A stretch of 59,069 nucleotides of DNA, the filler included, from Dugesia japonica (lineage: Eukaryota), in NCBI GenBank assembly GCA_001938525.1. It is 5 parts of 5 records of this genome, joined end to end, with 100 filler letters (N's around TTAATTAATTAA, not from the genome) between each part and the next. Parts side by side here need not be neighbours in the genome. Positions count along the whole stretch, not along the records: positions 1 to 16,522 come from MQRL01607237.1; 4 more parts are not named here. The stretch is one strand, 5' to 3'. Positions 1 through 59,069 of the stretch are shown piece by piece (position 1 is the stretch's first letter; each line of letters begins with the position of its first letter). The notes below the pieces were generated by a model. The model did no database searches. It was not told the origin of the DNA and saw only the letters and a list, made by a program, of their open reading frames with translations. Made by a program: the position numbers and the translations under genes.

Positions 1-642
1 CTAAAATTTAAAGATTTTTAAATAAGATATAAATTAAATGTATGAAATATGTTTATTTTAGTGTTTTGAAATTAGATATTAATAAATTTAAAAATGAAAA
101 TGTATTTTGAATAGAATAAAATATAAAATAAATGAATGAAAAATGTTTATTTTAGCTAGATATTAACAAAATTTAAAAACCAAAATATATTTNNNNNNNN
201 NNNNNNNNNNNNNNNNNNNNNNNNNATATGTTTATATATAATTATATGTTTAAATATAATGTGTTTATCAAAAAAATCATGTGAGTCAGTGCGGACCTAT
301 CAAAGAAAAGGAGATGGGGACCTAAAAGCATGTGAGGCAATATGGACCTATCTACTTACTATCGCTCACTTAGTTCGCTGGAAAAAGGCCATCTATTGTC
401 CTTATCTCGTATTTATATAACAATTTGTATTTGTATAAATAATTATTTATTTTAAAAAGTAATTATTTTAACAAATCAAAAAATGATATAAAAAATTAAA
501 GATACAAGTTTGTTTTTTAAAATTTTTTAATATAAATTCAATAAATAATTTGTAGATGATTTTATATATAATTTTTTAATAGTATTTAAATATGATATTA
601 TAAGTAATGCATCTTTGAAAAAAGAAAAAAAGAAAAATATAT

Positions 643-810
643 TGTTGGGGTCCCACCTGAGTTGATGGTGCACATAGACGCTGGCCGGGGAAAAACGGCT
701 CTCAGGGGTACCCTTTCAAGAATTTAAATCTAATTAGATATTCAGTGTGGAGCGGTTGACCTGCAACCTTTACGGGAGGTTCGCACTCACACACCTTTGG
801 TTTGAGTACA
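643..810. ncRNA. Conserved multi-stem structured element, copy 1
   Basis: CCTGAG(656-661)/CTCAGG(701-706), GGCCG(683-687)/CGGCT(696-700), ATCTA/TAGAT, GTGT-GAG...ACCT/AGGT...CTC-ACAC. Homologous stems covary in the other three copies. Strand unresolved. Confidence 0.65.
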
Positions 811-881
811 TTTTTTCCCTATTATTTTAATTATTCAATGAATAAACGACAATACTAATAATAGACTGTATTGATTTTAAA

Positions 882-1243
882 TTACATTTCCTCTAGAGTA
901 CCCGGGTCTCACCACTGGGTAGGCTCTTCTGGAAAAAAATTGAACACCACCGTGTCGTCGTTATCGTCCTATTGTAGGCATGTCACGTTGCCTAGCTGAA
1001 GAGATAGATCTGCAATGTATCTTTTGAAAAAATTGGTTTTGTTTTGGAGTAGCTGTTTCGTTTGCTCGGTTAGGTCGCTTTGTTTCTTTATAATTGTGTC
1101 TAACTTCTTTATCAATGTATTGCGTTGTGACAGATGTCTCAACAGAGAACGCTCCGTTTGACGTTCGTGGTGTCGTTCTAAAAGAAGTCGTCTGATTATT
1201 CGATGGCATCGCCTTAAACTGTTGGGGAATCTAATTCGTGACA
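882..1243 (-). pseudogene. ORF B copy 1: basic N-terminus, coiled coil, acidic C-terminus; two premature stops
   Basis: (M)SRIRFPNSLRRCHRIIRRLLLERH... continues in frame past TAG 969-971 as DDNDDTVVFNFFPEEPTQW*DPGTLEEM*, matching the tails of copies 2-4. Starts at the tttag|TG acceptor. Confidence 0.75.
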
Positions 1244-1355
1244 CTAAATAAGATGCATGATTAGGTANNNNNNNNNNNNNNNNNNNNNNNNNNNNNNNNN
1301 NNNNNNNNNNNNNNNNNNNNAATGTAATAAGAGAAGAAAAACGTTTATTTATAAT

Positions 1356-1675
1356 TTACAAGGTAACAAATCCTAAGGCCTTGATGCCTGAGTCGTTTTG
1401 TCGACCATTTTCTCGGTCTTGGTAGGACCGGATGATCTCGGTAAAAGAGTCTATTTGGGCCTTCCATACCCTCTCCTGTGTATGGGAGGTTTTGGCCTCT
1501 TTCTTAAATGCCATGCCTTTATTCTTATAACGCTTAACCTTGGCCTCGGCTGACGTAGTGGTGGCCTCCCATCGTCGTTTTGCGAGCTTATATAAGTCCC
1601 ATGTGATCTCCATCTCCTCACTTGACTCCTTCAGTTTTTTGGTGGGAACTATGGCACGATTCAACGAGGAATGCA
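1356..1675 (-). CDS. ORF A copy 1: ~106-aa predicted coiled-coil protein of unknown function
   Basis: (M)HSSLNRAIVPTKKLKESSEEMEITWDLYKLAKRRWE..., homologous to 11366-11724 and 15101-15339. Homology starts exactly at taaag|TG; AATAAA at 1344-1349 (minus). Confidence 0.7.
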
Positions 1676-1827
1676 CTTTAAAATAAACAACCAACATTAA
1701 GATAATTAAATCGTAGCAGAGGATAATAGTAACCGAAACAATAACACTCAACTATATTTGTGTTACGAACTTGTTAACTAAGTTATCATAAGAAATGGAG
1801 AGATGTAAGCCATATAAATTTCATTCT

Positions 1828-2278
1828 ACAACAACAAAAACAAAGGGATGAACTTAAGGAGCTCAAACTCCGCGTGTGTCAAAATTATTATCATTTTCTG
1901 AAACCCCAATGCGGCCTGATTCTGTAATTCCCATAAAGTGTTATTCATAGAATCAGCCAACCTGGTGAAAGGTGGTAGATGTGCAGCTGACACGGGTATG
2001 ATGGATGGACCGTCCTGCCAAACACTGGTGACCTGTTGGGTTTCAGTATTTATGATTGTAGTGCGATGAAGTACTTCTCGGGTACGATCTGGACCGCTCC
2101 GTTGGTGATAAGCCTCACGCTAGGTTGTTGCCCATTTCCTCTCATTATCAGCGTCCTCCCTAGTTAAATTTGTATAATCTGTGAGGACCCCTGCATTTTG
2201 ATCATAGGTATTCCAGTACCTACGAAAAATCACTCTACCAGTGCGGCGATCGTATAGGGTTTCCCAGACGAATTCCAT
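1828..2278 (-). pseudogene. ORF C: ~150-codon GC-richer frame with one internal TAG, unknown product
   Basis: Manual translation MEFVWETLYDRRTGRVIFRRYWNTYDQNAGVLTDYTNLTREDADNERKWATT*REAYHQRSGPDRT... preceded by an atttag acceptor-like site. Absent from the ORF track. Confidence 0.5.
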
Positions 2279-3953
2279 TTTTCTCTAAATAAATTTACAA
2301 ATAATTATATAACACAGAAATTACTTTGATAAAAATGAAATTTAATATCGAGAAATGTATCAATTAAATTAAGCAACTTTTTTTATTATTACAATAAATT
2401 AAAACACTGTAGTTAATTTTGAGTCTATATTACCAACATGATTTTAATTAAGTTAATTTCGAAATTATTAATCCTTATTCTTCGGCGTCTAAATCAACTG
2501 GACTAATGAGCAATTTATAGAAATAAAATCACACTGGCAAATTAACCCATATCTATTTGACAATAATATAACGATAATCGAAATCATAAGCATAATTTTG
2601 TAAAATTCAAGGATTTATTAAACATAACCAATCAGGTAATATTAATAGTTGAAATCATAACGTCGTCGCCTCATAGGGGTAATTACAAATATTCCTTCCG
2701 GTGATGCAGCAAAGGTATCGAATATTAACTAATAAGTCAGCATACTAGAATAAAATCCGACGACACACACGTTGATAATGTTATTGACTTCTGTTCTCAT
2801 CTGGAAAAGGCAACAATAATCATTCTCCCGACTTATTGAAGGTGGCCGATCTAACACCGAACGAGGTTCACGAAACGATGAGTTGGATAGCATCTTGAAA
2901 TTGCGCTCAGGAAGAGGCGATATGGGGTTGAAACCTCCCAGAAAGGTGATCATAAACATAAAAAGAATTTCTCCTCTGTAATTCAACAGGGTACCATTCA
3001 CTTTCATTATAATTCCATTTCTCCGAGTAAATTCCCATCAACAATGTTAAATCAAGGCAAAAAAGAGATAGCAACCGCTGCGATATTCATTAATAATTCT
3101 ACTGCCGATGAAAATATAGTACACACAACATGGAACTGTGTTACTGACACACTAACTCTGATGTGACTCATACCATTTATGCATACTAATTTGCTAGTTC
3201 TCGATTCCTAATTTTGTTATTTATCACTGAATCATAAATAAATTTCGTCGGAATTAATTGACATATTACAGAGCTATAGGTTAGACATGGTGAGAGTTAA
3301 TATTATTGGCACATTCTATCCGTGGTGGCCTGAGCTAAACATAGCATCAAGTAGAGAAAATCCATTTTTCGAAAAAATTAATTGGTTGTATGTTAAAACT
3401 GATGCAACATTCATACTTGATTCATGATTAGTTTACCAGCCCTTTTTCGCATTAAATAATCTAAATTTAAATATAGTTGAAACTGAAAATGATAATTTTT
3501 TTAGTAAACATTTAATTGTTACATAACAACTATGTAATTAAGCAGTAGCGATCTACATTTAACAGACAACATTGATATAAATATAGAAAATACCTACTGA
3601 GTAATTCGAAATTTTTTCTGCAACGGGTTTAATTTCCACAACCAAGCTAAATATCAGTTCTGGTTTACTGTAGATGGCGTACACACAATTTTCTCCGTCT
3701 ATTCTGTATTTCGAGATAATAACGTTATAATTAATCGTTTTTTGTTTTTAAAAATTCAACGCACTTACGAGTTATCAGGTGGTGAATGGTGATTAAATTT
3801 TTTCTTCTAATTTCTTCATGAACAGAGGTTAGCTTAAAATCGTATTGGTGAATTGCCTAAATGTTACAATAATAACTGTTAAATTTCGTAACGAAATTGC
3901 TCTCTTAGCCAAGACAATTATTTTTGCTGATTTTTCTTCTAAATTTCTGGGGG

Positions 3954-4083
3954 CTTAAATAGCTTTCTGGATGCAACCCGGCATCATCGCTATTGGCTGT
4001 CTAATTTTAATTCAAATTTCTTTTATTCTATTGGTGTAGACCTGGATTTCTAAGAATTTTTCACCATTTTCTGATACCATTGG
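3954..4083 (-). promoter_or_regulatory. CCAAT x3 + TATA-like promoter, copy 1
   Basis: Minus-strand CCAAT at 4079-4083, 4030-4034 and 3992-3996, then TATTTAA at ~3955-3961. Same layout as 13155-13346. Confidence 0.55.
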
Positions 4084-4368
4084 CGTCTATTTTTAAACCC
4101 ACATTTGATGTTTGGGTCTTTGTTTTATTTTTATTTCTTGGGTTGTTATTGCCCCATTCTTCCAATCCTTGTGGTAGTCCCTCTGATGGTAATAACGTTT
4201 TCCAATTGTGAAATCCCATTGACCAGATAACACTTTTCAGTTTTTCTTACTTTTCTACTTTTTTGATATAAAATATAGATTAACATTTTTTAATTAATTA
4301 AAAATAAAATATTTTATACGCTACAATTTATTCTCAAATAATAAATAAAAATTTTTACTATTTATTAT

Positions 4369-6607
4369 TGTAAGTAGCATTATTTTAGGAATTTTAAATA
4401 ATATTTCTGAAAATATTTTATTCCTATAAATTAATTACTGAGGAATTTTTACTACTTATTAATGTAAGTAGATTCTTTAGGAATGTTAAATTATATTTTT
4501 TTTAAAAATTATAAAGTGAATATATAAAATGAGGACATGAGAAAGTGAGGATTAGAAAAGGTCACAAAAGTACAAAATTTGGTAAACTGAGATAGTGAAA
4601 TAAACTGAAATTTACTGAAATTATTTATAAATAAAATTTCTATTGTGATGCTTTGGGGATTGTTGCCAAAGCAAATCAGCAATTGCGTGAGTATGAAATA
4701 ATTTAATATATTATACAATTCAATAACTTGTATATTATCATTATATGGAAATCTTATGTCTTAATATCGTTATTATATAATCAATATTAATATAAATAAG
4801 CTATATAGTCGGCTATTTAAATTAAATAATAATTACTTTGAAAAATTTATATTAAAATAAATGATTTGTAACAATCGTGTTAAGCGTTTTTATTTTATTA
4901 CTCTGAGCTGCAGTCCAAGTAGGCTTTAGCTTTTATTAAGTAATCTTAAAAATAGGGTGAAAATAATGAAAATTCGGTCTCTATTTATACTAGAGACCGT
5001 TAATAAATCATGTATAAATAAAATAAATAAATACGGAATTATAAAAATTTTCCATGCAAATATAAAAATTTTCATAAATAAATAAAACTATACTTATATA
5101 AAAATAAAATCTAAAATCCAGTAATAAGGATTTAATTGTTTATAATAAAATTTTTAATAGAGATTCCAAATCAATACATTGAATATAATAACAAGGATTT
5201 GTTTGTTTATAATAATTTTTATTAGAGATTCCAAATCAATAAATTGAATCTAATAACAAGGGTTGGATTGTTTTTAATAAATGGAGATTCAATTTAAAAA
5301 TAAAAATTTGAATTATAATGATATAAGAATTTGCACATTCAGAACAAACAACAGAAGTCTGTAACACACAGAAGTCGCAAAATTAAATCACAAAAATAAG
5401 TCTACTTAAAGTTGTGAAATCAGTGAAATAAATAAAGTTCGAATAATTGCGCTGGTCTTTGTTGTTTAGTGGACTGATTGATTGATTAATGCTCTGATGG
5501 TATGAGCTGATTGACTTGGAGTTGTTGCTCAGAAGACTGACNNNNNNNNNNNNNNNNNNNNNNNNNNNNNNNNNNNNNNNNNNNNNNNNNNTTTGTAACA
5601 ATCGTGTTAAGCGTTTTTATTTTATTACTCTGAGCTGCAGTCCAAGTAGGCTTTAGCTTTTATTAAGTAATCTTAAAAATAGGGTGAAAATAATGAAAAT
5701 TCGGTCTCTATTTATACTAGAGACCGTTAATAAATCATGTATAAATAAAATAAATAAATACGGAATTATAAAAATTTTCCATGCAAATATAAAAATTTTC
5801 ATAAATAAATAAAACTATACTTATATAAAAATAAAATCTAAAATCCAGTAATAAGGATTTAATTGTTTATAATAAAATTTTTAATAGAGATTCCAAATCA
5901 ATACATTGAATATAATAACAAGGATTTGTTTGTTTATAATAATTTTTATTAGAGATTCCAAATCAATAAATTGAATTTAATAACAAGTGTTGGATTGTTT
6001 TTAATAAATGGAGATTCAATTTAAAAATAAAAATTTGAATTATAATGATATAACAATTTGCACATTCAGAACAAACAACAGAAGTCGCAAAATTAAATCA
6101 CAAAAATAAGTCTACTTAAAGTTTTGAAATCAGTGAAATAAATAAAGTTCGAATAATTGCGCTGGTCTTTGTTGTTGAGTGGACTGATTGATTGATTAAT
6201 GCTCTGATGGTATGAGCTGATTGACTTGGAGTTGTTGCTCAGAAGACTGACTGTCAAGAATAATTCATAGTATTCAAACAAATAATCTGATAAATTTTTC
6301 AATAAAATNATAAATATTCTACTTTACATAAAAACTTTAAAATTATTTTNAAAAATATCAACTTTTTAATTTAATGAAATATCTCATTTTACATAAAAAT
6401 TTTATAAGATATTTTACCTAATAATTTCATTAAATAAATTAAAAATATTTAATTTTACATAAAAATTTCACAAAATATTTTAACTAATAATTTCATTAGA
6501 TAAATCAAAAATATCGATTTGATTTTGTGGAATATTTTATTTTATAAAATTATATAAAAATTAAAGAAAGATTTCCCAGAAATTTAAATCTATAAATAAT
6601 TCTTACA
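4369..6607 (-). mobile_element. 3' LTR of a Gypsy element (contains a ~0.7 kb duplication across a gap)
   Basis: Minus-strand PPT AAAGAACGGGGA (6608-6619) is followed by TGTAAG at 6607. Matching inverted TGTAAG at 4369 (alternative 4463). Confidence 0.6.
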
Positions 6608-7400
6608 TCCCCGTTCTTTAAAATATTTTTCAATCTTTTTCACATTTCTTTCAATCATTTCTTTCTTTGTCTTTTGATCTGTTTTCTACCTTGATTACCA
6701 TATCGCCTCCAACTTGAAAATGTCTCTTTGTTGGTGTCAACTCTCCGGATTCTTCATTCTTTTCTCCATTATTGAACTATCTTTCTCTATGTATTTTCTT
6801 ACCGAATATCACTTCTGCTAGACTTATCCCCAAAGTCTTCTGGCTTGTTACATTTAGTCTATATTCAATTTCTGGTAATAACTTTTCCCAATTTTTATTC
6901 TTTTTATCTTTGTAATCTCTGATCGTTCTGAATGGTCTCTCTACTATTCCATTTGTATTATGATGATATGGACTTGAAAAGCAAATTGTTATATTCATTG
7001 AATCTGTCATCTTTTTGAAGGCTTTCGATTCGAAGGTCTTCTCACAATCTACATGTATCTCTTTTGGGGCACAAAATCTCAGTATCCATTTATCTTTAAT
7101 CGTTTTGTTTATTGATTCCTCATCTTGTTTAACTAGGGCTGTTAATCATTTGTATCTGCTAAGTTTATCTATTATGACACATATATATCTTTTTCTTCCT
7201 GTGGTTTCTTGGAATGGCTCACAGATATCAATATAAATACTTTCAGATGGTTCATTATCCTTTAATTTTATAGTTTCCTCCTTTGTTCTAACTGTTGTTA
7301 CTTTGTTCATTTGGCACACTGTATATTCTTTAATTACACAGTTTCTCTCAAATCTTCCATATCATATTCATTTTTTAAATAATTTATCACTTTTTCCGTG
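6608..7400 (-). mobile_element. Ty3/Gypsy integrase remnant + PPT
   Basis: FSSPYHHNTNGIVERPFRTIRD...WEKLLPEIEYRLN..LGISLAEVIFGK rve core; frameshifted. Confidence 0.9.
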
Positions 7401-7982
7401 CCTGCGTGCATCAATAANNNNNNNNNNNNNNNNNNNNNNNNNNNNNNNNNNNNNNNNNNNNNNNNNNNNNNNNNNNNNNNNNNNNNNNNNNNNNNNNNNN
7501 NNNNNNNNNNNNNNNNNNNNNNNNNNNNNNNNNNNNNNNNNNNNNNNNNNNNNNNNNNNNNNNNNNNNNNNNNNNNNNNNNNNNNNNNNNNNNNNNNNNN
7601 NNNNNNNNNNNNNNNNNNNNNNNNNNNNTATGCAACGAATTCATATAGTTTAGGAATGGGTCATTGATTTATTGATTTATTTAGTTATTTCGCTTTAAAT
7701 ATTTTTCTTCGAATTATTTTTTAAATAATATTTTTCACAATATTATCATATCCAATACATGATTGACATTTAAATGTTTTATTGAAATGAACTTCATTCA
7801 TTTGTGGAGATGTTGATTTTAATCTGTCATAACAAACTTAAACAATGTCCTCTTCATGAACATTTCAACATTTGTAACAGTTCTGCTTCTATCTGTTTAT
7901 TGAATTATACTCTTGTTAACATTGCTTTCAAACTAACATTGATTCGTTGTGTCTCGAATTTTAGAATTATTATAATTAATGT

Positions 7983-8737
7983 TGTTGGGATGAAACACCT
8001 GCTACAGAGAATAAAAATGGCGGTAGGTAAAGCTGAAAGTGAAAAGATAGTCACCAAATGAGGAAACCAAGAATTTAGACAAAGGAAAGTCACAGTTGAA
8101 AGAAGGAAATAATTAAAGGAAAAACGAAGAGTGGCAGTTAAAACCAACGTAAAAACCAACAAAATCTAACGTTACAGCAATAAAAAACTCAGAAATAAGA
8201 AAGCCAAAAAGAAGAAAAGAAGTAACAGAAGCTATCAGTTAGATAAAGAAAATAATGATTAACAATTAGTTCATTAGACAAAACTAAGAAAATCATATTG
8301 AACGAATAATGGGAGAAAGAGAAAATAAATTAAAGGAATTAATTAAATTAATTAATGAAAGAAAAACGACAAAATTAAATTATATTTAGATCAGAAAAAC
8401 AAAGAAATGAACATGTAATTAATAATTAAGAAGAAAATAAAATAAATAATCTAATTATTTAAATAAAATAAATCGTACAAATTAAAATGATTTATTTTTT
8501 AAAGAAAACTAAATATTTTATGAAAATATGGCAAAAACGACGTCTTCCCACGGTGACAAAATTAGCAATTAAGAAGATTCTGGACAATAAAAAATTTGAG
8601 ACTTCGAAAATCTACGTTAAAAAGTCATAGTAAAACTAGGAAAGAAGATACAAGGGTTTGAAAATTGACCTATGGTTTCGTAATCCAAAAATATCAACCA
8701 ATAAGAAGGACTCATGTGACGATCAAGCCAATAGAAG
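7983..8737 (+). mobile_element. TGTTGGG-element promoter-side fragment (inverted relative to copies 1-4)
   Basis: TGTTGGGATGAAACACC at 7983 matches the reverse complement of the copy-2 right end (13808-13825). CCAAT boxes at ~8698 and ~8728, then interrupted by the next copy. Confidence 0.55.
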
Positions 8738-9800
8738 TGTTGGGGTGAAACGCCCGTTAAAAAGGAGAAATAAAGCCAAAAAGAACCCAAATCAACAAAA
8801 GAACGGCAGGACCATTATAGCTACCGATAATGAAATGCAGAAAATAAAGCGTGAAATAACCATTGGAAAAAGAACAAAATAAACTTGGAGATGGATACGA
8901 AGGACCGGATAACTTAAAATTAACACACATCAGTATTGAGAATTAAAAGAATTATCCAATTCATAATAAAAATCAAGAAAATCATTATGGGAGAATAATG
9001 TATTTTAAAAAAAAATTTAATTTATTTTGAAATAAAAAGAAGTAAAATTAGCCAAAAATTCGTTTTACCCGAATAACTTCGCTCAAGGAAATCGGAAAAA
9101 ATCAGGGTAAGAAAATACAGAAGGAAAATATCAAGATGCATTGAAATTACCAAGAAGAAAAAACTTACCACCATCCAGAAGGTTGCTGCAGGGTCTTCAA
9201 GATCGGGCCAATAAGAGATCTAGAAATATAATTAAAACAAAGACACAATTGTCATGTGTCACTCTAAAAATAACTGCCAATTGCAGTTCCAAAAATCTAA
9301 AAATATTTTAGAGAATNNNNNNNNNNNNNNNNNNNNNNNNNNNNNNNNNNNNNNNNNNNNNNNNNNNNNNNNNNNNNNNNNNNNNNNNNNNNNNNNNTGC
9401 GATATAAGGAATCATGAGATTAACAGAAAAAACAACAAAAAATAAAATTTTACCGAGTTTTTCAAGATACATTGTTGATATTCAAAAGGAGAACGCCAGC
9501 AGAATTTCTTTCGCAAAACAAATAAATATTAAAAATCGCGGTCATCAGTTATCGCGCATCGGAAGAAAAAACAGAAAGCATAATTATCGTGACCAACTAC
9601 CCCGGAAAATAATTCATTTGTCTCGTGTGGTTATCAACTGTTGCAGAAATTCCTATCAAAAAGAAATATTTTATAGTAAGTGTTGTCATGTAATTTTAAT
9701 TTAATATAACTTAAAGTTGAATGTGATTGCAATTTTATATTTTAAATTAATATTTTAATATACAGTGATATTCCATAACATCTAAAACGTTTATTTTTTT
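8738..9800 (+). mobile_element. TGTTGGGG-element promoter-side fragment (inverted), nested in the previous one
   Basis: TGTTGGGGTGAAACGCCC at 8738. 9208-9316 aligns with the reverse complement of ~13240-13350. Leader motif TGTTGCAGAAA then A|GTAAGT at 9675/9676. Right end approximate. Confidence 0.7.
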
Positions 9801-10567
9801 TGTGTTTTGTTTTCAAACTTGTAGTCAAACAAATGTAATTAAATAATATGATCTTGATTATACGGCCTACAAGCCAAAAGATCCGATAAATCTAAGTCGA
9901 CTATACATAAGTCATTTTTTGCTTCCAAGAGCACACACGTCATCGATAAATCGATAATGAAGTCATAGTGATAAGCGATTTATATCACCATAATTAGAAT
10001 CGATGAGCCAGTTGGTCGAATAAGATAGTTAATCATACACACCTACTAGTAGGTAAACCTCAGTGTATGTTGCTAGTTGCGGAATTGTTTACTGCTTCTA
10101 GGCAACTTCATTCGTTCATGGTTTAAAAGTTTATAATTTGCTTAAATTGATAACATTTATTTTATCAAATAAATACAAGGTCTTCTATTTACTCAGTTTT
10201 GGTAATGTTGGTCAATTATTTACTTATTATGAATAAACTTGGTTAATTATTTGCTCACAAGGGTAATTTTTAGGTGAATTCGGTCAATTATGCCCTCTGG
10301 AATGAACAGTTTGAATGATTTCGTCAATCATTTTCTTGGGATTGTTTAATTTGTGTGATTTTTGAGTTATTTCGTCAATTATTTCCTCGTCCTGGTCAGT
10401 TTGGGTAATTTTTAGATGATTTAGTTAATTATTTCTTAAATATGGATAAACTTAGTCAATTATTTACTCATAGTGTTAGGTGAATTTGAGTGATAATTTC
10501 TTCGGGTTTGTGGGTTAGAGCTGAATTTTAAGAAAATTCATGATAAAAGTCGAGTTTGTTTAAATTT

Positions 10568-10740
10568 TGTTGGGGTCCCCCCTGAGTTGAGTGAAAATAA
10601 CGCGGCTGGGGAAAACAGCCCTCAGGGGAACCCTTTCAAGAATTTACCCTACCGTCCCTGGGGTAGGTTTTCAGTTTATGGCGGTTGACCTTACTCTTAA
10701 TGGAAGGTACACACCAATAAACCTTTGTATTCGGGTTCAA
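10568..10740. ncRNA. Conserved multi-stem structured element, copy 2
   Basis: CCTGAG/CTCAGG, GGCTG/CAGCC, CCTACC/GGTAGG, GTTTAT/ATAAAC, ACCTT/AAGGT. Conserved GAGTTG, CAAGAATTTA, GTTGAC, GGGTTCAA. Confidence 0.65.
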
Positions 10741-10817
10741 TGATTTTTCCTTTATTGTTACTATTGAAAGGAAGAAATTACAATTTTGGATACAGACATT
10801 TTATTTTATAAAAATAT

Positions 10818-11237
10818 TTAAAGTAAATCCAGCGCCCCTGTATCTAGCCATTGGTTTGTTTCCGTTACCACGAAGTTGAAAGCTGCGATGTCGTCTTCGT
10901 CATCCCATTGTGTTACAGATGAGTTGCCTATTCGATGGGACAGATCGGCAATATATTGTTTTAAGAACTCTATTTTCCGCATCAACAGCTGTTTGGTTTC
11001 GGTTTACAAAGCTTTAGTTTTAACCGCCAGATCGTTTTGCTTTTTTATAATTAAATCTAATTTTTTAATCAGCTGATCCCNNNNNNNNNNNNNNNNNNNN
11101 NNNNNNNNNNNNNNNNNNNNNNNNNNNNNNTCAGCTGATCCCGTTGGTCTAGGTGTTTCATAAGTGCCCTATCTGTCTTACGCTTTAGGTGTCGTTCAAC
11201 CAGTAAGCGGCGCATAATTCTATGACACCTTCGGATA
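10818..11237 (-). pseudogene. ORF B copy 2 (gapped, frameshifted)
   Basis: IRRCHRIMRRLLVERHLKRKTDRALMKHLDQR... and tail WDDEDDIAAFNF...QWLDTGALDLL*. AATAAA follows at ~10800. Confidence 0.75.
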
Positions 11238-11365
11238 NNNNNNNNNNNNNNNNNNNNNNNNNNNNNNNNAAAAAAAATATAATTAAACTGATGAAAACTC
11301 AAGTTCATAATTAGAAAAGACAATTAAACAGTTTATTAAACTCAAATAATTAGTAAACATGACAC

Positions 11366-11724
11366 TTAGGAATGGTTGGCCTGAGTGCCCTTATCTATGA
11401 AGAGAAGGGCCAAAGGTGTCGCTGCTCTCAACTTCAATATATTTTCCATCAAACTATTCTCCCGCTCCTCATAAGAATGGACCATCTTGGTAAACGTCTC
11501 AACCTGGGACTTCCACACCCTCTCTTGCTTCTGGGTGGCGTCCGCTTCGGCTTTAAATGTTAAACATTTCCGCTTGTAGCGTTTTACTTTAGCGTCGGGC
11601 GCGGCGATCTCTGCTTCCCATCGCCTTTTGGCTAATCTATAGAGATCCCATGTGAGATCGAGATCTTCACTTGTCTCACGTAACTTTTTTGTCGGTGCCT
11701 GGGATCTATTCAACTACGAATGCA
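11366..11724 (-). pseudogene. ORF A copy 2 (TAG at codon 4)
   Basis: tttcag|TG CAT TCG TAG TTG AAT AGA..., then TKKLRETSEDLDLTWDLYRLAKRRWE. AATAAA at 11332-11337. Confidence 0.75.
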
Positions 11725-13154
11725 CTGAAAGATAAACCCTAGTGGTAATAACAACCATTATTTATTAATAAAAATATTATTCATAATCATAGGACTTATA
11801 ATGAAAAAAAAAATAATAATAATGATAATTGGTGATAATAATAATACTAAAATGTTTGAATACAGTGCCCGTAATGGCAAAATTATTATCCATGCTTATA
11901 ATGATCATTTGGTGGTAAGACTACCGCTAGTTTCAACCACACGGATATCACTAATGATGAGAATAGCCTTGATCAGATTTTGAATCTCAAAAGTCAAATA
12001 TAATGATGAAATATAGACTAGTGGGGATCCCTATTTATTAATACCAAACGGTGTACATAATCATTAGTGTATGAACGTAGAAACTCTTTTTAATTCCGAA
12101 TGATATTTTTAACAATAATCTACCCGAAGGTCATGTTTTAAATAGTCGTGCTGAGAGGTTGCTTAGTAACACCAGTTACTACCAGTGGTCACATTGCACA
12201 CTAGTTTTAACCAGTTGTAGGTGTGTCTAATCGTTATGTCAATACGAGGGTTAAATATGCAACATGACTCATTTACTGGTGCCTAATTCTATCAGTGAAT
12301 ATTATAGCGACAATTCTGCATTTCTAAACATTACAGATGTACTCCCTGATCAAAAAAGAAATCCCATCATCTATTCATCTTGCTATTGCATGGAGTTAAT
12401 GGAATTATCATTATTGGATTTTATCTATTTCGCTGGAAATTCCCTCACCGATTTAAGTTAATATAGTAATTATATGATTGTTTGTTTTTTATAAAATAAA
12501 TAGTTGTTATCACTGTATTTTATCTTTACTATAATATATTGTAAGGTATTGGTTTTCGTGCTCGAGAGTCACCCACAATAAAAAATGAAATGATGCAAAT
12601 TTACCACGGATTTCCCCCTCTAATAACGGACTGTATTTGGTTATGTAATTCGAATCTCGTTAGGTCACACAAACGTGTGTGATGCAATTCATCAACTGTA
12701 ATAAGTGTGTAGTGGACTATTTAATATTTATCAAATAAAATTCATAGTAAGAGGTAGATATATTTAGTTTCAATTTATTACAACCATTATAATACGTTAT
12801 ACATAAAAAAATTATTTCTCAACATAAGGAATAAAATTTTACTTTTTGAATTGAATTACAGAGTTTCTGCAACAGGGTCGTAGTTAGTATGACTGATTAG
12901 AGCGGTTCCTTTCGATAATTATTTTTTTCTTCCTTGTCTGGAAATCGTTGTCTATCTTTCTGATCCTTGATTTATAGTTAGACGTGATTCAATTAAATAG
13001 TATTTACTGTAAGGTTTTCTCGTAAAATTGGATAATTCTTGTTTTTAGTTGTTTGTTGAATTTCTTGAAGCACACAGTTTTTAGTTAATACTTGCGTCTT
13101 ATTGACTTGAATTAGATTGAATTAATGTCTGATCTTTTGCTAAACCGGGGGTCC

Positions 13155-13346
13155 TTTTATAGGATTTTCTGATACACCCCGGCACCTTTCTCATTGGTAG
13201 GTATTTTTGTTTTAGAATTTTATTGGTGTTAGTGCTGATATTCCAGAATTTTCTTAGATTTTTGGAGTCCTGATTGGCAGGTATTTTTAGAGGGCTATGT
13301 GATGGTTCCTTCTTTGTTTTATTTTTATTTTTAGGTATCTGATTGG
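13155..13346 (-). promoter_or_regulatory. CCAAT x4 + TATAAAA promoter, copy 2
   Basis: Minus-strand CCAAT at 13342, 13273, 13222 and 13193; TATAAAA at 13155-13161. Confidence 0.6.
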
Positions 13347-14541
13347 TTCGATCTTGGAAACCCTACAGTACCTTTCCGAATGATGGTAANNNNNNNNNNN
13401 NNNNNNNNNNNNNNNNNNNNNNNNNNNNNNNNNNNNNNNNNNNNNNNNNNNNNNNNNNNNNNNNNNNNNNNNNNNNNNNNNNNNNNNNNNNNNNNNNNNN
13501 NNNNNNNNNNNNNNNNNNNNNNNNNNNNNNNNNNNNNNNNNNNNNNNNNNNNNNNNNNNNNNNNNNNNNNNNNNNNNNNNNNNNNNNNNNNNNNNNNNNN
13601 NNNNNNNNNNNNNNNNNNNNNNNNNNNNNNNNNNNNNNNNNNNNNNNNNNNNNNNNNNNNNNNNNNNNNNNNNNNNNNNNNNNNNNNNNNNNNNNNNNNN
13701 NNNNNNNNNNNNNNNNNNNNNNNNNNGCTTTCCTGGACATTTATGTAGTTCACTACCTTTCTTTATCTTGTATTTGATGACCACCGTGGTTTTAGTCTTC
13801 TTCATCTGGGTGTTTCACCCCAACAATTTTCAAATTTTTAAAAAAATTTTATGGAATCCGGATGAGCAGTTTATGTTGTTTAAATAATGTGGAAATTTTT
13901 AAATTTTTTAAATGAAGTTTTTATGGGAATCCGGAATCTCCGAAATTTCGAAAGTTTTTGTTAAGATTTTTTCACCAATCGATGCAGAATTCGATAGAGA
14001 TTATTTTTCACAAATAAAGACTTTTCGAAAAAATTATTTATCATCTTTTCATGACATGATCATGTGAATTAAATAGAGAAATTTTCGCTGATTCTAAATA
14101 TATATACCTAAAATCGCCAAAGTTTAACTTTATAAAATATTTTAATTTTTAATTAGAGTGTTAACTTGGATTAAAAATTTTTCATTATAATTTCTTAATG
14201 TGTTGAAAATTTATAATAGTATTGATGAAATTTGAAATAATATTTGAATAATATTGATAGAATTAAATTAAGTATGATGGATTTTTAATATTTTTCAAAT
14301 AATTATCACCTGAGTTGGGTGCGGAGAAAAATGGCTGGGGGAAAAAGACAGCTCTCAGTGGACTCGTTCAAGAATTTAGCTAATGCCCCTTGCTTGGTCT
14401 TAAATTTGAACCAGTTGACTCCCAACGCTTATTTAGAGTACTCGCTTACATCTTTTTATCCGGGTTCAAGATTTCCCCTAATTTTAATTTATAAAAAAAC
14501 TGTAACAACAAAATTACAAGAAGAGTTTATTTGTCACCAAT

Positions 14542-14875
14542 TTACAAGTAATTTAGAGCACTCGGGTCTAACCACTGGGTAGGCTCACTATTTGTGAAAC
14601 CGAAGGTGGCCTCATTATTGTCGAGATTCCAGCGAACCCAGGTTTTCTGTTCCAGCCAGTTTGATAGGTTGGCGATGTACTGCTGCAAGAATTCAATTGT
14701 ATGGATGAGAATTTGTTTTTTGACGATAAGATCTAATTTTTTTATTAAACGATTCCTCTGAGTAAGATGGCGCAAAAGAGCTTTTTCATTCTGACATTTA
14801 ATATGCCGTTCTAGTAAAAGTTTTGTATGGGGCGATGGCACAGATGAAGACTGTTGGACAACCTTATTCGTGGCA
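14542..14875 (-). pseudogene. ORF B copy 3
   Basis: tttatag|TG CCA CGA ATA AGG = (M)PRIRLSNSLHLCHR, then a 1-nt frameshift, KLLLERHIKCQNEKALLRHLTQRN...EPTQWLDPSALNYL*. AATAAA at 14526-14531. Confidence 0.75.
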
Positions 14876-14970
14876 CTATAAAATAAATAGATCATAATCA
14901 CTTTTAAAACAAAATATTTAGAATCAAACACAAAGAAAATACAACAGAAAAACATTTATTTATAACTGTT

Positions 14971-15339
14971 TTAACTAAGAACCCGGCTTCTATGAACTAC
15001 GAGTTCGTGTAGCCTTATCAATCATTAACGGCTCCAGTCGAATACTTTTCCTTAACTCAAGCATGTCGGTTACCAGTTTATTCTCCAGGTCATGGAGGGA
15101 CTAGATGATATCAGCAAAAGATTGTTTCCAGGCACATTCCTGAGCAACGGAGGCCTCTGCTTCTTCTTGATAACTGCGACATTCATTCTGATACCACTTT
15201 ACCTTGGGATTTGCTGCAGCTATTTCGGTTTCCCATTTTCGCTTCGCTAATTTATATAGATCCCAGGAAATTTCTATGTTCTCACTGTCTTCTCGAATCT
15301 TTTTCGTGGACGTCACCGCTCGATTCAGGGGTGAATGCA
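14971..15339 (-). pseudogene. ORF A copy 3
   Basis: attcag|TG CAT TCA CCC = (M)HSPLNRAVTSTKKIREDSENIEISWDLYKLAKRKWE. Premature stop at 15101; AATAAA at 14955-14960. Confidence 0.75.
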
Positions 15340-15807
15340 CTGAATAATTTGATGTTATATTAAATCAATGGCTAATGCGACGAGACAGAAAAGGAAACAC
15401 TGTTTTTTCTCAAAGATACTACGTTATTTAAATATTTAAAAAGTTATAAGAATATCACAGCAAAATCATTACTATCAATATTACTTATGCATGTGGTTAC
15501 AAATAAAATAAAATGCTTAAAACAGGTAGAATAAATTTCTTTAAAGGGTATAAGCTAAGGCGTTTATAAAAAAGTAAAACAAAAGGTAAACACAGAATCC
15601 ATACTCGGTATTGGTTGTGGGTGCTGCATTCTTAGCATCTTCATTGGAAGTCGGGTTCCTGATGCTCCATAGTAAGTTTGTGATAAACGCACATACCGTC
15701 GGGGCTGGGGCAGGTGTTCTTTAGGTAAACTGGATTACGAGACTCTGGGGACCATTACAATTTTGGTAGTGCTGGTAGTGCCATAATTATAGTGATAACA
15801 ACAGTAT

Positions 15808-16522
15808 TGTTGGGATCCTACCTGAGTTGTGGTAAAAAAATTATGGCTGGGGGAAAAAATCAGCCCTCAAGGGATCCCTTACAAGAATTTACCTTATGTC
15901 TTTTATAAGGTCTTCGATGTGAAGTAGTTGACTTCCAGCACTTATTTGGAGTACGTACTTACACATCTTTTTTATTTGGGTTCAACATTTCCGAGTTACT
16001 TGAATATAAATATAAAAGCAAGCTCAACAACAAAATTTCGAGAATCATTTATTTAAGTTTAATCACATAGCTAATGCTCCAGGGTCCAACCCCTGGGTGG
16101 GCTCGTCATTCTCAAAATTGAAGGTGGCCTCATCGTCATCGCTATTCCACTTAGTCCATAAACTTAATTCTAGACGGGTGGACAAATCAGCGATGTATCG
16201 ATTCAGAAAATTAATCTTATTTTTCAACATTTGTTGGGTATATTTGGCTAGTTCTCCTTGTTTTTTATGATGATATCCAGCTTCTTAATTAGGCGGTTGC
16301 GTTGGATAAAGTGCCGTAAAAGAGCACGTTCATTTTGTCGCTTTATGTGCCTCTCTAAAAGGAGTTTTTGGATAAGTCGGTGACACCGACGGAGGCTAGT
16401 TGTAGTTGAATTCTAGGTACTACAATTAAAAATATGAGGAATCTTGACAACCAGATGAAACAAATAAGATATCAAATTGATACTAATAAGATGTATTTAA
16501 AATTAAACAATTGAAATTCTAA
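15808..16522 (-). mobile_element. TGTTGGG-element copy 4 (structured end + ORF B, cut by gap)
   Basis: TGTTGGGATCCT at 15808; structured element to 15985. ORF B remnant ~16063-16419 (SLRRCHRLIQKLLLERHIKRQNERALLRHF...WNSDDDEATFNFENDEPTQGLDPGALAM*). Acceptor is ttgtag|TA. Confidence 0.8.
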
Positions 16523-16566
16523 NNNNNNNNNNNNNNNNNNNNNNNNNNNNNNNNNNNNNNNNNNNN

Positions 16567-16578
16567 TTAATTAATTAA
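16567..16578. other. Assembly linker TTAATTAATTAA (also 27617-27628, 39914-39925, 48425-48436)
   Basis: Identical 12-mer with stops in all six frames, embedded in N runs four times. Confidence 0.9.
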
Positions 16579-16622
16579 NNNNNNNNNNNNNNNNNNNNNN
16601 NNNNNNNNNNNNNNNNNNNNNN

Positions 16623-17000
16623 AAATGCGACATTAAAAGACATATAGAGTAAAGATTGGACTGAATTACTGCCAGAAATAGAATTTGGATTAAATTCAAC
16701 GTGGCAAAAGTCTAAAAATACCAGTCTAGCGGAATTTATCTTTGGAAAGAAATAGCAAGTGAATACTGGAACCAACAGGTAACAGAGAAGACGGCACCAA
16801 TGACGACAACCAAAAAGACATTTGAAGATATAGAGGAAGTGCTAGTAATAAATGAAAACAGGAACAAAGATCAGGAACGTTTAGAGAAGCCTTACCAGAA
16901 AGTAAAAAAAGTCCACGACCAAAGATACTTATTGCAGAGAGATGACGGGAGAGGAATAAAGATAAATGTGGAAAAGTTAAAGAATTTTTTTGGGGGGGAT
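16623..17000 (+). mobile_element. Gypsy integrase C-terminal remnant with G-rich PPT
   Basis: DWTELLPEIEFGLNSTWQKS...SLAEFIFGK, and ...KINVEKLKNF followed by GGGGGGGA at 16992-16999. Same family as 6608-7400. Confidence 0.8.
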
Positions 17001-17229
17001 ATGAGATGTTATTTAAAATTGAAAATCGAAATTAATGTTTAATATGTTTGTTTTAATATTCTGATTTTCAGTTTAGTAAAATATTTTTAATTAATAAATT
17101 GTTGATGAATTTGAATTTTTAATAAGGTTAACAATTATTATTAACATAAGTAAAAGAAATGCGTATACAGTGAGGTTTGCATATTACAATTCATCTAATC
17201 GCAATATTCATTTTATAGCAAATTTTTAC

Positions 17230-18418
17230 GATGCACCAACAATTAAAAATTTTTAAAGAAAAAATTGGTTTCTTATTAAATTTATGTATTACGAAGACCT
17301 TTTCCAACATTTTCGATTTGCTAATAGAAACCATTCACTGTACGGGTTTAGAAAATTTCGATTTATTTATATTTCGAGAAATATATAAGCGTTGGATAAA
17401 TTTACAAATTAGGAAAAATTTATTCTAAAGTATATAATATGTTTTAGCATTTCATTCAAGTGATATTCGCATTTATTAAGAAAACAATTTCTAAAACATT
17501 TGTCTTATTTTACGGAGAACTCTAGGTATACCGGAAATAAAGTTTTGGAAGCTTTTATTTGAAATCAACGAACTCTCTTCAATGTCTGATAAAGATTTAC
17601 ATTTTTATTGCATAGGCAAAACTGACTCAAGGAGATCAAAGCGATATTTCTGGAGATGAATTATATTTTGAACTTAGATCTTTCTCCTGTCGTTTAACCA
17701 AACATTCTGGACCCGTAAAATTGTTACAATTTTTATAAGAACAATCTAAATAAAATTTATGTTAACGTTTCAGTTTCTTTCAGAATTATTTTACCATTTT
17801 AACAGATACAAGTGCAGAAAGAAGCTTGTCAAAGCTAAGGATTATTAATTAAGATTATTAAGGATAATTATCATTTTATTATTTAAGGTCAACTAATTTT
17901 TAAAATACCCGGGAGCGACTTGTATTTTTCCAAAAACTTTTGAAGTCTAGGAGGTTCGATGGATAGTGGGGGTCAACCTCTGCACACATGCAGATTATTA
18001 AGGATTATTATTCGAGATCTACCACAACTCAAGACAGGTTGAACAATTTTGCAATATTTTCAATAGAAAGTAGCGTGGTCAACGATGTTAATGTTGAACA
18101 GATGCGATTAAAGTTTTCTTAAATGAAAGCGAGAAATTTTTTTTTATCAAGTTAAATGCTAGGTATATGTGATAATAAAATGTACACACACACACAGACA
18201 TATATATAGTTTATGCATTGGTTGAAATTAAATAAAAATTTTTGTGATTGGTAACTTTAAATGGTGTTTTGTGATTTTTTCTATAATTTTGTTTTTGATT
18301 TTAAGTTTGAAAATGAATAAATCTTTTTGAATAGATTTTTTTTGATGTTTTACATAATATTTGGAGGTGGCAGCAAAATAATTTTCACACATTAAATAAA
18401 TTTCTAGTGCTGGCTCTG
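17230..18418 (+). mobile_element. Decayed hAT transposase 3' part (dimerisation domain)
   Basis: TSAERSLSKLRI (17807-17845) and RSTTTQDRLNNFAIFSIES (~18013-18070). TIR-like GCTGGCTCTG ending at ~18418. Confidence 0.7.
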
Positions 18419-19265
18419 AATGTAATAATTTATTTAAATTGATATATTTTTAATTATTTAATCATTTTATTTATTTCCTTAAAACCTTTAAAACTCTAAT
18501 CATCTATTTTCATTATTTTAAAATTTATTTTGAAAACTTTTTTAATTGGAACACATTTTTCAAATCAATTTAAAAATATAATAATTTATTTTAAATATCA
18601 GAATTATATAAATTGAAACTTTTTAATCATTTAATCGTTTATTTATTTCTTTATTAACTAAATAGATTTCAAAATTTCAATTAAATATTCATTATTTATA
18701 TTTTTTAACAACTTAAATTTAATTATTTTTGATTTAATTTACATTGGGAAAAATATTTTAAGAGAAACTTTCAACCGAGACAAAAATTTCAATCCGGTTT
18801 TTAAAGTTTATTTGCAATTTTAATTTAATTTAATTGTTTTAAAAATTTATTTATGAGTACTTTGTTTAATTGACCACCTTAATATAGGTTGCTATACTTA
18901 ATTTCTATTAAGGATTTGCGGTGAACGCTAATGANNNNNNNNNNNNNNNNNNNNNNNNNNNNNNNNNNNNNNNNNNNNNNNNNNATTTCTTTATTAACTA
19001 AATAGATTTCAAAATTTCAATTAAATATTCATTATTTATATTTTTTAACAACTTAAATGTAATTATTTTTGATTTAATTTACATTTGGAAAAATATTTCA
19101 AGAGAAACTTTCAACCGAGACAAAAATTTCAATCCGGTTTTTAAAATGACTTCATAAAGTTTATTTGCAATTTTAATTTAATTTAATTTTTTTAAAAATT
19201 TATTTATGGGTATTTTGTTTAATTGACCACCTTAATATAGGTTGCTATACTTAATTTCTATTAAG

Positions 19266-19342
19266 GATTTGCGGTGAACGCTAATGAAGATCTAATGGAA
19301 AACAAAAGTCTAGTAGAAAACATAATTGAAGAAACTATCGAA
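19266..19342 (+). CDS. ABCA-subfamily transporter exon (pre-NBD linker)
   Basis: taag|GA TTT GCG... = FAVNANEDLMENKSLVENIIEETIE|gt. A 51-nt intron joins it in frame to the next exon. Confidence 0.7.
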
Positions 19343-19393
19343 GTTGTTATTTAGAAATACGTAATTCTAATAATATAAGTAATTTAATTTAAG

Positions 19394-19609
19394 AAACAAA
19401 ATATAACAGCAGTTCTCGGTGACTTAACAAAGATTTATCATACTGTCAAAACATTATGTCCTCGAGAAATGCAAGCAACTATTGCTTTGAGTAATGTTAA
19501 TCTTCTAGTGAATAAAGGAGAAGTATTTGGATTACTCGGGCCCAGCGGATCTGGTAAGACTACGGCAATGAATTGCGTTGCCAATCTATTAAAACCGTCT
19601 TATGGAAAG
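19394..19609 (+). CDS. ABCA-subfamily transporter exon, NBD with Walker A
   Basis: KQNITAVLGDLTKIYHTVKTLCPREMQATIALSNVNLLVNKGEVFGLLGPSGSGKTTAMNCVANLLKPSYGK. ag/gt boundaries, 216 nt, open. Confidence 0.9.
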
Positions 19610-20041
19610 GTTAAATTTTATCCTGAATTTCATATAATACAATAAATATAATATAATACAGTATTATTATTGTAAGAGCGATTCATAGATTTTAAATATC
19701 TGGGAAATTTTTTAATTTGGATTATATTATATTATATTATATTATATTATATTATATTATATTAAAATTTATTTTTTGAAATAGTTAAATATGATTTCAA
19801 ATATTATAATAAAAGAAAAGTACATTATAGATTTGAAATAAGAAAACATTTTTAAAATATTTTATTTTATTGGATTGAAAATGAAAATTAAATTTCTTAG
19901 ATAATTTGTTTAAATATTATGGATTATTTTTCATTTTTAAAACTTTAATCAAATTCTTGTGATAATAAATAAAACTTATTGAAAATTGTGAAGTTTTCAA
20001 TTTAACTAATTATTATAATGCAATATAATTATAACAAATAC

Positions 20042-20510
20042 TGTTGCATCTTTGAATGAATCCAGTAGAAATTGTCAATTATTTGTATACATTTGTCTTA
20101 TTAGAAAATAAACAACAGTTTGATCTCTTGGATTTTTAAATATGACCAAATATGAGACATTTAAATTACGAGTTCTATGATCACCACCTTAGTGGAATAT
20201 ATTTTGTGTTATAAATATAACAGTAACACCACAATGTCTTGATATTTTTGTGAATAAATTATTAAAGTCCTTTTCCTTATTGGCTTCTTGATATAAATCA
20301 TCAACAACAATCCCATCACTTGCTTTCAATCCTTTTTCTCCAATTGTCATCAAATCCATTAATAATTTTCATTTTTATATCACAAAACGCTGATTCAGCC
20401 AAACCTCATCTGAACCTCATGACAATATATTTTAGTGCATTTAGATGTGAATAAGTTTCATATCAATAATTTACACACGAACAAGGTTTTTCCACCACAA
20501 CATCATGTCT
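20042..20510 (-). mobile_element. Polinton/Maverick A32-like packaging ATPase remnant
   Basis: GK-TLFVCKLL Walker A relic; GIVVDDLYQEA Walker B; TKISRHCGVTVIFITQNIF...YLVIFKNPRDQ. Contains stops. Confidence 0.85.
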
Positions 20511-22152
20511 TAATTTATGCTTGTTTAAACGAATCAATTTAATTAATATTGTTTATACAGGTATAAATACCTATTTGAAAATGAATTATTCCTAAATAAT
20601 GATTGCGAATATTAATTACAGAGGAAAAGTTGATCGAGAATTGACTAGAAAAATGAAATTTTCCAAGTGGAAAACCAGCTCAAGTTGTGGAGAAAACCAT
20701 TAAGTATATCCTTGGTTTCTTTCAATCAGGAAGTTGTAAAATCATGCAGTTCCTTTGAAACCGCCATTGTTATAGGTTCATTGTAAAACTTCAACAATGG
20801 TTTTGCAATAAATAAACATTGCATGCGACAATAATAAAATTTGCATCGAATTTTATATTTTCTATTCATATAGTTTTAGTAATTCATAACTAAAATTCGC
20901 TATAAAAAATGTTTTAAGAAAATATTTAGATCTTTATTTTCTATTTCTGTTTGGTGAGTTACTCGTTCTAAGGGTGGCCCGTTAATTATTTCTATTTTTT
21001 TGTTATAACAAATGTTCATTAAGTTTACTGTTTAATGAGTTCATAAAAAATGAGCCATTCAAAAAGTGTAAATTGTCTAAATCCATCAAAGGATCATTAA
21101 AGTTTTTCTTTAAATCATGGGTCATAAATGTGCTTAAATTTGGTCCACAATGGAGAATTCCAGCCAATTAAAATGGATTAAAAAGATTAATTTATTCGAA
21201 ATTAAATCAACATTTTCATTATAATATAATATGTTTAATTAGTAGTACTATTTATAATAGTGTTGTATATAGTGGTACAAAGTGTTACAGCATTAGTGCG
21301 GCCCGAGAAATCATTTGAATTGTTTTTAGCAGCAGAAACCTTTCGTTCTGAAATATTTCAAATTTTAACTGCAAAATCACCAAAACGCAACCAATAAATT
21401 AGCATATCTTTATTTTATATTTGATGACTTGCATTTTACATATTCGAACTCAAATGTGTTCCTTGAATTAAATAATTGTGATTAGATTATGAACAAATTT
21501 AGTCTTAATTATTTATTAAAAATTAGGATTTAAAATTGCATTTTTTAAAACAAATTAAATAATTCATTAAAATGAAAGCNNNNNNNNNNNNNNNNNNNNN
21601 NNNNNNNNNNNNNNNNNNNNNNNNNNNNNNNNNNNNNNNNNNNNNNNNNNNNNNNNNNCGTACAAAGTCAAAATATAGAATTATTATTGTGAGATGATTA
21701 CTCAATCATCTTTCCGTGCTAGTATAAATAAATTACGTTTGATTGTATGTGTGTATATCAGGTATGTTGACTTATTTGTTTTAGTTATTATTTCATAGAT
21801 TTTCTCAAGACTGCTGGATTCTAAAACAATATATATAAAAGCCGATGATGTCATTTTAGTGAGAAAATATATTTTGGAAACTTTATTTGAACTTCGTGTT
21901 AACAAAAACGAAAAAAAAATTTCGATCGAAGCTTTTATTTTAAATCATTTCTGAAAAACGATCAATGGTTACGTCCAAACAAATATTCTCACAATAATTG
22001 CAATTGTAAAAAATTAAATAACCTTAACAATTTCAGACTCAGCTTTTTCTTTGAAATTATTTTTATTAAAAACTAATTATTTTAAAAATTATTTTTTTAT
22101 AATTAAACTTTTAATAAGTCTTAATGTTTTGTCTAAGCAAAATTGTCTATGT

Positions 22153-22838
22153 CAGAGGTCGGCAACTGGCGACTCCGGAGCCATTGGCGGCTCTTTGATT
22201 CCATATGTAATTTTTTCCTAATTGATGTCATCGCGAGCCCAATTACTTTTCCGTCGTTGTTCTACGAGCTTATTGCACAATTAAATTAAGTATTCATTTA
22301 ATATAAAAGCTTGATCAAAATTTTGATTTTTTTATTGATATCGAATTGTTATCCAATATCAATAAAAAAAATCAAAATTTTGATCAAAGCTTTTATATTA
22401 NNNNNNNNNNNNNNNNNNNNNNNNNNNNNNNNNNNNNNNNNNNNNNNNNNTAAATGAATTCTATAAAACGATCAATGGTTATGTCCAACAATTATTCTCT
22501 CAATAATTGCAATTGTAAAATAAATTAAGTATGATGTAATAATTAGTACTCTTCTTAATTTCGAAATCAGTTAATTACTGACATCCCGGGTGAAAGCTGT
22601 CAACTTGCCATGTTAATTCTACGATTGATCGAGCACCTTCACCAAGTAAGTACTTGTATATTTGTATGAACAATTATGAATGCAAGAGAAATACAAGTGC
22701 AACTATGTATTGATAAAATGATTAATTTAAAAATATTATTGTATAATTAAACTTACTCTAAGTTTGTGGCTCTTGAAAACGGAAAAATTGATATTTTATT
22801 CATATTCAGCTCTTTTGGAAAAAGCTTGCCGACTTCTG
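22153..22838. mobile_element. Non-autonomous hAT (SPIN/Charlie-like MITE)
   Basis: TIR CAGAGGTCGGCAA / TTGCCGACTTCTG; 8-bp TSD GTCTATGT / GTCTATGC. Confidence 0.85.
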
Positions 22839-23608
22839 GTCTATGCAATTAATCTTTTCTTAAAGTGACTATTTAATTAAATATATCATCACAAGCATTT
22901 GTGTTGCAAGCGAAACAATATTTAAAATTAAAATATTTATAGTTTTATTTCTTGCCTTAATTTTGTAAAANNNNNNNNNNNNNNNNNNNNNNNNNNNNNN
23001 NNNNNNNNNNNNNNNNNNNNNNNNNNNNNNNNNNNNNNNNNNNNNNNNNNNNNNNNNNNNNNNNNNNNNNNNNNNNNNNNNNNNNNNNNNNAATTGGCAT
23101 TGTTACACATTTAGAAGAAACTCCAACAATGGTTTTTCCTTAAAATAACGTTTCCTGTTACAATAATAAAATTAGAATCGAATTTTATATTTTCTATTCA
23201 TTTAACTGTAGCTGTTCATAATTCAAATTATTTATAATAAATATATTCAATTAAACAAAAAATTTAGTTTTTTCGTTTTTGTTAGTTTCTATTAATTTTT
23301 GTTTAATGTCCTGTTTATTTATTGTTTTAAGGGTGACCTGTCAATACTTTCTATAAATACATTTCCAATTATTCCATTCTAACAAATTATTATTAAATTT
23401 ACAGATAAAATTTTAANNNNNNNNNNNNNNNNNNNNNNNNNNNNNNNNNNNNNNNNNNNNNNNNNNNNNNNNNNNNNNNNNNNNNNNNNNNNNNNNNNNN
23501 NNNNNNNNNNNNNNNNNNNNNNNNNNNNNNNNNNNNNNNNNNNNNNNNNNNNNNNNNNNNNNNNNNNNNNNNNNNNNNNNNNNNNNNNNNNNNNNNNNNN
23601 NNNNNNNN

Positions 23609-23795
23609 AATCAGAACATTCAGAATAATCAATGATTGTACAGCCACTACGGTATTATCTAAATCGCAAATTAATTACTCGGATTGATGGCACAGAGTGT
23701 TCATAATATTTATCTATCTTTGCGTTTGTTTCGGTAATCGTTTCACCTCTTAAGAAATAATGTCTTAAATACATTCGAAATTCATTTTTGGCAAC
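23609..23795 (-). mobile_element. mariner transposase N-terminal remnant
   Basis: KNEFRMYLRHYFLRGETITETNAKIDKYYEHSVPSI resembles the Himar1-type HTH start. Confidence 0.75.
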
Positions 23796-25347
23796 GATTT
23801 CTGCTATTGGTAAGTTGAAATAAATATATTAATTAAAAAAAATTCATTTAATTTCTGAAATTTTAGATTTTTACTTATTTTTAAATAAAACATTTCATGA
23901 CACAAGCGCTGAAATTTGTTTTATTTTTCACATACATATTGAACTTCCCTTGAATGTTTTAAATAATTTATATTTTAACCCTGTGAGGTATACATACTTC
24001 AGAATTATCTAGATTCATGTTAAGCATAATAACGAACTATTTTCAAGATTTATTCGACAACAATTATTAAAAATAAATTACACAACTGTTTTACTATTGA
24101 TTTCTCAAATTATAACTTTACAAATTACAATTTACCAAATACAAATTGTTTATAAAAATAGCAAATTACTACACTAATTTTAATAGAACAAAAAGAACTC
24201 ACAGAATATACCTTGTTGTAAAACGTAATGATTGAATGAAATTACATGTTGCTAATTTATATTTTCCATTTTATAAATCCCGAAACTTACATAAATCTAA
24301 CAATTAAAACAACACAAAATTTTCGTAATTAATCATTTTCCTCAGAAACCACATTAACGTCAAATAAAGTTGCAACTACAGATATCTTATAATAATTGAA
24401 TAATTTTGTTGCAATATAAAGCAATAATCAATACAAATTTAATTTATTTATTTTCTTTCATATTTTGAGGTAGCCAATTTAACTACAACCATCAATACAT
24501 TCACTTAGTATGGCAATACTAAATTTAGGCCACAAAAGTAGCCTTTTGCACTAATAGTTATTTTTACCAGGAACTTTTCTTTTGTGAAATTTCGGTTATT
24601 TTCAATTAAAAAGTAAACAACATGTAACTATTTTATTCTATATTTATCAACTTGAATTTTATATCCCAAATTCAAATGTGTATTCATTGCAATAAATAGC
24701 TGTGACTAGATTATGAATAAAATTTGGTTGGAATGTATTTGTTCGTGATTATTTAAATTTATAAGTTAAATGAAAAAAACATCAAGCGTATCGTTATGAA
24801 TAAAAATTAACAATTGCAGTTCTGTTTGTCTCAAGTAATATGCATATCCTATGAAATAGAATGAAAATTTCAAATATAAATAAATAAATTGTCGCTTTAG
24901 CATATAAAATCAAAATATTAGAAAAAAAAATAAAAAGAAATAATCAAAATTAAACGTGCAGTCAATTTTTGGCGATCATCAAATCTGCTAACAATTTGAA
25001 TTATACTCTTTGTTCAATGGTATATCGATTTTTTAAAAAAATCGCATGAATTACTATTGCTTATTCAACAATTATTGAGTTAATAAAGCAAAACAGAAAT
25101 AAATGGAATTAAATTTAAAATGTAACCTTAAATTGGAACACTCTGTATATCTCATCTCATCTAGAAACTTTCATACTGTAGAACATATAAAATAAATATA
25201 GAAGAATTATAAGACTCCAAAAAAAGCGATAAACGATGTTTAGCAATTAGCGGAATCAATATGAATAAATTTTAAGGTTTTGCAATTGCAATTATAGCGA
25301 GAATAATTGTTGGATGTAATCATTGATCGTTTTTTTAGAGTTCATTT

Positions 25348-25487
25348 AAAATAAAAGCTTCGATCAAAAAGGTTTTTTTGTTTTCTGAGATTGATTTGAT
25401 ACTTCGATAGGAAACGAAGACAAAGTCGAAATATCGAAGCAATCTCAAAAAACAAAAAAAAAGCTTTTTGATCGAAGCTTTTATTTT
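25348..25487. repeat. Inverted repeat of Penelope-type 3' tail around a broken hammerhead
   Basis: AAAATAAAAGCTTCGATCAAAAAG ... CTTTTTGATCGAAGCTTTTATTTT arms. Centre GAAGACAAAGTCGAAATAT is identical to part of the 29444 hammerhead. Confidence 0.75.
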
Positions 25488-25766
25488 TAATCAAATTTTA
25501 AGGTCACCATAAAAATATTACATTAATAAAAATAAATAAATTAACAATTTATTAAAAAAAATTAAAATAATTATTAATAAAAATCACTAAATTAATGAAT
25601 ATAATAACCATTTTTTATACAGTTGAATAAACAATGTGAATTTGGTGTTTTTGATTAGATATTTTCCAGAATTATTTAAACAAGTGATTTATTGAAACAA
25701 ATATTTAAAAAAATGTTCGAAAACAGCCTCGAGTCAGAGAGAAAATTCGATTCAATTATTTATTTT

Positions 25767-26290
25767 TCAAAACAAAATCAGAAAATCTCCTCCAGGATGA
25801 TAATTAATCAAACATTGACCTTGAGATTGCATTGTAAACGATAAACAATACACATTTTCTATGCAACGTTGCCCACAGTCGATTATTGATTGAACCTGAA
25901 ATATTTGAGCATACCCTATGTTGTCATAAAGATTTATTGATCCATAAAATTGATCTAAATCATTTCAAATAGAAAATTATAAATTATTTATTTTACAAAT
26001 TATTGAAGTTGATTTTACAGTAGAATATCCAAATATTTCAATTTCACAAGTAATTATTGCATCATCAGAATACGGTTTAGATATTACCATTGTTCTAGCA
26101 AACTAATTATTTAAATGATTACATAATCTCATAAACATTACCACTCTTGATAAATTTATCGTGGTTATTTTTTCACCAATTGGTGGAGGTCCCGAATAAT
26201 AACTTATGTTGTAAAAATCATTGTTATTTGTATTGAATGTTGTTAAATATTTCAAACTAGCATAAAATGTTAAATAACTTGTTCTGTTTG
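25767..26290 (-). CDS. 3' exons of an F-type-lectin/galactose-binding-like + PAN/Apple domain protein
   Basis: Exons ~26290-26142, 26102-25997 and 25954-25767, with 39- and 42-nt gt..ag introns that preserve the frame: ...GPPPIGEKITTINLSRV|FARTMVISKPYSDDAIITCEIEIFGYSTVKSTSII|YQFYGS...SIIDCGQRCIENVYCLSFTMQSQGQCLINYHPGGDFLILF*, then AATAAA. Confidence 0.75.
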
Positions 26291-26334
26291 CTGTAAAATT
26301 TAGTGTCTTATATAACCGGTGTCGTCACTATCTT

Positions 26335-27480
26335 TGTCTTTTGACAGTCACCATTTGACATTCACATTTCATTGACGACAATTCTTGTAATACATTAACC
26401 CCGTTCATGATCATTCATGCAATGAGATTTATATGTTATTGCATATTCATGTCAGTATTCATACTTTTGAGATAATACTGCTCCAACGGTATCAAAACTT
26501 GCATCGATGTAGAGTATAAATTCTTTTCAGAAATCTGGTAATGTCAATATTGGAAAGCTTATTAATGCTAATTTCATTTCTTCACAAAAATCATACTATA
26601 TCGATTTTGAATTATTTTTCTCACACAGAGTTTCTAATATTTTTAATTTCTTTGGATAATCTCTAATAAACTTCCGATAATATTTAAATATGCCTGAGAA
26701 ACTTTTCAAGCTTTTTACACATTTTGATTTTCAAAATGACTGGATAATTTAAATTTTAATCAGATCGGTTTGAATACCTTTGTCGTTTATAATATGATCT
26801 AAAAACTTGACTTCTTTTTTCAACGGTTCGCATTTTTCTGGATTAATCCTTAATCCTGCGTCTTTAATTGTGTTCAAGACCTTTTTCAATAGAATATAGT
26901 GTGTTTCCATTGAATCGATAAAAATCAAAATGTCATCTAAATATCCCATTACTCCATCCTTCCACATCTCTTTTAATATCTTATTCATCAATTCTTGGAA
27001 TGTTCCAGGAGCTGTCGCAATGCAAAATGTCATTCTATTAAAACAAAATTGACCCTCACTTGTGGAAAAAGCTGTTTTTTCCTTGCGATTCCTTATCAAG
27101 CCTTGATTAGTAATAAGCGTTGGCTAGATCTATAGAGCTAAATTATTTAGCACTATTTAATGTATCCAAAATATTTTCGACGTTTGGCATAAGGAAGGCT
27201 TGTCTTTCCGTAATTTGATTCAATTGTTTAAAATATAGACACCATCTGATATCTTTCCTTTCTTTTTCCAATACACAAAGGTGTATTCCAAGGTGAATTG
27301 CATCTCTTGATTATATCATTTTCCTCTAAATTTTTAATAGCATCATTTATTTTTATTCTGTATAATCTCGCTATGCCACTGCTAAAAATGGCTTTCTTTT
27401 TTTAGAATAAAATAAAAACTTGGACTTACTTCTGAATTAATCGATGTTTGCTCATTTTGTCGTTTGAGAACATTTAGCTC
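26335..27480 (-). mobile_element. Gypsy RT/RNase H remnant
   Basis: KTAFSTSEGQFCFNRM...APGTFQELMN...YLDDILIF; FILYIDASFDTVGAVL; frameshifted. Confidence 0.9.
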
Positions 27481-27672
27481 ATATCTGTTACGAAGATTAG
27501 TAAGCATTCTGGTAGTTGAATCTTCTGTTATTATTATTATAATTCTGAACTTGCATTGTGCGAGTTGGTTTGNNNNNNNNNNNNNNNNNNNNNNNNNNNN
27601 NNNNNNNNNNNNNNNNTTAATTAATTAANNNNNNNNNNNNNNNNNNNNNNNNNNNNNNNNNNNNNNNNNNNN

Positions 27673-29525
27673 GTAATGAAAATCAAATTATCAAAGAAAT
27701 GAAAAATTTTAAATCAATTATCATTACACCAACAGATAAAACCAATAAATTGGTAGCTCTATCTGAACAAACATACAATGAATTTTTTACTGAACATTTA
27801 AATAATTACGAAACAATAACCCACAAAAGACTACCAACTACAGAAGAAATTAAACTCAATAAAAAATTAATTCAAATAGCAAAAAAATATGAAGACCCAA
27901 AAATATCTTTACTTTTAACAGTCAAATATCATGAGCCAGTTCTATCCTTGATGTACTGTGTTCCTAAAGATCACAAAACAACAATGAAAGGAAGACTTAT
28001 TGTTAACGCTTCTGACACTCCTCCTACTAAATTATGCAAACTTATGGCAGATATATTAAAATCACTATTAAGTTTCATTTTGGCACATTTAAAGAATAGT
28101 TATGAGTTTATCGAATTAAATTAAAAATTATAACTGGAAGAGTAATGATGAATTTTGTTCATTAGATTTAACAAATCTATATGGATCAATTCCAATTGAA
28201 TGACCTGAAAATATGATTGATATTATAAGTGACTTCTTTGAAAAATACAAAGAACATACAAATATTCCAGAGATCACCAAAAATGATTTCAAATGTCTTT
28301 TCAATTTGTGTCTCTTTTCTGATAGCAATTTCATCGGCAAACAACTTTTTAAACAGAAAGGTGGTCTTGCTATGGGTAATAATTTATCTCCAATTCTAGC
28401 GATAATTTTCATGAACTTCATTGAAAATCAAATANNNNNNNNNNNNNNNNNNNNNNNNNNNNNNNNNNNNNNNNNNNNNNNNNNCATCTATGGTTTAGAT
28501 ACATAGATGATATTTTCTTTGTAACTAATTCTCCTTTAGAGAACATTTTAGAATTAGTTAACAGTATTAATAATAACATTAAATTCCCTTTGGAGAAATC
28601 AACTGGCTTTCAGATTCCTTTTGTGGACACTTTAATGCAAAAAAAACCTTGTGAAACATTAACCACCAAATTATATATGAAACCATTATACAGTGGACAT
28701 ATACTACCATCAGCCAGAAAATAGGTATAATTAAAGGGGAAAGAATTCGAGCTGAGAGACTATCTTCAAATAAAAAAATGAAATTGATTTCTCTCAAGTT
28801 GATTAAAAACAAATTCTTAAATAACGCCTACCCAAATAAAATTATATCAAAATATTTATCTTTGAATACAAAGCATAATAATATCAAACCAAAAACAAAC
28901 ACAGTTATTAAGTTACCTTTTATTGATGAAAAATGTAGCCAAATTATGCAAAAAATAATAAATTCTAAATTCAAATTCTAGCATCTTTAGGCATCTAATT
29001 ACAGAAACCAAGACAAAACGTTTGTNNNNNNNNNNNNNNNNNNNNNNNNNNNNNNNNNNNNNNNNNNNNNNNNNNNNNNNNNNNNNNNNNNNNNNNNNNN
29101 NNNNNNNNNNNNNNNNNNNNNNNNNNNNNNNNNNNNNNNNNNNNNNNNNNNNNNNNNNNNNNNNNNNNNNNNNNNNNNNNNNNNNNNNNNNNNNNNNNNN
29201 NNNNNNNNNNNNNNNNNNNNNNNNNNNNNNNNNNNNNNNNGAAAACACTAAGAACAAGCTACATTTCTACACTACATAGAAAAAACATGAATTACTAATT
29301 AAAGAAGACAATCCTAAAATCAATGTAATTAATAATAATTAAATTAAAAAAAGGTAAAATTAACCAATTAAAATTTAATAAAAATAAATTAATTCAAAAA
29401 AAATTTCTATTGTAAAAATAAATATTGAATGAATTGAAAATTCAATTCCTGAAGAAGACAAAGTCGAAATATAGAATTATTATCAAAAACCAAAAAAACA
29501 AATTTTGATCGAAGCTTTTATTTTA
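27673..29525 (+). mobile_element. Penelope-like retroelement (RT, thumb, GIY-YIG tail), degenerate
   Basis: IITPTDKTNKLV; PKDHK..GRLIV; SLDLTNLYGSIP; QKGGLAMGNNLSPILA; RYIDDIF; hammerhead at the 3' end. Confidence 0.9.
29444..29478 (+). ncRNA. Minimal type I hammerhead ribozyme in Penelope pLTR
   Basis: AATTC-CTGAAGA-A-GAC-AAA-GTC-GAAA-TATA-GAATT: stem I AATTC/GAATT, stem II GAC/GTC, palindromic ATAT stem III. Confidence 0.75.
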
Positions 29526-29622
29526 ATGAATAATAATATAATTTATATTAATAATATGAATATTATTAATAATACTAATGATAATAATATGAATAATAAT
29601 GATTATAATAATGAAAGTAAAA

Positions 29623-29679
<57 letters not shown>

Positions 29680-29729
29680 NNNNNNNNNNNNNNNNNNNNN
29701 NNNNNNNNNNNNNNNNNNNNNNNNNNNNN

Positions 29730-29767
<38 letters not shown>

Positions 29768-29862
29768 TTAATAATAATATTAATAATAATATTAATAATA
29801 ACAATAATAATTATTTTAATAATAATGCTAATAATAATACAATTAATATTACTAATAATAAT
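29526..29862 (+). repeat. (AAT)n microsatellite
   Basis: Directly visible; also at 39831-39869 and 58675-58851. Confidence 0.95.
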
Positions 29863-29869
29863 TGGTTAC

Positions 29870-30013
29870 CTGCATTCTATTTATCAAAGTACTACTTTTG
29901 AATACCGAATAACGTTTGACAACGCATCCAAAATGAATAATAATAAATAAACTACAAATCAGACTTATAAAACAGGAAACAGAACCCAGATAATGTATCA
30001 ATAAAAACGTATC
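29870..30013 (-). CDS. Membrane-protein exon, resembles TM1-ICL1 of a secretin-family (class B) GPCR
   Basis: ttttag|DTFLLIHYLGSVSCFISLICSLFIIIHFGCVVKRYSVFKSSTLINRMQ|gtaacc; 144 nt, phase 0-0, open. Confidence 0.6.
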
Positions 30014-30655
30014 CTAAAATATAATAATAAATGATGCATAAACGTAATCATAAAATAATTTAAATAAATTTATATTTCTCATTAAGGTAAGCATCAAATA
30101 TATAAATAACACACATTCACATTTATCAATATCCAATAGAAAATTATTTCAATTTTAGTTCAATAAGAAGAAATTAAAAATGAAAATTTCTTGCAAATAA
30201 TGTCCAATGTTTTGATCTATGTAATTATATATTAAAGTATTTTAAATTTCATCTGTTTGCCAATTAAACCCGTGAAATATCTATTGAAATAAAATATTAA
30301 AAACATCTATGTAACACTTATTTTTAAACTTTTATGGTCATCATATTTTATCCACCAAGACAGGTAATTTCTTTATCTATTCATTTATTTGAATACTATA
30401 TGGTTGGTAAGTCGATGGATAATAGAATAATGCACTGGAACACCCCACTCGTTATGTATACAGTTTTTTATGCAATTTTTTTTTACCGGTTATTATGTAA
30501 TACACTATACAGTATGTTTATCATTTTTATATAATTTATTATGTAACCAGCCATTCCCTATTATATCATATATAAGTGGTTGCGTCATAATTGAACAATA
30601 GCATAAAAATTACATAACAATTGGAACTACATATTAATTATTCTTATTTATTGTT

Positions 30656-31245
30656 TCATAGAAGAAAAATGGTTCCATAATGAATTTGGAATTGATTCCT
30701 ATCCAGATACAGATTTTTTCCGGATGAAGCGGTTTTGTCATGAAAATGTGGGCTTGCAAGAAGCTCATATTCGGCAGTGATATCGGCTAATTTCACCATC
30801 CAGGTGGAAGTACGTTTCATCAGTCCAGAAAATTTTAGGCAGAATATCTTGATGCTGCAGAAACCATAGACCAAATTTAATTCGCTCCTTATAGTCAGCT
30901 GGCTTTAACTCATGAAGCAGTTGTATTTTATAAGGTTTCAACTTGTCATCTTTTTAAACCCTTTGAATCGAGGTTGGTGGAATATTAGTTTCCGTGATTA
31001 TCTTCGAATGAACATTTTACAATTAGTATCATCCAATGCATTTTTAATAACGGTTTTATGTTCACTGACAAAAGAAAGCCAGTTGTCTCCAATTTCCGAA
31101 TAAGTTTCGTTACTGCCAAACAGGTGCATGGGTTTTTAAGTAAATTTCTTTCCCTCTTGATGTGTCTGATTGCAGTTGAAGGAGAATTTGAATTTGCATA
31201 ATAACATCGAATGATGTCAATTTTCAAATCGAGATTCATATGCAT
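30656..31245 (-). mobile_element. Tc1/mariner (maT/DD37D-like) transposase remnant
   Basis: KIDIIRCYYANSNSPSTAIR...TKLIRKLETTG HTH, and a downstream WTDET-FHL first-D motif; frameshifted. Confidence 0.75.
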
Positions 31246-32009
31246 ATTTATGATATTTTTAATAAGTATATTATTTAAACAAAATCTACTTTAATCAATT
31301 TAATATAAAATTTTTAAATTTAATAAAATATAGTATGCTACAAAACTGATAGGCAAAACAATATTTTCCTTGGTTTTGGAAAAACCTGTAAATATATGCA
31401 CAAAAAATAATATATAAAAAAGCAAATGGCCTCTAATTATGACACTATACGAACATATAAGTTGTTGAGTACATGAAATAAGTTAATAGACAATCCATTA
31501 GATTATGGAAACATATCATAGACGACTAAGTGAACATATATATGTGATGAACAAATAAAAGGTTTACATGTAGGTTAATTACCTCTCAGTGTGATATTGA
31601 ATTATGAAACTATTTCAATGACTGAATATATGAATATAGTGAATTAATGTTTGAAAGGGTAAATATCATAAGTGAATGATTTGTTGATTAAAGGGTGGAG
31701 GATTAATTACCTTGAATAAATTTAAATGGTTCCATTTGTTGATTGGTGGAAATTTAATGAAATCTAAAGAACTTTATGGACATATAAAGAAATTTAATGA
31801 AATTGAAGGAAATATTAGTGTTAGCCATTTCTCGAGAAATATTTAAAATCCGAAAAGTTTGTAATAATGGCTAACATTGCAATTGAACAAATTTCATTAA
31901 CAATTCTAATAAAATTTCATTAATAATTTAATTAGATCCATTAAAAAATAGAATAATGCTTATTAAGCTTCTTGACTGTATTGTGCTTATTGTCTGTATA
32001 TATTCCAAG

Positions 32010-34925
32010 TAGAGATTGGAATTTACCGGGCAATTTGAATACTCGAGAAGTCGAGAAACTTTTTCTCGGCAATATTTATGTCTCGAGAATTCGGGAATTT
32101 TTTTTTAAATTCTCGAGAATCTCGAGAATTCACGAGAATTTTTAAAAATAATTATTTTTATTCAAAAACAAATATTTTGTAACTATTTATTACTAAGTAA
32201 TATTTTTTTCTCTTTTTTCAAAGACAATTTCTTATATGTAATATTAAAAAATTCAGTATTTTGTTATAATATAAAGAAATTGAAAAAAAATAACAGATAT
32301 AGTTATAAAATATTAAAATAACAATTCATTTCATTTAAATATGTATATATAAATAAATAAAAAATATAGGAACTTCAATTTGCATTTTTTAAGAAATGAT
32401 ACTTCAAAAAACACAGAGCGTTGATTGCCTTATCCGATAGACGAGNNNNNNNNNNNNACTATATGCCCTGCGGTTGAAAAATTACGCTCGTTTTCCGTTG
32501 ATGTTGGCCGAATAGTTAACAGAGCATTTTTTATTGATTTTAAATTTGGTGTAATTTGGCCAGTTACTTCATTTAAGTTAATTTCTTTTAAAACTGTGTT
32601 TACATCCTTTTGAATAACATCTGTTGCCAAACTTGAATTAATTGACATCTCTAATTTTTGTTTTAATGTTGTCGTTTCATTTTCTTCCATAATCATGGTG
32701 CAATCTGCATCATCAGCATTCAAATTATTAATATTTCGATTTAAAATCGAAATATCTTCATAACAAACAACCTTTGCATAAGGAATTTAGTAGATTTCAC
32801 TAATTCAGTTTTAGAATTCATTTTTAAAAAATCTGCAGATGATGAGCCACCAACAGTGAGGCACTTAGGATTATTTAAAAGTTTTAGAAGAGAAACCAAA
32901 GGCAGATTTCGTCTCTTACAAATTTGAATTTGAATTTCCTTTAACAAATTTATCGATAACATGGAATCATTTTCTTTAAGAGAAGTGAAGAAAAATTTTA
33001 AAATACCCTCACTACTTAATAGGTTTGCATCATGCCGCGACAGTGACTCTACAGCAATTTGCACTGGCTTTAATGCTTTCAAAATATTTCTGAAATTTGT
33101 GGTGTTAGTATTTTGCCACAAATGTTCCGAATTTAAATCAATTAATGCCTTTTTGATTGATTTGATTAGTCGAAGAAATCTTTCAATCATGGTTACCAAG
33201 CTGTTCCATCGCGTTTTACAGTCCAGAAACAACTGTAACTCAGTTTTTTCAACAATTACCACATATTTCTGAAGAAATAAATTTCGAACCGTATAATATT
33301 TCAATTTTTTAATAATTACTCGAATTTGGGTAATGGTTGAATATATATTACTTGAATCATTTAGTAATTCATTTATATCTCTGTTGGATTCATTTTCTTC
33401 TTCTTTGTTTTCTGAAAACAAATCTAACTCTGATTGGTCATCATGCTCATTATCATCAACGCATATATTTTTATCTATTGGTTTTATTTTATAATAAAAT
33501 ATATTCATCACTGCTAAGTGTATAGCATTATTATAGCATAGCTGTAATATTGCTGGGGATAATGATCCGAATCTAGTCATCACACTAGTACCATCGCTTG
33601 CTGTCGCGACTACATCCTTTTCAAAATCAATTTCAAAGAAATCTAATTTTGATGTTACTAATTCAATCATTTTATCGACAGGGCAGCTTCCATGAATTCG
33701 GATTAATCCCAGATTATCAGAATCATCTCCCTCATAATATATGTGAATATTTAAATATCTTCTGTTACAAAAGCTGGTATATTCGTCAATACTTTGACTA
33801 ATTTTTTGTTTTTTTGATTTTGCCAGCTTAATTTTTGTACAAACTTCCTCTTCAATTTTGTCACAGTACTTATATATTAAATTCATAACATCGGTTGGAT
33901 ATTTTGGTAAATCAGAACCTCGTAATTTCAAACTGCTTCGTATAAATTCACAATTCGTTATTTTTTGAACAGGAATATTGTCCAAAGAAGCTATTTTTGA
34001 AACAATTGCCTCAAACGTTTCAAGATTGCTTCGTTTTAAATAATTAGTCATAGTTTGATCAGTGCATTTCATAAGTTTTGTATTTACATTTTCTTCGATG
34101 GTTGCCATTGCACGCTTTACCACCATTCCATGNNNNNNNNNNNNNNNNNNNNNNNNNNNNNNNNNNNNNNNNNNNNNNNNNNNNNNNNNNNNNNNNNNNN
34201 NNNNNNNNNNNNNNNNNNNNNNNNNNNNNNNNNNNNNNNNNNNNNNNNNNNNNNNNNNNNNNNNNNNNNNNNNNNNNNNNNNNNNNNNNNNNNNNNNNNN
34301 NNNNNNNNNNNNNNNNNNNNNNNNNNNNNNNNNNNNNNNNNNNNNNNNNNNNNACAAAGACATAAGTTAAATTTCACTAAATTATGATTTATTTCATAAA
34401 ACTTTCACTAATGAATAAAACAAATTAGTTTTATTTGAATAACAAAATTGTATTCCTAGATTCCGACCTCCCAAATTAAAAACACTTCCAAATACAATAC
34501 TATATACAATACAATACCAAAAAATTGCGTTAAAAGCGTTAAAATACTTCAATTCCTCGCCAAATATATTATAAAATCTATAAGGATTTTTTAAAAATAT
34601 TATTTCCAATTATAATAAACAAAATCAATGATATAAATTAAGTTTTACTTACATTATGATTTACTTCGTCTTACATTTCTTTTGATTTGACAAAATTGTC
34701 ATAGGTAATATGTCACTTAAAAAATACAATTGCGAAATACAAATATACTGTCAAATTCAGATAGTGTTGCCTGTTGTGTAAACAATTGTATTAAAAAACG
34801 TACTAGTTTACAATATTATTGTGCTCTTTCTTTAGTAATAAAATTTTTTTTCCCAGAAATGAGAATTCTCGAAAGTCATTGATTTAAAATTCCTGAGAAA
34901 CGGGAATTCTTGATCCCAATCACTA
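32010..34925 (-). mobile_element. Full-length hAT DNA transposon
   Basis: TIR TAGAGATTGG / CCAATCACTA; perfect 8-bp TSD ATTCCAAG (32002-32009, 34926-34933); subterminal CTCGAGAA repeats. Confidence 0.95.
32380..34132 (-). pseudogene. hAT transposase (one frameshift near 32765; 5' part in gap)
   Basis: SIDEYT, SDGTS, CYNNAIHL, TRWNS and PTSTENERNFSTAG motifs in ORFs 32741..34363 and 32430..32723. Confidence 0.92.
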
Positions 34926-37859
34926 ATTCCAAGTAGATTATAAATAGGTGAATAAAGCACATTGAGATTGATTGAACATATATTTTCATGGGAAATTTAC
35001 TAGTTTAAGTCGATTAAGACAAAAAATGTGACTAACTAACTGAGTTATTTGGGTAGAATGAATGTCCGATGAATAGTCTAATGGGTAATTGAGTTAACTA
35101 TATGATAAAATTGATGAATATAGTATATTTGATTACATTAATTTGATTATTGATTATTGATTTGATTAAATGAGTGATCCATTTAAAAAATAGAAGATTA
35201 TATAAATTGAAGAAATTAATTAATAAGGCCAATCAACCGGTTATTGTAAGGATTAAGTAGACGATTGAAAGTAATTGAGTAAATTGTGAGAATAAATGTA
35301 TGATTAATAGATGAATAAGACACATCAAATAGATTGACGAGAATAATGGTCGGTATTAAGTGGTTAGAGTGAATGATTGAATGTTGATTGACTTTTTAAT
35401 TCTATTAATCATGGAGGAATTAAAGAATAATTAAGCAAATATTTTAAAGAATTAGGTATAGTAAGTTAATTGAGGTGAATGCATGAATAGTGTGAGTAAT
35501 GATTATTATATATTATTAAGTGTAATTGTGTTAGGTTTTAATGTTATTATGGCTGGACATTTAAACTATTTAGGGGTATGGGCATGGAAACCTCAAGCAT
35601 TTCGCGTGATTGCTCTACAATCACTTTCGAGTTTGTCCCAGTGTATAAGTTCTCTCTTTAATTCGGGTCCAGCAAACCAGAATGTTAGTCCGTCTTATTA
35701 GTCCGTCTTATCTTTCGCTTTGCCAATCACCATAGAACCGACTTAATCAAGTATGAAAATTCCTAATGACTGTTCATTTGTTACCCCTTTCATTATGTGT
35801 AAAATAACGCACGCATACTACAATCTTATTGAGAAATACATTAATTAATTTCAAAATTATATATTACAAAAGAAATTAATAATTTAACTGCACGGCAGTT
35901 ATTTTTCAGAATTTTACTATCCGTATTGTAAAATAATACAAAATTACACGTTTGAACAATGCTAGCACGAATATACACGTTTTGAAATTTTATATTCTAT
36001 ATTGTAAATATCTTTACATATTTATTTTATGAATTAAATTATTATATTTAAACGTAGTCGCTTTTAACAATTGCATTAAATGAAGGAGTGAAATATTTTA
36101 GTCAACATCTTCGGGTCTGATTTTGTTTACTCGTTTCATTAATTTTTTATTCTGTACTTAAAACTGAACCCAAGTTATTGACTTTTATTTGTATAGCAGG
36201 AAACTAAATGTTATAATTTTAAAGTACGAACCACCGACTATCAAGTCCTCTTGAATTACTTTAATAATACATTGGTTCCATTTTCCATTCGATTAATGTC
36301 CGATTACATTTCGGCGACAGGAAAATAAAATTTATTAATTTTTTCTTCAGGGTCACCTTGAAACTATACTACACTGAACGGTACAGTTTAAATTAGTGAT
36401 TTCCTTATAAAACTGCANNNNNNNNNNNNCACAATCTAACAAATTAAGTTTGTTGCTGCGATTCAGTTCTAATGATTTCGTTTTCATTTTCATATTGCGA
36501 AATTTAGCTTTTGCCATCTAATTCATTATTCTCATTAAAACAAAACAATACCCATCTTTATTTAAATTTATATAACTAAATTATTATCAAATGAGGTATG
36601 AGAAACTATAATGCTCAAAGTTAGCTTTGCAGTTGACCTATTAATTTGTTTATCAAAGTAACACATTCTACAACGCAGCTCTTTAATATAATGGTTGACC
36701 ATATTTAACTTTCGTTAACACATTCTTTTACTTTTATTGTTATCTGGATGAGTCATATTAATTAACTATTAGTTTTGTTTTATCAAATTTAATTTAATAC
36801 AAAAAAATGGCAGAAAGAATTTTAATGATTAGTTACACATAATGTATATTCGACTGCAAGGCAAAATTTAATAGATATTAAATACATAAATATGATGACA
36901 TATGACACGAATTGATGAACATTTTATACGTACATATTAAATCTCATGGCACAATCAAAAAACCGAAAATAATAATATGCCCTTTTACTCAACACTTTTA
37001 ACAAAACTTTTCGTTAAGTTTATTTAAAGGCCATAGTGTGTGGTTAACTCTATTCTAATATGTTAAACTACTTCGTCAATTTTTTTATTCATCACCTTCA
37101 AGGAAATAAGTTCTTTCAATTATTCAACTAATTCGAGTATCGCTCGGATTTCATTCCAACTCAATTCCATTTTACATAAAAGGTGAGNATTACCCTATTC
37201 AAAGTAGACGGCATAACATTAGTTCCGATCTTTATTAAAATAAATAAATTCAACTATTGAATTATTCAAACTAAATAACATGATCCTCGACGTATATATT
37301 TCCATCACCGGTTTCACTTTAATAAAAATTTATATTCAGAATTAAAGCAAGTCAGAATAAATGTAGATTTTCTCCAATTATTGGTTTTGAATTCGTTTNT
37401 TAAAAAAAAACTATAAATTCAAAATTTTTATTACTCAAGACCCTTTTTTTCATTGCAACGTTTTTCGACGTTCGTTGTCTTCATGGACAGTGTATGAAAG
37501 TTCTAAACAGTTTTATCTGCTATAAATTTATTATTTTTGGATAGTGGCGGACTGCCTCCGCACATAAACACCTCCCCCAGGATTAATGATGCAATGAAAC
37601 ATTAATTCCTGTGATTTTAGTAAGGGATTTAAAAATAACATAATATTTGGTAAGATAGGCTGAATTTTTCCTGAGTATTTAGTTGGAGGACCCTTTCAAT
37701 TGACTAAAACCGGCTGTTCTTGCATTAATGTTTTGTGAATTTCTTCCAACAGCTCACAGACGATATCACCGTGAATGTGTTGTGATGCATACATACTTCA
37801 AAATTCCCTATATTTTCATCAAACATAATTAAGAAACTTATTTATAAAAGATTTATTAA

Positions 37860-39200
37860 AGTACAATTAAATATACAAAGTTACAAAAATATGTTACCAG
37901 ATAAAATTTATAGTTTAATAAGATTTAATACAATATTACACTTAAAATAACTTAAAATGTCATTTTTCTTATTGCATATATTTCTAGCATCATAAATGCA
38001 TAAAGGACCACAAAAGNNNNNNNNNNNNNNNNNNNNNNNNNNNNNNNNNNNNNNNNNNNNTTTGAATATAATTCTTGGATTGTGCTTGAGTTTAGATTTT
38101 TTTATTATATTTTGCATGCTTTGGCTGCATTTCTCATTAAGGAAGGGTAGTTTAATAACTGTGTTTGTTTTTGGTTTGATTTAATATTGAAGTATTGATA
38201 TTGAAGTATTAATATTTAAGTATTGAAGATAAATATTTTGATATAATTTTATTTGGATAGCCGTTATTTAGGAATTTATTTTTTATCAACTTGAGAGAAA
38301 TCAGTTTCATTTATTTATTTCATTTGTCCATTTCTTCTCAGCTCGAATTCTTTAACTTTCAATTATACCAATTTTTTGACTGATTGTCGTATTACTACTC
38401 CAAGGTAATATATGTCCCCTGTGAAATGGTTTCATATATAACTGTGTAGTAGGATAATTGCAAGTTGGTATCGTGCGTCTGAATGTTTGTGTATACTTCC
38501 ATTTCGATGAAAAAATTGAGGAATCATTGAATGTTTCGTTTGCTGTATTTTCTAATATATGTAATTGACATTTTAAACTGTAAATGGGAGCTTTAATTAT
38601 TGCAANNNNNNNNNNNNNNNNNNNNNNNNNNNNNNNNNNNNNNNNNNNNNNNNNNNNNNNNNNNNNNNNNNNNNNNNNNNNNNNNNNNNNNNNNNNGTAA
38701 GATTTTTGAAAGGAAGAACAGTTGTACAAGAGCTTTGATTTGAATATATTTTGATTTTGATTTTGTCTTCAGTTTTATATTTTTCGAATTCTTAAGTAAG
38801 TAGAATTCTTATTTTTTTTTGTTTATTACGAGAACTAATTTCTTTATATTTGTTAAACGTTTNNNNNNNNNNNNNNNNNNNNNNNNNNNNNNNNNNNNNN
38901 NNNNNNNNNNNNAGCTTTAATTATTGCAACATTTGATGAGTCAGAAACTTTTAAATTGGCCGGATGTAGCTTTGACCTTTGTTAAGTAAATTTATTTGCT
39001 TGTTGGTGAATGTATGTTCGGTAAGATTTTTGAAAGGAAGAACAGTTGTACAAGAGCTTTGATTTGAATATATTTTGATTTTGATTTTGTCTTCAGTTTT
39101 ATATTTTTCGAATTCTTAAGTAAGTAGAATTCTTATTTTTTTTTGTTTATTACGAGAACTAATTTCTTTATATTTGTTAAACGTTTCTTGATCTACTTTA
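37860..39200 (-). mobile_element. Second Penelope-like remnant (internally deleted)
   Basis: TTQLYMKPFHRGHILPWSSNTTISQKIGII and CGPLC linker. 38060-38350 is homologous to the reverse complement of 28720-28990. Confidence 0.8.
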
Positions 39201-39252
39201 TTAAGAGGAAAAGGTAGAGGTTAAAAACATAATAAATCAAAACAGTTAACCC

Positions 39253-39316
39253 CTGACGAAAACAAAGTCGAAAATTAGAATTATTATAAAAAAAAATTTT
39301 GATCGAAAATTTTTAA
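39253..39316 (+). ncRNA. Degenerate hammerhead + tail, inverted 5' pLTR of the minus-strand Penelope
   Basis: CTGACGA-AAAC-AAA-GTC-GAAA-ATTA-GAATT followed by TTTTGATCGAA; stems I and II are mismatched. Confidence 0.6.
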
Positions 39317-39829
39317 TGAATTATTATTATCATTATTACTATTATTATTATTGTAATTATTATTAACAAATAACAAAGCAAAATTTTAAAATAGTTTCTG
39401 ATTTTAAATATTATTTAATTAAAGAACTTTTATATACTTTTCGAATTTCACGTGAAAAAATTCATTTATCAATAAATTTTTGTAAAACTCTTATAAAAAT
39501 GAAAAAATCTTTTAGAAAATAATTTCTTAAAATTTTATTTTTATGATTTTAGGTCAAATCAACTAATGTTATCATATTTGTTGATGCCTATTATCATAAT
39601 TTTATTAATGATTATCATTATTTAATTAATCAGTTTTATTTATGATCTCAGAAAAAATCAACAAATTATATCATATTGGTGTTGTTTGCTATCATATTAA
39701 AATCACAGTCAATAAAAAAATACAAAAACAAAACTTTTTGAGGAATTTATTAAACTATGAACAAATGTATTAATAGAAAGAAACAACAATACAAACTAAT
39801 TCTATTTACCATCATATTGCATTTTTAAA

Positions 39830-39869
<40 letters not shown>

Positions 39870-40793
39870 NNNNNNNNNNNNNNNNNNNNNNNNNNNNNNN
39901 NNNNNNNNNNNNNTTAATTAATTAANNNNNNNNNNNNNNNNNNNNNNNNNNNNNNNNNNNNNNNNNNNNAGCGTTTCTGAATTATTGAAGGTCACTTTTA
40001 TCAATGAAGTCGATGAATCAAGAAATAATAATAATGATTCCGCATAAAAGAAAATGATAAGCGAATAAGGATGTTGTTACTGATAAAATGTGATGTTAGT
40101 TAGTAATCAGTACACATTGCATTAATATTTGTGAACAAGATTAGAAACCAGTTTGTAAAATATCTTAAATTTATTACTAAATATATTTGATACATTGAAA
40201 AAATTGCTATGAAAATGTAGTGTTTGATCTGTATATTCTGGAAAATCATTTGTTAAACTAAGACAAATTAGAATAAACGATGTCTAATGGATAACTTATG
40301 ACATCAATTTCTTTCTTGAAAATTCAAAAATTGAAAGTGAAGAGTTATATATGACAATATCTCAAAATTCAGTTTTTCTTGTTTATACTGGTCGTTGGCA
40401 GACATTTATTAGATGGTTATTTAACCGGTGTAAATTTCTATCAATCTGAAAGTTTGAGATTTTGCATGAAAACGACATTTCATTGTTTTTCGAATAATTT
40501 CATAATTTGAGATTTCAAACCAAAAGCCAAATAAGTATGTTTTACTATAGAAAAGATATTTTCCGCAAGAATTTAATAAAAAGCATCATTTTCACATGTT
40601 TTCTAGAAAAATGTAGAAACATTTAGAGACAAATAATATAATTGATGATCCAATTTTTTGAAACAATGTAATATGATGAATAATGACACAAATAGATGAT
40701 CTGATTATAAATTTTGAGAACCATTCTGATAAACCAATAGAAAATTAAATATTTAGATACTCTCCTCGAAACATTTAGCATTTGAAGTCAATG

Positions 40794-40941
40794 TTTTAGC
40801 GGGGTATGAATCTTGATGTCACTTGACAGTATAAGAATCAATAATTTCTATGAAACCGTAATTACCTTTCCTTGAATGATGCGGAGTGAAATTCATATTG
40901 TAATGATCTCGCATTTGTATTGTACTTTTAATGAACTCATA
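40794..40941 (-). CDS. Possible terminal exons of an unidentified host gene
   Basis: cacag|YEFIKSTIQMRDHYNMNFTPHHSRK G|gtaatt, 44-nt intron, then VTSRFIPR*. Splice-signal evidence only. Confidence 0.25.
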
Positions 40942-41394
40942 CTGTGTAAGTATTACATCAAAATATACTTTTATTTCATTTAATATAGTATGATTAAAAC
41001 GTTTTAATAAATTTTAACTAGTATTAGAAAGATCCATGTAAAAATTATTTAACAAAAGTTTAAGTAAATTTTCAATGATGATTTAAAAGTTAATGTAATT
41101 TTTAAAATTATTTCCCCCTTATTTTGCATCGGATATTTTGAAGTTCTATTAAGTTTATGTATGGACAAATAATATAATTGATGATCCAAATATTTGAAAC
41201 AATGTAATATGGTGAATAATGACAAAAATAGATGGTCTGATTGTAAATTATTAGAAATCTTTTATGTTAAATTATTTCCTATTAGAAAATTTGTTTTTTC
41301 ATATTCGAAACAAAAGACCAAGCAAGTATGTTTTATTTTAATGTTAATATTTCTTGGAAATGACTCCGAGATTTAGTACTTGTTTATCGAATTA

Positions 41395-41830
41395 TTTTAT
41401 TTAGGTTAAAGTTTGTCGATTTTTAACTATGTTATTCGTAATGAACGAAATATTCTCTATCGAATGCGATTGGTTTCGATAAAGTTTGAGTTACTTTTTA
41501 TTTTTCTAAAAAAGTTAACAATCCAGGACTACAGCTGACTATCTTCATTAGAAAGAAATTTTCCCCAGACTGTTCTAATTTTGTCTAGTCAGTTTTTACT
41601 CTTGAGTTAAATTGGAATCCATGCGTGTTATGCACGCTTAGAAAATTGAGCACTAAAATTCAAAGTTTAAGATTTTTCAAAACAAAACTTCATTTATTTC
41701 AACAAGGATAAAGTTTGGAGGTTTTATATTATGACCATTTTGATAAACGGAAAATTCTCTATCTCACAGACATGTTGATTTCATTTAAAGATGTAAAAAG
41801 AATTTTCGAAAAATTTTTATTTTCCATTGA
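41395..41830. repeat. Dispersed MITE-like repeat family (also ~43440-43680 inverted, ~49620-50100 direct)
   Basis: Shared GAAAATTGAGCACTAAAATTCAA, TTTGAGTTACTTTTTATTTTT and CAAAACTTCATTTATTT blocks. Confidence 0.65.
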
Positions 41831-43989
41831 ACTTTGCATGGGTTGATGTAAAAATCTCAATAAAAATAATTTTCGAAATTTGGAATGTTTTTCCGGAATC
41901 CCATGAAGAATTTATTATAAAAAATTATAAAATTTTCATATTATTAAAACAACATGGACTTTTTACCCGAATTTCCGTAACAAATCCCACAAAAAAGATT
42001 TCCCACCAAAAATGCTTGAAATTATTTTTTGTCAACTAGAAACAGGATAAATTCCATACGATTGTATAATTTTTATTTTTTCAATCTTTTTCAAAGAATT
42101 AATGATTTTCCATAATTAAATGAAAGTTAGAAATCTTTTCAATTATTTTTTTTTCTTTTCCCATATTCCCTTTATTGATTTCAATTTAATCATTTCAGAA
42201 AAAGCATTATTTTAAAATCATTTTTCCATTAATTATAAAATATAAATATTGACAATAATATTTTATTTTTTAAAACAATTAGTAATTTATTTATTTTCTT
42301 TATTATCATATGAAGGGAAATATTTGTTTTTTTGCTCAATTTCAAAATTTTTCTCGTTAGAAAAATATTTTTTTTTAAAAATTCTAGAATTATTAGTATT
42401 TCTATGAATTCATGTTTATTTCCATTTGAAAAAAATTAATTAATCTCGAAGAAACATTATTTCTTTCCCTAATGAATTGTTGTCGATTAATTATTGAGAA
42501 TCTTATTTTGTAGGAAGAAATTTGTTTTATCTTCTAATTGTAATGGTTTATCAATAGTAAGCTTTGAAGAACAAAAACTTGAAAACGAAAATTAATTAAG
42601 TTATTATAACATAATATTACTCCTATGTAACCAAAAATAGGGAATATTGATAAAGAGAAGGGGAATAATTACTTGTGGAGTGATTATTTAAATATTCTTT
42701 GTTCTAGTAATTAATTTTCCACTTATGATTTAGTTCTTTATAATTCCGCCTGTAATTAAATAATGCAAATCTTCGAATTTCCATTCATCTTATTTGACCA
42801 ATCAAATTGATAACAATTATCAAAATTAAATTATCAATTATCAAATAAATAAAGATTAAACCAATAGAAATGAAAATTAAGTTTTCTAGTTATAAATAGT
42901 AGGTAAATAGTGGGGTACCAACTTACCTTGTGTGTATGCCAGCCACCCACGCTGACGTGAAAAAAATATTACGTAAGTNNGTTGTTATATTCAAGCTTTT
43001 CAAGCGAGATTAATTTTGCACACATTATATAATGGATTAATTTTATCGTCGCGATTATTACGTTACAGATTAAATGAGTCGCTATTTTTAGAATTTTTAG
43101 ACTTTTTAAGCGGCAAAAATTTTCTGGAATTTTTTAATGAAAATCGGTGTAATTAGGTCATATTTGTTTCAATTATCAAATTTTTAATTTTGTAAATCAA
43201 ATTATGATGTGGATTCGGATGAAAATCCAAAATTTCGAAACTTTGAAAAATATTTTATCGAAATTTTTACATTAATCGATATAGAATTCAATTGAAATCA
43301 TTTTTGAAAAATAAAAATTCTTTTCTCATCTTAACATGAAATCTTCGTGTCTATTAGATAGAAAATGTTTTGTTGATTATAATCTTCATAACATAAAATC
43401 GAAAAACTTTATACTAGTTAAAATAAATGAAGTTTTGTCTTGAAAAATCGTAAATTTTGATGTCTAATTTCATCAGTGTACATAACACGTATGGATCCAG
43501 ATTTGGTATCATTTAACTGATGAGTAAAAACTGACTAGATAAAGTTAGAATATCGTCTTGGGTAAATGCTTCCTAACGAAGATAGTCATTGTTCTCCCGG
43601 ATTGGTAACATGTTTAGAAAAAATAAAAAAGTATATCAAAATTTAATGGAAGCGACAGCATTCAATAGAAAGTTTCACAGTGAGTAAGCATATAAAAACT
43701 TATAAGCATCAAATTTTATCGACAAAAAGCTATATAGAAAAATCTAGTACTTAATTTGGGAGTTTCCCATGAGGAACGTTAAAAATAAAAAGTATATAAC
43801 TAAATATAGAGACATAAAGGTAGAACAAAATATCTAATATTTATTTCACATAAAATCTTGTTTTCTGTTTCATCTGCTTGAAATAAATGGAACGAATGAA
43901 GTTAATTAATAAATAATAAAATTAATTAATTTCAATTAATAGATAAAATCATTACATTTACATTAATTTGATTGAATCTGAGTCACCTT

Positions 43990-44930
43990 CATCACATGAT
44001 GATGTGCTATAATGACCGCACGGGAGGCTTTTATTTTTTTTACCCATACTCTTTTGTCATTTGTGATAGTCAAAGTTATTTTATAATCATTAAAACTAAA
44101 CAACTGATGATTTTTAGTCCTTATCCTTAATTGGTTCACTGAGACCCTTTGATTGTTGTTATAACAATTNNNNNNNNNNNNNNNNNNNNNNNNNNNNNNN
44201 NNNNNNNNNNNNNNATTAGTTTTCATGCTCTCTTTTTCCCAAAGAAGACTGTAACACTTAAGTCTCAAGAACACTTATTCTTTAATCTTATTTTCATTAT
44301 TTTCATCCTTGAAATATCCTCAAACCAAAGTAAACTTATTACTATAAATGGGATGTTTTTTGCAATAATTGTTAAAAGCAAATTGTCTCTCACTATTAAA
44401 CTCAATAATTTATCCAATTTTATATCTTTAATTTCAGGGTAGACGTTATTGGTATCATCAGCTACAATATTTATCTTACAATTCTCTTCCCACCAATATT
44501 TCTCAAGTTTGATGTACTGTAATTGGTACATCCTCAATTTTGAAAGATCAAGAACTTTTTAACCAATGTAATTAGGTCTATCCAAACAAACCAATTCATT
44601 TTTTTAGTAAGACAGCAACCAAGTCATCATCTATCTTATTAGTTTTCTAAACCCTGGATTTCAACGTATAAGTTACAAGCTTTTTAGCCGAATTACAAAG
44701 TCTTAGATTCATACGTTACTTTTCATAAAGACTATTATTCAACAGTTTATAATAATTTTGATCGATATCAGAATTACTCGGTGGTCTTAATCGGGATTGT
44801 CATCAATATACTTCTTAAAGATGTTGTCTTGAAAAACCTTAACAGCTCTATGAACTTTACTAATTTTAACACGTAATTGCAAATATATTTATAGCAATCT
44901 CCAATAAACAACATGATTATTCTTAGGATA
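43990..44930 (-). mobile_element. Polinton/Maverick-type protein-primed DNA polymerase B remnant
   Basis: YYKLLNNSLYEK (motif B), LDRPNYIG..VLDLSKLRMYQ, INIVADDT (motif C relic), VSVNQLRIRTKNHQL...TITNDKRVW C-terminus. Confidence 0.85.
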
Positions 44931-44989
44931 ATGTGTTAGCAACAACATTTTCACCTTAAATTCAGGAGGACTTTTGTGTTCAGTAGCAA

Positions 44990-47900
44990 CAGTTACGCGG
45001 GTGTAACGCGTGGAGAACGTACTAGAGAGAGAAGACAAAAATATCAAGAGAGTTACAAAAAGAACAGAACTACAGTGTTAGACATGCCAGAGTTATGGGC
45101 ATACAAAAAGAAAGTGTTCAAAAAATTCTCATGTGGAATGTTGGACTTGTCACAAAAAAGGGCATTTAATTGGAAATTGTCCAGACAAGAAACCACCAAA
45201 AATCATTTGGGTGTGATAGGATTAGTCGTATAAAAATGATTTGCACAAAAGTTTTATGTGGTAGATGTAAAGGATCGAGTAACAGAGCAGAAGAATGTTA
45301 TTCGAACATTAATAAACCTAAACTAGAAGAGAGAAGATACAATTTTAGAAGCGGACAACAAACAAAAGATTGGAGTCGGACAAAACCGATTCATGCCATT
45401 GGAGAAGAATTTGATGATGAGAATAAAGAGAGATAGAAAGAGAGAGAACATAATAGAAAATGATGATCTAAGAAGAGAATACCCAAAAAGTAGGGCTCCG
45501 TCAGTAGAGAAGTTGGTTGGAGCCATCTATTAAACGAGATACCGTTTGAATATCCTCAAGAGTCCGAGAAATGGGATAAGACAAGTAAAGTGAGAGAAAG
45601 GGTTTACAGATTCCTAAATATAGAAAGTTTCAATGATATGGAAGTTAACAAAGCAGAAATGATAAGAACAATTGAAGAGAAACAGAACGCAGAAATTTTG
45701 TATGATAAAATGCAAGGGAGACCTAGCATTTCAGTGATGATCAAGGGTGAAAAGTTTGATTGTTTGTGGGAAACAGGAGCAAGAATAAATGTGATGAGCA
45801 TGAAAGTATTTAATAGACTCGGAGAAACAATGTTAGAGAAAGCGAGTAACGATTACAATGCGCGAATAGCAGCTCATTGAAAACGATTGGAAAGATACGT
45901 GTCGAAGTTGTAGTTTCAGAGGTGAGCAAGGAAGTAACATTTATAATAGTAGAGAAATTAATACCAGAAATAATTGGTGGAGTAGACTTTCAGAATACTT
46001 TTGGTTATCATCTTCAAAACAGTGCAGTGTAGACATCAATAATCATCAAGGGAGATTGGTTTGCAACATCTAGGCAAAATTTGGAAGGCAGATACCGACG
46101 GGTGAACGATTGAGACATGCAATAGAGATTCTAGATATGAAAAAAAATCATAAACTGACTACGATTATTCAGTATAATGAGGATGTTTTTATAGCGGATA
46201 AATGGGAGATTGGATGTACACACTTAACGAAGCATCGAATAATCACTAAAGAAGGTCCAATCAACATAAACCCGTATCACTAACCAATGAATCTAGAGAA
46301 GAAGATTGAAGAGGCCATCAAGAATCTATATGATAATGGTATCATCCGGCAGTGTAATTCGCAATGAAATACACCATTAATCTGCGTTTGGAAAAAGGAA
46401 AAAAATCAAATACGATTATGCTTAGATTTTAGACAGCTCAATGCAATAACAGAAAGACAAGCTTTTCCTATGCCAATTGTCGACGAAATGATAGATGCTT
46501 TGGAAGGTACGCAGTATTTTAGCTCAATAGACTTGGAAATGCATACTACCAAGTGGAACTCAGTGAAGATTTTCAAGAAAAGACGGCGTTTTCGACCAAA
46601 CAAGGGTAATTATTTTCAACAGAATGCCTTTTGGAATTGCAGCAGCACCAGGTACGTTCCAGGAAATGATAAATAAAGTGATAGGGCAAATACAAGGAGC
46701 AATGGTTTATCTAGATGATATTCTCATATTTACAGAAACAAAGGAGCAACACGATGAAATAGTGAATAAAGTACTGACAGAAATTAAGTATGCTAGTTTA
46801 ATGGGTCAAGCAAAATAAATGTCAATACATGCCAAAGGAGATCAAAGTTTTGGCACACGTTATCAGTAGAGAAAATGTTAAAACAAATCCAACTAAAATA
46901 GAAGCAATTAAGAACTTTGGTAAACCAAATTGCGTTAAGAAAATGAGAAGCTGTTTGAGAATTGGCAATTACTATCGAAAGTTTATAAAAGATTATTCAA
47001 AGAAATCTAGATTGTAGGAACAACTGTGAAGTGGGCACAGTAATAAGAAAAAGTAAATGATCGAATGAATTAGAAGAAGTTTTTAATGGAATGAAAGAAG
47101 CAATAGTGATATCTCTAATGTGATGTTTTCCAGATTAGGACTTTTTTTGGACACAGATGCGAGTTTCGAGACGTTTGGGACAGTACTATGTCAAAAAGAC
47201 AACAATGGGCAAGAAAGAGTAATTGCATATTGGTCACAAGCAATGACGACTCATGAGAAAGGATATTGCACTACGCGGAAAGAATTGCTCGCAATTTACT
47301 GCTTTTGTGTTAATTTCAAACATTACTTATATGGGAAGAGATTTATCCTCTGAACAGATCATAAAGCTATCACTTTTATGCTAAATATCAAGTCGATTAC
47401 ATCACAGTTTCAAACCTAGATTAATTATTTGAGCAGTTTAGATAAAAATTGCATTAAAGAAAAGGATCGTTTCATTCAATGCAGATATGTTGTCAAGGAG
47501 TAAATGCGATACATGTGCACAATATCTATGGTCACATGAAAATCCCAATAGTGCAAAATTAAAAACAAGAATGTTAAATACAGTGGGTATTCAAGAGAAA
47601 CAAGGCAACGTTGGTGATAATGATGAAGGAACATGGATACTTAATGATAAAGTAGAAGAAGTTATAATGAGGATACACCATCTTTTGTATCATGCTGGAG
47701 CCGAAAAGATAGCAGCGTATATGAAGCATAAATATAACGCAAAACATTTTGAGCAAAGAGGTTGCCCAAAGCTTTATAACATGCTATAAAGCTAAAGTGT
47801 TGACAACAAAAACGAAGGAAGAAACGAAGCAGATGAATCCAGCCGAAATGTTTGAACTGTTATTTATAGATGGATGCGGACTACTGAAAGAGACAAGAAG

Positions 47901-48380
47901 TCGAAAAAAATATGTTCTCGGTATAATAGATCAATGCAGTAAGTATTTAGCCTTGATAGCAATTACAATACATGATGAAGATACCATACGGAAAACAATA
48001 TTGGAGAAGTAGATATTAAAGTTCGGGTGTCCGAGAGAAATTCGAGTTGATTGTGGAAGAGCACTTGAGTCAAAATCAATGAAAGATTTTGCAGCTGAAC
48101 ATAGAATTACCCTCAGGTTTTCGAGTCCATATCATCATAACACAAAAAAACAAATCCAGAGACAATTTAGAACTATGCAAGATATGATAAATGCTTAAAG
48201 AAAGACACTTAAAGAAAGGAAAACCTCAGATTGGGCTGATGTATTTTATAAGGAGATATAATTAATCTTGAACGCTACAAAACAGTAAACCATCGGGAAA
48301 AGCCCTGCTGAAATTGTATTTGGGAAGAGAATAAGCAGAGATAAACGTTACGAAACAAATACTCAAAGTGTGCAAAAAGA
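44990..48380 (+). mobile_element. Ty3/Gypsy gag-pol, degenerate (CCHC knuckles, PR, RT, RH, IN)
   Basis: CWTCHKKGHLIGNC; CLWETGARINV; MPFGIAAAPGTFQ..YLDDILI; LDTDASF..YCTTRKELLA; GIIDQCSK; SSPYHHNT. Many stops. Confidence 0.95.
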
Positions 48381-48695
48381 NNNNNNNNNNNNNNNNNNNN
48401 NNNNNNNNNNNNNNNNNNNNNNNNTTAATTAATTAANNNNNNNNNNNNNNNNNNNNNNNNNNNNNNNNNNNNNNNNNNNNTAAATAAAGACACATTGAAT
48501 GAGTAAAAAAAAAGTTTTCAAATNNNNNNNNNNNNNNNNNNNNNNNNNNNNNNNNNNNNNNNNNNNNNNNNNNNNNNNNNNNNNNNNNNNNNNNNNNNNN
48601 NNNNNNNNNNNNNNNNNNNNNNNNNNNNNNNNNNNNNNNNNNNNNNNNNNNNNNNNNNNNNNTTTGGACATTGAAAAATTTTTGAAAAAAAAGTA

Positions 48696-49130
48696 TGAGT
48701 CATGATCTAGAAAATTTTTCCTTACCCAGGGGGGAGTGATCTAGAAAAACGATGAGTCATGATCTAGAAAATGTATAAGTCATGGTCTTTGTTCTCCCAT
48801 CGCGNTGACTCATCCCTATAACTCATGGTTTTTGTTTTAGCTATCAATGAGTCATCACCGATGACTCATCCTTATCTAGAAAACGATGACTCATACCTAT
48901 GAATCATCGGTATGAGTCATTGTCTTTGTTCTAGACATCAATGACTTATCGCGATGAGTCATGGTCTTTGTTTTAGCCCTCGATGAGTCATACAGGATGA
49001 GTCATACTGATCTAGGAAAACGATGAATCATCGTTATGAGTCATACTTATGAGTCATTGTCTTTGTATTAGTCCTCGATGACTCATCTCGATGATTCATT
49101 TTCTTTGTTCTATCGGCCGATGACTCGTGT
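48696..49130. repeat. Array of ~20 ATGA(G/C)TCAT palindromes
   Basis: By eye, 13 perfect TGA(G/C)TCA plus ~7 single-mismatch copies, interleaved with CTAG and GTCTTTGTT modules. Confidence 0.9.
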
Positions 49131-49157
49131 TCTTTGTCTTGGGGGGTGATCTAGTGC

Positions 49158-49169
49158 GCTACTATCTAC
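49158..49169 (-). mobile_element. Probable Polinton/Maverick terminus AGTAGATAGTAG
   Basis: CTACTATCTACT closes the repeat array. Similar AGTAGAT.. ends at 51859 (+), ~50308 (-) and ~355 (-). Confidence 0.5.
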
Positions 49170-51099
49170 TTACTCACATCAATCATCAATCATAGAAGAG
49201 TATCCGCAAATTACTTGGTTTTGAAAGTTAAAATTGATATTAGAATTTATTCGAATTAAAGTTTGAATTTATATGTTGAAACTTTAGTTTACTACAAATT
49301 TTCATGCACGAGAACATTAATCAAACAGTACATTAAAAACCAATGAAGAGTAAAGAGTAGAAAAGCCAATAAACCAATAATGAAGAGAGAGAAAACCATT
49401 AAAAATTGAAAACCAACAAAGAGCAGAAAAACCAATAAAGATTAAATTATCATCTAAAACCAGCCAAAAATAGACCTGNNNNNNNNNNNNNNNNNNNNNN
49501 NNNNNNNNNNNNNNNNNNNNNNNNACCAAGATTGTCATACCGAGGTAATTTCAGATCAAGATTGTCCAAAATGGGCCAATGTGAACAAAACATTGACCAA
49601 TATTCTATCTCACCGAGTTAATTATCAACCTATGTTTTATTATTTTAATGGTCCTCGGTAGAGACTCCCAAATAAAATACCTTTTTTCTATATAAATTTT
49701 TATCTATAAGGTTTGCCAATTTTTAACCGTGTAATTCTTACTCATCGTAAAATATCCTATCGAATGGTACCATTTTCAATAAATTTTGAGTTACTTTTTA
49801 TTTTTTCGAAAAAGTTACCAATTATGGAGGGCATTTGGCTCGAGACGATATTTTAACTTCGTCCAGTAACTTTTTTATTCTGAGTTAAATGATACAAAAG
49901 TTGAAGCCATACCTGTTATGTATGCCGAGAAAATTGAGCACTAAAATTCAAGATTTTTCCAGACAAAACTTCATTTATTTAAACCAGGATAAACTTTGTC
50001 GATTTTTATATAACATATTTGGAATCAGTGTAAAATTCACTATCGAATAGTAACTTTGTTGAGAATTTTTGAGAATAAAGTTTTTTTGAAAAATTTTATG
50101 TAAAATATTGGGAAAACTAAAAATGGTCCTCGTTAAATTGCCAAATAAAAACAGAAAAAATTTTAAAACACTGTATCCGATTACATAAAATCTCGACGAT
50201 GAAATTAATCCAATTACTTAAAATATTTTTCCTAACTAAAAACACAAGGATTAAATTTATTACATCACTATTATTGGGTGAGAGGGGATTTGTGTACTAT
50301 CCATCTACTATTATGAACCCATTGTTCATACTTTCAGAGTGAGCGTGCGGAGAAGAAGGCCATATACGCTCTCGATGAATTAATGTTAATTAATCCTTTG
50401 ATTAATTCTTTGATTTATATATAATAATATTATTAATAAGTATTAAATTACGTATCTAAGTATTATATTACGTAATTTATATATATTTTTGGTTAATTAT
50501 AAATAACAGTTTACACTACTCTCAAATTAAAAGTAATTTATATTATAAAATTTAAATTTATATCTAAATTTAAATCTATAGATAATATTCGGTTTTTGAA
50601 ATATTTTTATAATCTTAAAAAATTCAATTTTATAAATTTAAATCAGTTTTATTCATAATTAAACGAAAATTTTAAACCAAATTCAAAATATCAAATAATT
50701 CAATAACTTTTAAACCAGATTTCTTTCAATTAAATTTAATTAATTTAAACTGAACAGTTTTCATGGAAATAATAGGAATTATTAATTACAATTCAATGTA
50801 ATTCAATAAAGGAGCTTTAAATTAAATCTCCTTATTACAATAGAATCCATTAGACTTTATACGTTTTCATCAAATAGAGTTTTAGAACTGGTGAATTCTT
50901 CGAACGCGTTTTTAGTCGTAACTTCGTTGTAAAGTGTTTTGTTAACACTGAAAATGGTCGAAGTGTTCGTAAAGGTGAGGTCTCGTGATTAATCTAAATT
51001 AAGTAATGATTTGTATCCCAGTTTTTTCAATTCTTCCGTAATCATTTGTGAGACACGCAATCTGGGATTAGTCCATTTTCGATAGATTAATACTAGGCA

Positions 51100-51700
51100 T
51101 AAATATTGCAGTTTTCCAAGAATTTTGTAGTTTTTCTGACAATGCTTCTCTGATATGATGGTCTTGTCAGAATTTAAGAAAATTGTTTTGGAACCTCATC
51201 TTCTCTTAGCCAATGTATGGAACCTCATTAAATATTGCATATACACTTGATAAACAATCTAATAATAACTGAATATTTAACATTGGAAAAGACATTTTTT
51301 CTGTCCTTAAATTTACCTCTCTATAATTCACACACATACTTATTGAGCCGTCCTTTTTACCCACAATCACTAATGAAGAATTCCAAAGACTATTACATTA
51401 GCTGATCACACTAATCTTTGCTAATTCTTATTGAATCTCCTTTCACGTTTATTTCATGTATTACGTTTCTCGTATGTCCAATATCTAACTTCAAAGCCAC
51501 AAATATCTCACCAAAATTCTAAATCAACTGAACCGTTTTTCTGTTATCAATCTCTTTGAACACTTTCAACATGTGCCAAAATGTGTTATATTTAGACACT
51601 CATTTTCAATGTTATTTATTTCTATTAATATCACTCCCAAACTATGCATTTTGTCAATACCACCTATCGATTCTGGGTGGATCTGTCTATGATGACTATA
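51100..51700 (-). mobile_element. Gypsy RT N-terminal remnant
   Basis: WNSSLVIVGKKDGSISMCVNYREVNLRTEKMSFPMLN. Confidence 0.8.
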
Positions 51701-51858
51701 ATTTTTNNNNNNNNNNNNNNNNNNNNNNNNNNNNNNNNNNNNNNNNNNNNNNNNNNNNNNNNNNNNNNNNNNNNNNNNNNNNNNNNNNNNNNNTATTACA
51801 ATTCAACGAAACTTTTCCAATTGTAATCGAATAGTTTTTACTAATAATTGTCTCCGAA

Positions 51859-52900
51859 GTAGATAGATAGTAGCACTCCAACTCATTTCCCAACGGAGAA
51901 GGAAAATGTTATCAAGCCGACATTTTTATCCATTCAAATTTATTTGGAAATTTTCCAGGCTTATGTTACTCATCATTCAAAGAAAGTTTTTACTATAATT
52001 AAGAATATCATATTTAGAAATCAAGATAACATGAACACAACAAATTAAATAAAAATAACATTATAATTCTTCCCGAGGAACATCATCATTGAAATCAATT
52101 TGCTCCACGAGTGGTCATTGAAATAAAAATAATAATACACACATATAACAAATTAAATGAAAATAACACTAGAATACTCATCGAGTAGATTTAATATTAT
52201 ACTAATAGTACACACATAAAAAATTAAATAACGAAAGAACAAANNNNNNNNNNNNNNNNNNNNNNNNNNNNNAAATATTGTTTTCGACCCATCTGATTAA
52301 GTTGTCTGAAACTTGTGAGTTAAATTTCTAAATAAAAAAAATCAATTAATTTCAATTAAAACATAAAAACATTACTACCTTTACATTGACTGGATGAACT
52401 TATAAATTACGGTTTGAAATAGTATAATGTCCGTATGGTAGAATTATATTTTTATCTACCCATACACGCTTATCGTCTGTATTAGTCAAAGCTACTTTAG
52501 GTCCATTAATACTAAATAGTCTTTACTGCAAATTTTAAATTGGTTAACTGAGACCTTTTGATTATTATTATAACAACCAAGATACAATTGGTGATTTATG
52601 TCGGTACCTTTTAATGTTATACCCTTAGCTTTGGTAGAAGTTTTTTCACCATGACGAATACAACATTCCGGTCTCAGAAAAACCCATTCCTCATATATTA
52701 TACCTTTGAACTCATCTTTAAATTTCCCTACCACAGAATTCAAGTCATTATTGAAAAGTGAGTTGTTTGTACAATAATTAGAGGAATCCAAAAACTTATC
52801 TCGTACCATTAGGCATAAATTTCTCTAACCTAATGTTTTTAATATCTAGAAAATAACTGTCTAAGTCTCCCGCAACAATACTTATAGAATAGTTTTCTAC
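51859..52900 (-). mobile_element. Polinton/Maverick end with pPolB C-terminal remnant
   Basis: AGTAGATAGATAGTAG at 51859. 52400-52900 encodes SIVAGD-DS, FLDSSNY, VVGKFKDE, FLRP, KAKGI and DDKRVW; same family as 43990-44930. Confidence 0.8.
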
Positions 52901-53099
52901 TCTACGATGCTCCCAAATCTGTAAATATAATCCATTAACATCTACTCTACTCCACTCTCATCCATAATTTTTCATTTATACTTCTTCCATCATCATTTCA
53001 ATTTATTATATCTCTCTCATCGCAAACTCNATCAAAGAAAAGAAAATGATTGAGTCACTCTGGTTTTTCTAATTACTACGATATGATTTGTTACGCTCT

Positions 53100-53900
53100 C
53101 ATCTTCTTCTTTTGATTCATTCAATTCCTCCTGAATACACATAATTTTAATGTTCCTTCTACCAGGCCAACCGTATAATATCCTACAAGATCGGAAATTA
53201 TGGCAAGACTTATTGCAAATTAAACATATGTCTTTTAACGAATATTAGTATTCATATTCTCCGCAGTAATAACATTGTCTATCCAGCAGTTTCTCTTCAC
53301 AAGTTTCCAAAAACCCCATTTGTCTATTAAAATAACGCCATGCAAAATATTTCATAGATACATTGAGTTTTTGCTTCATCGTTTGTGTTCTATCAACTGT
53401 CATCACTGTTTGAGTATTCTTCTCATATATTCTTTTATGAGTAAATATTCCTGCGTACTGTCAGTCATTTTTAACTTTATTTCTGCATAGTTTCACTAAA
53501 TGTGTTTTAACTTATTTTTTTGTATGATTCAGACATTTTTATTTTTGGCGATTCGTCGATAAAGTTCTTTATCCTTGCAAATCTTTGCGAGGGATTTCAT
53601 TTATGAGATTTTGATATGAAGACGTCTCATAATTTTTTCACTTCCCCGTTTTCTGAAATTATTTTATTCTTACTTAGTCCTGAATTCATAACAGTATCAA
53701 TTAGATTTTCTACCCTGACCTTGAATGTTGCGAATCTTTCTTCCGTTTCTTGTTTTGCCATTGCTTATTTTAAAGTCAACTTTGTAAATCATTTTTCATT
53801 GTAAATGTATCTATGAACCATTTCCTGGCTTCATTCCATGCCAACTCCATCTTTTTGAAATCTTTCAAAAGAATTCCTGTTTCATCTGAGTAAGGTAAGG
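53100..53900 (-). mobile_element. Degraded Gypsy RH/integrase fragments
   Basis: A GVILIDKWGF-ETCEEKL-DR segment resembles the rve core; heavily eroded. Confidence 0.4.
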
Positions 53901-54104
53901 AGAATATATCCAACAAATTGAAGTCATTAATAATAATTCATTCTTCAATATCTTGAAGTTCCTGCTATACATTTACTATCACATTTTCTGACATTGAAAT
54001 TGATCAATTCTTCAAATTTTCTATTAACACATCTAAAATTAATTTCCTTTGAAGTTTGAAGATGTTATGAAAACCGTAATTTCTAATATCAATTTCATAC
54101 GACA

Positions 54105-54952
54105 CAACAAACTTAACTATCGATAATTTAGAAAATTCTTGGACGAAACTGATACAGAATGGAATGAAGTTATATATTTCGCTGAAGTTAGATGGCTAAG
54201 TAAGGGTAAATTATTATTATGGTTTTTCAACTTACGAAAAGAAATAATGTAATGAAAAAAATCATTTAATTCCTGAACTCGAAGATTATATTTGGTTGTG
54301 GAAATTGGCATTTTTATTGGACTCAGTGGATCATATGAACAAATATATTAATAAAATGCTCGGCAATATGAAATTAGTTAGCTATTTATTTTCAAACGAG
54401 CAAAATTTTGCAACAATATTGCATTTATGTCACAGAAAATATGTGCGAATAATTTCCAGCATTTTAAATTTTGTGATAAATTAAAATAATCCAGTGAATA
54501 AAGCCAGTATTCCAATTAATATCTTTAGTGATGCACTACAAACATTGATCAAAAATATGAAAGAAAGATTTTCAGATTTCAGCGATATATCAAATGAAAT
54601 ATTACTTTTCGAAAATCCTTTTAAATTTGATATGGATGTAGTGTTTCCAGATGNNNNNNNNNNNNNNNNNNNNNNNNNNNNNTGAGTTTCACTGAGAAAA
54701 CATTGGTAGAGCTTTATAAAGGACTATCAAAACAAGATTTTCAAGCCTGCGAATATTTGCTTAAAAAATGTTCTCAATTTTTGGCTCATAATCATGTGAA
54801 CAAAAATTTTCAATAATGAAATACACAAATTAAATCAAAATTAATTATCATATAATCCTTTGCAGGACATTTTACGAATTGTAACGTCAAAAATAGCACC
54901 CAATATTACAGAATTGGCATCTACTATGCAAGCCGATCCATCGTACCAATAA
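54105..54952 (+). mobile_element. hAT Charlie/SPIN (GTF2IRD2-like) transposase remnant
   Basis: YFAEVRWLSKGK, WLWKLAFLLDSVDHMN, RFSDF, LFENPF, SCEQKFSIMK. Confidence 0.85.
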
Positions 54953-55289
54953 ATACTTACTACATTTATTATTTACTGTTTATAGAAATGAATTATGAAA
55001 TTCATTTAATTTTGATGTATTAATAACATTCACTTTATTTCCATTTTTTGNNNNNNNNNNNNNNNNNNNNNNNNNNNNNNNNNNNNNNNNNNNNNNNNNN
55101 NNNNNNNNNNNNNNNNNNNNNNNNNNNCCCAAGTCAAAATAAGTTTGGGCATCGCTGCTTTAGATTCATCCAATGCATGCTTAATCATTTTGATTCTGCT
55201 ATTTTGTCTATTAACTTTATTTTAATATTAGTTGATAAATCATTTGTCTACTAATCGTATCATTATTTATTTCTTTTATTTATATCTTT

Positions 55290-55540
55290 TTTTGAATTAG
55301 GACCAAATATTGTTCTAACAATTGCTGAACAAGCTGGAAGTATCAATGTCTCTCCAATGGTATGTGGCTTCATTTCGATTACTATTTCGATTACCACTAA
55401 AGAACTGGATTCATGAACTCAGGTTGGTTATTGTAATTTTTTTCATAAAGGTTTTACTTTGTTCTTTTTGAGAACTTAACAAATTTTTGAATTATTCTGG
55501 TGGTTTTTAGTTAAACTACTATGTTTCGAAGATAAATTCT
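55290..55540 (-). mobile_element. hAT Buster/ZBED5-like transposase fragment
   Basis: KPHTIGETLILPACSAIVRTIFG. Confidence 0.75.
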
Positions 55541-56819
55541 AATAAAATGTTTTGATAAACATTTACAGCAAATGCTTATTAGTTATGTTCTCCATGGACA
55601 TTTTCTGTAAATGCTTTACCAATCAAAGTTAGTAAAAAATGTCAGCAAAAAATATTAATAAATAAATATCCTAGTAAACAATGCAGTTGTATAAATCAAG
55701 TAGATTAATTGACAATACATAATAAAGAAACCTTTACTCAAATATTCTCTGTAATAAGGTTTGCTAAAAACGCTTAATATTAAACATTAATAAACGCTTA
55801 TCATGTGTTAGCTAAGATTTTGAAGTAAATCTTTGTTTACATGGTAAATATTGATACGGGTAAATAAGTGTATACGGTTGCNAATATGTGTACAGTAATA
55901 CCTTATTTAGCGTTATCTTTTTTACAGTGATTTTCAATTTAACGTGATTCAAATTTTCCGTAAAAGTTGATAAATTCTTTTTAAAATTTTGTTTTAATTA
56001 AAATTTTAAAAGCTTTTCATAAAAGCTTTTCGTTAAATTTGGAACGCTATGGGAGTATTGCTGTACATATGTAGATATATTTATAAGTATAAAACGATAG
56101 CATGATCCAGTAATACTGGGGACATAAAGGTGCTCATTCATAAAATGACAGGAATAAAATGTCCATGATTATCTGTCTTGAATAATGATAATTTATAAAG
56201 TATTAGAAATAAAGTTATCAGTAATAAAGAAATACCGCATCGAATAGCATCATTTTAAGTAATAATACAGATTAAAGGTGAAAATAGAGAATATCTCAAT
56301 AATACTGAGAGTATACAAAAAATTAAAATAATAAAAATTAGAATAAAAAAGGCATTTAAATAATCGGGCACGAACATTATCTCGAAGATTGAGATTATCA
56401 ATAAAAAGTAGGAAAAAGATGTTTAAATTTGTTGTAAAATATAAAGATCAACATGATAGATTTGTAATAAAAATTTGAGTAATTAATAATAATTCGAAGT
56501 TTCAAATATTATATCTGATATAAAACTGTGATTATAAACTTAGCAAAAAACCCAATATTGATAAGTTTATTGCATTAAATTGGTGGTTGGACAGGCTTTA
56601 AAAATCTTATAATTTAATGGAATACTACCATTATCAAAAAAATGCCCGGTCAACCCAATTTAAAATTCACACACAGATGCTATAGATGTAATTCCTATTT
56701 TTAATAGTTGCTACATATTTGTTTTATTACATCACCAAATTTCAGCTGAACAGATCGTAATTTGAAAAAGCTACTGTAATTTATGTAAATTAATTTTAAT
56801 GTTATCGTCTATGTGTAGG

Positions 56820-57091
56820 ATGGATGATATAATTGAACAAAGAATTTGTATTATATTCTGCGTCAAAAACGAAATGAAACGTCCCGATACTTTGAAAATG
56901 CTATAGAAGTCCTATGGAAACAATGCTTTATCAAAATCAACAACTAATGAATGATATGCACGATTTTTAGATGGTCGTATTACTGACACAGCTGATCCTA
57001 GATCTGGAAGACAATCAACCTCGAAGAAAGACAAAAATATCAAAGAAATAAAGTCATTGTTAATGGAAAATAGGAAATTGACTATCAGAGA
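56820..57091 (+). mobile_element. mariner transposase N-terminal remnant
   Basis: MDDIIEQRICIIFCVKN...ALSKSTTNE*YARFLDGR...DPRSGRQSTS...ENRKLTIRE. Confidence 0.85.
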
Positions 57092-58671
57092 GAGGTTAAT
57101 GGAGACTACTTAGAAAGAAACAGTTAAAATTGTGTTGAATCAACAGTGTTTCATTTTAAATTGAGTTGATCGGGTAATTATTGATCATGGTAGTATTTCT
57201 GTAGGAAGAAAGCTATTTTGTCAAGTTTAGCAACTTAAGTAATATTGGTTTGAGTAGTGTTATTAAGAGAATTTCTATTTTTAAACTTCATTCATTAAAA
57301 CAAATTATTTCTTTCAAAATTTTTACAACTTTCTCTGAAATGTTTTACTTTCAAATGATCATTTTTCAATTCTCTGTATATTAAAAAATATTTAAATTAA
57401 TTTTAAAAGTTACAAAAAAATATTTCATTCAAAAATTACTAAATTTGTAAAATAAATTCATAAAATTTAAAATCCTTAATTTATGAAAAATTTTAATATT
57501 TACTTTAAAACAAACATGTAGATTTACAAAAAATTTTAATAATTAATTCTTTATGTTAAAAATTAAAATTAATTAAATCAATTAAAGAATTAAATAATAA
57601 AAATATTTCACAAGTGAGTTTCGCAAATATTTTTACTGTAAAAAAAGTTTTAAAAATATTTTAAATGTTGACAGAACATGATGGTTTTTAATTGCAACAA
57701 GTTAAGAAAAACATTGGGATTAAATTTAATAATTATTATTGTTATAAATCACAAAAGGAAAGAATACGTTGGCGTGTTAGCATGTCTGGATACAAATAAG
57801 ACTTTGCAATTTATAAATCAAAAGTGCTGTTTCTTACAAATAAACACAAATCTTTAAAAAAAAGTTGTTAATTAAAGAGTGGATGACGTCAAAATCAAAT
57901 TGACATAGGATAATTGCTATAAAAGGCCATGTGAGCCCAAACATTCTACGAAAAATCTGTGAATCCATCACGGGAGATGTATCGATGAAATCACAATCCA
58001 ATCTATTAGAATATAGCACAATACAATCTTTTTCTTTTGTCAATAATAATTATGGAGAAAAGATAAAAGCTCAACTGAACAAACATAAAGAAAAAGATGA
58101 AATATTAATTGAAGACAAGAATTAGATAATAAGAAAATAAAATTATAGATAAACATTATAGATAAAACATTATAGATAAATAATTTACAACAGAACATTG
58201 TTTGCAATAAACATAACTCATATATTACTGAAAACGAAAAATTTCGAATAATTTCAATACTTATTTCTTATAATTTTTTTAATTTTTATAATAGCAAAAT
58301 CAATATTAACAAAATTATTTCGTATTATTTTCAGTATTAAATATCAAAATTATCATTTTTCAAAAGTTTCTTTCTTCATTTTTTAAATAAAACATTTTCT
58401 AATTCACGGTCCAACATTAAAATAATCTTTTAGATGATAATTAATTAAAGCAAATTTTTGTCATTAATTGACATGTGATTAATGCTATAAAAGGTCATGT
58501 GAGCCCAAAAATTAAGAAAAATATGTGAATCAACCATGGGAGATGTATCGATGAAATCACATTCCAATTAATCATAATTTATAAATAATTTCTAAATTTA
58601 TTTTTGAAATATAAAAGGGCCCAATACAAAGTTTTGAGAGAAATAGAAAGATATCTGATCGAAAAAAAGCA

Positions 58672-58735
<64 letters not shown>

Positions 58736-58785
58736 NNNNNNNNNNNNNNNNNNNNNNNNNNNNNNNNNNNNNNNNNNNNNNNNNN

Positions 58786-58854
<69 letters not shown>

Positions 58855-59069
58855 GTTGTGAGAATAAATGAACTAATCGAATTTTATTTGCTATGAAATA
58901 TTTAAAAGTACTACTTTATGCATCTTAGTTGAAAATTCAAATATTTTTATTATTATTTAGTTTAAATGATAACCACGAGTTAAAATGTTACACAAAAAAT
59001 TTACACCTAGATTTAAATTATAAAATAAGAAACCGAAATTCAAACCTGCATAAATACGATAAAAATTAC

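Follow-up and report, generated by a model that had tools for sequence, protein, structure and literature searches.

Conserved RNA structures have been mapped for yeast Ty elements and for vertebrate retroviruses. In HIV-1 the primer activation signal is masked by pairing (PMC1865047), in Ty3 and in retroviruses the tRNA makes contacts outside the PBS (PMC5371799), and the 5' domain of Ty1 is pseudoknotted (PMC5454406). A U5 region is 75-250 nt in length (PMC7879559). The planarian element Burro is giant and gypsy-like, has an internal region of up to 25 kb and a total length of over 30 kb, carries accessory ORFs, and is present in thousands of copies in a host with over 70% A/T (PMC6431247, PMC11410931); the available part of a further paper treats Burro expression only (PMC8532177). 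Here we describe a predicted RNA structure at the end of an LTR-like element in a 59,069-nucleotide stretch of DNA from Dugesia japonica (assembly GCA_001938525.1), hereafter the window, which has a GC content of 19-34% in 2-kb bins, contains N gaps, and reads as AT-rich animal genome.

The motif is present in four copies where the original prediction placed them (643-810, 10568-10740, 14307-14469 and 15808-15985), and it runs about 10 nt beyond those limits, to about 819, 10750, 14478 and 15994, giving a length of ~185 nt rather than the ~170 nt first proposed. All four copies are read here on the minus strand, on which the order from 5' to 3' is a G/A run, a leader hexamer, domain I, hairpin II, a linker, domain III and a terminal AACA. 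Copy 1 (643..819) consists of the G/A run at 819-812, the leader at 809-804, domain I at 795-744, hairpin II within 739-726, the linker at 725-716, domain III at 713-647 and AACA at 646-643. In copy 2 (10568..10750) the G/A run starts from 10750 and is followed by the leader (10738-10733), domain I (10723-10673), hairpin II (10668-10646), the linker (10645-10636), domain III (10633-10572) and the terminal AACA, and in copy 4 (15808..15994) the leader occupies 15983-15978, domain I 15967-15916, hairpin II 15911-15891, the linker 15890-15881 and domain III 15878-15812, again with AACA at the end. Copy 3 (14301..14478) is decayed and has lost its terminal bases. Across the four, 69 of 191 alignment columns are invariant, the invariant runs on the minus strand being GTCAAC, TAAATTCTTG, TGAG and CAACTCAGG, while CAAGAATTTA is found in all four copies and at two further places in the window. 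A covariance model was built from the four copies, whose recovery by it is thus by construction; it gave two weak extras (E 1.2 and 4), and no further convincing copy was found in the window.

Three domains are predicted in the fold, namely a long hairpin with bulges, a short one of variable sequence, and a stem that carries a capping hairpin. The hairpin of domain I has 17 pairs, 8 of them changed on both sides, and is interrupted by two bulges of 1 nt and by a CA bulge that is invariant; the GTTGAC previously described as an internal loop is, on the minus strand, a 2-nt CA bulge flanked by conserved pairs. Hairpin II is short and free to vary in sequence. In copy 3 it has 3 non-pairs out of 7, and the ATCTA/TAGAT hairpin proposed for copy 1 would at full length leave a 2-nt loop, so that 4 bp is realistic. 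A fifth version of hairpin II is entered by reads (33 of run X12 and 5 of run X15) that continue behind 10646; by eye, it has a perfect 6-bp stem of different letters and the same 7-nt loop as copy 3. The linker that follows, UAAAUUCUUG, is invariant in the four copies. Domain III is made up of the basal stem, a CUGAG/CUCAG stem, and a capping hairpin whose loop is U/C. Copy 3 has lost the basal stem; in copies 1 and 4 the GGG-NN-CCC strand of this stem forms a perfect palindrome of 8 nt.

The main claim of the original prediction, that base pairs are kept through compensating changes across four diverged copies, was borne out, with 9 of 38 pairs altered on both sides. The RNAalifold consensus has an energy of -22.4 kcal/mol and both-side changes in 9 of 29 pairs on the minus strand, and of -17.2 kcal/mol with such changes in 4 of 25 pairs on the plus strand. 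Column shuffling (n=300) gave z values of -6.9 for minus and -3.6 for plus, with 0 of 300 as low on either strand. In the named 38-pair structure 88.6% of 149 cells pair, compared with 29-44% when the partners are slid, the pair counts are unchanged after realignment to the model, and 0 of 500 shuffles match its pairing; these shuffle controls are not probabilities, and they favour the structure because the four sequences are related and it was derived from those same sequences. Folded singly, the copies are mostly of ordinary stability (z -0.8 to -1.1 for copies 1 and 2, +0.9 for copy 3), copy 4 alone being unusually stable (z -2.8/-3.4). A hand tally by helix, omitting the lost or decayed outer stems of copy 3, gives 135 Watson-Crick cells, 7 that are G-U and 3 that are A-C on the minus strand, and 4 others; the 3 A-C cells would be G-U if read on plus, against 7 of the 149 the other way. 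Strand is signalled most clearly by a single pair in domain I, which on minus reads U-G, U-G, C-G and U-A across the copies. At position 10619 the DNA contigs have a C>T majority (257,019 of 351,483), which would favour plus if the pairing partner is unchanged. Whereas plus had been the strand first leaned towards, the consensus energy, covariation and G-U tally make it very probable that the motif is read on the minus strand.

Two pairings between the 5' edge and the 3' domain, one of them a loop pseudoknot and the other involving the leader, are predicted here and had been overlooked. The leader hexamer is complementary to the 5' strand of the basal stem in 21 of 24 cells, with one double change; a scan of 15,753 blocks gave just one more of this kind, which is the stem of domain I. 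Found post hoc, the leader pairing is not significant alone when shuffled by itself (127/500 and 211/500). It would form at the expense of the basal stem, and the two states differ by 2.2 kcal/mol in copy 1 and 0.3 kcal/mol in copy 2, where they are near-equal, and by 10.7 kcal/mol in copy 4, where the leader-paired state is the worse. The leader octamer is also complementary, in 3 of 4 copies, to a tRNA T-loop-type sequence, with which it may pair; the change in the leader of copy 1 follows the internal partner. Every copy has complementarity between the G/A run and the capping-hairpin loop (8, 6, 7 and 5 bp); the run lies at an offset of -9 to -10 from the leader in copies 1-3, and in each copy its match to the loop ranks in the best 0-2.4% of ~900-1,000 upstream windows. 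The runs involved are simple ones, no compensatory change occurs in this helix among the four copies, and in copy 4 the loop has a longer complement than the G/A run. Only 2-6 nt separate the two 5' segments, probably not enough for the pairings to coexist, and they may therefore represent alternative states.

The motif lies at one end of a larger unit, best seen in copy 2, where the whole LTR-like element, likely a solo LTR, extends over 10568..13825 on the minus strand (3,258 bp including N gaps, ~420 bases being N). It has 8-bp inverted ends, TGTTGGGG at 13825 (minus) and CCCCAACA at 10568, the latter shared by copies 1 and 4, and is flanked on both sides by ATTT, a 4-bp target duplication. 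Among TG..CA pairs with an 8-bp inverted end in the window, 4 of 808 have a 4-bp duplication, so the duplication alone is not a unique sign. In run X4, two DNA contigs link 10568 with 13847 and two link it with 13873; these joints, although not base-exact, are such as related sites lacking the insert would give. The ends of copy 2 fit the animal Metaviridae consensus TGTTRNR...YNYAACA (PMC3601003). Promoter-like U3 blocks are present on the minus strand in copy 2 (13155..13389, with CCAAT at 13346, 13277, 13226 and 13197 and a TATA-like sequence at 13162) and in copy 1 (3916..4192, with CCAAT at 4083, 4034 and 3996 and a TATA-like sequence at 3962); they are homologous (64% between 13389-13120 and 4192-3916), also to 9165-9312, and in both copies the order of parts is promoter block, ORF A, ORF B, motif. 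As sequence motifs alone, U3 promoter motifs, AATAAA and a GT-rich stretch thus follow in order on one strand. AATAAA precedes the motif in 3 of 4 copies, the motif begins ~55-60 nt past the start of the last AATAAA, and from that AATAAA to the end of the element there are 237 nt in copy 2 and 245 nt in copy 4. If the last AATAAA is used, the implied U5 would be ~200-230 nt, inside the 75-250 nt range (PMC7879559). The motif extends to the final base of the element, which is the U5 position. The earlier proposal of a U5-type cis element is therefore upheld as to position, terminal in an LTR-like element and downstream of its last poly(A) signal; packaging, priming and poly(A) control are the candidate U5 tasks. 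Nowhere in the window does a copy adjoin a PBS, a polypurine tract or gag-pol, so the LTR status rests on the ends, the duplication and the promoter anatomy; the copies are probably solo or 3' LTRs, and the element is likely a gypsy-type LTR. Searches with motif DNA patterns returned 0 matches in metagenome contigs and 0 in viral contigs.

Members of the family are nested, copy 4 ending inside the upstream region of copy 3 (15807/15808), and the U3 start at 8738 (8737/8738) is embedded in the CCAAT region that belongs to a second one, at 7983. Remnants of another gypsy family, with integrase (rve), reverse transcriptase (RVT_1) and protease-like pieces, lie at 6780-7417 (-), 16629-16950 (+), 26752-27123 (-) and 44940-48350 (+); a link between the motif and the integrase remnants at 6780-7417 and 16629-16950 was rejected, their own purine tracts and different ends following them. 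Another high-copy repeat (13855-14150, 41327-41994, 43120-43790 and 49631-50048) was the insertion target of copy 2, and a dispersed short repeat family with a GATCGAAGCTT core occurs in both orientations (21899-22531, 25271-25607, 29437-29530 and 39241-39293). A long ORF at 32430-34135 (-) resembles by eye a hAT transposase, a label that Pfam did not confirm. An ABC transporter exon at 19388-19642 (+; ABC_tran E 1.7e-10) implies that the elements may lie in or near a host gene. The N gaps at 16523-16622, 27573-27672, 39870-39969 and 48381-48481 contain the same central 12-base AT palindrome, an assembly artefact.

Between promoter block and motif lie two ORFs, all on the minus strand. ORF A is represented by exons in copy 2 (11366..11724, with an acceptor at 11726-11725, one premature stop and AATAAA at 11337), copy 1 (1356..1675, open over 106 codons, AATAAA at 1349) and copy 3 (14990..15339, one premature stop, AATAAA at 14960). 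ORF B is found as exons in copy 1 (882..1243, with premature stops near its 3' end and no perfect AATAAA behind it), copy 3 (14542..14875, frameshifted, AATAAA at 14531 then a GU-rich stretch) and copy 4 (16063..16419, frameshifted, AATAAA at 16053 then a GU-rich stretch), and in copy 2 (10818..11236) as a frame broken by N gaps, with AATAAA at 10805. Stops, frameshifts or gaps thus affect every ORF copy other than ORF A of copy 1. Where sequence exists both ORFs start at an AG/TG-type acceptor, and AATAAA follows ORF A in 3 of 3 copies and ORF B in 3 of 4. Differences at codon positions 1, 2 and 3 number 156, 74 and 250 over 409 codons in seven non-independent comparisons, and the ORFs were therefore constrained while the lineages diverged. 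Pairwise identity is 59-74% in the motif (68-81% in the linker and domain III), against 47-62% in the spacer next to it and 51-60% towards the 3' end of ORF B. With the both-side changes in domain I, this conservation of the motif while 250 of 409 third positions differ speaks for selection on RNA pairing.

The five acceptors at 11725, 1676, 15340, 1244 and 14876 are all followed by TG in phase 1, and candidate donors lie behind a shared GTTGCAGAAA block at 9675/9676 (+), 3598/3597 (-) and 12860/12859 (-), with A preceding 2 of 3; for these reasons a start codon may be created at the splice junction. SL trans-splicing was rejected as a source of the start codon, since joining these acceptors to a leader with a terminal AUG would give the wrong frame. 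In the low-coverage RNA over 10400-16520 no spliced reads across the ORF donors or acceptors were seen. The ORF B pieces carry 11-13 K/R within their first 40 residues and have an acidic tail, and each ORF is predicted as one long helix by weak models from alignments of 3-6 rows. For ORF A, homologues numbered 0 among 4 candidates, 5,192 longer candidates, 18 viral and 121 metagenome stretches, and comparison with the Atlas gave a best value of 0.82; for ORF B there were 0 among 164 candidates and an Atlas best of 0.81. A search of 1.84 billion representatives gave ORF B a single weak match (1,037 aa, six stretches, E 4e-4), which was set aside as a coiled-coil chance, and Pfam gave only coiled-coil families below cut-off for either ORF. 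The regions upstream of ORF A in copies 1-3 have no clear protein similarity among them. Upstream of ORF A in copy 3, at 15540-15800 (-), lies a decayed Cys-rich frame ending in a hydrophobic stretch; it has no clear match in copies 1 and 2, and accessory cargo may thus differ by lineage.

RNA reads were examined over 10400-16520, which leaves copy 1 outside, in two oligo-dT libraries and one cDNA library of low coverage. The records placed, in both directions, were 18 of 10.5 million, 441 of 13.6 million and 54 of 11.6 million, and none of the reads was 99% alike; they are reads of relatives, likely passengers in other transcripts. No piles of RNA starts or ends were seen in this interval, in libraries that would miss a small non-polyadenylated RNA. 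The suggestion of a separate convergent small RNA finds no support in these ill-suited libraries, or in strand, since the better-supported strand of the motif is that of the ORFs. Summed DNA contig depth, which is not copy number, is 173,432 over 10605-10809 and 5,592-5,986 in the flanking bins, a ~30-fold difference, and 100-230 within 11835-13064; the motif core may be common to many more subfamilies or short derivatives than the ORFs.

Tentatively, we favour a model in which the motif would be a U5-end cis element of read-through genomic RNA, serving packaging, dimerisation and tRNA priming. Genomic RNA would begin at the LTR promoter, cross the acceptors and poly(A) signals, and pass through the motif into the PBS, and the spliced ORF A and ORF B mRNAs would terminate upstream of the motif; if the accessory mRNAs stop before it, the motif would be carried by the read-through RNA only. 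Lying just before the expected PBS, it would be the first template copied, and its fold is a putative mark of full-length RNA for Gag and packaging. In a closed state the basal stem strand would pair with the last bases of the LTR; in an open state it would pair instead with the leader hexamer, freeing bases beside the primer; and in a dimer the palindromic basal strand would pair with the same strand of a second RNA. The G/A run at the 5' edge would form its pseudoknot with the U/C loop of the capping hairpin. The HIV-1, Ty3/retroviral and Ty1 cases introduced above are working analogues of such behaviour and not homologues. The packaging signal of many retroelements is situated downstream of the PBS, which counts against a packaging role in U5.

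Genomic RNA of this kind would have a ~2.5 kb ORF-bearing leader before gag, and the motif might instead govern access to translation, either as an IRES or by hiding a regulated acceptor, CUCAG/G, that joins a common first exon to gag. The CUCAG/G lies ~15 nt from the LTR end behind a pyrimidine-rich strand, CAACTCAGG is invariant in 4 of 4 copies, the decayed copy 3 included, the pseudoknotted shape is compact, and alternative acceptors are apparently used by the element. However, no Rfam IRES family was matched at E up to 10 in copies 1, 2 and 4, no RNA joint at CUCAG/G occurs among the joints listed at low coverage, the AG of this acceptor lies within a conserved stem, and the other acceptors are more T-rich; we regard this reading as unlikely. 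Unlikely, too, is a Rev/Rex-like arrangement in which an early ORF A or ORF B protein would bind the bulged domain I and switch expression to unspliced, exported genomic RNA. The basic start and acidic tail of ORF B, the codon constraint on both ORFs and their predicted single helices would suit such a protein, the anatomy would confine the motif to read-through RNA, and the HTLV-1 Rex element is itself an LTR stem-loop (PMC2664473); yet neither ORF has a homologue or family in the searches made, a basic region with a coiled coil fits a bZIP-like DNA-binding transactivator equally well, and the helix models, from 3-6 row alignments, are weak. The fullest form of this idea would have an invertebrate LTR element run a complex-retrovirus-style circuit entirely inside its LTR. 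Its components would be a promoter, orphan regulators that arise by alternative splicing and are each polyadenylated separately, and a two-state RNA with a pseudoknot at the U5 end, to which one regulator would bind as an independently evolved analogue of Rev/RRE. We consider this unlikely; if it were true, the bound regulator would switch output from accessory mRNAs to genomic RNA.

The motif might also be released from the LTR transcript as a discrete small RNA, either Sm-bound and snRNA-like (hairpin, AAAUUCUUG, hairpin) or a nuclease-resistant remnant left by cleavage at the ORF B poly(A) site. The invariant single-stranded linker AAAUUCUUG does sit between two stems, the pseudoknot would tie the 5' edge back, and E-value scans of copies 1, 2 and 4 against Rfam 15 gave as best match SmY in copy 4 (E 0.33), on the minus strand with the linker aligned to the Sm site; in another flatworm, S. 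mansoni, the SL RNA has an Sm site with an internal C (PMC7986045). Against this, the SmY match scores 15.4 bits where the threshold is 39, copies 1 and 2 have none, AAAUUCUUG does not fit AC?T{4,6}G, and no piles of read starts or ends appear, in libraries ill suited to show them, and we judge a discrete small RNA very unlikely. A non-autonomous Ginger-like DNA transposon, or a structure acting in DNA without a role as RNA, is highly improbable: Ginger1 has TG...CA ends and a 4-bp duplication (PMC6839031) and neither a PBS nor an internal region was seen in the window, but the inverted ends here are just 8 bp, the structure occupies a single end, no integrase-like ORF is found in what is sequenced of 10568-13825 (~420 bases N), and U-G wobbles on one strand point to single-stranded RNA. 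Invariant unpaired bases, a pseudoknot and a retroelement setting would also suit a new self-cleaving ribozyme in the LTR. Hammerhead ribozymes occur in retrozymes. No ribozyme family of Rfam was matched, however, in the whole window at threshold or in copies 1, 2 and 4 by E-value, and cleavage within U5 would sever R from the PBS and so block replication; such a ribozyme is extremely unlikely.

As to known families, the motif had been put forward as unrecognised, and comparison with Rfam 15 gave 0 matches at gathering score in the window; tRNA and tmRNA genes found also numbered 0. A Pol III B-box reading of GGGTTCAA on the plus strand was rejected, its spacing to CC not fitting the consensus and the sequence being absent in copy 1, and so was a tRNA-like 3' end, the stem being followed by AACA, not CCA. 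SmY (RF01844) shares with the motif the succession of stem, U-rich single strand and stem and a sub-threshold match in copy 4, but the motif is twice as long, does not have the Sm consensus, is matched in one copy only and has no discrete ends seen. The HIV-1-type U5/leader is alike in having structured RNA just upstream of the PBS position and a short motif masked by alternative pairing (PMC1865047), whereas the motif here is without sequence or Rfam similarity to retroviral leaders, is wholly in the LTR, and stands behind ~2.3 kb of ORF-bearing sequence. The Ty1 TIPIRT and Ty3 complexes share a pseudoknotted cis domain near an LTR retrotransposon priming site (PMC5454406, PMC5371799), but the Ty1 domain there is the first 326 nt of the RNA, and the motif here is at the far end of a 3.3-kb LTR and of different topology. 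The motif would work like a retroelement U5/leader element, and membership in Burro or in any RNA family is not claimed for it. The literature covered, which excludes the original Burro description, Repbase and supplements, reports no such motif for planarian-type or giant animal LTR elements; these LTRs could already be in that description, the supplements or Repbase. The likeness to Burro is one of description, not of Burro sequence, in that multi-kb LTRs are implied, and the section of the Burro account covered (PMC6431247) mentions neither ORFs nor structured RNA inside the LTR.

What is unusual is the fold itself, a compact one kept across four lineages whose third codon positions differ at ~60% of sites, together with an LTR whose own promoter block is followed by a set of genes predicted to be spliced and polyadenylated separately. 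Genomic RNA from such an LTR would have to pass several acceptors and poly(A) signals and yet be primed, packaged and translated, and the motif is a testable handle on how this is done. With its core at ~30 times the depth of neighbouring DNA, the covariance model should be a good probe for finding and classing such elements. A Metaviridae LTR is expected to be non-coding, whereas the LTR of this copy family holds two constrained ORFs. Vertebrate retroviruses are alike in this respect, MMTV sag, lentiviral nef and the HTLV-1 RexRE providing ORFs and a regulatory stem-loop in the LTR (PMC2664473). However, the 5' third of the LTR is where sag and nef are located, while the ORFs here are downstream of the LTR's own promoter motifs, have an acceptor and a poly(A) signal apiece, and belong to what is likely an invertebrate element.

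Follow-up and report, generated by a model that had tools for sequence, protein, structure and literature searches.

Positions 882-1675 of one stretch of the Dugesia japonica genome (GenBank assembly GCA_001938525.1) carry, on the minus strand, two small coiled-coil reading frames, ORF A and ORF B, that recur in diverged copies of a repeated element and raise the question of what kind of genes they are and how a mobile element could express them. We addressed this question in the window, by which we mean the whole stretch of 59,069 nucleotides that was analysed (five joined parts, filler included), made of AT-rich eukaryotic DNA (GC 0.12-0.38 per kb) in which gaps and broken mobile elements are numerous. 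The reading that we favour, to which we give as a whole a probability of roughly one half, is that the two frames are broken coiled-coil genes of what is likely a solo LTR, that they were used as alternative spliced terminal exons, and that ORF B likely encoded a nuclear regulator. Our confidence in its parts falls from the identity of the LTR to the splicing, and from the splicing to the function.

Coding status and predicted proteins

The conserved motifs quoted in the earlier note on this DNA were all located on the minus strand, in three copies for ORF A and in four for ORF B, and A precedes B in every copy that has both (Table 1). The ORF A segments are 51-57% identical (pairs reported, among three segments). 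Past purifying selection had been read from the many synonymous differences, and a codon-based test had been proposed. This test, run with the Nei-Gojobori method on natural in-frame segments from which codons with a stop or N were removed, found an excess of synonymous change: pN/pS was 0.29, 0.46 and 0.42 for ORF A (three of three pairs; 87-88 codons) and 0.25-0.45 for ORF B (six of six pairs; 72-74 codons), that is, 0.25-0.46 in all nine pairs, with a bootstrap upper bound of at most 0.61 in each. A shifted-frame control on ORF A gave 0.80-2.35, and codon-position identity was 0.26-0.43 at third positions against 0.70-0.88 at second positions. Since synonymous sites are saturated (pS 0.80-1.0), the true dN/dS must be lower than pN/pS, and the low ratios together with this saturation indicate that the copies come from old lineages in which selection kept both proteins.

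No copy of either frame is intact in the window, all of them having stops, frame breaks or gaps. ORF A is interrupted by stops at 11714-11716 in c2 and at 15101-15103 in c3, and the c1 version diverges from these two past 1407. The c1 version of ORF B contains stops at 969-971 and 909-911, and those of c2, c3 and c4 have frame breaks, the c3 version being also short by about nine codons. Judging from the sequence, ORF A and ORF B are real, decayed genes. A 137-aa ATG-initiated ORF (14542-14955) was not accepted as the genuine ORF B, since its initial part lies in a different frame from the conserved start.

Table 1. Features of the element copies (c1 to c6) in the window. A slash in a motif marks the predicted splice junction.
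Feature	Positions	Strand	Details
c2, complete copy	10568-13825	-	3,258 bp, 419 N
c3, truncated copy	14305-15800	-	ORF A, ORF B and clipped structured end
c4, partial copy	15808-16500	-	ORF B and structured end
c5, 5' part of another copy	8738-9700	+	TGTTGGGGTGAAAC end; CCAAT at 9208 and 9277; donor candidate A/GTAAGT at 9676
c6, additional 5' end of related copy	7983-8060	+	
Promoter-like region, c1	3955-4083	-	CCAAT at 4083, 4034, 3996; TATA-like at 3961
Promoter-like region, c2	13155-13346	-	CCAAT at 13346, 13277, 13226, 13197; TATAAAA at 13161
Candidate splice donor, c1	3592-3598	-	A/GTAGGT, predicted
ORF D remnant, c1	2600-3007	-	~135 codons; putative gene; lineage-variable
ORF C remnant, c1	1832-2284	-	~148 codons; phase-0 acceptor candidate; own ATG at 2278; one stop; lineage-variable
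ORF A exon, c1	1675-1356	-	acceptor-like AG/TG at 1675
ORF A exon, c2	11724-11366	-	AG/TG at 11724; early stop
ORF A, c3	15339-~14990	-	
AATAAA after ORF A, c1	1344-1349	-	
ORF B exon, c1	1243-882	-	acceptor-like AG/TG at 1243; two in-frame stops
ORF B, c2	~11236-10818	-	gaps, frame break; start concealed by N gap
ORF B, c3	14875-14542	-	
ORF B, c4	16419-~16066	-	
Structured 3' end (U5-like), c1	643-815	-	terminates in CCCCAACA; covarying pairs; no Rfam family

The coiled-coil character claimed for both proteins stands. AlphaFold2 models ORF A (3 sequences) as one helix over residues 26-109, with a mean pLDDT of 72.9, and ORF B (6 fragments) as one continuous 83-residue helix over residues 7-89, with a mean pLDDT of 93.9; hydrophobicity follows a heptad period of 3.5-3.55 in all four segments (shuffle p 0.006-0.045). 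The Arg-rich N-terminus and acidic/aromatic C-terminus described for ORF B are also present in c1, with 9 Arg in residues 1-30 and a final stretch of 29 residues of which 9 are acidic and 4 aromatic, and an Arg/His-rich N-terminal helix followed by an acidic-aromatic tail is kept in all four copies.

Protein, structure and contig searches found no homologue of either protein, which fits their description as orphans. A word search of 5.8 billion proteins returned none for ORF A, at near or longer lengths, or for the c3 version of ORF B (for longer proteins fused to A the search is weak evidence and used A as its only query). A full HMMER scan, for which the A profile was the only query, gave the same result over 1.84 billion representatives, and viral contigs searched with A gave no match. 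The best scores in the ESM Atlas (0.76 and 0.81) lie within the range of shuffled proteins, the best E values among PDB sequences (0.19 and 0.68) are not significant, and a viral fold library gave 0 matches to the ORF B model, which as a single helix is uninformative as a query. The orphan status had been set against a match to ordinary Gag or host domains, and none was found by Pfam or by protein searches; Pfam yielded nothing beyond sub-threshold coiled-coil matches to BRE1, KIF21A and HAUS1, and no match to the bZIP profile (basic region plus leucine zipper). Paralogy between A and B was not detectable when the two were compared. A prediction of an A-B complex scored 0.00 in two runs made with neither alignments nor folded controls, and is evidence neither for nor against binding. 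A literature search, with most subscription papers and repeat-library reports outside its coverage, found no paper on ORF A or ORF B. Both protein families appear to be undescribed in the collections searched.

A basic helix with an acidic-aromatic tail is a layout typical of activators, and that of ORF B suggests a nuclear regulator, which ORF A may assist as partner or scaffold. The competing account that survives best also places the genes in an LTR, but makes A and B structural or adaptor coiled coils, serving in particle assembly, in RNA transport or as decoys for host proteins, without action on the RNA structure at the far end of the element, which would then serve only in priming or packaging. 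The models are indeed plain long helices with no recognised nucleic-acid-binding fold, there is no bZIP or Rev/Tat match, and ordinary roles are known for U5 structures in LTR elements. Against these points stand the Arg/His-rich helix and acidic-aromatic tail shared by the four ORF B copies, and on balance we consider this account unlikely.

The element and its far end

ORF A and ORF B belong to an element of 3.3 kb, one copy of which is complete. Its termini form a perfect 9-bp inverted repeat (TGTTGGGGT) with TG...CA ends, beyond which end-to-end identity drops to 1-4 of 10, and ATTT flanks it on both sides as an apparent 4-bp target duplication, which is weak evidence alone because ATTT is common in AT-rich DNA. 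The order within the element is promoter motifs, variable ORFs, A, B and RNA structure, and its conserved core consists of A, B and the final ~175 nt. The middle varies by lineage: the ORF C and ORF D remnants of c1 have no significant match in c2, c3, c5 or c6 and no match in Pfam, and no long ORF was found in c2, where 419 bases are N. A weak look-alike of ORF C was seen by eye in c3 (~15600-15720, minus strand), and tblastx did not confirm it. Within c2, at 11860-12480 on the plus strand, antisense to A and B, disrupted frames containing Cys and N-x-S/T words resemble a secreted protein and may represent an insertion or a captured gene.

The depth of contigs indicates that the element family is large. 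We placed 2,103 contigs of the DNA-like run X1 on c1, with a summed depth, which is no copy number, of 17,580 over the structured end and 7,726 over ORF A, compared with ~10 for near-identical contigs. Some ends of the element lie inside or adjoin copies of the same family: the end at 8738 is 755 nt past the one at 7983, and c4, at 15808, abuts the upstream part of c3. This suggests nested insertion or local clustering.

It is probable, in our view, that the 3.3-kb unit is an LTR, likely one that a large Ty3/gypsy retrotransposon left behind as a solo copy. Solo LTRs have TG...CA ends with a short inverted repeat, as found here, a target duplication of 4-6 bp, as found in the one complete copy, and an internal Pol II promoter and AATAAA on one strand, both present at the level of motifs. 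None of the three visible 3' ends in the window has a primer-binding site and none of the three visible 5' ends a clear polypurine tract, which counts against the LTR although such an absence is expected for solo LTRs. Gag-pol is not joined to any element end within the window either, and since no end is joined to any of these three features, the LTR is an assignment that we infer.

A whole non-autonomous element, Ginger-like or similar, would account for part of the same evidence. According to the available part of their description, Ginger1 and Ginger2 DNA transposons have TGTNR ends, 4-bp target duplications and inverted repeats of 40-270 and 50-180 bp, respectively (PMC2836005). If the 3.3-kb unit were such an element, with its integrase acting in trans and A and B as cargo, its TGTNR ends and 4-bp duplication would fit Ginger2, and the lack of gag-pol, primer site or purine tract beside any end in the window would need no comment. 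No transposase was seen, but non-autonomous copies lack one. The inverted repeat has 9 bp here, and the ends are asymmetric, one having a promoter nearby and the opposite one a covarying RNA structure. The short inverted repeat, the promoter and the structured far end are better fitted by an LTR, and we hold the DNA transposon to be decidedly improbable. A Polinton origin was rejected, because Polintons have AG...CT ends and 6-bp target duplications, which do not fit the element.

The far end of the presumed LTR is structured. Its last ~175 nt have a fold common to four copies, with two-sided changes at 9 of 29 pairs and a covariation score matched by none of 500 shuffles, the structure having been derived from the same small alignment that scored it. 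Single-copy folding z-scores are weak in three of the four copies (-1.3, -0.8 and +0.9) and reach -3.6 in c4. Seven cells of the structure are G-U on the minus strand, so that this strand is favoured. Rfam has no family for the structure (two chance-level matches), and the terminal motif was not found in viral and metagenome contigs. Because the structure is located downstream of the AATAAA of ORF B, it would occur only in read-through RNA.

The window holds remains of other elements. Gypsy-type fragments at 26749-27033 (-), 45638-48300 (+), 6600-7400 (-) and 16700-17000 (+) include a reverse transcriptase (Pfam RVT_1, E 9e-16), a weak aspartic protease match and integrase-like pieces recognised by eye, and their apparent ends are unlike those of the 3.3-kb element. 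A long ORF at 32741-34363 (-), which we take to resemble a hAT-type transposase, has no transposase match in Pfam. Fragments at 27699-28506 (+) presumably resemble a Penelope-type reverse transcriptase, and two related remnants at 43853-44531 and 52273-52809 (-), with no Pfam match, are assumed by us to resemble the end of a Polinton-type DNA polymerase. A dispersed repeat, short and built around a GATCGAAGCTTTTATTTT core, occurs in both orientations (21900-22531, 25271-25607, 29437-29647 and 39241-39366), possibly as a miniature DNA transposon. The near-identical 677-bp duplication of 4865-5541 and 5592-6251, which spans an N gap, is probably an assembly artefact, and TTAATTAATTAA, found in the middle of N gaps at 16568, 27617, 39914 and 48425, is probably a scaffolding marker and not genomic sequence.

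Predicted splicing and expression

The earlier note was right on selection and on the coiled coil, and missed that A and B look like spliced exons, each with a poly(A) signal, and that the structured RNA is placed past the signal of B. The promoter and poly(A) signals are called from motifs. Promoter motifs lie ~480-670 nt from the 5' end in c2, and they are in register between c1 and c2 and partly in c5 (two CCAAT, then a gap). All three copies have an A/GTA donor candidate ~300 nt after the TATA, 21-33 nt past a common GTTGCAGAAA; words of this type occur in 5.8% of random 30-nt windows. The A/GT donor of c2 is weak (4/6 match) and has a better donor lacking the A 17 nt upstream, and c1 has a perfect donor lacking the A at 3768.

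On the acceptor side, the conservation of ORF A begins at the TG after a pyrimidine-rich AG in three of three copies, and the three-way identity is 10 of 15 bases right after this AG versus 0-5 of 15 before it. ORF B starts at AG/TG in two of its three visible copies (c1 and c3) and at AG/TA in c4, the start in c2 falling in a gap. For comparison, TG comes next after only 5% of the 4,762 AGs in the window, and a pyrimidine-rich tract is present as well in 0.9%. No upstream ATG is conserved for A or for B. For ORF B, c3 and c4 offer no upstream ATG in frame, and c1 has no Met in the first 118 codons; ORF B thus needs an upstream exon. ORF A has in-frame ATGs 22 nt (c1) and 34 nt (c2) upstream of the acceptor, absent in c3, which makes an unspliced start possible for A. 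An AATAAA follows A in three of three copies, lying each time between A and B, and another follows B in three of four, the hexamer being common in AT-rich DNA (7 in c1, 9 in c2).

These signals are compatible with a simple scheme. A non-coding leader of ~300 nt, transcribed from the element promoter, would end at the A/GT donor, and its A would be joined to the AG/TG of either A or B, so that the ATG would be built by splicing. Each short mRNA would end at its own AATAAA, making A and B alternative terminal exons. We find this scheme somewhat likely, and A and B would then most likely be accessory proteins, translated from LTR transcripts that are short, spliced and polyadenylated early. The flatworm spliced leader ends in AUG, and trans-splicing of the AG/TG sites onto such a leader was rejected because it would set A and B out of frame.

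RNA reads of the family exist in small numbers. At 80% likeness, 11, 180 and 22 raw reads of RNA runs X11, X12 and X15, respectively, fell on c1, nearly all of them less than 95% alike; the end structure took most of them, ORF A and the promoter received some, and ORF B had none in any of the three runs. Four X12 reads cross the acceptor of A into pyrimidine-rich, intron-like sequence and therefore look unspliced, and eight X12 reads with two start places run across the TATA region. Both sets point to read-through or unspliced RNA of other copies. No splice joint was found in the three raw runs (6-25% of each) or in three RNA-like contig sets; the RNA depth is very low and spliced reads of diverged families could escape detection, so that splicing is neither shown nor excluded by these data. 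The contigs of X8 and X9, taken for RNA by guess, extend over both exons and introns; they may be DNA and were for this reason left out of the expression evidence. None of the public runs listed as containing the region is on record as RNA.

That A and B are instead ordinary exons of one or two longer spliced genes, or start unspliced at upstream ATGs, with no spliced start codon, is very improbable: the in-frame upstream ATGs of A in two of three copies, the alternative donors and the unspliced reads across its acceptor would suit this explanation, but the ATGs differ in position and are missing from c3, the phase-1 frames upstream of the three A/GT candidates have no ATG (in the stretch inspected), and AATAAA separates A from B in all three copies.

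Possible role and comparison with known systems

Under the favoured reading, the spliced messages would be short products of the LTR, and ORF B, with its basic helix, coiled coil and acidic-aromatic tail, would activate or promote the read-through RNA, the sole RNA with the downstream structure. We put this role forward tentatively. A more ambitious version takes the LTR as a multi-gene unit, in which the leader lends the A of the start codon to alternative exons that have separate poly(A) sites, and protein B, perhaps with protein A, flips expression from short mRNAs to read-through genomic RNA by way of the structure; it seems improbable to us. If it were true, a Rev/Tat-like feedback switch would have evolved independently in a Ty3/gypsy element, and many solo LTRs could supply it in trans.

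The usual view holds LTRs to be non-coding and their solo copies to be dead ends. If a very abundant LTR-like unit does contain selected protein genes, its solo copies could still make element proteins, and an invertebrate retrotransposon would carry accessory genes in the style of complex retroviruses. A start codon built by splicing would silence A and B in unspliced genomic RNA, so that ORFs upstream of gag would no longer be a problem, and it would keep the two genes out of sight of gene finders.

Rev, Tat, Rex, Tas and the sag of MMTV come from small spliced accessory genes, with an Arg-rich segment and with structured RNA only in the longer transcripts; sag is encoded in the LTR. ORF B of c1 has such an Arg-rich segment (the 9 Arg in residues 1-30), and differs from these proteins in being a continuous helix with an acidic tail and in sequence and structure, Pfam, PDB sequences and the viral fold library having given no significant match to Rev or Tat.

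Related cases are already known in Drosophila, and we compare them here from the available parts of the published accounts. In the MDG1 group (412, Mdg1, Blood and Stalker), sORF1 and sORF2 are located at the 5' end of the LTR-element RNA, encode ~70-110 aa and are under purifying selection; they are unspliced and lie outside the LTR, a short transcript results from a poly(A) site that separates them, and sORF1 is nuclear (10.1101/2025.03.14.642691). Like A and B, these are two small selected accessory ORFs with a poly(A) signal between them, and they set a precedent for early polyadenylation. Unlike these unspliced ORFs, located after the 5' LTR and before gag, A and B are contained within the TG...CA unit, with acceptor-like starts and long polar helices, and no homology was found. 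In springer-subclade errantiviruses, the start codon of env is split by a splice junction, with the AU coming from the leader (10.1101/2023.08.03.551782). The split start codon in a Ty3/gypsy-type element is common to both cases, as a prediction only for A and B; the leader there supplies AU to env, whereas here it is predicted to supply a single A to two alternative non-env exons.

Closer in taxonomy, the planarian Burro/GYPSM1 Gypsy elements are very abundant and have accessory ORFs, an internal region of up to 25 kb and a total length of more than 30 kb (PMC6431247), from which multi-kb LTRs are implied. They resemble the present element as very abundant Gypsy-type elements with multi-kb LTRs and accessory ORFs. 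The difference is that accessory ORFs and polyprotein domains are described for them in the available part of that account, and not genes in the LTR. ORFs inside LTRs are likewise not mentioned in the available parts of PMC13524379, PMC8532177, PMC5408684 and PMC11410931. By the tests made, A and B are members of none of the Rev/Tat, bZIP and sORF1/sORF2 groups; by analogy, the system is one that would work like the accessory genes of complex retroelements.

Follow-up and report, generated by a model that had tools for sequence, protein, structure and literature searches.

An element bounded by positions 10568 and 13825 of a 59,069-nucleotide stretch of Dugesia japonica DNA (five joined records, filler included; hereafter the window) is most readily explained as a solo LTR that has decayed. 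It would read on the minus strand and derive from an abundant clade of Gypsy-type LTR retrotransposons, a reading to which we give a probability of about one half. The element is real and has integrase-type ends with a 4-bp duplication, two selected genes, a conserved CCAAT/TATA promoter, and a covarying terminus (table 1). Its size and abundance make a giant parent of the Burro type plausible. LTR end-pieces do not usually have such a layout, and the copy under study (the focus copy) is itself dead and broken.

Table 1. Features of the focus element and related pieces, in window coordinates.
Feature	Position	Strand	Basis or remark
Left target-site duplication copy	10564..10567	.	Flank match and empty-site joint
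9-bp terminal inverted repeat, structured end (att-like)	10568..10576	.	Related ends at 643, 15808
Terminal helix P3 and inner hairpin	10572..10633	-	Conserved; z -3.65 minus, -3.63 plus
Invariant unpaired 9-mer AAAUUCUUG	10637..10645	-	4/4 copies; within 10608-10646 core
Family-variable hairpin P2	10648..10667	-	Stable in 2/4 copies; weak in 643, 14307
Long helix P1 with invariant CA bulge	10673..10723	-	8/17 pairs changed on both sides
AATAAA 3′ of ORF B, then U/GU-rich sequence	10800..10805	-	3/4 copies
ORF B exon: basic stretch, long helix/coiled coil, acidic-aromatic tail	10818..11237	-	One in-frame stop
AATAAA 3′ of ORF A	11332..11337	-	3/3 copies
ORF A exon from acceptor AG/TG; two helices	11366..11724	-	In-frame stop 11714-11716
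Family-specific middle (intron; possibly decayed further cassettes)	11725..13006	-	Contig depth 97-306
Predicted non-coding leader, final A at donor GTAAAT (13007)	13007..13131	-	Start inferred ∼30 nt after TATA
Promoter: TATAAA and four CCAAT boxes	13156..13346	-	Motif scan, copy alignment
U3-like upstream region: 337-N gap and promoter-side 9-bp inverted repeat	13347..13825	-	Copy comparison
Right target-site duplication copy	13826..13829	.	Flank match and empty-site joint
Diverged copy: structure, ORF B with 2 stops, open ORF A, promoter	643..4230	-	
Promoter-side piece of related element, interrupted by 8738 piece	7983..8737	+	Sequence comparison
Promoter-side piece: terminus, CCAAT array, TATA-like box, leader, donor 9676 (final A)	8738..9700	+	
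Diverged copy: structure, frameshifted ORF B with deletion, ORF A with 1 stop, some of middle	14307..15807	-	
Diverged copy nested in 14307 copy: only structure and ORF B (frameshift)	15808..16522	-	

The ends are those of an integrase-type mobile unit, as the preliminary description proposed, and are LTR-like and asymmetric. The termini, TGTTGGGGT at 10568 and ACCCCAACA at 13825, give TG..CA ends within an exact inverted repeat of 9 bp, beyond which 6 of 31 positions match; each of the two unlike end types is found again in other copies. This combination of TG..CA, a short inverted repeat, and otherwise unlike ends is that of Ty3/Gypsy solo LTRs, whose target duplications are 4–6 bp. Here, the repeat of ATTT on both flanks is a 4-bp target-site duplication, expected by chance at ∼1% (4% if the frequency of ATTT in the flanks is considered) and observed for one insertion. 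The flanks themselves are a separate high-copy repeat. Position 10568 is joined to 13847 in contigs of both DNA runs (X2, n = 2; X1, n = 1) and in one RNA read (X19). The X2 join holds 16 other letters, with ATTT once, so the empty site matches the length of window positions 13830–13846 (17 nt). This empty site, which supports the duplication, is paralogous, and only 8 of the 16 letters agree in a by-eye count. Three N gaps, of 50, 32, and 337 bases, lie within the element. A 12-bp overlap, and a contig joint of 11068 to 11131 found in each of the two DNA runs, make the gap at 11081–11130 probably false; the true length would then be ∼3.2 kb rather than the 3.3 kb first assigned, and the boundaries stand.

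Other copies in the window share parts with the focus element. The 643 copy has the same order of parts, with a different middle that carries two candidate ORFs, and is missing the promoter-side terminus; the 14307 copy is without ∼12 terminal bases and the promoter. An earlier claim that one architecture recurs at 643, 14307, and 15808, with promoter-side pieces at 7983 and 8738, holds for homologous parts and not for the full architecture: the copies are partial and their middles non-homologous. Copy-to-copy comparison found no homology across the 1.3 kb of the middle, and no additional conserved ORFs were found in that region. In the window, none of three intact structured ends is followed by a PBS and none of three promoter ends is preceded by a clear PPT; no paired copies or linked gag-pol were seen in the window. 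Absence of PBS and PPT is expected for solo LTRs, yet lends the LTR reading no positive support.

In this lineage, ORF A and ORF B are genuine genes, and purifying selection acts on them. In nine of nine copy pairs, pS (0.79–1.0, saturated) exceeds pN (0.22–0.39); the order is reversed in none of 2,000 bootstraps, and three shifted-frame controls have no such excess. The preliminary description had made its case dependent on these ORFs not evolving neutrally, and they do not; its order of ORF A and AATAAA followed by ORF B and AATAAA on the minus strand is likewise confirmed. Divergence is considerable: ORF A of the focus copy is 54% identical to that of the 643 copy and 43% to that of the 14307 copy, and the ORF B block is 45–56% identical to those of three other copies. 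What does not survive is the claim that the solo copy remains a complete expression module. In the focus copy, the stop in ORF A is three codons past the acceptor, ORF B has a stop at 11004–11006, and the ORF B acceptor is hidden within the N gap 11238–11269. RNA depth over the ORFs is 0–2.6, or almost no reads, in two oligo-dT RNA runs, and none of the joints listed (15 of 133) is a splice joint with RNA support. A non-standard genetic code was rejected as the source of the stops, which are TAA, TAG, and TGA at differing places in different copies.

No homologues of either protein were found in any library searched. For ORF A, this covers near-length proteins (0 of 8 candidates), longer proteins (0 of 4,822), a profile against 1.84 billion representatives (0 at E ≤ 0.001), pattern hits in metagenome contigs (0 of 121) and viral contigs (0 of 159), and PDB sequences (best E 0.095); for ORF B, a protein search (0 of 261 candidates), viral contigs (0 of 485), and PDB sequences (0). 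Pfam returned only sub-threshold coiled-coil matches, and no bZIP or other family scored above cut-off in any of four ORF B members, whose layout is bZIP-like only. AlphaFold models, built from three to four sequences each, are bare helices with pTM of ∼0.4 and are uninformative, as is the lack of Foldseek matches to viral structures at E ≤ 0.001 that they yielded. ORF B is modeled as one helix (residues 10–88) and a low-confidence tail, which has 4–9 acidic and 0–1 basic among 29 residues. Top ESM Atlas scores of 0.90 came with low recognition and were discarded as noise.

Motif order from Pol II promoter to poly(A) signal is conserved. On the minus strand of the focus copy, CCAAT boxes are at 13346, 13277, 13226, and 13197, followed by TATAAA at 13161, the donor at 13007, and AATAAA at 11337 and 10805; the CCAAT array is alignable across three copies, and the promoter and donor first proposed are thus all located. 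No RNA start or end sites were found at the element in the two oligo-dT RNA runs. Splicing of one common leader probably makes the ATG of either gene, an arrangement that is new here, because AG/TG (the slash marks the junction) is in frame at five of six visible acceptors (ORF A, 3/3; ORF B, 2/3) and the final base of the donor is A in two of three copies. Exceptions are the AG/TA acceptor at 15808 and the 643 donor, which ends in C. The background frequency of AG/TG is 5% of all AG in the window, and the ORF A and ORF B acceptors amount to only about two independent observations.

Comparison of copies indicates that the structure at the terminus, first described as ∼170 nt, is conserved and covaries over ∼190 nt. 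The alignment folds with a z of −6.7 on the minus strand and −4.3 on the plus strand (controls, +0.3 and −2.8), and it has eight pairs changed on both sides, a count reached by none of 500 shuffles. Folded alone, the focus terminus is no stabler than shuffles (z of −0.78), so the evidence for structure is comparative. In the RNAalifold pairing, none of the pairs in P3 is changed on both sides. Another variant of P2 is present in RNA reads of a related family, and loose read ends occur at 10646 (33 and 5 reads). Inspection of the alignment by eye suggests an alternative 5′ pairing as well as a candidate 4-bp pseudoknot. Rfam 15 covariance models run over 400–17200 gave one match at E ≤ 1, to a snoRNA model on flank sequence (E of 0.48), and matched the structure to no known RNA family (ribozyme, IRES, packaging signal). 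Matches to a covariance model of the structure in the window are its four training copies only, the terminal pattern has no hits in viral contigs, and the window has no tRNA gene. A DNA pattern scanned against metagenomes matched 66 loci, and in none of these did blastn or tblastn detect similarity; two look-alikes (L002 and L029) are an unrelated palindromic repeat.

As a minus-strand Gypsy LTR, the element would have a U3 of ∼690 bp, from 13825 to ∼13131. Its promoter would produce a short non-coding leader that is spliced to terminal exon A or B as alternatives, each with its own poly(A) signal, and the last A of the leader and the first TG of the exon would form the start codon. The genes would lie downstream of the start site within an R of ∼2.3 kb, and the structure past the last poly(A) signal, in U5, where it may be a Gag-binding, packaging, or priming element adjoining the PBS. 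Being 3′ of the last poly(A) signal, the structure would be confined to genomic RNA that reads through from the 5′ LTR; transcription across two internal poly(A) signals in an R of 2.3 kb would require a read-through mechanism. Most speculatively, ORF B could be a dimeric transcriptional trans-activator of the element, because of its basic stretch, coiled coil, and acidic-aromatic tail, and ORF A a coiled-coil regulator, functions suggested by composition; LTR–LTR recombination would have left a solo copy that then decayed. A broader proposal is possible, though on balance doubtful: an animal Gypsy clade moved an alternative-splicing unit into a ∼2.3-kb R, with leader A starting several terminal exons that have their own poly(A) signals (for the two conserved genes plus extras that differ by family), read-through genomic RNA marked by a new structured RNA in U5, and fresh solo LTRs acting as free-standing trans-activator gene cassettes. 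ORF A, ORF B, and the RNA would then be three undescribed families.

Protein coding within LTRs is known from MMTV sag in U3 and from HIV nef and foamy-virus bel, which overlap U3. Those are single ORFs in U3, whereas here two genes are 3′ of the LTR TATA, where they would serve as alternative terminal exons, each with a poly(A) signal of its own. The ATG of Drosophila gypsy env is made by splicing (PMC2585583; bioRxiv 2023.08.03.551782), and in gypsy and springer the available text of these sources likewise describes a start codon assembled over a splice junction from a non-coding leader. In those elements, the codon is split AT/G and env is between pol and the 3′ LTR, whereas the predicted split here is A/TG and one leader would serve two exons, all inside the terminal unit. 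Extra ORFs of plant and rotifer LTR retrotransposons are also conserved, have no assigned function, include some coiled coils, and are proposed accessory regulators; in the portions of PMC7264820 and PMC5408684 available, the internal region contains them, in most cases between pol and the 3′ LTR. The closest likeness is to solo LTRs of Ty3/Gypsy elements and to Burro/GYPSM1 of Dugesiidae, the latter having a polyprotein of ∼5,000 aa. Shared traits are accessory ORFs, a size of several kb, many copies, and TG..CA ends with a short inverted repeat and a short target duplication; the likeness is one of description and not of LTR sequence. Section 7 of PMC6431247 places Burro accessory ORFs in the internal region only. 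It puts the total length of Burro at >30 kb, of which the internal region takes up to 25 kb; LTRs of several kb are implied.

The usual view takes LTRs to be regulatory ends that do not code, and solo LTRs to be relics that are inert or act only as promoters. If the element is an LTR, a whole clade retains within it two genes under selection and a start codon built by splicing, and proteins could be supplied in trans by solo LTRs. Gene finders that require an ATG would miss ORF A and ORF B if splicing makes their start codon, consistent with the lack of matches in the protein collections searched. Two questions become testable: by what means genomic RNA gets past the pair of poly(A) signals in the 5′ LTR, and which partners bind the covarying U5 structure. 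No description of the layout was found in the literature searched (most subscription journals and Repbase Reports were outside its scope), and Repbase or the Burro papers may already include the LTR.

Polarity and the position of the cassette bear on a second reading, an unlikely one, in which the element is a solo LTR with the cassette outside R. Either the LTR is on the plus strand with antisense genes from the far end, or genomic RNA starts from another promoter close to the poly(A) signal of ORF B, which puts the genes, with their own promoter, in U3, as in MMTV sag. Both avoid a 2.3-kb R, and antisense extra ORFs with their own promoters, as well as an antisense promoter in the HTLV 3′ LTR, are described in the available text of PMC7264820. 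P3 with its inner hairpin folds slightly better on the plus strand (−11.7 vs. −8.8 on minus), with G-U pairs there, which counts against treating the minus polarity of the LTR as settled. P1 favors the minus strand (−12.3 vs. −7.7 kcal/mol; z of −8.7 vs. −6.6), with six G-U cells on minus. Moreover, only one conserved CCAAT/TATA promoter is present, and no second conserved promoter is visible after ORF B in the alignment.

The LTR reading also has to be weighed against a complete non-autonomous DNA unit with cargo genes, mobilized by a Gypsy-like integrase or transposase (Ginger-like) and never part of a larger retroelement. TG..CA ends with TGT or TGTNR-like termini and 4-bp duplications are known in Ginger1 and Ginger2 (PMC2836005, in the text available), introns and poly(A) signals are no obstacle for DNA transposition, and PBS, PPT, and an internal region are absent at six family termini in the window. 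The same text gives these transposons a transposase, of which the element has none, and terminal inverted repeats of 40–270 bp (Ginger1) and 50–180 bp (Ginger2) versus 9 bp here, a difference that excludes them and favors the LTR reading. Neither is the target CCGG or CCGT, as for Ginger1; ATTT agrees with the 4-bp duplications of Ginger2 at AT-rich sites, though it is outside the preferred RTATAY. A one-ended, covarying RNA-type structure is better explained via an RNA stage, and a Ginger-like unit is improbable.

Slightly more improbable still is a self-standing retro-unit that is non-autonomous, with interchangeable upstream cargo and a structured 3′ end by which it draws on the machinery of another element; the 3.2-kb form would be one variant of many. 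Contig depth of the 10608–10646 core is ∼40–100× that of the ORFs (∼209,000 in the bin 10508–10715 vs. 1,800–5,100), middles are non-homologous among copies, and a contig joint of 10645 to 10719 represents a shorter variant. Summed short-contig depth is not copy number, however, and many diverged LTR families with a conserved U5 would produce an identical pattern. The poly(A) signals precede the structure, and a promoter upstream of the start site is regenerated only via the LTR mechanism.

An assembly artefact or chance juxtaposition of unrelated fragments over the three N gaps is very improbable, as the empty-site joint agrees with both boundaries, the order of parts is repeated in the 643 copy, and the length of the U3 side is similar across the N gap (436 from terminus to 13389 vs. 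427 in the 8738 copy).

We read the element as an LTR, with a probability of roughly three in four. Its short, asymmetric att-like ends and RNA-type structure fit a solo LTR, as do a promoter ~670 bp inside one end and poly(A) signals ~230 bp inside the other. The 9-bp terminal inverted repeat and flanking ATTT of the preliminary description are confirmed: the repeat is exactly 9 bp, and beyond it 6 of 31 positions match. A 4-bp flank match has a chance of ~1–4%. The flanks are made up of another high-copy repeat, and contigs of both DNA runs (two in X2, one in X1) and one read of RNA run X19 join 10568 to 13847. In X2 the join includes 16 other letters, which makes the empty site 17 nt long, the length of window 13830–13846; a 4-bp duplication predicts 17 nt and its absence 21. 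Empty-site support for the duplication is good, and not exact because the site is paralogous, with 8 of 16 letters agreeing (counted by eye).

An LTR whose genes occupy a long R, with its structure in U5, is slightly better than an even bet. An LTR with its genes in U3 or antisense is a doubtful alternative. Precedents for coding in U3 are MMTV sag, HIV nef and foamy bel. A Ginger-like unit is unlikely, and its TIR lengths, 40–270 bp in Ginger1 and 50–180 bp in Ginger2 in the available text of PMC2836005, contrast with the 9-bp repeat here. A self-standing cargo unit is rated slightly lower again, and an artefact is highly improbable. At element-family termini in the window, neither a PBS (0 of 3) nor a PPT (0 of 3) was found. 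Contigs of both DNA runs share a joint from 11068 to 11131, and the 50-N gap at 11081–11130 is probably false, so the element is ~3.2 kb long. The terminus and 13389, which lie on either side of a 337-N gap, are 436 apart, versus 427 in the 8738 copy.

For Burro elements, multi-kb LTRs and thousands of copies are implied, and the available text mentions only internal accessory ORFs (PMC6431247); the ORFs here lie inside the terminal-to-terminal unit. Extra ORFs of plant and rotifer LTR retrotransposons are likewise described as internal in the text available (PMC7264820, PMC5408684), and the accessible portions of PMC8532177, PMC11410931, PMC6884822, PMC13465017, PMC13238120 and PMC12786077 make no mention of genes inside LTRs. 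What distinguishes the element is a pair of predicted alternative terminal exons lying downstream of its promoter, together with a probable splice-made ATG and a conserved structure at the end.

ORF A shares 54% identity with the 643 copy (101 codons) and 43% with the 14307 copy (108 codons), and blocks of ORF B share 45–56% with three other copies. In 9 of 9 copy pairs, pS (0.79–1.0) exceeds pN (0.22–0.39), an order reversed in 0 of 2000 bootstraps; in three shifted-frame controls, pN equaled or exceeded pS in 1301, 1999 and 1932 of 2000. The ORFs proposed earlier are thus not refuted by the test of neutral evolution; an exact selection ratio is precluded, since tblastx was used to choose the blocks and dS is saturated. 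At least one ORF is broken in every copy in the window. The focus copy has stops in ORF A (11714–11716) and ORF B (11004–11006); at 11006 the window disagrees with every covering contig from both DNA runs, so the ORF B stop belongs to the focus copy alone or to the assembly. Structures predicted from 3–4 sequences consist of long helices, with a low-confidence tail in ORF B. The ORF B protein combines a basic stretch (10 K/R in 35), a heptad signal of moderate strength (0.53–0.54) and a tail with 4–9 acidic and 0–1 basic among 29 residues, a layout from which we would guess a trans-activator. Searches of protein, profile, Pfam, ESM Atlas, metagenome/viral contig, PDB and Foldseek viral collections found no relatives of either ORF.

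The exon of ORF A lacks a conserved ATG, and so does that of ORF B wherever its start is visible. In-frame AG/TG acceptors occur at 11724, 1675 and 15339 for ORF A and at 1243 and 14875 for ORF B; the ORF B acceptor is AG/TA in the 15808 copy and falls in a gap in the focus copy. Across the window, just 5% of AG dinucleotides precede a TG. On the donor side, the last exon base is A at 13007 and 9676 and C at 3768. Retention of a third-position G where synonymous sites are saturated points to a Met codon, and an ATG built by splicing is predicted. Drosophila gypsy env has a splice-made start codon, split AT/G as opposed to the predicted A/TG here (PMC2585583 and bioRxiv 2023.08.03.551782, available text). 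Four CCAAT boxes lie in ~190 nt, a stretch chosen after the fact, versus 0.25 expected, and the array is alignable in three copies. Downstream AATAAA signals accompany ORF A in all three of its copies and ORF B in three of four; the motif is common in the element (nine on its minus strand).

About a quarter of each of two oligo-dT runs, mapped on 6.2 kb, yielded 559 and 73 reads (11 and 0 at ≥95% identity), most taken by the flanking repeat. In this sample, depth across the focus ORFs is 0–2.6 and no transcript start or end sites were found; none of the 15 joints listed, with 118 more existing, is an RNA-supported splice joint. The structured core is covered by related-family reads, and 33 and 5 reads have a loose end at 10646.

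Alone, the focus end folds no better than shuffles (z of −0.78 on minus, −0.62 on plus). Folding the four-copy alignment gives z of −6.7 on minus and −4.3 on plus, with controls at +0.3 (ORF B end) and −2.8 (promoter). Eight of 29 pairs, all in helix P1, are changed on both sides, a count reached in 0 of 500 shuffles by a test inflated through deriving the structure from the same four sequences. An invariant CA bulge interrupts P1, which favors minus; helix P3, conserved with no double changes, has a slight preference for plus. The two helices are separated by a hairpin that varies and by an unpaired 9-mer that is invariant. Rfam has no match for the structure. By eye, alignment A2 of 10568–10755 also hints at two further interactions, each with one apparent double change: a segment upstream of P1 might pair alternatively with the 5′ arm of P3, and a 4-bp pseudoknot might form.

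The recurring architecture holds to the extent that relatives occur at five other positions; each is partial, and no homology between copies was found in their middle regions. Summed contig depth, which is not copy number, is ~209,000 in the structured-end bin, 1,800–5,100 over the ORFs, 1,800–2,700 over leader and promoter and 97–306 in the middle region; single exact pieces reach depths of 5–17. This pattern fits many diverged families with a terminal core in common. A variant contig omits 10646–10718. Metagenome loci L002 (1086–1243) and L029 (2042–2177) were rejected as chance pattern-scan matches (unrelated eukaryote-like repeat, long near-perfect palindrome).

Coordinates of the element, its relatives and other repeats in the window
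Feature	Position	Strand	Remarks
Element	10568–13825	−	ATTT at either flank
39-nt core	10608–10646		depth ~421,000 at 10619, far above remaining element
643 copy	from 643	−	every part but promoter-side end
14307 copy	from 14307	−	structure, ORF B, ORF A
15808 copy	from 15808	−	structure, ORF B; nested within 14307 copy
Promoter-side pieces	from 7983; from 8738	+	
Candidate ORF, 643-copy middle	1829–2278	−	150 codons, one stop, own ATG; family-specific
Candidate ORF, 643-copy middle	2732–3007	−	92 aa, AG/TG at 3000, AATAAA at 2619; family-specific
0.68-kb blocks	4865–5541; 5592–6251		96.8% alike, flanking 50-N gap; a different ~690-bp TG..CA LTR (by eye), probably duplicated by assembly
Integrase-like remnant	~6600–7417	−	adjoins 0.68-kb blocks (by eye)
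Host repeat	10186–10567; 13826–14250		interrupted by element; high contig depth, transcribed relatives; left side of 31-bp tandem units
Pieces related to host repeat	41684–41973; 43164–43436		
Gypsy-like integrase remnant	16623–17042	+	by eye
Related RT fragments	26646–27362; 46294–47006		RVT_1 at 26749–27033
Penelope-like RT fragment	27699–28506	+	by eye
hAT-like transposase ORF	32741–34363	−	by eye
DNA-polymerase-B-like fragment	52273–52809		by eye

No link to an element-family terminus was found for the Gypsy-like integrase remnant or the two related RT fragments, and Pfam gave nothing above cut-off for the hAT-, Penelope- and polymerase-like pieces. The two middle-region candidate ORFs of the 643 copy have no Pfam match, and 16 of 200 shuffles yield an equally long ORF; they could represent additional cassettes that use the same leader. 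Six pieces of the element family lie within the 16 kb from 643 to 16522; two are nested inside a relative, and all four ORF-bearing copies are on the minus strand, an arrangement suggestive of a nested heterochromatic block or of a region resembling a piRNA cluster.
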